Positions 1 to 18,641 of a stretch of 18,641 nt of DNA are shown here, one piece after another (position 1 is the stretch's first letter; the number at the start of each line of letters is the position of its first letter). The DNA lies in assembly GCA_044356215.1 (NCBI GenBank), contig JBIKWQ010000067.1, positions 1 to 18,641 on the forward strand. The letters run 5' to 3'. The position numbers were made by a program, and so were the translations under genes. The notes under the pieces were generated by a model. The model was not told the DNA's origin, did no database searches, and worked only from the letters and a program-made list of their open reading frames with translations. The DNA is from Bdellovibrionota bacterium. GTDB lineage: Bacteria > Bdellovibrionota_C > UBA2361 > OMII01.

Positions 1-27
1 TCCAAAGAGTCTGGGCAAGCGGGTTAG
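1..27 (+). CDS. Possible 3' end of a cassette ORF entering from the left (SKESGQAG*)
   Basis: Frame 1 is open from base 1 to TAG at 25-27, which overlaps the GTTCAAC box of the attC-like site, as is typical for cassette genes. Only 9 codons are visible. Confidence 0.3.
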   Translation, partial: SKESGQAG

Positions 28-123
28 TTCAACGTGCTGTTGAGCCGCAGATGGTGGAGTCTTTCCATCCGCTCGCTCACGCCGCAGTCGCCACCACCTG
101 CGGCTCAACACTATTCATTATCC
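27..123 (+). other. Degenerate attC-like recombination site (site 1)
   Basis: R'' GTTCAAC (27-33). 20-bp stem TGTTGAGCCGCAGATGGTGG (38-57) / CCACCACCTGCGGCTCAACA (91-110) with 1 mismatch. R' reads ATTATCC (117-123) instead of GTT..., and no clear extrahelical base is present. Confidence 0.55.
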
Positions 124-636
124 GTCTCTATCTTTGAAAAATCCGATTCGCCGCTTTGATGATTCGATTGGCTTTTCAAGTTCGGAGATTAGAAAGCGAA
201 TTTCCTGTAATTCATTTTCGTGATGCGCGAAACCTTGTGCCAAACGTCGCTCTACATCATAAAGACGCCTTTTTAAGTCTGCGTGCTCTGACATAATCGC
301 TCGCATTTTTATGAAAGTTCTTACCAGTAAAATGCTGGCGTCTATGGCAATCTGACTATTCAAGACAGTAGCGGCCATCACAGCTCCGTGTTCGGTAAAT
401 GCATAGGGGTTAGTTCTTCGCATGTTCCATTTTGCGGTCGCAATTTGCGACCGCAAAATGCTAAACTCCTGATCTTCCAATTGAAACATGAAGTCTTCTG
501 GGAACCTTCTTCTATTCCGTTTTACTTGCTCATTAAGTCGCTTTGGCGAGACCCCATATAGAAGCGCGAGATCAAGATCTAATATAACGCGGAATCCGCG
601 AAGGTTAACAATGACGGTGTCCAAGTCTAGCGGCAT
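118..636 (-). CDS. ORF6N domain DNA-binding protein (phage antirepressor-like) with C-terminal coiled coil
   Basis: Motifs RGxRVILDxDLAxLYGV..KRLNEQVKRNxxRFPEDFMFQL, PYAFTEHGAVMAATVLNS and terminal RRIGF. GGAGG (648-644) lies 7 nt before the ATG at 636, favouring it over the track start at 672. Confidence 0.9.
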   Translation of the reverse strand: MPLDLDTVIVNLRGFRVILDLDLALLYGVSPKRLNEQVKRNRRRFPEDFMFQLEDQEFSILRSQIATAKWNMRRTNPYAFTEHGAVMAATVLNSQIAIDASILLVRTFIKMRAIMSEHADLKRRLYDVERRLAQGFAHHENELQEIRFLISELEKPIESSKRRIGFFKDRDG

Positions 637-794
637 AGGCAATCCTCCACTATATAAATCGAAATTTTTCAAAAAAGTTGCCTGTGGCGGCTCCGAGAGT
701 ACCTCTGCGTACCCCTGCGGATAAAAATACGATCCCTAATATATCGATGAATTTAAATAAAAGTTGCCTACCTCAGCTGTGGTGATAGATTGAT

Positions 795-850
795 GGATAA
801 CAAATCAGCCCACTAGAGCCTGAACGCTCTAGTGGCTTTGAACGTTCTCT
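795..850 (+). other. attC-like recombination site (site 2), near-canonical, 56 bp
   Basis: GGATAAC-AAATC-AGCC[C]ACTAGAGC-CTGAAC-GCTCTAGTGGCT-TTGAAC-GTTCTCT. It shows AAC/GTT cores, 5- and 6-nt spacers, and a perfect 12-bp stem with one extrahelical base (G on the bottom strand). Confidence 0.8.
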
Positions 851-920
851 CAGCAACCACACTTAGAGGTCAAATGAAAACAATAGCAATCTGTGGCTCC
901 ATGGATTTTTTCGCGGAAAT
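846..920 (+). repeat. 75-bp exact direct repeat, copy 1 (leader, RBS and first ~15 codons of the NDT-like gene)
   Basis: TCTCTCAGCAACC...TTCGCGGAAAT is identical to 2001-2075. Confidence 0.97.
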
Positions 921-1302
921 GGTCTCGCTTCAAGACACTCTTGAGGCCGCGGGTTTGCAGGTAAGTATTCCTGCCGCAGAGGAGGTAAAGGTTGACTACT
1001 CCGCTACCTGCGACAAGGATCTAGCGAGGATAAAGAAGCAATTTATCGACGAGCACCTCGCGAAGATACGGGTAGCTGACGCGGTTCTCCTCGCTAACTT
1101 CACCAAAAGAGGAATTGTTGGGTACATCGGCGCAAACACCTTGATGGAAGCGGCTTTCGGATATGCTCTTGGAAAGCCTATCTTTGTACTCAACTCATTA
1201 GGGGATCAGCCGTGTCGCCCAGAAGTACTTGGAATGCAGCCCACTTTTTTACACGGCGAGCTAAAAGATTTAATAACTAGTCAGCTAATTATGCGGCAAT
1301 AA
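874..1302 (+). CDS. Hypothetical protein, nucleoside 2-deoxyribosyltransferase-like (Rossmannoid) fold
   Basis: GAGGT (866-870) precedes ATG 874. Motifs IAICGSM, HLxKIxxADAVLLAN and GYIGANTLMExxFGYALGKPIFVLN, with a Glu at the usual NDT nucleophile position. Confidence 0.65.
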   Translation: MKTIAICGSMDFFAEMVSLQDTLEAAGLQVSIPAAEEVKVDYSATCDKDLARIKKQFIDEHLAKIRVADAVLLANFTKRGIVGYIGANTLMEAAFGYALGKPIFVLNSLGDQPCRPEVLGMQPTFLHGELKDLITSQLIMRQ

Positions 1303-1354
1303 CTACTCACCAAAAAACAGCCTCCCGCGACTAGGGAGTGGCAAGAAAGAAAAG
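1300..1354. repeat. Short dispersed hairpin repeat, copy 1 (terminator-like on the - strand)
   Basis: TAACTACTCACCA-AAAAAC..CTCCC-GCGACTA-GGGAG-TG plus an A-rich tail; similar to 11221-11270. Confidence 0.65.
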
Positions 1355-1358
1355 GAAC

Positions 1359-1387
1359 TTGCATTTTGTATATGACTATAATATACT
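1359..1387 (+). promoter_or_regulatory. Sigma70-type promoter with operator palindrome for brnTA
   Basis: TTGCAT-17 nt-TATACT, then 6 nt to ATG 1394. Inverted repeat GTATAT-N7-ATATAC (1368-1386) overlaps it. Confidence 0.7.
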
Positions 1388-1393
1388 AGCGAT

Positions 1394-1690
1394 ATGGACT
1401 CAAAGAAATTGCTGGGTGTCACCGGGTTTCAATGGGACCAAGGGAACCTTGAGAAGAACTGGCTAAAGCACGGCGTCTCGCCCCTTGAGTGCGAGCAGGT
1501 GTTTTTCAATCAGCCTCTCGTGGTGGCGCCCGATCTGAAGCACTCTCAGGATGAGGAGAGGTTTTTCGCTTTGGGTCGCACTGATACTGACCGTTGCCTA
1601 TTTGTGGTGTTTACAGTTCGGCGAAGGAAGCTGCGTGTCATATCGGCGCGGGACATGAGCAGGAAGGAGCGAGTGATTTATGGCGCGTAA
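1394..1690 (+). CDS. brnT: BrnT-family toxin (type II TA ribonuclease)
   Basis: FQWDxGNxEKNxxKHGVS, HSxxEERFFALG and LRVISARDMSRKER motifs; overlaps the downstream antitoxin. Confidence 0.92.
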   Translation: MDSKKLLGVTGFQWDQGNLEKNWLKHGVSPLECEQVFFNQPLVVAPDLKHSQDEERFFALGRTDTDRCLFVVFTVRRRKLRVISARDMSRKERVIYGA

Positions 1691-1991
1691 GTTGATACCG
1701 ACGTTTACATCAGAAGCCGAAGAACAAGACTTTTGGCAGAAGCACGACTCCACAGATTACATAGATTGGTCAAAGGGTAGGATTGGAGTATTCCCGGAGC
1801 TCAAGTCCTCGACTAAGACCATCTCATTGCGATTACCGGAATCTCTCTTGGCCGCGATAAAAACGCTAGCCAATAAAAAGGACGTCCCATATCAATCGCT
1901 CATGAAGGTTTTTCTTTCGGAGAAATTACAGGACGAGCTGGATAGCTCAGATAACAAAAGAATTCAGAGCTCCACCCGGAGTGGGCGCTGA
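1680..1991 (+). CDS. brnA: BrnA/CopG-like antitoxin (C-terminal ribbon-helix-helix)
   Basis: IPxFxSEAEExxFWxxHDSTDY and TKTISLRLP...KxLAxKKDVPYQSL motifs. Its stop codon falls inside attC-like site 3. Confidence 0.88.
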   Translation: MARKLIPTFTSEAEEQDFWQKHDSTDYIDWSKGRIGVFPELKSSTKTISLRLPESLLAAIKTLANKKDVPYQSLMKVFLSEKLQDELDSSDNKRIQSSTRSGR

Positions 1992-2005
1992 TTGCCGCGC
2001 TCTCT
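1949..2005 (+). other. attC-like recombination site (site 3) with mutated R' (GCT)
   Basis: AGATAAC-AAAAG-AAT[T]CAGAGC[T]CCAC-CCGGA-GTGGGCGCTGATT-GCCGC-GCTCTCT. Stem with two unpaired bases and one mismatch. Confidence 0.7.
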
Positions 2006-2075
2006 CAGCAACCACACTTAGAGGTCAAATGAAAACAATAGCAATCTGTGGCTCCATGGATTTTTTCGCGGAAAT
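2001..2075 (+). repeat. 75-bp exact direct repeat, copy 2 (truncated second copy of the NDT-like cassette)
   Basis: Identical to 846-920; identity stops abruptly after GGAAAT. Confidence 0.97.
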
Positions 2076-2093
2076 AGCCTTGCCCACCTAGCT

Positions 2094-2390
2094 CTATGCC
2101 TGACGCCTGACTTCGCGTTCGATAGTCGCGCCGTTATTGATTCGCGCTGAGTCTAGATCGTAGTCCATTTGGATTCCCAACCAGAAGTCAGCTGAGTTGC
2201 CAAAATAGGCAGACAGCCGCAAAGCGGTGTCAGCGGATATCCCGCGCTTTCCTAGAACAATTTCGTTAATCCGCCGAGCGGGGACGCCTAGGGCCAGCGC
2301 AAGGCGATTCTGGCTGAGGCCCATAGGTTTAAGAAACTCCTCGCTGAGAACTTCTCCCGGGTGAATAGGCAACAATTTAACTTTTCTCAT
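2094..2390 (-). CDS. higA: HigA-family antitoxin (HTH)
   Basis: HPGEVLxEEFLKP..SQNRLA..RRINEIV.GKRGISADTALRL...FWLGIQ motif; downstream of higB. Confidence 0.95.
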   Translation of the reverse strand: MRKVKLLPIHPGEVLSEEFLKPMGLSQNRLALALGVPARRINEIVLGKRGISADTALRLSAYFGNSADFWLGIQMDYDLDSARINNGATIEREVRRQA

Positions 2391-2402
2391 AAAGTATACT
2401 CA

Positions 2403-2684
2403 CTAATGGTAATCAACTACCTCTACCATATACGCATGCCCATCATGCCATTCAAAACAGATCCTCCATTGATCGTTAACCCTAATACTCCACTGTCCAC
2501 TTCTACTCCCCGACAACTTTTCTAGCCGATTAGCTGGAGGAATTCTCAAATCGGAGATGTTGGTTGAGCGATGTAACATCCTCAGCTTCCTCAAAGCGAC
2601 TTGCTGGATACTGGGAGGAAACTTCTTTGAGATCTCTAGGCTAAAGATTCTCTCAGTTTCTTTACATTTAAAACTTTTAATCAC
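2403..2684 (-). CDS. higB: HigB-family toxin (RelE/ParE superfamily, plasmid-maintenance killer type)
   Basis: VIKSFKCKET...DLRIPPANRLEKL.G...GQWSIRVNDQWRICF..VEVVDYH. The real start is probably GTG 2684 (93 aa), not 2864. Confidence 0.93.
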   Translation of the reverse strand: MIKSFKCKETERIFSLEISKKFPPSIQQVALRKLRMLHRSTNISDLRIPPANRLEKLSGSRSGQWSIRVNDQWRICFEWHDGHAYMVEVVDYH

Positions 2685-2690
2685 TCTACT

Positions 2691-2727
2691 ATGGTATACC
2701 GCTTTGCGTTTAACGGCAAGCGTTAAA
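2691..2727 (-). promoter_or_regulatory. higBA promoter and operator
   Basis: TTGCCG (2719-2714)-17 nt-TACCAT (2696-2691), then 6 nt to GTG. Palindrome TTTAACG-GCAAG-CGTTAAA (2709-2727) covers the -35. Confidence 0.75.
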
Positions 2728-2842
2728 TTTAATCCAAACTGGGCAAAACGATTCGGTCGAAAAGATGTCGCGCTTGAGCTAATTCTAGGCACAGCCCATG
2801 GTGCGGCACTTTTCACCAAAATGTTCTTTCGGTTGCAACACT

Positions 2843-2873
2843 TAGGGCAGCGAGACGAAATCACGCTGCCCTA
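2843..2873. terminator. GC-rich hairpin downstream of the membrane-protein gene, possible terminator
   Basis: TAGGGCAGCG / CGCTGCCCTA 10-bp perfect stem; no strong U-tract. Confidence 0.4.
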
Positions 2874-2899
2874 GATTCCCCAAGCATGTTTTTTAACGC

Positions 2900-5059
2900 T
2901 CACCCCTCTCCGGCATCGCAAATAACCTCTGCCTCGCACCTCGAGAACTTAAGCTCGATAATATGAGGCGACGCTCTAGATAGTGTAGCCGGGGGTATTA
3001 AACTAATCGTTTGCTTATTCTTCACGGTGTATTCGCTCTTCTGTAGAGCTACCCGATCCCCTTCGCCACTCTTTCCAAGAGAGCTCGCTGTAACGAGACA
3101 CTCTTGGTTATTGATAGGTGAGATCTCGATCCGCGCGGTGGTATCGCGAGGCGCAAAAAATAACGGTAGTGATCCATCCTTTGAGATAATTTTTGGCCTG
3201 GTTAGATTTAATAAATAGCTGCCATCATCGAAGCGCTTAGTAGAGCTAAAAGCAGATGAGGTGTCGTTTATTCTTCTAGTAAAATCATCCTCGTTCCATT
3301 CGGTGTAAAAGCTCGGTACTACAACTATTTTATTAAGCCCGCATATACGCGCCGCGTAATCAAGGGAGACCTGATCGGGGAAGCCTTGGGTTGCGCGTGG
3401 TAGTTGCGTTAAGATCTTTGAGCGCTGTCCGCTATAGCCGTTTACAAGCTTTAAATCTTTAGCATTCAGTGACGATTCCCAGTTAGCGTAGCGACTATTT
3501 AAAATAGCTACGCCAGACCAGCTATCGCTCTTTGTTGAGGTTGTGCTTGGCGCAAATGGTAGAACTAACGTAGCTCCGCTACCAAGCGCCTCCGAGCCTG
3601 ACTTTAGCGCCATAAAAGCTTGCGCTGGTGGCGGCGGGGTATCAAGTGGAATAGTAGTCACTAAATTATCGACGGCACCTATAATAAGTAGCGCTACTGA
3701 GGCGCCAAAATAAGATCTATTCGCTGAACGTTTCGATACAAATCTCTGAACTCCAAAAGCCGCCGCTATTAGTGAGGCTAATATCACAACGCTGCCGTAT
3801 CGACCGACCGCGCGTACCGCTGCGAGACCAGGCACACGGTGATAGAGTAACCCTAGAGGTGAGAATACCGGTTCATTCTTACTTGGATTGCCACCTGGAC
3901 CAAAAGAGAAGATCCAAAAAAAAGTGGCGATAATCACTAGGCAAGCAAGCGCTGAACGGTCTCGTGCTGTGTATGCCAAAGTTCCGATTAAAACCACCCA
4001 AGCGCTTACACAAAGGATCTCCTCAGAGCGTGAACCTTGGTCGACGATACTAGAGGCAACAAGAAGCGATCCGGCGGCGAGAGACACAGGGATAGCCAAC
4101 ACGGGTGATGTTCGCCAACACGAACTTAATATAGTTAGAATGGCCAACATGGATATAGCGTACCCAGGTGATAGATATGCCTCGCTGTGAGAGAGCCGCG
4201 ATGTAAATGAGAAGAGATCGTGTAGGGGTGTGAAAGAGATGTAAGATAGGCCGTTAGCGGCGAAGTACGCTGCTTCATGAAAGCCCCGCTCACCAAAGAG
4301 CTGCTGGACAGAGAGAAAGTAGGGGAGGGCATAAAATATAGGTAGGGCACCGCATACTGCGAAGAGGATCGTGCGTAGAGCTCTGCGTGATGAGAATCGC
4401 CCGTAGATCAGTTGATGAAACCAGATGATAGCGAGCCCTATTACTGAGAATATCGCGTAGTAGACGCTAGTGTAGAAAGCTCCTGAGACTAAGAGTCCAG
4501 CGGCAAACCAGCTGCGCGAGGTAGCGCGCTCATTTATTTTAGGAGAGAGAACCCGCCACCAAGCAAGCGGGATCCAGAAGAAGAACAAAAGCTGTGGGTG
4601 GCCGAGATTACCTAAGATATAACTTGAGTTAGCGAAGAGGATTCCAACTACAGAGGCTAAAGCTGGCGCTAAGCCAACTCGGCGCGCCAGGAGCGAAACT
4701 GCCACGGCGTTACTGCTAAAAGCCAACAAGACGATAGTGTTGTAGCTCTGAGTTAGGGTGAGCCCAACTTTAGTGAATAAGAGAGCCGCCGCGGGTGGTA
4801 GAAAAAACGGATCGCTCCAAGCCCTAGTTATCGGGTATGGATAGAGAGTATTGGTTTCGAAGGAGAGTGCATTTAGAGGATCGTTAAAGAAGCTCTGTGT
4901 CAGCCACACATAGAGCCCCGCATCTCCAGCCGCACCACCGATAAAGTGGGTGGAGAAGTGCTCTATGACGCTTGGGTGGAGGGCAATAAATAGAGCTACC
5001 GCGAGTATGCCAGTAAGTAGTGAGCGCAGGCGCTCTGATGAGCTTTCATTCGGGGCCAT
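2900..5059 (-). CDS. Polytopic membrane protein, probable GT-C-fold glycosyltransferase (YfhO-like)
   Basis: More than 10 hydrophobic segments, GD in the first loop, LYPYPxTxAWSD, GHPQL, VPGLxxVRAVGRY and LVNGYSG, plus a soluble C-terminal domain. 12 nt downstream of uvrA on the same strand. Confidence 0.6.
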   Translation of the reverse strand: MAPNESSSERLRSLLTGILAVALFIALHPSVIEHFSTHFIGGAAGDAGLYVWLTQSFFNDPLNALSFETNTLYPYPITRAWSDPFFLPPAAALLFTKVGLTLTQSYNTIVLLAFSSNAVAVSLLARRVGLAPALASVVGILFANSSYILGNLGHPQLLFFFWIPLAWWRVLSPKINERATSRSWFAAGLLVSGAFYTSVYYAIFSVIGLAIIWFHQLIYGRFSSRRALRTILFAVCGALPIFYALPYFLSVQQLFGERGFHEAAYFAANGLSYISFTPLHDLFSFTSRLSHSEAYLSPGYAISMLAILTILSSCWRTSPVLAIPVSLAAGSLLVASSIVDQGSRSEEILCVSAWVVLIGTLAYTARDRSALACLVIIATFFWIFSFGPGGNPSKNEPVFSPLGLLYHRVPGLAAVRAVGRYGSVVILASLIAAAFGVQRFVSKRSANRSYFGASVALLIIGAVDNLVTTIPLDTPPPPAQAFMALKSGSEALGSGATLVLPFAPSTTSTKSDSWSGVAILNSRYANWESSLNAKDLKLVNGYSGQRSKILTQLPRATQGFPDQVSLDYAARICGLNKIVVVPSFYTEWNEDDFTRRINDTSSAFSSTKRFDDGSYLLNLTRPKIISKDGSLPLFFAPRDTTARIEISPINNQECLVTASSLGKSGEGDRVALQKSEYTVKNKQTISLIPPATLSRASPHIIELKFSRCEAEVICDAGEG

Positions 5060-5071
5060 ATAAGATTGATA

Positions 5072-8000
5072 TTAAATCTCACAGGGGGTTATGGCTAGCG
5101 GGGCGGTTAATATATTCGTGACTCTTCGCATCCCAGCATGCAGCTCCACCCTCTCTCTTAACGCCGCGCCCCATGGGGTCTTTTTCTCGATTAGCTTAGC
5201 AGGAGCTCCAGAGTAGATTATCTCTCCTCCAGCGACTCCGGGTCCGGGCCCTAGTTCGATCACCCAATCTGATTGAGTTATCGTGTCTGCGTCGTGCTCG
5301 ATAACGATGACTGAGTTGCCAGCGGCCACTAGTCCGTGTAGGGCCTTCAATAATAGCGCCACATCAGCTCTGTGTAGCCCAGTTGTTGGTTCATCTAAGA
5401 CGTAAAGTGTGTGACCACGACGAGCCATGTGAAGCTCAGACGCTAACTTTAGGCGCTGGCTCTCACCACCTGAAAGGGTTGATGAGTGTTGCCCTAAAGT
5501 GAGGTATCCAAGCCCAAGATCGCAGGCGATCGAGCAGATCTGATGAATAGACCTGTGGTTTATAAAGATAACCCGCGCCTCCTCAAAGGTTAGTTTTAAA
5601 ACTTGGCTGATTGATAGATCGCGGTAACGTATCGAGTCGGCCTCAAAGGTAAAGCGCGTTCCAGAGCAGGTCTCACACGGAACTTTTGCCTCCGCTAAAA
5701 AGCTCATCTCTAAGGTTAGCTCGCCGTTTCCTTTGCACGCTGGGCATCTGCCTTTACCGGTGTTGTGAGAGAAGAAGCTTGGACCCCAGCCGCGAGACTT
5801 CGCCTCGAGAGTTGAGGCGAATATCGCTCTTACATCATCCCAGATCCCTAAGTAGCTAGCTGGTGTGGAGCGTGAGGTCTTGCCGATCGGTTGTTGGTCA
5901 ACAACGAGGAGTCGATCTACCTTAATATCAGAGCTGATCTGCCCGGTTTGGCTCGTTACCTTTGCACCGTCATCGATCCCTCCAGAGAGTGATTCAACAA
6001 CGATACCGTTTACCAGCGAGCTCTTACCAGCGCCTGATACGCCAACAACTGTAACTAGATTCTTAAGCGGTATCTCGCACGAGAGATTTTTTAAATTATT
6101 CTTAGTGGCGTTCTTCACCGATAGAAGCGGAGACTTGGTCTTCACCGCCTCTTTAAAGATTAACGGCTCTGAGAGCGCTCTCCCTGTAGCCGATCTCGAG
6201 TCCGCTTTAATCTGAGAGACGGTTCCCTGAAAAACGATCTCTCCACCGTGCGTCCCCGCGCCTGGGCCAACATCGATCACCTGATCTGAGGCTAATATGT
6301 TATCGATCTCGTGTTCGATCTGGATCACTGTATTTCCGCGATCGCGTAATCCGGTCAGGGTGCCGAGAAGCCGCCTGTTATCAGCCGGATGTAGACCAGC
6401 GCTCGGCTCGTCAAAGATATAGGTTACGCCGGTAAGAGGAGAGCCTATCGCCGTAGCTAGTCTTAGCCGCTGCAGCTCTCCATTTGAGAGCGACGCGCAC
6501 TCCCTTTTAAGCTCTAGGTGATCAAGCCCCAAGGCGCTAAGTGTTTTTAATTTACCTTCTAGCTCGCGCAGAATCGGGCGGGCGATCTCAACCGCGCTCT
6601 TATTAGTTGCCAGAGGCTCTAATTGTTTTAAGAGATTGCGTGGTGTGCTCGACGCCATCTGGTCGATACTTAGATCAAATAATTTGATATTGCGGCCGAT
6701 CTCGTGAAGACGGCTACCGCCGCACTCTGTGCACTGTTTGTCGTTCTTTAACACCCCGTACCCATCGCACTTTGGGCACCTGCCACGCTTAGAGTTAAAG
6801 GAGAGATCTTCAGGGTCTGGTTTAAAGAATCCGCGCTGACATATCTGACACGTTCGTTGTGAGCTAAATACTCGGTCTGTGCCTCCATCATGAACGATCA
6901 CCGTTCCGCCCCCGATTGCTAAAGCCTGCTTGACCCCATCGACTAAGAGATCCACAGAGAGGTTCTTAACATTGCAACGAGCCGTCACGAATTCAATCGT
7001 GTGAGCTTTAGTTTTAGCCAAGCCCTCATCTACAAAGCGGCCAGGCGCGGAAAAGATGCCATCAACACGGGTCTCTGAGATCTCAGTTTCAAGAGCTCGT
7101 TGAAAAACAGATCGGTGATTGCCCTTCTTCTGTTTAATCACCGGAGCGAGTAGGCGTATTGAGCCCTTGTAATTCTCCTTAATAAAGGTGGCTATCTGCT
7201 CGGCAGAGAGCGGCGAAACAGATTGGTCTGGATGATCAGGGCAGTATTGAACACCAACCTTGGCATAGAGTAGGCGCAGAAAGTTGTAGACCTCACTCAT
7301 CGTCGCTACTGTAGAGAGCGCGGATGGTTGAAATGTGTGTTGATAAACGCAGATAGTCGGCTGTATTCCGCGGATATCATCGATAGCCGGCTTCTTTAAC
7401 TCTTTAATAAACTGCCGCGCGTAGGGTGAGAGGCAATCGAGGTATCTACGTTGTCCCTCGGCATAGATTATATCTTTGGCGATAGTGGATTTACCTGAGC
7501 CTGAGACACCTGTCACAGTAATCAGCTCGCCTAGCGGAATATCGAGCGAGATATCTTTTAGGTTGTGTTCTTTGGCGCCGCGGATCTGAATATGGGTTAG
7601 CTCCGCCGCCGGCTCAGCTTTGGCGTTGCCTCTCTTAGCGCGTTTAGTTTTAGCTGACCGCTCTTCTTTTAAAGCGCCGACGCTAAGCGCTAGGAATTTA
7701 GCTGTTAGGCTCTCTGGGTTGGTGCCGCTTATAGCGCGCTTTACAAGATCGTTAGGTGTTCCCTGTTCTACCAGCCTTCCGCCCTTGTCACCACCTTGGG
7801 GTCCGAGATCGATCACCCAATCAGCCGCGGCTATCAGATTTAAATTGTGCTCAACGCACAGAATTGAATGACCCTGATCGCGCAGGAAATAAAATAGCTC
7901 TATTAATCGCTCAACATCGCGCATATGTAAGCCGGTTGTCGGCTCATCAAAGAGAAATAGAGACACGCTCTTACTCCCATCAACTATGTGCGGCACAAGC

Positions 8001-10495
8001 TTTAATCTCTGCGCCTCACCACCCGATAGCTCACTTAGAGGGTGTCCTAAAGTTATATGCCCCAAACCCAGCCGCGAGAGAACCTGGCATACGGAGGCGA
8101 TCTGCTTTTCGTTGGCGAAGATCTCGGAGCACCTATCAACGGTAGTTGATAATATATCGTGCGCGTTAAGATCCTTGTAGCGAACCTCTAATACAGGGGC
8201 TTGAAAACGTGCCCCTAAGCAGCTCTCGCACTCGATAAATACATCGCTTAGAAACTGCATATCCTCGCGGATAAATCCAGCGCCCTCACAATTTGGGCAT
8301 CGTCCGGCGGCGACGTTAAATGAGAAAGACGAGCGGCTTAATCCGCGCGAGATCGCGTCCTCTGTATTCGCCAAGAGATCCCTGATGCGATCCCAGATCT
8401 TTGTGTAGGTGGCGATATTGGCTCTTGGTGTCTTTGATAGAGGTGATTGATCAACTAAGAGCACCTGCGAGACAGCTTCAAAACCACTTACCTTAGCGTC
8501 TAAAAGATTCTCTCCTGGAATTACCCCACGGTGGATCTCAAAAGCCGCTTGAATTACCTCGGTGATTAAAGAGCTCTTGCCACTTCCAGAGACTCCTGTC
8601 AGAGCGACAAAGGCATTTAAGGGGATATCGAGATCGAGCGATTTTAAATTACGGTTGCGCGCTTGGCGGATCGATAATTTATCTTTAAATGACGGAGGAG
8701 TTGATACTGGGGCCTTAGGTTTTACTCCAAGACCCTGCCACTCTGAACGGGGACCGAAGAAAGTCACATCACCGCCGCGCTCGCCAGCTAATGGGCCAAG
8801 CTCAAGTATGTAGTCGGCGTTACTTAGACACTCTGGGTCGTGTTCGACAACTGTCAGCGAGTTGCCCCTAGCGGTGAGATCCTTAAGGGCGCCTATTAAT
8901 GCTTGCGTGTCCCTAGCGTGTAAACCAACCGAGGGCTCGTCTAGCACAAAGTGTGTTGAGATTAAGTTGCTACCGAGTGCTGAAACGAGATTAACCCGCT
9001 GAGTCTCTCCTCCGGAGAGGGTCCTAGATTGTCTGTCGAGAGTCAGGTAGGGGAGTCCTAGCGTCACCAGATATTCAAGGCGATTTAAAACGCTCTTAAA
9101 CACATCGTCTAGCTGCCTTGGCAGTTCGCCAGATTCCTTTAGACTGTCACGCAGCTCTTTAAACCAAGGAAGGAGCTGCTCTAACTCAACTGTGGCCACA
9201 TCAGCTATCGATAGCCCGCGCACTCGATATGCCAACGCGTCTGATTTAAAGCGAGCTCCGCGGCACTCTGGGCAATCGACCTGAGATCTGTAGCGCGCTA
9301 AAAAGACGCGCACGTGCATCTTGTACTTCTTGCGCTCAAGCCATTTAAACCACGGGTTAATCCCAACAAACGCCCGTGATTTGTGGTTAAATATAGTTTC
9401 CTTGGCCTCGGCGGATAAGCTAGCCCACGGTTTGTTTTTAGGGATCCCTTGGAGGTCGCAGAATTTTAAGAGCTGCCTATGCTCGTCTGACGCGGCGTTA
9501 CCTTTCCAGCACTCAACCGCGTACTCCTCAATACTCTTGCTGTGATCGGGGACGCATCGGTTAGGATCGATTACAAGAACTTTACCGAAGCCGTTACATT
9601 CAGGGCACGCGCCGATCGGGTGGTTATAAGAGAATAGAGCCGGTCTTGGTCTCGCTACCGACACAGCGCCATCGCCGCACTGAAAATCTCGCGAGAAGCG
9701 ATAGCTTTCAAAAGTTCGATCTACCTGGCGTGTCTCGTTACTGACGGTGATGCGGGCGAGGGGACGATACGAGCGGTTACGTTGCTCAACTATTACCACA
9801 ACCCCATCGCCGACTGAGAAGCACTGCTCAATCGATTCACGAACCTGCTTGGGTGAGAAAGCGCGAGCACGAAATCGATCGATCAGTACCGTCACATTTT
9901 GGATTCGCTTAGGAGGGGGCGCGTCCTCAAAAAGCTCGACAGATCCAGTTTTTGGATCGATATAGCGTGAGTAGCCTAAGATCTTAAGCCTCTCGATCTG
10001 GTCCTTTGAGTTCTTGCTCTCAACACCAATTAGGTAGGTGGCGTCCTCTTTAAGGAGCGCCAGCTTCTCAAGGTGGCTAGTGAGTGATGAAGGATCCCAG
10101 CGAACGAGATCCATGCCGCAGTATGGGCAGACAGGTTTAGCGAGATTACTCCAGATGATCTTCAGGAGATCGTTGATATCGGTCATCGACCCAACGGTAG
10201 AGCGTGAGTTTAATATCCTGGTTCTCTGTTGGATCGCTATCGCTGGTCTAACGTTCTCTATTAGATCGACCTTGGGGCGCTTAACTTTATCGAAGAACTG
10301 TCTGGTGTATGGAGAGAAGGTCTCAATGTAGCGGCGCTGCCCCTCAGCGTAGATAGTGTCGAAGGCGAGAGATGACTTGCCGGATCCTGAGAGACCGGTG
10401 ATCCCGACGAAGGCGTCATGCGGAAGGGTAATATCGAAACCCTTTAAGTTGTTCTCTTGAGCGTTGATTATACGCAACGAGTTTTTGTTTGACAT
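5072..10495 (-). CDS. uvrA: Excinuclease ABC subunit A, double-length (tandem UvrA-UvrA, 1807 aa)
   Basis: Four Walker A motifs (GLSGSGKS, GVSGSGKS x2, GVSGAGKS), four LSGGE/LSNGE signatures with DEP Walker B, two YAEGQRRY motifs and multiple CxxC pairs. Confidence 0.96.
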   Translation of the reverse strand: MSNKNSLRIINAQENNLKGFDITLPHDAFVGITGLSGSGKSSLAFDTIYAEGQRRYIETFSPYTRQFFDKVKRPKVDLIENVRPAIAIQQRTRILNSRSTVGSMTDINDLLKIIWSNLAKPVCPYCGMDLVRWDPSSLTSHLEKLALLKEDATYLIGVESKNSKDQIERLKILGYSRYIDPKTGSVELFEDAPPPKRIQNVTVLIDRFRARAFSPKQVRESIEQCFSVGDGVVVIVEQRNRSYRPLARITVSNETRQVDRTFESYRFSRDFQCGDGAVSVARPRPALFSYNHPIGACPECNGFGKVLVIDPNRCVPDHSKSIEEYAVECWKGNAASDEHRQLLKFCDLQGIPKNKPWASLSAEAKETIFNHKSRAFVGINPWFKWLERKKYKMHVRVFLARYRSQVDCPECRGARFKSDALAYRVRGLSIADVATVELEQLLPWFKELRDSLKESGELPRQLDDVFKSVLNRLEYLVTLGLPYLTLDRQSRTLSGGETQRVNLVSALGSNLISTHFVLDEPSVGLHARDTQALIGALKDLTARGNSLTVVEHDPECLSNADYILELGPLAGERGGDVTFFGPRSEWQGLGVKPKAPVSTPPSFKDKLSIRQARNRNLKSLDLDIPLNAFVALTGVSGSGKSSLITEVIQAAFEIHRGVIPGENLLDAKVSGFEAVSQVLLVDQSPLSKTPRANIATYTKIWDRIRDLLANTEDAISRGLSRSSFSFNVAAGRCPNCEGAGFIREDMQFLSDVFIECESCLGARFQAPVLEVRYKDLNAHDILSTTVDRCSEIFANEKQIASVCQVLSRLGLGHITLGHPLSELSGGEAQRLKLVPHIVDGSKSVSLFLFDEPTTGLHMRDVERLIELFYFLRDQGHSILCVEHNLNLIAAADWVIDLGPQGGDKGGRLVEQGTPNDLVKRAISGTNPESLTAKFLALSVGALKEERSAKTKRAKRGNAKAEPAAELTHIQIRGAKEHNLKDISLDIPLGELITVTGVSGSGKSTIAKDIIYAEGQRRYLDCLSPYARQFIKELKKPAIDDIRGIQPTICVYQHTFQPSALSTVATMSEVYNFLRLLYAKVGVQYCPDHPDQSVSPLSAEQIATFIKENYKGSIRLLAPVIKQKKGNHRSVFQRALETEISETRVDGIFSAPGRFVDEGLAKTKAHTIEFVTARCNVKNLSVDLLVDGVKQALAIGGGTVIVHDGGTDRVFSSQRTCQICQRGFFKPDPEDLSFNSKRGRCPKCDGYGVLKNDKQCTECGGSRLHEIGRNIKLFDLSIDQMASSTPRNLLKQLEPLATNKSAVEIARPILRELEGKLKTLSALGLDHLELKRECASLSNGELQRLRLATAIGSPLTGVTYIFDEPSAGLHPADNRRLLGTLTGLRDRGNTVIQIEHEIDNILASDQVIDVGPGAGTHGGEIVFQGTVSQIKADSRSATGRALSEPLIFKEAVKTKSPLLSVKNATKNNLKNLSCEIPLKNLVTVVGVSGAGKSSLVNGIVVESLSGGIDDGAKVTSQTGQISSDIKVDRLLVVDQQPIGKTSRSTPASYLGIWDDVRAIFASTLEAKSRGWGPSFFSHNTGKGRCPACKGNGELTLEMSFLAEAKVPCETCSGTRFTFEADSIRYRDLSISQVLKLTFEEARVIFINHRSIHQICSIACDLGLGYLTLGQHSSTLSGGESQRLKLASELHMARRGHTLYVLDEPTTGLHRADVALLLKALHGLVAAGNSVIVIEHDADTITQSDWVIELGPGPGVAGGEIIYSGAPAKLIEKKTPWGAALRERVELHAGMRRVTNILTAPLAITPCEI

Positions 10496-10548
10496 CGTCT
10501 GGGGAGTTTAGCTTGGTATGGGTTGGGGGCGCAAATTATTGATGTCTC

Positions 10549-10854
10549 TCATGCCGCTTTCCTTGAGCAGGGGCGCACATCTTTTTCAATTTTCGGCAGA
10601 ATCGTTTTCTGAGCAATTTTCAAATCAAAACGACTTTGAAGGTTTAGCCAAAATTCCGGAGTAGTTTTGAAATAAATAGCGAGACGAAGCGCCGTGTCAG
10701 TAGTGATTGCCCGCTTGCCGTTAATGATGTCATTGACTCTTCCCACCGGGACATCTAGATCCCTAGCGAGCTTGTTTTGAGATATCTCTAGAGGCTTCAT
10801 GAATTCTTCAAAGAGAATTTCCCCAGGAGTAATAGCATCTAGCTTGCGTACCAT
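10549..10854 (-). CDS. higA: HigA-family antitoxin (HTH)
   Basis: PGEILFEEFMKPL..SQNKLA..GKRAITTDTALRL..TTPEFWLNLQ motif. Confidence 0.95.
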   Translation of the reverse strand: MVRKLDAITPGEILFEEFMKPLEISQNKLARDLDVPVGRVNDIINGKRAITTDTALRLAIYFKTTPEFWLNLQSRFDLKIAQKTILPKIEKDVRPCSRKAA

Positions 10855-10866
10855 TTTAAACCGTCT

Positions 10867-11145
10867 CTAATGATAATCTATTATCTCAACATCCCAGGCT
10901 GCATTATCAGCCCACCTAAAACATATTCTGAATTGGTTGTTAATTCTAATGCTGTACTGGCCTATCCGATTTCCTCTAAGAGATTCAAGACGATTGCCAG
11001 GAGGACTTCGAAGGTCTTCCAACCTTGTCGCTGCCTCAAGCATTTCTAGCTTTCGTCTCGCGATGCGCTCTATATTTCTGAATCGCTTGGAACTAAGGTC
11101 TTTCGCAAGCCTATCAGTTTCACGGCATTTAAAGCTCTTAATCAT
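10867..11145 (-). CDS. higB: HigB-family toxin
   Basis: MIKSFKCRET...DLRSPPGNRLESL.G...GQYSIRINNQFRICF..VEIIDYH. Start is probably ATG 11145; a TTGACA lies at 11175-11170. Confidence 0.93.
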   Translation of the reverse strand: MIKSFKCRETDRLAKDLSSKRFRNIERIARRKLEMLEAATRLEDLRSPPGNRLESLRGNRIGQYSIRINNQFRICFRWADNAAWDVEIIDYH

Positions 11146-11220
11146 TATAGTATCTCGCCAAAGGTATCCTGTCAAACAGTATAAAAAACACTGCGTCCTT
11201 GCAAGGGTTTAGTTTGGTCT

Positions 11221-11270
11221 TAACTACTCACCAGAAAACGACACCCCCGACTAGGGGGTGAAAGAAAAAG
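11221..11270. repeat. Short dispersed hairpin repeat, copy 2
   Basis: TAACTACTCACCAGAAAAC..CACCCCC-GACTA-GGGGGTG plus an A-rich tail; similar to 1300-1354. Confidence 0.65.
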
Positions 11271-11309
11271 AAGCGTCAAAACAGCCCATTTATAGCGGCA
11301 TAGGATAAT

Positions 11310-11400
11310 CTACATCGAGGTCACGGAGGGCCACGGAGCGGGTAATTTGTTGATTTAATTGGGACCAGGCTCCTCGATAGCGTTCCTAGTCTCGATGTAG
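11310..11400. repeat. Imperfect inverted repeat (REP-like)
   Basis: CTACATCGAG (11310-19) / CTCGATGTAG (11391-400). Internal CACGGAG units resemble the CACAGAG units at 13193-13221. Confidence 0.45.
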
Positions 11401-11413
11401 TAACAACAGACCC

Positions 11414-12064
11414 ATGCCTAATCCCGGTGATGTTATCCTCTGTTCAAGTGAGTTGGCGGTTAAAGCTGCCATTAGGGACCTCCCTAAGTCGAGCTCTGTC
11501 GCGTTTGTGCGAACCGCTTCGAAGGCATGCTCGGATATCGCTTGGCTAGAAGCCGAGCGCGCAATTTTAGTTGACGCCGGGTTTCATGTAACAGATGTGT
11601 TTGACCTGAATGCCTCAACGCGAGTTCTGTTCGAGCGGGCTGATGTGATCTTTCTAAGCGGGGGAAACACCTTCACGCTTCTCAGTGAGGTGAGACGTTC
11701 AAGCTTCGATGTGTTACTCGTACAGTTGCACAATGCCGGCAAAATTATAATTGGCGAGAGCGCGGAAGCGGTCGTTTTAGGGCCCACAATTGATCCAATT
11801 CGCTACATCGATGAGCCAGAAAGAGCTCCTGAACTCAGAGACTTTCGCGGACTAGGTCTCTTTGATTTCTTCCCGGCCGTTCACTTTGGCCGATCCGAAT
11901 TAAGGGACGAATACGCTTCAATTGTACTCTCCGCGTTCACTATGAATATCCCGGTGATAGCTCTGCGAGATGCTGACTCATTGTTGATTTCGGAAGGACG
12001 AATTATGCTGAGAGCTGATGAGTGGCCGCTCACTGAAACATTGGCCGCCAAGAGATTCAGTTAA
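11414..12064 (+). CDS. Peptidase S51 / dipeptidase E-like (class I glutamine amidotransferase-like fold)
   Basis: ADVIFLSGGNTFxLL, GESA nucleophile motif and GLGLxDF.PxVHF. Confidence 0.8.
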   Translation: MPNPGDVILCSSELAVKAAIRDLPKSSSVAFVRTASKACSDIAWLEAERAILVDAGFHVTDVFDLNASTRVLFERADVIFLSGGNTFTLLSEVRRSSFDVLLVQLHNAGKIIIGESAEAVVLGPTIDPIRYIDEPERAPELRDFRGLGLFDFFPAVHFGRSELRDEYASIVLSAFTMNIPVIALRDADSLLISEGRIMLRADEWPLTETLAAKRFS

Positions 12065-12103
12065 ATAAGCGGAGATCGTGACAGGCTAAAAATAAGCTTT
12101 CAG

Positions 12104-12502
12104 ATGAGTCTGCTTATGTTTAATAGTAAAGGCTTACAGATTACTGCCCGGATCGCCACCCTATCCGTATCAGCGGTGCTGAACGCGCCGGCCGCTGTAG
12201 CGCAAGAGGAGGCCAGCTCAAGTAATGTGCCTACGCAGCCCTTGTCAGAGGTAACGATGCCCCCTTTGAGGGATTCTTACCACAAAAGCGATTCCATCAT
12301 TATTCCTGCCACAAAGTACACGGATCCTGTTGTGATAACAGTGACAGAGGCTGACAGATTTGCGATGAAATTCATGGCTCCGTCTGTGATCTTGATGTCC
12401 ATAGCCGGACTTTTCGCGGCTATTAATACGTTTTTGCGGAAGGTCGGTCTAATGTCGCCCGGAGAGCGAGCAAATCCGAGCCACCGTAATGATGGCGAGT
12501 AA
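12104..12502 (+). CDS. Hypothetical exported/membrane-anchored protein
   Basis: Signal-peptide-like N terminus (..AAVA-QEE) and one C-terminal hydrophobic segment. Confidence 0.5.
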   Translation: MSLLMFNSKGLQITARIATLSVSAVLNAPAAVAQEEASSSNVPTQPLSEVTMPPLRDSYHKSDSIIIPATKYTDPVVITVTEADRFAMKFMAPSVILMSIAGLFAAINTFLRKVGLMSPGERANPSHRNDGE

Positions 12503-12547
12503 GAGCAGTAGCAGGCCTGAAAATAGCCCGCTTTGATAAGCAGGATG

Positions 12548-12913
12548 CTATGGTTTAGCTAGTGGCACCAACCGCGACTTAAGAATCTTGCGATCTCGTG
12601 TTAGCAACGGAATCTTATGTACAATACTTGTCGCGGCGATTAGCTCATCAGCGGGGTCGCTACTAAAATCAAGTTTGGTGCTCGTTGTTGAAATAGCTAG
12701 GGTAATCGGAAGGATTTGTATTTGCCCGATTAATCTGGAGAATTCAATCGATTCAAGATCCAGCGTGAGTCGATCCAAAGAGACAAGTTTCGCTAATTTC
12801 CATAGAACAATAGGAGATATTGCCCATTCATGCTGACGGAGCAATTTGCGCTCACTCTTACTCAGGTCATCGCAGAGCGAATGAATCAGAATGTGAGTGT
12901 CAAGATTGAGCAT
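12548..12913 (-). CDS. vapC: PIN-domain (VapC-like) toxin
   Basis: LDTH, ISPIVLW, DPADxLIAAT and LLTRD motifs; overlaps the upstream antitoxin. Confidence 0.9.
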   Translation of the reverse strand: MLNLDTHILIHSLCDDLSKSERKLLRQHEWAISPIVLWKLAKLVSLDRLTLDLESIEFSRLIGQIQILPITLAISTTSTKLDFSSDPADELIAATSIVHKIPLLTRDRKILKSRLVPLAKP

Positions 12914-13118
12914 TCCAACGAACTCCCGTTGAAAAAATATCTCCTTTAATTTTAATCTTACCCTTCATCGATCCTATTAAATTAGCTGACTGTTCTTGAA
13001 TGGGAATTAATTTAGCAACGGGCCTGCCATGTTTGGTAATCACTATTCCTTCAGGCTCTAGCGAGTCTAGGATGGAGAGCGACTGCTCTTTGAATTTACT
13101 CGCATTTATCTTCTTCAT
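12900..13118 (-). CDS. Phd/YefM-family antitoxin
   Basis: INASKFKxxxLxILD...IVITKHGRPVAKLIP motif. Start at 13118 (or 13124). Confidence 0.9.
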   Translation of the reverse strand: MKKINASKFKEQSLSILDSLEPEGIVITKHGRPVAKLIPIQEQSANLIGSMKGKIKIKGDIFSTGVRWNAQS

Positions 13119-13124
13119 GTCCAT

Positions 13125-13156
13125 ATTATATAACTGGTCAATATTTTTGTCCAGTT
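13125..13156 (-). promoter_or_regulatory. Promoter and operator of the phd/vapC operon
   Basis: TGGACA (13153-13148)-17 nt-TATAAT (13130-13125), then 6 nt to ATG 13118. Inverted repeat AACTGGTCAA-TATTT-TTGTCCAGTT (13132-13156). Confidence 0.75.
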
Positions 13157-13170
13157 GTGTAATATCAAGC

Positions 13171-13333
13171 TAGGGCGTCGCAGTTCTTTATCACCACAGA
13201 GGACGCAGAGGACACAGAGAACGGCCATTTTATGGGCAATTATGGGGTTTTCTCTATGTCCTCTGCGTCCTCTGTGGTAAAAAATATTTTACTAATTGTC
13301 TCAGCAGCTTACCAAAAACACTGCGACGCCCTA
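13171..13333. mobile_element. 163-bp MITE-like element with 14-bp TIRs and 9-bp target-site duplication
   Basis: TAGGGCGTCGCAGT (13171-84) / ACTGCGACGCCCTA (13320-33), flanked by ATATCAAGC at 13162-70 and 13334-42. Contains an internal 29-bp inverted repeat. Confidence 0.88.
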
Positions 13334-13360
13334 ATATCAAGCGCTTATTAGGATAATGCT

Positions 13361-13744
13361 ATGCCCCTAACCAGCCCCGTTGAGTTCGCCGAAGTCCCAC
13401 CTTTTCCGCTCGACTCCGCTACTATTGAGGTCCTTCAGACTGGCAATGAACGTCAGCAAGCCGCTTATAAGTGTATAGTCTCGAGAAAATTTTTCCAGAT
13501 CTTAAGTGAGATGCATGGCGTTTTGGCCTCTACGATTACTCTCGGCATCGATACACCAATGAGTGATCTTGATTTCCTATGTGAGACCTCAGGCCTCGAT
13601 CGTTTCTCTGTTTTGGTTAAAGAGAACTTCAGGACCTTTGATCGCTTTAATACAGTCCTGACACCGACCCCTGAGATCTCTCGGTGTTACTCGTTTTGGT
13701 GCGATGGATTTGAAATTGAGATATTCGGTTCCCTCGAACCCTTG
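13361..13744 (+). pseudogene. DUF4269-like (nucleotidyltransferase-like) gene, 3'-truncated by a palindromic element
   Basis: GNERQQAAY, TITLGIDTPxSDLDFLC and FEIEIFG motifs. The frame then reads into the palindrome and stops at 13942. Confidence 0.7.
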
Positions 13745-13927
13745 GGAAGGCCGGCAAAACCCCGCCCTACTGCGAAAGCGGATCTTGAGCTGCTCTTCGA
13801 GTTTTCGAGATGGGAAAAAATCCTCAATGTATCACAGGGGATACACTTGCGGTTTTTTCCCATCTCGAAAATCGAATATCAACTCAACCTCCACTTTCTC
13901 GCTACGGGTAGGTTTTGCCGGCCTTCC
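13745..13927. mobile_element. 183-bp long palindromic non-autonomous element (MITE/REP-like)
   Basis: 17-bp perfect TIR GGAAGGCCGGCAAAACC / GGTTTTGCCGGCCTTCC. Inner perfect 19-bp IR at 13802-13820 / 13853-13871. Apical TGTATC/GATACA stem. Confidence 0.85.
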
Positions 13928-13964
13928 TTAGGTTTACCTTAAGGTCAAAAACTCAGGCCGATTA

Positions 13965-16082
13965 ATGGATTTGGGGCGGCAGGTCAGAACAATTCTGGCT
14001 AACTCGATGAGACACTCGGTCTTAGCGGCCATCGTGTGCGTCACGATCATTACGCGAATATCAAATCTCTCCGCTCAGATCCCAACGACGATCTCAGTCT
14101 GCGCTAAGTGCGCCACAGCGACTAACTGCGATGTGAGGTGCTTAAACGCGGACGTCTCTTGCTATGGATGCTCTACCCTTAGAGCAGCTTACCCAAGCTG
14201 TTTTACCTGCCAAAAGGTAATGGAGGCAGCAGCCGTCATGGGCTACCGCTGCGACTCATCAAGCTCATCAAGCTCATCAAGCTCATCAAGCTCATCAAGC
14301 TCATCAAGCTCATCATCAGGTTCCAGCGCCAGCTCTAGTATGGGAAGCTCATCTTCACTTAGCACTTCTAGCTCCTCGTCTAATTCGGGCGGCTCGAACT
14401 CATCTGCTTCGAGTAGTATACAGAGCTCAACTAGCGATTCGTCTAACGCATCATCACTTAACTCGTCCGCTAATTCATCAAGCAACTCGACCGTGGGCTA
14501 CTCATCGAGCTCGTCGATTGCCAGCAGTAGCGCTTCATCCGGCGGCTCATCAACAAGCGGCAACAGCTCTAGCACCAGCAGTAGTAGTAGTAGTAGCACT
14601 AGCAGCTCATCTAGTAGCAGCAGTAGCAGTAGCACTAGTAGCTCTAGCTCGTCATCTAGCTCGGAAAGCTCCAGCTCAGGAGGGTCCTCAAGCAGCTCAT
14701 CTAACAACTCTAGCTCTAGTAATTCAAGCAGTGGAGCTAGTAGCTCCGTTATCGATTGCGGACCAGGCGGCATCGCTATCCCTCCAGGCGCGCAAATCAT
14801 TGACTGCGGAGCAGCGGCTCCAGGATGCGTATGGGAACTAACTCACGATTGCTGCAAACAGGTCTGTACTCCAAGTAGCTCAAGCAGCTCAAGCAACACC
14901 TCTAGCTCAAGCAGCACCTCAAGCTCCGCCAGCTCTAATAGCACTAGCAGCTCTACAAGCTCAGATAGCAGCGCTTCAAGTTCAGGTAACTCAAGTAGCT
15001 CTAGCAATAGCAGTGCAACCTCAAGCAGCTCAAGTACAACCAGTTCGTCGGGAAGTAGCTCTAGCTCTGCTGATAGCTCTAGTAGTTCATCTAGTTCTGG
15101 GCCATGTTCTTGCTGCCCAGGAGCTTCAAATTTATGTCAAGGACCTCAGTACGATAGATTATGTCCTATGATAATACAGCTATGTTCTAGCGCTTCATCT
15201 AGTAGCAGCAGTAGTGGCTCATCCAATTCTAGTGCTAGTAGCACTTCCTCGAGCAGCGGCTCGAGCTCCCCACCTACAGATCCGAGACCAGGAACATGTC
15301 CGACTGGAGACGCGCTACAGGATCAATGTCCAAATCTATGTCTGCCTTGCGTAACCGCTTCAGTTACCTCCCCAGATACGAGCTGTGGCGGTGTCTTCCC
15401 AGGAGCGTGTTTTACCTATAGAGCAAGCTGTGTGCAGAATACACCGGAAACCCACGTAATCCAGTGCATAGTAACCGGAATGACTGCAAATCCTGCTGAT
15501 AACTGTACTGCGGAGCCTTGCTCCAATACGTGTTTAGGTCTCGTAGAATGCCCCAATAACGGCCAAAATTCGGATGATGGTATATCTTGTTGCCTACATG
15601 GCTGCTCTACTCGTCCAACCCTCCGCCGCGCATGTGCTTGCGCTCCTACAGCCACGCAATGTGGAGATATTTGCTGCTCGAACGGCTGCGACCAAAATGA
15701 TCCGACTAGGTGTGCATGTAATTCCGGACAAACCCAGTGCGGGACATCCTGCTGCGATAACGGCTGCGATCAAAGCGATCCGACGTTGTGCGCGCCGCCT
15801 CCACCTCCGCCACCACCTAGCTGCATAAGCGCGGGAGATGATTGCACTAGCGGAGGAACTTGCTGCTCTGGAACCACTTGCACTAATGGTACGTGCCAAC
15901 CCTCCTGCGCTCCTGGGGAGACTAGGTGTGGCATTGATTGCTGCCCTAATGGCTGTAATCACACCAATACAAGTTGCGCTCTTACCCCCGTCGAAGAGGA
16001 TTGTGTAGCCGAGGGTCAGCCGTGCGGTCCAACTAGCATGTGTTGCTGGGGAGTTTCTTGCATCGACGGTCAATGCTCTTAA
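13965..16082 (+). CDS. Secreted Ser-rich / Cys-rich repeat protein
   Basis: Signal-peptide-like segment, three poly-Ser tracts separating Cys-rich modules, three CGxxCCxNGC repeats and two C-C-CC-C-C modules. Start codon uncertain (13965 or 14007). Confidence 0.85.
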   Translation: MDLGRQVRTILANSMRHSVLAAIVCVTIITRISNLSAQIPTTISVCAKCATATNCDVRCLNADVSCYGCSTLRAAYPSCFTCQKVMEAAAVMGYRCDSSSSSSSSSSSSSSSSSSSSSGSSASSSMGSSSSLSTSSSSSNSGGSNSSASSSIQSSTSDSSNASSLNSSANSSSNSTVGYSSSSSIASSSASSGGSSTSGNSSSTSSSSSSSTSSSSSSSSSSSTSSSSSSSSSESSSSGGSSSSSSNNSSSSNSSSGASSSVIDCGPGGIAIPPGAQIIDCGAAAPGCVWELTHDCCKQVCTPSSSSSSSNTSSSSSTSSSASSNSTSSSTSSDSSASSSGNSSSSSNSSATSSSSSTTSSSGSSSSSADSSSSSSSSGPCSCCPGASNLCQGPQYDRLCPMIIQLCSSASSSSSSSGSSNSSASSTSSSSGSSSPPTDPRPGTCPTGDALQDQCPNLCLPCVTASVTSPDTSCGGVFPGACFTYRASCVQNTPETHVIQCIVTGMTANPADNCTAEPCSNTCLGLVECPNNGQNSDDGISCCLHGCSTRPTLRRACACAPTATQCGDICCSNGCDQNDPTRCACNSGQTQCGTSCCDNGCDQSDPTLCAPPPPPPPPSCISAGDDCTSGGTCCSGTTCTNGTCQPSCAPGETRCGIDCCPNGCNHTNTSCALTPVEEDCVAEGQPCGPTSMCCWGVSCIDGQCS
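14255..14315 (+). repeat. 9-bp tandem repeat (TCATCAAGC) x6 plus a partial unit, encoding poly-Ser
   Basis: Six perfect in-frame units at 14256-14309. Confidence 0.95.
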
Positions 16083-16117
16083 AGGAGCTACAAAGTGAAT
16101 ACGCGCAAGCTTTGACT

Positions 16118-16938
16118 CTAAGGAAGCGGGGTAACATCCCTCCCCAACACCCACCTCTTTCCAAACTCAGAGGCCAGTGTATATCCAAACAGAATTACTC
16201 CCACTATCGCCAGCGTTGATAAACTTGGGGCAGCGAAACCAAGAGCTTCTCCCAGCCCCGAAAAAGGCAGCAAAACCGTTATCGCCGCCGCGAGACAGCT
16301 CATTACTGCTAGCCACTTCGCTGGCCTACTTCTAAACAACGAACGCCGCGTTCGAACCACTAACAGAACACAGATCTCAGATATCACCGACTCAATAAAC
16401 CAAACCGTTCTAAACGCTGGCGCTGGCAACCCGATGATTAACAAGGTACCGAAAGTTAAGTAATCAAACTCAGCAGCACTATATCAGCGGCTTCCTTAGT
16501 GACATCTGCCGCCGAATCAACCGGGATCCCGACATCTCCAGCGCGCAAAGCGGCCGCATCGTTGATACCATCACCTAAATAACCAACACCAAGATTTGAA
16601 CGCTTAAGTAAGATCTCAACCGCGCTTTGCGCGCGAAGCTCTTGCCAGTAACCCAGGGCGCTACTCGCAATTAGGATACCGACTATAACAGCTCCATCGA
16701 AGCGCTCGCCAACCACCGCGGAAATCAGCGCCGCCACCTCTAGCAGGATACTGATTGGGCTCTTAAATTGAGAAGCTAATAGTCGCAGCCGCTGGTAACG
16801 CGAGCTTGGGCTAAGGGAGTTAGAGCCATAGCGCTCTAACGCTGCGGATGCTTGCTGTGAGCTTAGTCCGGATAGGGAGGAGGTTAAGCTTGAGAAGAGC
16901 TGGTTGTGTTCGTGGCGGCTTTCAAGCTCATTTTGCAT
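16118..16938 (-). pseudogene. mgtA: Mg2+-transporting P-type ATPase (MgtA-like) remnant with two large internal deletions
   Basis: N-terminal GLS..A..L.RYG.N and QFKSP/M1-M2 are fused directly to VGYLGDGINDAAAL..KEAADIVLL. A frameshifted FDYLTFG...FRTVWFIES..LLVVRTRR C terminus follows. TGES and DKTGT are absent. Confidence 0.85.
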
Positions 16939-17197
16939 AGAGGAGCACTACCCCAACAGGGGAAATTGGCAACAAACATAACTATCTGGATCTACCAATA
17001 AACTAACAAGACCCGAGATTTATGATAAGAGACCGATGTTCCCATCTTCTCTTCATCATGCCACTTCGGCCTTACATACAGACTGATGTTGCTTAGCGGG
17101 GGGAACAGGCGCAAACTAAACGGAGCCTATGGCTAGATTTGCAAATGAACTAAGCAACACCTGCTAAGATAAGTTTACGTGTTCTTGATTTCTTAAG

Positions 17198-17240
17198 CTA
17201 CCCCGCCGTGAATTTATAATTCACTACCCCGCTACCCCGC
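17198..17240 (+). repeat. Three CTACCCCGC direct repeats around an AT-rich palindrome
   Basis: CTACCCCGC at 17198, 17224 and 17232; GTGAATT-TAT-AATTCAC at 17208-17224. Confidence 0.8.
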
Positions 17241-17308
17241 CCTTGTTTTTTGCACCCAATCAAGCTAGGTGGCCATCAGAGGGATTATTGTAGCTAACGA
17301 GGGGGCTT

Positions 17309-17665
17309 ATGCGCCGATTTACCAGTAATGAACTCTACATGATCCGAAACTTGATCCCGATTCGCCAAGTAATTGAGGATATTCTCGCTATACCTAGCAA
17401 GGATATAGAAGGAGTTTTTCGTTTTGTGTGTCCCTGCTGCTATGAGAGCAACACAGCGATTAACCCAAAGACCAATCTTTGTCGGTGCTTTCGATGTGAA
17501 AGGAATTTTAATACCATCGATATCGTTATGACCGACAGAAAATTATCATTTGTAGACGCAGTCGCGTGCTTAAGGAGTCGTTATCAAACTATGCTGCAAC
17601 CAGCAGCTGCGGCGCAATCTGAGCCGGACTTTTCCATTTATGCAGCTTCATCGGGCTATTGTTAA
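17309..17665 (+). CDS. Standalone CHC2-like (DnaG N-terminal type) zinc-finger protein
   Basis: IRxxIPIxxVI..CPCC..INPKTNLCRCFRCERNFNTIDIVM....SFVDAV pattern, with GAGGGGG RBS. The last 77 nt overlap the transposase antisense. Confidence 0.8.
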   Translation: MRRFTSNELYMIRNLIPIRQVIEDILAIPSKDIEGVFRFVCPCCYESNTAINPKTNLCRCFRCERNFNTIDIVMTDRKLSFVDAVACLRSRYQTMLQPAAAAQSEPDFSIYAASSGYC

Positions 17666-18602
17666 TTTTTTCTTGTGCCCGATGTACCTGATCTTCATTT
17701 ACTGCATCAAAGTTACTCCCCTTAGGATAGTACTTCCTAAAATCTCGATTTCCTCTCTCGTTGCTTCCCTTCTGGTGCGGACAATAGGCGTCACAAAAAT
17801 ACACCTTAATCTCAGGAAATGCCTTCTCTATCTCATCCCAATTCGCGAACTCTGAGCCTCTGTCAAAAGTCAAAGTTTTACGACATTCTATTGGGATACT
17901 CAGTAGCATCATTATTATGACTCGAGTCACGGTGCTTGCTTCAAGATTGGGGGTCTTTGCAAACAGATGGATCCTTGAATTCATATCTCTGATGCTCACG
18001 ATAGCAGCATTGCTTTTTTTACAACCGTGAATCGTATCTCCTTCCAAATGACCTACCTCGGTGCGAGCCTTAGCTTCCTCAGGACGGTCTTCATAGGAGC
18101 GTTTTATAGGGGCTGCCTGGCTCGCATGCAGAGCGCCTCGGCGATTCATCACTCGCTGTCTTCTTGGTTTGCCCTTCTCATATAGGTACTGCGTCAAAAT
18201 AGGGGAGTCCTTCTTAATCCAACGATAGATAGTGCTATATGAAACCTTCTCCCCTATGGCTTCTTTCATAGTCGCTGCAATCGCTTCAGGACTCCTCTTA
18301 TCCACAAGTTGATCAATTATGTGCCCGTATACCGCTGGCTTCATAATGGCCCCGCGCTTGCCGCGCTTACGCTCCTTAAGACGTCTCTGTGCTTGTGCAT
18401 GTGCCCACCCAGCCCTCTCAATACCTGTCACTAAAACTACCTTGCTCGGCGGTCTATTCCGCTTAAACTCTCGGCTGACCACAGATGCATCAAATCCAAC
18501 ATGCCGTGCTATTTCTCGAATCTTGCAGCCTTGCCTTCTCATCGAATAAATAGTTTCACGCGTCATTAGACTGAGCTTACGTCTCTTTCTTTGGTTTTCC
18601 AT
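17589..18602 (-). CDS. IS30-family DDE transposase
   Basis: N-terminal HTH (IREIARHVG..ASVVSREFKRN), SPEAIA and STIYRWI. Catalytic GHLEGDT, TFDRGSEF and QKGSNERGN. Frame intact. Confidence 0.95.
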   Translation of the reverse strand: MENQRKRRKLSLMTRETIYSMRRQGCKIREIARHVGFDASVVSREFKRNRPPSKVVLVTGIERAGWAHAQAQRRLKERKRGKRGAIMKPAVYGHIIDQLVDKRSPEAIAATMKEAIGEKVSYSTIYRWIKKDSPILTQYLYEKGKPRRQRVMNRRGALHASQAAPIKRSYEDRPEEAKARTEVGHLEGDTIHGCKKSNAAIVSIRDMNSRIHLFAKTPNLEASTVTRVIIMMLLSIPIECRKTLTFDRGSEFANWDEIEKAFPEIKVYFCDAYCPHQKGSNERGNRDFRKYYPKGSNFDAVNEDQVHRAQEKINNSPMKLHKWKSPAQIAPQLLVAA

Positions 18603-18641
18603 AACTACCTAGATTCAAAATCTAATCCAGGTGTTGCTTAT

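Follow-up and report, generated by a model that had tools for sequence, protein, structure and literature searches.

To our knowledge, attC specialists are so far established only among IS1111-attC elements and group IIC (IIC-attC) introns, both of which interrupt the attC. Of the IS91-like elements, ISShvi3 carries a recombinase gene. The main-text passages describing ISShvi3 and ISCR28 do not specify the exact junction, a target rule or a mechanism (PMC9229058, PMC12772301), and in our literature search no publication defined a crossover-homing group within IS91, passing mentions being all that it turned up. The window analysed here is a stretch of 18,641 nt. We are confident, short of certainty, that it begins with the distal end of an integrase-less cassette array (attC sites at 795, 1949 and 2743), and that an IS91-family element ends in bases 1–117, lying exactly at a crossover, where it was likely placed by its own rolling-circle transposase. 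The cassette array itself is of an already known kind and is ordinary. It continues to about 2850, beyond the end at 2075 given by the first-pass annotation, and chromosomal genes restart at 2900, after the last attC.

The attC sites were scored with two home-made covariance models, R1 (20 sites) and R2 (13 sites), trained on attC sites that are not paralogous to those of the window; the R1 training set included several attC sites from left flanks of the IS. The top three R1 matches in the window were sites 2, 4 and 3, all on the plus strand, and Rfam listed no relevant family in 1–3000. Across the genome, covariance-model search gave 16 attC matches at E ≤ 1, and a strict heuristic scan, run without a shuffle control, gave 32 candidates, many of them probably chance matches. 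Site 2 (795–850, plus strand, crossover G844/TT, the slash marking the crossover) is canonical. It matched R1 at 22.5 bits (E 0.002) and, as the first-pass annotation had anticipated, gave a clear covariance-model match with R2 (31.1 bits, E 8.7e-6). Its layout is that of an attC throughout: R'' AAC, a 5-nt spacer, L'' with an extrahelical base, stem, L', a 5–6-nt spacer and R' GTT. Contigs from the lake runs have loose ends at 844–846, and the site looks functional. Site 3 (1949–2005, plus strand, crossover at G1999) is damaged, its R' reading G/CT instead of GTT, and its model match was not significant (9.5 bits, E 2.7, with R1; no match with R2). Because its homologues in relatives (L060 and L061, 28 and 21 bits) do have the attC features, we read site 3 as a degraded attC; homology to relatives stops at 1999 in four of the six closest matches. 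Site 4 (2743–2829, plus strand, crossover G2823/TT) is the last site before the chromosomal genes. It scored 14.4 bits (E 0.18) with R1 and 15.2 bits (E 0.08) with R2, with all 10 and all 14 model pairs formed, and its homologues in L062 and L063 scored 26.6 and 24.2 bits; its R'' and the start of cassette C differ from those of the relatives. Folding of the bottom strands, which had been proposed as a check, was strong for sites 1 and 2 (z −4.8 and −4.9) but not for site 3 (z −0.7), and site 4 also gave z −0.7. Taken alone, sites 3 and 4 are thus weak (E 2.7 and 0.08–0.18, with that same z).

Cassette boundaries were observed as points at which homology between copies stops, at the crossover (844 and 1999, and likewise in the relatives of cassette C). 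This agrees with the first-pass annotation, which had placed cassette A at 118–844, set crossovers at 844 and 1999, and expected homology in relatives to be bounded at such positions. The motifs that it quoted are also where it put them: GTTCAAC at 27, TTATCCGTC at 118, GATGGATAAC at 792, GTTCTCTCAGC at 844, GCTCAGATAAC at 1945 and GCTCTCTCAGC at 1999. Cassette A (118–844, plus strand) carries a reversed ORF6N-domain gene (118–672, minus strand; PF10543). Its homology with contig C87 ends at 844, a paralogous cassette in contig C115 starts G/TTATCC after an attC, and its ends pair at 8 of 10 positions. No join from cassette A to C9, C13 or C55, which would show what precedes it without the IS, was found in the run contigs.

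Cassette B (845–1999, plus strand) has the boundaries first proposed for it but seems not to be a simple unit: we read it as chimeric, two cassettes having been linked through a dispersed repeat, and it consists of a nucleoside 2-deoxyribosyltransferase-like gene, a repeat remnant, brnT with its antitoxin, and attC site 3. The transferase-like gene (874–1302, plus strand) matches PF05014 at E 1.6e-4, under the cut-off, and its final codons extend into the repeat; it has 45 homologues, some so named by their source, and none at E ≤ 1e-15 among 123 other genomes of the phylum. The repeat copy at the chimera junction (1274–1355, plus strand) is internally deleted, about 55 bp being missing in comparison with the copies on C51, C3, C82, C92 and C83. 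The brnT toxin (1394–1690) and CopG-type antitoxin (1680–1991) genes together span 1394–1991 on the plus strand (PF04365, PF12441). A promoter scan listed no promoter upstream of brnT, and conservation in relatives suggests one. Following cassette B is a truncated second copy of its start (2000–2075, plus strand), identical over 75 of 75 bp after a T-to-C difference at the first base. The 75-bp duplicate is unlikely to be an assembly artefact, since contigs of several runs bridge its junctions (X1, X3 and X7 at 1999/2000; X1, X2, X3 and X7 at 2075), short-k contigs being unable to order the copies. Cassette C (2094–2823, plus strand), missed before, holds reversed higB (about 2403–2693) and higA (2094–2390), and its relatives in L062 and L063 start G/TTATGC and end in a homologous attC. 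The earlier expectation of toxin–antitoxin modules in the cassettes therefore holds for both brnT/antitoxin and higBA; brnT–brnA cassettes are named in the integron literature (PMC8876359).

The 9/11 pairing between 844 and 1945–1955 is present as claimed. Its use as the mark of a circularised cassette was less well founded, and end-to-end complementarity proved only weakly diagnostic: among unrelated attC pairs of the genus, 4043 of 8230 (49%) reached at least 6/7 and 529 of 8230 (6.4%) at least 9/11, the latter level being found in 25 of 62 adjacent pairs (40%). With 40% of adjacent and 6.4% of unrelated pairs reaching it, the 9/11 match of the cassette B start to site 3 slightly favours cassette B as a native unit and counts against the chimera reading.

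Site 1 was not an attC that had lost its G, as had been claimed, but the subterminal palindrome of an IS end. Bases 1–117 (plus strand) match the transposase-distal, oriIS-side end of the complete element in L033, the remainder lying off the contig, and are common to the starts of contigs C72 and C36. The site 1 hairpin (38–110, inverted repeat I1, z about −5) sits 33 bp plus a motif downstream of the transposase stop. It has an attC-like layout, with spacers of 5 and 7 nt, but the 12 bp of its L-box stem pair perfectly, leaving no extrahelical base, its right spacer is the 7-nt one, its junction is A/TT, and neither R1 nor R2 matched it at E ≤ 5. In five related ends the stem is kept while the loop varies, and 1 of 18 pairs is compensatory. 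The 19-nt motif at 15–33 (plus strand) has an inverted copy at the other end of the element and is likely a binding site for the recombinase or transposase; a related motif pair is present in distant elements with an integrase and an IS91 transposase. Identity of 1–117 as a group II intron or IS1111 was ruled out by the finding of the complete element. Site 1 was also considered as a minus-strand attC of the ORF6N gene and rejected, ORF6N cassettes being reversed after a forward attC in C115, L063 and L065.

Of the three attC sites first listed, site 2 stands as canonical and site 3 as a damaged attC, site 1 falls, and a fourth (2743–2829) had been missed. This bears on the proposal that two of three sites have decayed (ATT and GCT) and that the array is being frozen. 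The A/TTAT junction recurs at every IS copy, so the ATT at site 1 is the terminal A of the IS end and not decay; it is identical on three genome contigs and in relatives, as the fixed end of a multicopy IS, and for site 1 the proposal is refuted, leaving it site 3. There, R' G/CT faces R'' AAC, and in a related mutant a non-complementary cleavage site lowered IntI1 recombination from 2.2e-3 to 6e-6 (in the passages of PMC2811028 that describe it). The departures of the site 4 R'' and cassette C start from their relatives also fit a decaying array. Site 2, however, is undamaged, an intact intI is present in the genome, and the IS insertion sites differ between lake runs, and we regard a frozen array as very improbable.

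The complete element is 2,394 bp long and encodes a tyrosine recombinase and a Y2 transposase. The transposase of the L033 copy scored 411.7 bits on NF033538 against a cut-off of 125, with matches to PF04986 and PF14319, and the subterminal palindrome lies, as in IS91, at the end downstream of tnpA. The recombinase matches PF00589 and scored 202.6 bits on the integron-integrase model TIGR02249, under the cut-off of 265 and split into two stretches, and does not qualify as an integron integrase. The IS was assembled on a 2,398-bp unitig at a depth of 63 versus 12.6, and is present in about five copies (its depth being raised about 5-fold in X1 and X2, and 3- to 7-fold in X5, X6 and X9), at insertion sites that vary between lake runs. 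At the one site tested, insertion occurred at G/TT without target-site duplication: C109 and C72 carry the two halves of a core gene, colinear with the intact orthologues L110–L114 and with no indel at the junction. Insertions are strongly enriched at attC crossovers, 9 of 12 distinct near-clade left flanks lying directly after an attC G in a genome with 5,723 GTTAT sites. All 11 near-clade right flanks start TTAT, versus 76 of 97 ordinary cassettes (p 0.07–0.08). In a transposase tree of 19 rows, from which 7 of 26 loci had been dropped (six without a match, one under 200 aa), the attC-flanked elements cluster with two changes; given a p-AU of 0.205 and long branches, a single clade is neither shown nor rejected. 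When the genome collection was scanned with the transposase, a single distant locus came up. The IS seems to be a variant of the IS91 family that homes to attC and has been little described.

These data can be explained in other ways. The IS could be a true gene cassette, with site 1 as its attC, excised and inserted by the host IntI. It begins with TTGAAC, the exact complement of the site 1 R'' GTTCAAC, it is oriented with the array at R' crossovers, its core-gene insertion at G/TTATAG recalls an IntI secondary site, and loss of extrahelical bases does not always abolish recombination in the experiments described in PMC5027507. Neither site 1 nor the related IS ends (L027, L033, L048, L081, L088, L089 and L134) matched the models, however, and site 1 has no extrahelical base and a 7-nt right spacer. 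Moreover, IntI1 requires that the two partners agree in the first triplet base, a mismatch bringing a loss of 1e3–1e4 (as reported in passages of PMC2811028); since the IS end carries a conserved A and its targets G, as do 97 of 98 attC sites of the genus at the first R' base, IntI is disfavoured as the inserting enzyme. We judge a true cassette unlikely. Alternatively, the element's own tyrosine recombinase, and not its transposase, could insert it at attC, as its 203 bits on TIGR02249 and the paired motif near both element ends might suggest. Against this stand the sub-threshold, divided nature of that match, the non-attC flanks of distant elements that share this motif and pair of genes, and loci L084 and L085, in which A/TTAT ends precede cassette-like starts and no recombinase match was found. 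Insertion by the recombinase we also think rather unlikely.

The window holds no integrase gene, confirming the first-pass annotation, and its description as an integrase-less array stands in that no intI lies beside it. The genome has a single, intact intI (436 bits against the cut-off of 265) on contig C13, together with one cassette and an attC, and C13 has the left end of this IS at its own terminus. Integrons are known to be broken at IS in draft assemblies (as PMC4889954 describes in part), and the window could thus be the continuation of a complete integron on C13, separated from intI only by the repeated IS. We consider this doubtful. The DNA after the membrane gene to the right of the array maps to C51, and not to C13, in 15 of 18 relatives, and C51 starts with an attI-like site and a cassette facing into the gap at the window's left end, a gap that contains the body of the IS and the connection to C51. 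The attI-like motif (C51:264–289, one of five that the genome holds) is without a neighbouring intI, and its counterpart lies 250–300 bp upstream of intI in G003, G004, G027 and G029. The array is probably headed, judging by synteny, by an orphan attI of its own. With at least two attC sites on one strand and no intI within 4 kb, counted within a contig at whose end the array lies, its status as a CALIN is provisional. No IntI excision or integration joints were seen in contigs of eight runs; mobilisation of the cassettes in trans, by the intact intI on C13, may still occur.

Our preferred reading, insertion by the transposase, would run as follows. IntI would have stacked cassettes at an attI that now lacks an adjacent intI, probably that at C51:264–289. 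The Y2 transposase would join the hairpin end to a bottom-strand target cut at 5'-ATAA^C, the same bond as is cleaved by IntI, the cut register being ambiguous because of the 2-bp TT overlap. An attC would be favoured as target in that it carries ATAA^C and extrudes as a single-stranded hairpin, and the tyrosine recombinase might be a helper acting on the paired 19-nt motifs. A repeat-associated deletion could have fused two cassettes into cassette B, which would then have been duplicated via a circle, with truncation of the copy, and site 3 may be impaired by its G/CT mismatch. In its fullest form, to which we give a little under an even chance, bases 1–117 would be the working end of an integron parasite that belongs to a third class and is active. 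Its HUH transposase would read the AA^C bond of IntI on folded attC (and attI) bottom strands and insert the element as a perfect pseudo-cassette, leaving the upstream attC usable; its own end would pass for an attC but resist ready removal by IntI, and one-ended rolling-circle transposition could mobilise flanking cassettes. If attC structure is indeed what the transposase targets, the HUH and IntI systems, both of which recombine single strands, converge on one bond, which would offer a way in which arrays could be split into clusters lacking an integrase and cassettes moved without IntI. This IS is a good test case, being intact and present in about five copies with lake-variable insertion sites and an exactly mapped empty site; such IS ends can pass for decayed attC sites, as happened in the first-pass annotation.

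In comparison with the CALIN and sedentary chromosomal integron arrays described in the relevant parts of Cury et al. 2016 (PMC4889954), the locus likewise has toxin–antitoxin cassettes, two or more attC sites in the same orientation inside 4 kb, and no neighbouring intI, that gene being encoded elsewhere in the genome; it differs in probably having its own orphan attI, in its chimeric cassette and truncated tandem copy, and in its location at a contig end. With IS91, IS801 and IS1294, as outlined in passages of PMC13181058, the element shares an HUH/Y2 transposase above the family cut-off, the absence of target duplication and of inverted repeats at the very ends, a subterminal palindrome downstream of the transposase, and a fixed target orientation. 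It departs from them in that an upstream tyrosine recombinase replaces orf121, the target appears to be ATAA^C (G/TTAT) and not the canonical GTTC/CTTG, attC crossovers are strongly over-represented among its insertion sites, and its end is laid out much like an attC. By description, it resembles ISShvi3 of a Shewanella integron (PMC9229058), IS91-like and inside an array by an attC, and ISCR28 with an attC at its end (PMC12772301), IS91-like and within cassette arrays, both with a cassette-like look. An attC specialisation is shared with IS1111-attC elements and group IIC-attC introns, so far as these are covered in PMC9229058. Their enzymes differ from those of this IS, being a DEDD transposase and a reverse transcriptase, respectively, and, unlike either, this IS lies at the R' crossover, with the upstream attC left intact.

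The window was searched for attC sites with two covariance models, with filters off. R1 was built from 20 attC sites unrelated to those of the window: four are class 1, and the other 16 come from metagenome loci, this draft genome and its relatives. The basis of R2 was 13 unrelated sites, 10 of them class 1. R1 gave four matches, the top three being, in order, 795–850, 2743–2829 and 1949–2005, while R2 gave three. Site 2 (795–850) is a canonical attC, with 22.5 bits (E = 0.002) for R1 and 31.1 bits (E = 8.7e-6) for R2. An additional candidate overlooked by the first-pass annotation, site 4 (2743–2829), scored 14.4 bits (E = 0.18) and 15.2 bits (E = 0.08) respectively, and its homologues in relatives score 24–27 bits. 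Site 3 (1949–2005) is weak (R1, 9.5 bits, E = 2.7), and site 1 (27–123) gave no match with R1 or R2. The motifs quoted in that annotation were all found where it placed them; of its three attC sites, site 2 stands, site 3 is weak, and site 1 is an IS end. The bases after site 4 (2824–2845) resemble the start of cassette B (73% over 26 nt) but carry no gene, and are likely a relic cassette at the array end.

Site 1 had been read as a decayed attC in which GTT had become ATT. Bases 1–121 are identical to the starts of contigs C72 and C36, with divergence directly past A|TTAT. In freshwater metagenome runs containing DNA near-identical to the window, these bases sit on a unitig of 2,291–2,401 bp with a depth of 63 versus 12.6 in X1 (a possible source of the assembly and not independent of it), 30.8 versus 6.3 in X2, 21 versus 4.9 in X5, 37 versus 5–10 in X6 and 17 versus 4.5–6.5 in X9. 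A complete copy of 2,394 bp was located by pattern scan at locus L033. It carries genes for a tyrosine recombinase and for an IS91 transposase (412 bits, cut-off 125), and the IS bases of the window come after the transposase stop. The element begins TTGAAC and ends in A, and each of the 11 distinct right flanks listed for near-clade copies starts with TTAT. The ‘ATT’ is therefore the last base of the IS plus the first two bases of the cassette, and site 1 is a multicopy IS91-family end. Two further observations concern such ends. A short IS91 right-end remnant (C5:~1440–1500, L169) lies directly after an attI-like site and is followed by A|TTAT, and in run X7 a loose end before window position 116 places another hairpin, ending AAAC before ATT, ahead of cassette A; this is possibly another IS91 end.

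One copy of the element interrupts a core gene present in 33/34 relatives. Its flanks on C109 and C72 are colinear with intact orthologues without an indel, so there was no duplication, and the cut lies at G|TT with a 2-bp ambiguity. Among 12 distinct left flanks in the near clade (L020, where no IS gene was found, was excluded), nine sit directly behind an attC G: C9, C13, L022, L033, L046, L075, L076, L077 and L079. Eight of these were scored by heuristic or model and L033 was judged by eye. The remaining three are the core gene, a position on C55 that lies 11 bp beyond an attC, and the 3′ end of what we take, by its motif, to be a group II intron (L011/L013). There a related IS91 copy has its left end directly against the intron end, and the same site may have been struck by two elements. 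Since the genome holds 5,723 GTTAT sites versus 16 attC matches, the IS is greatly enriched at attC crossovers. Insertion in the window is in forward orientation, at R′, and in related genome G021 one copy has attC-type junctions on both sides. Some more distant IS91 elements of relatives (L084, L085, L088) end in the same way before cassette-like starts; others that carry the same two genes end differently. The tree is compatible with single or multiple origins of attC-flanked elements.

Which enzyme inserts the element was considered from its ends. For IntI1, both partners must share the first triplet base (PMC2811028, accessible part), and the extrahelical base helps set strand choice, although it is not always essential (PMC5027507, accessible part). 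The first triplet base is G in 97/98 attC sites of the genus, whereas A is conserved at the IS end, which also lacks an extrahelical base. This favours the Y2 transposase, which would insert the element at the bottom-strand ATAA^C bond, and on these sequence features the element's transposase is probably the inserting enzyme. Insertion by the element's own recombinase appears unlikely, and insertion by the host IntI about equally so.

Along the first 2.9 kb of the window lie an ORF6N gene in reverse orientation, a gene resembling those for nucleoside 2-deoxyribosyltransferases (NDT-like), the toxin gene brnT and its CopG-type antitoxin, and a higBA pair, again reversed. The crossovers proposed for these cassettes are borne out by homologues. 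In paralogous DNA on C87 the match to the site 2 region breaks off at 844, and on C115 a site 2 paralogue precedes G|TTATCC and an ORF6N gene in reverse orientation, a cassette of the type of cassette A (118–844). Four of the six closest TA matches, from 60 relatives searched, stop aligning exactly at 1999; all six have the attC, after which the sequences diverge, starting TA, TT, TT, TT, TT and CT. The ORF6N gene of the window contains a perfect 16-bp hairpin (428–460), near the equivalent of which the C115 paralogue (C115:4022–5473) is interrupted by an ORF, presumably, by its motifs, a group II intron reverse transcriptase.

Cassette B (845–1999) had been taken as one cassette. At L057 and L061 the brnT TA module lies in a cassette starting G|TTATCTT with another first gene, while in the window it is joined to the NDT-like gene via a dispersed-repeat copy that has an internal deletion (1274–1355), from which arrangement we infer that cassette B is a chimera. 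The repeat is ~170 bp long and MITE-like, with inverted ends and dozens of partial copies across many contigs; a second window copy lies at about 11221–11273. The first 76 bp of cassette B recur after site 3, with T>C at the first base and then 75/75 identity. This is the junction expected of circularised B, so that B, though composite in origin, probably did behave as a single unit. The higBA pair forms a further cassette (2094–2823), bounded in relatives by G|TTATGC and a site 4 homologue. End-to-end complementarity, the chief argument of the first-pass annotation, reached at least 9/11 in 40% of adjacent attC pairs versus 6.4% of unrelated pairs, yet is modest evidence only. Downstream of the array lie an ORF of 1,807 aa (5072–10495), doubled-UvrA-like from its translation; another higBA pair and a PIN/Phd module (10549–11175 and 12548–13124), near which neither R1 nor R2 gave an attC match; a 705-aa protein rich in serine and cysteine, without a Pfam match (13965–16082); and P-type cation ATPase fragments and, at the right end, an HTH_38-domain transposase, presumably IS30-like (16118–16938 and 17589–18602).

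As had been stated, the window contains no integrase. In the draft genome (3.24 Mb in 131 contigs, the window being the entire contig C49), a single integron integrase passes the TIGR02249 cut-off; it scores 436 bits and lies on C13. An integron integrase passing that cut-off also occurs in 21/35 genomes of the genus. The C13 integrase (L001, C13:23679–25067) bears an N-terminal DUF5710 domain. DNA beyond the membrane gene at 2900–5059 maps to C51 in 15/18 relatives, inside its first 3.2 kb in 14 cases (18/19 loci were used, one having ended too soon). C51 starts with a motif, then G|TTAT and an addiction-module cassette directed into the gap. The motif occurs five times in the genome (C5:1557–1582, C51:264–289, C55:58412–58437, C92:43077–43102 and C130:343–368). 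In four relatives it also precedes intI, by 250–300 bp, and it had no control matches, which identifies it, by position, as attI. All five copies keep the upstream region and lead into G|TTA with DNA resembling a cassette, and none adjoins the genome's intI. The simplest reading is an array headed by an orphan attI, which would begin on C51, cross an unassembled gap and the IS, and continue into the window; less probably, the array is linked to C13, which likewise terminates in the window's IS.

Integrase-less arrays in genomes with intI are well known (PMC4889954, accessible part), as are brnT cassettes (PMC8876359, accessible part). In the accessible, mostly non-subscription main-text literature, IS91-like elements beside attC appear in passing reports alone (PMC9229058, PMC12772301), and the accessible part of PMC7923331 mentions IS91 in general terms. 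The IS91 family is described, in the accessible part of PMC13181058, as having no terminal repeats, no duplication, oriIS palindromes (at the end downstream of the transposase) and insertion beside a tetranucleotide. The window's IS matches the first three, and its right flanks start TTAT, as do 76/97 ordinary cassettes. The cassette array is ordinary; the novelty is the IS91 variant.
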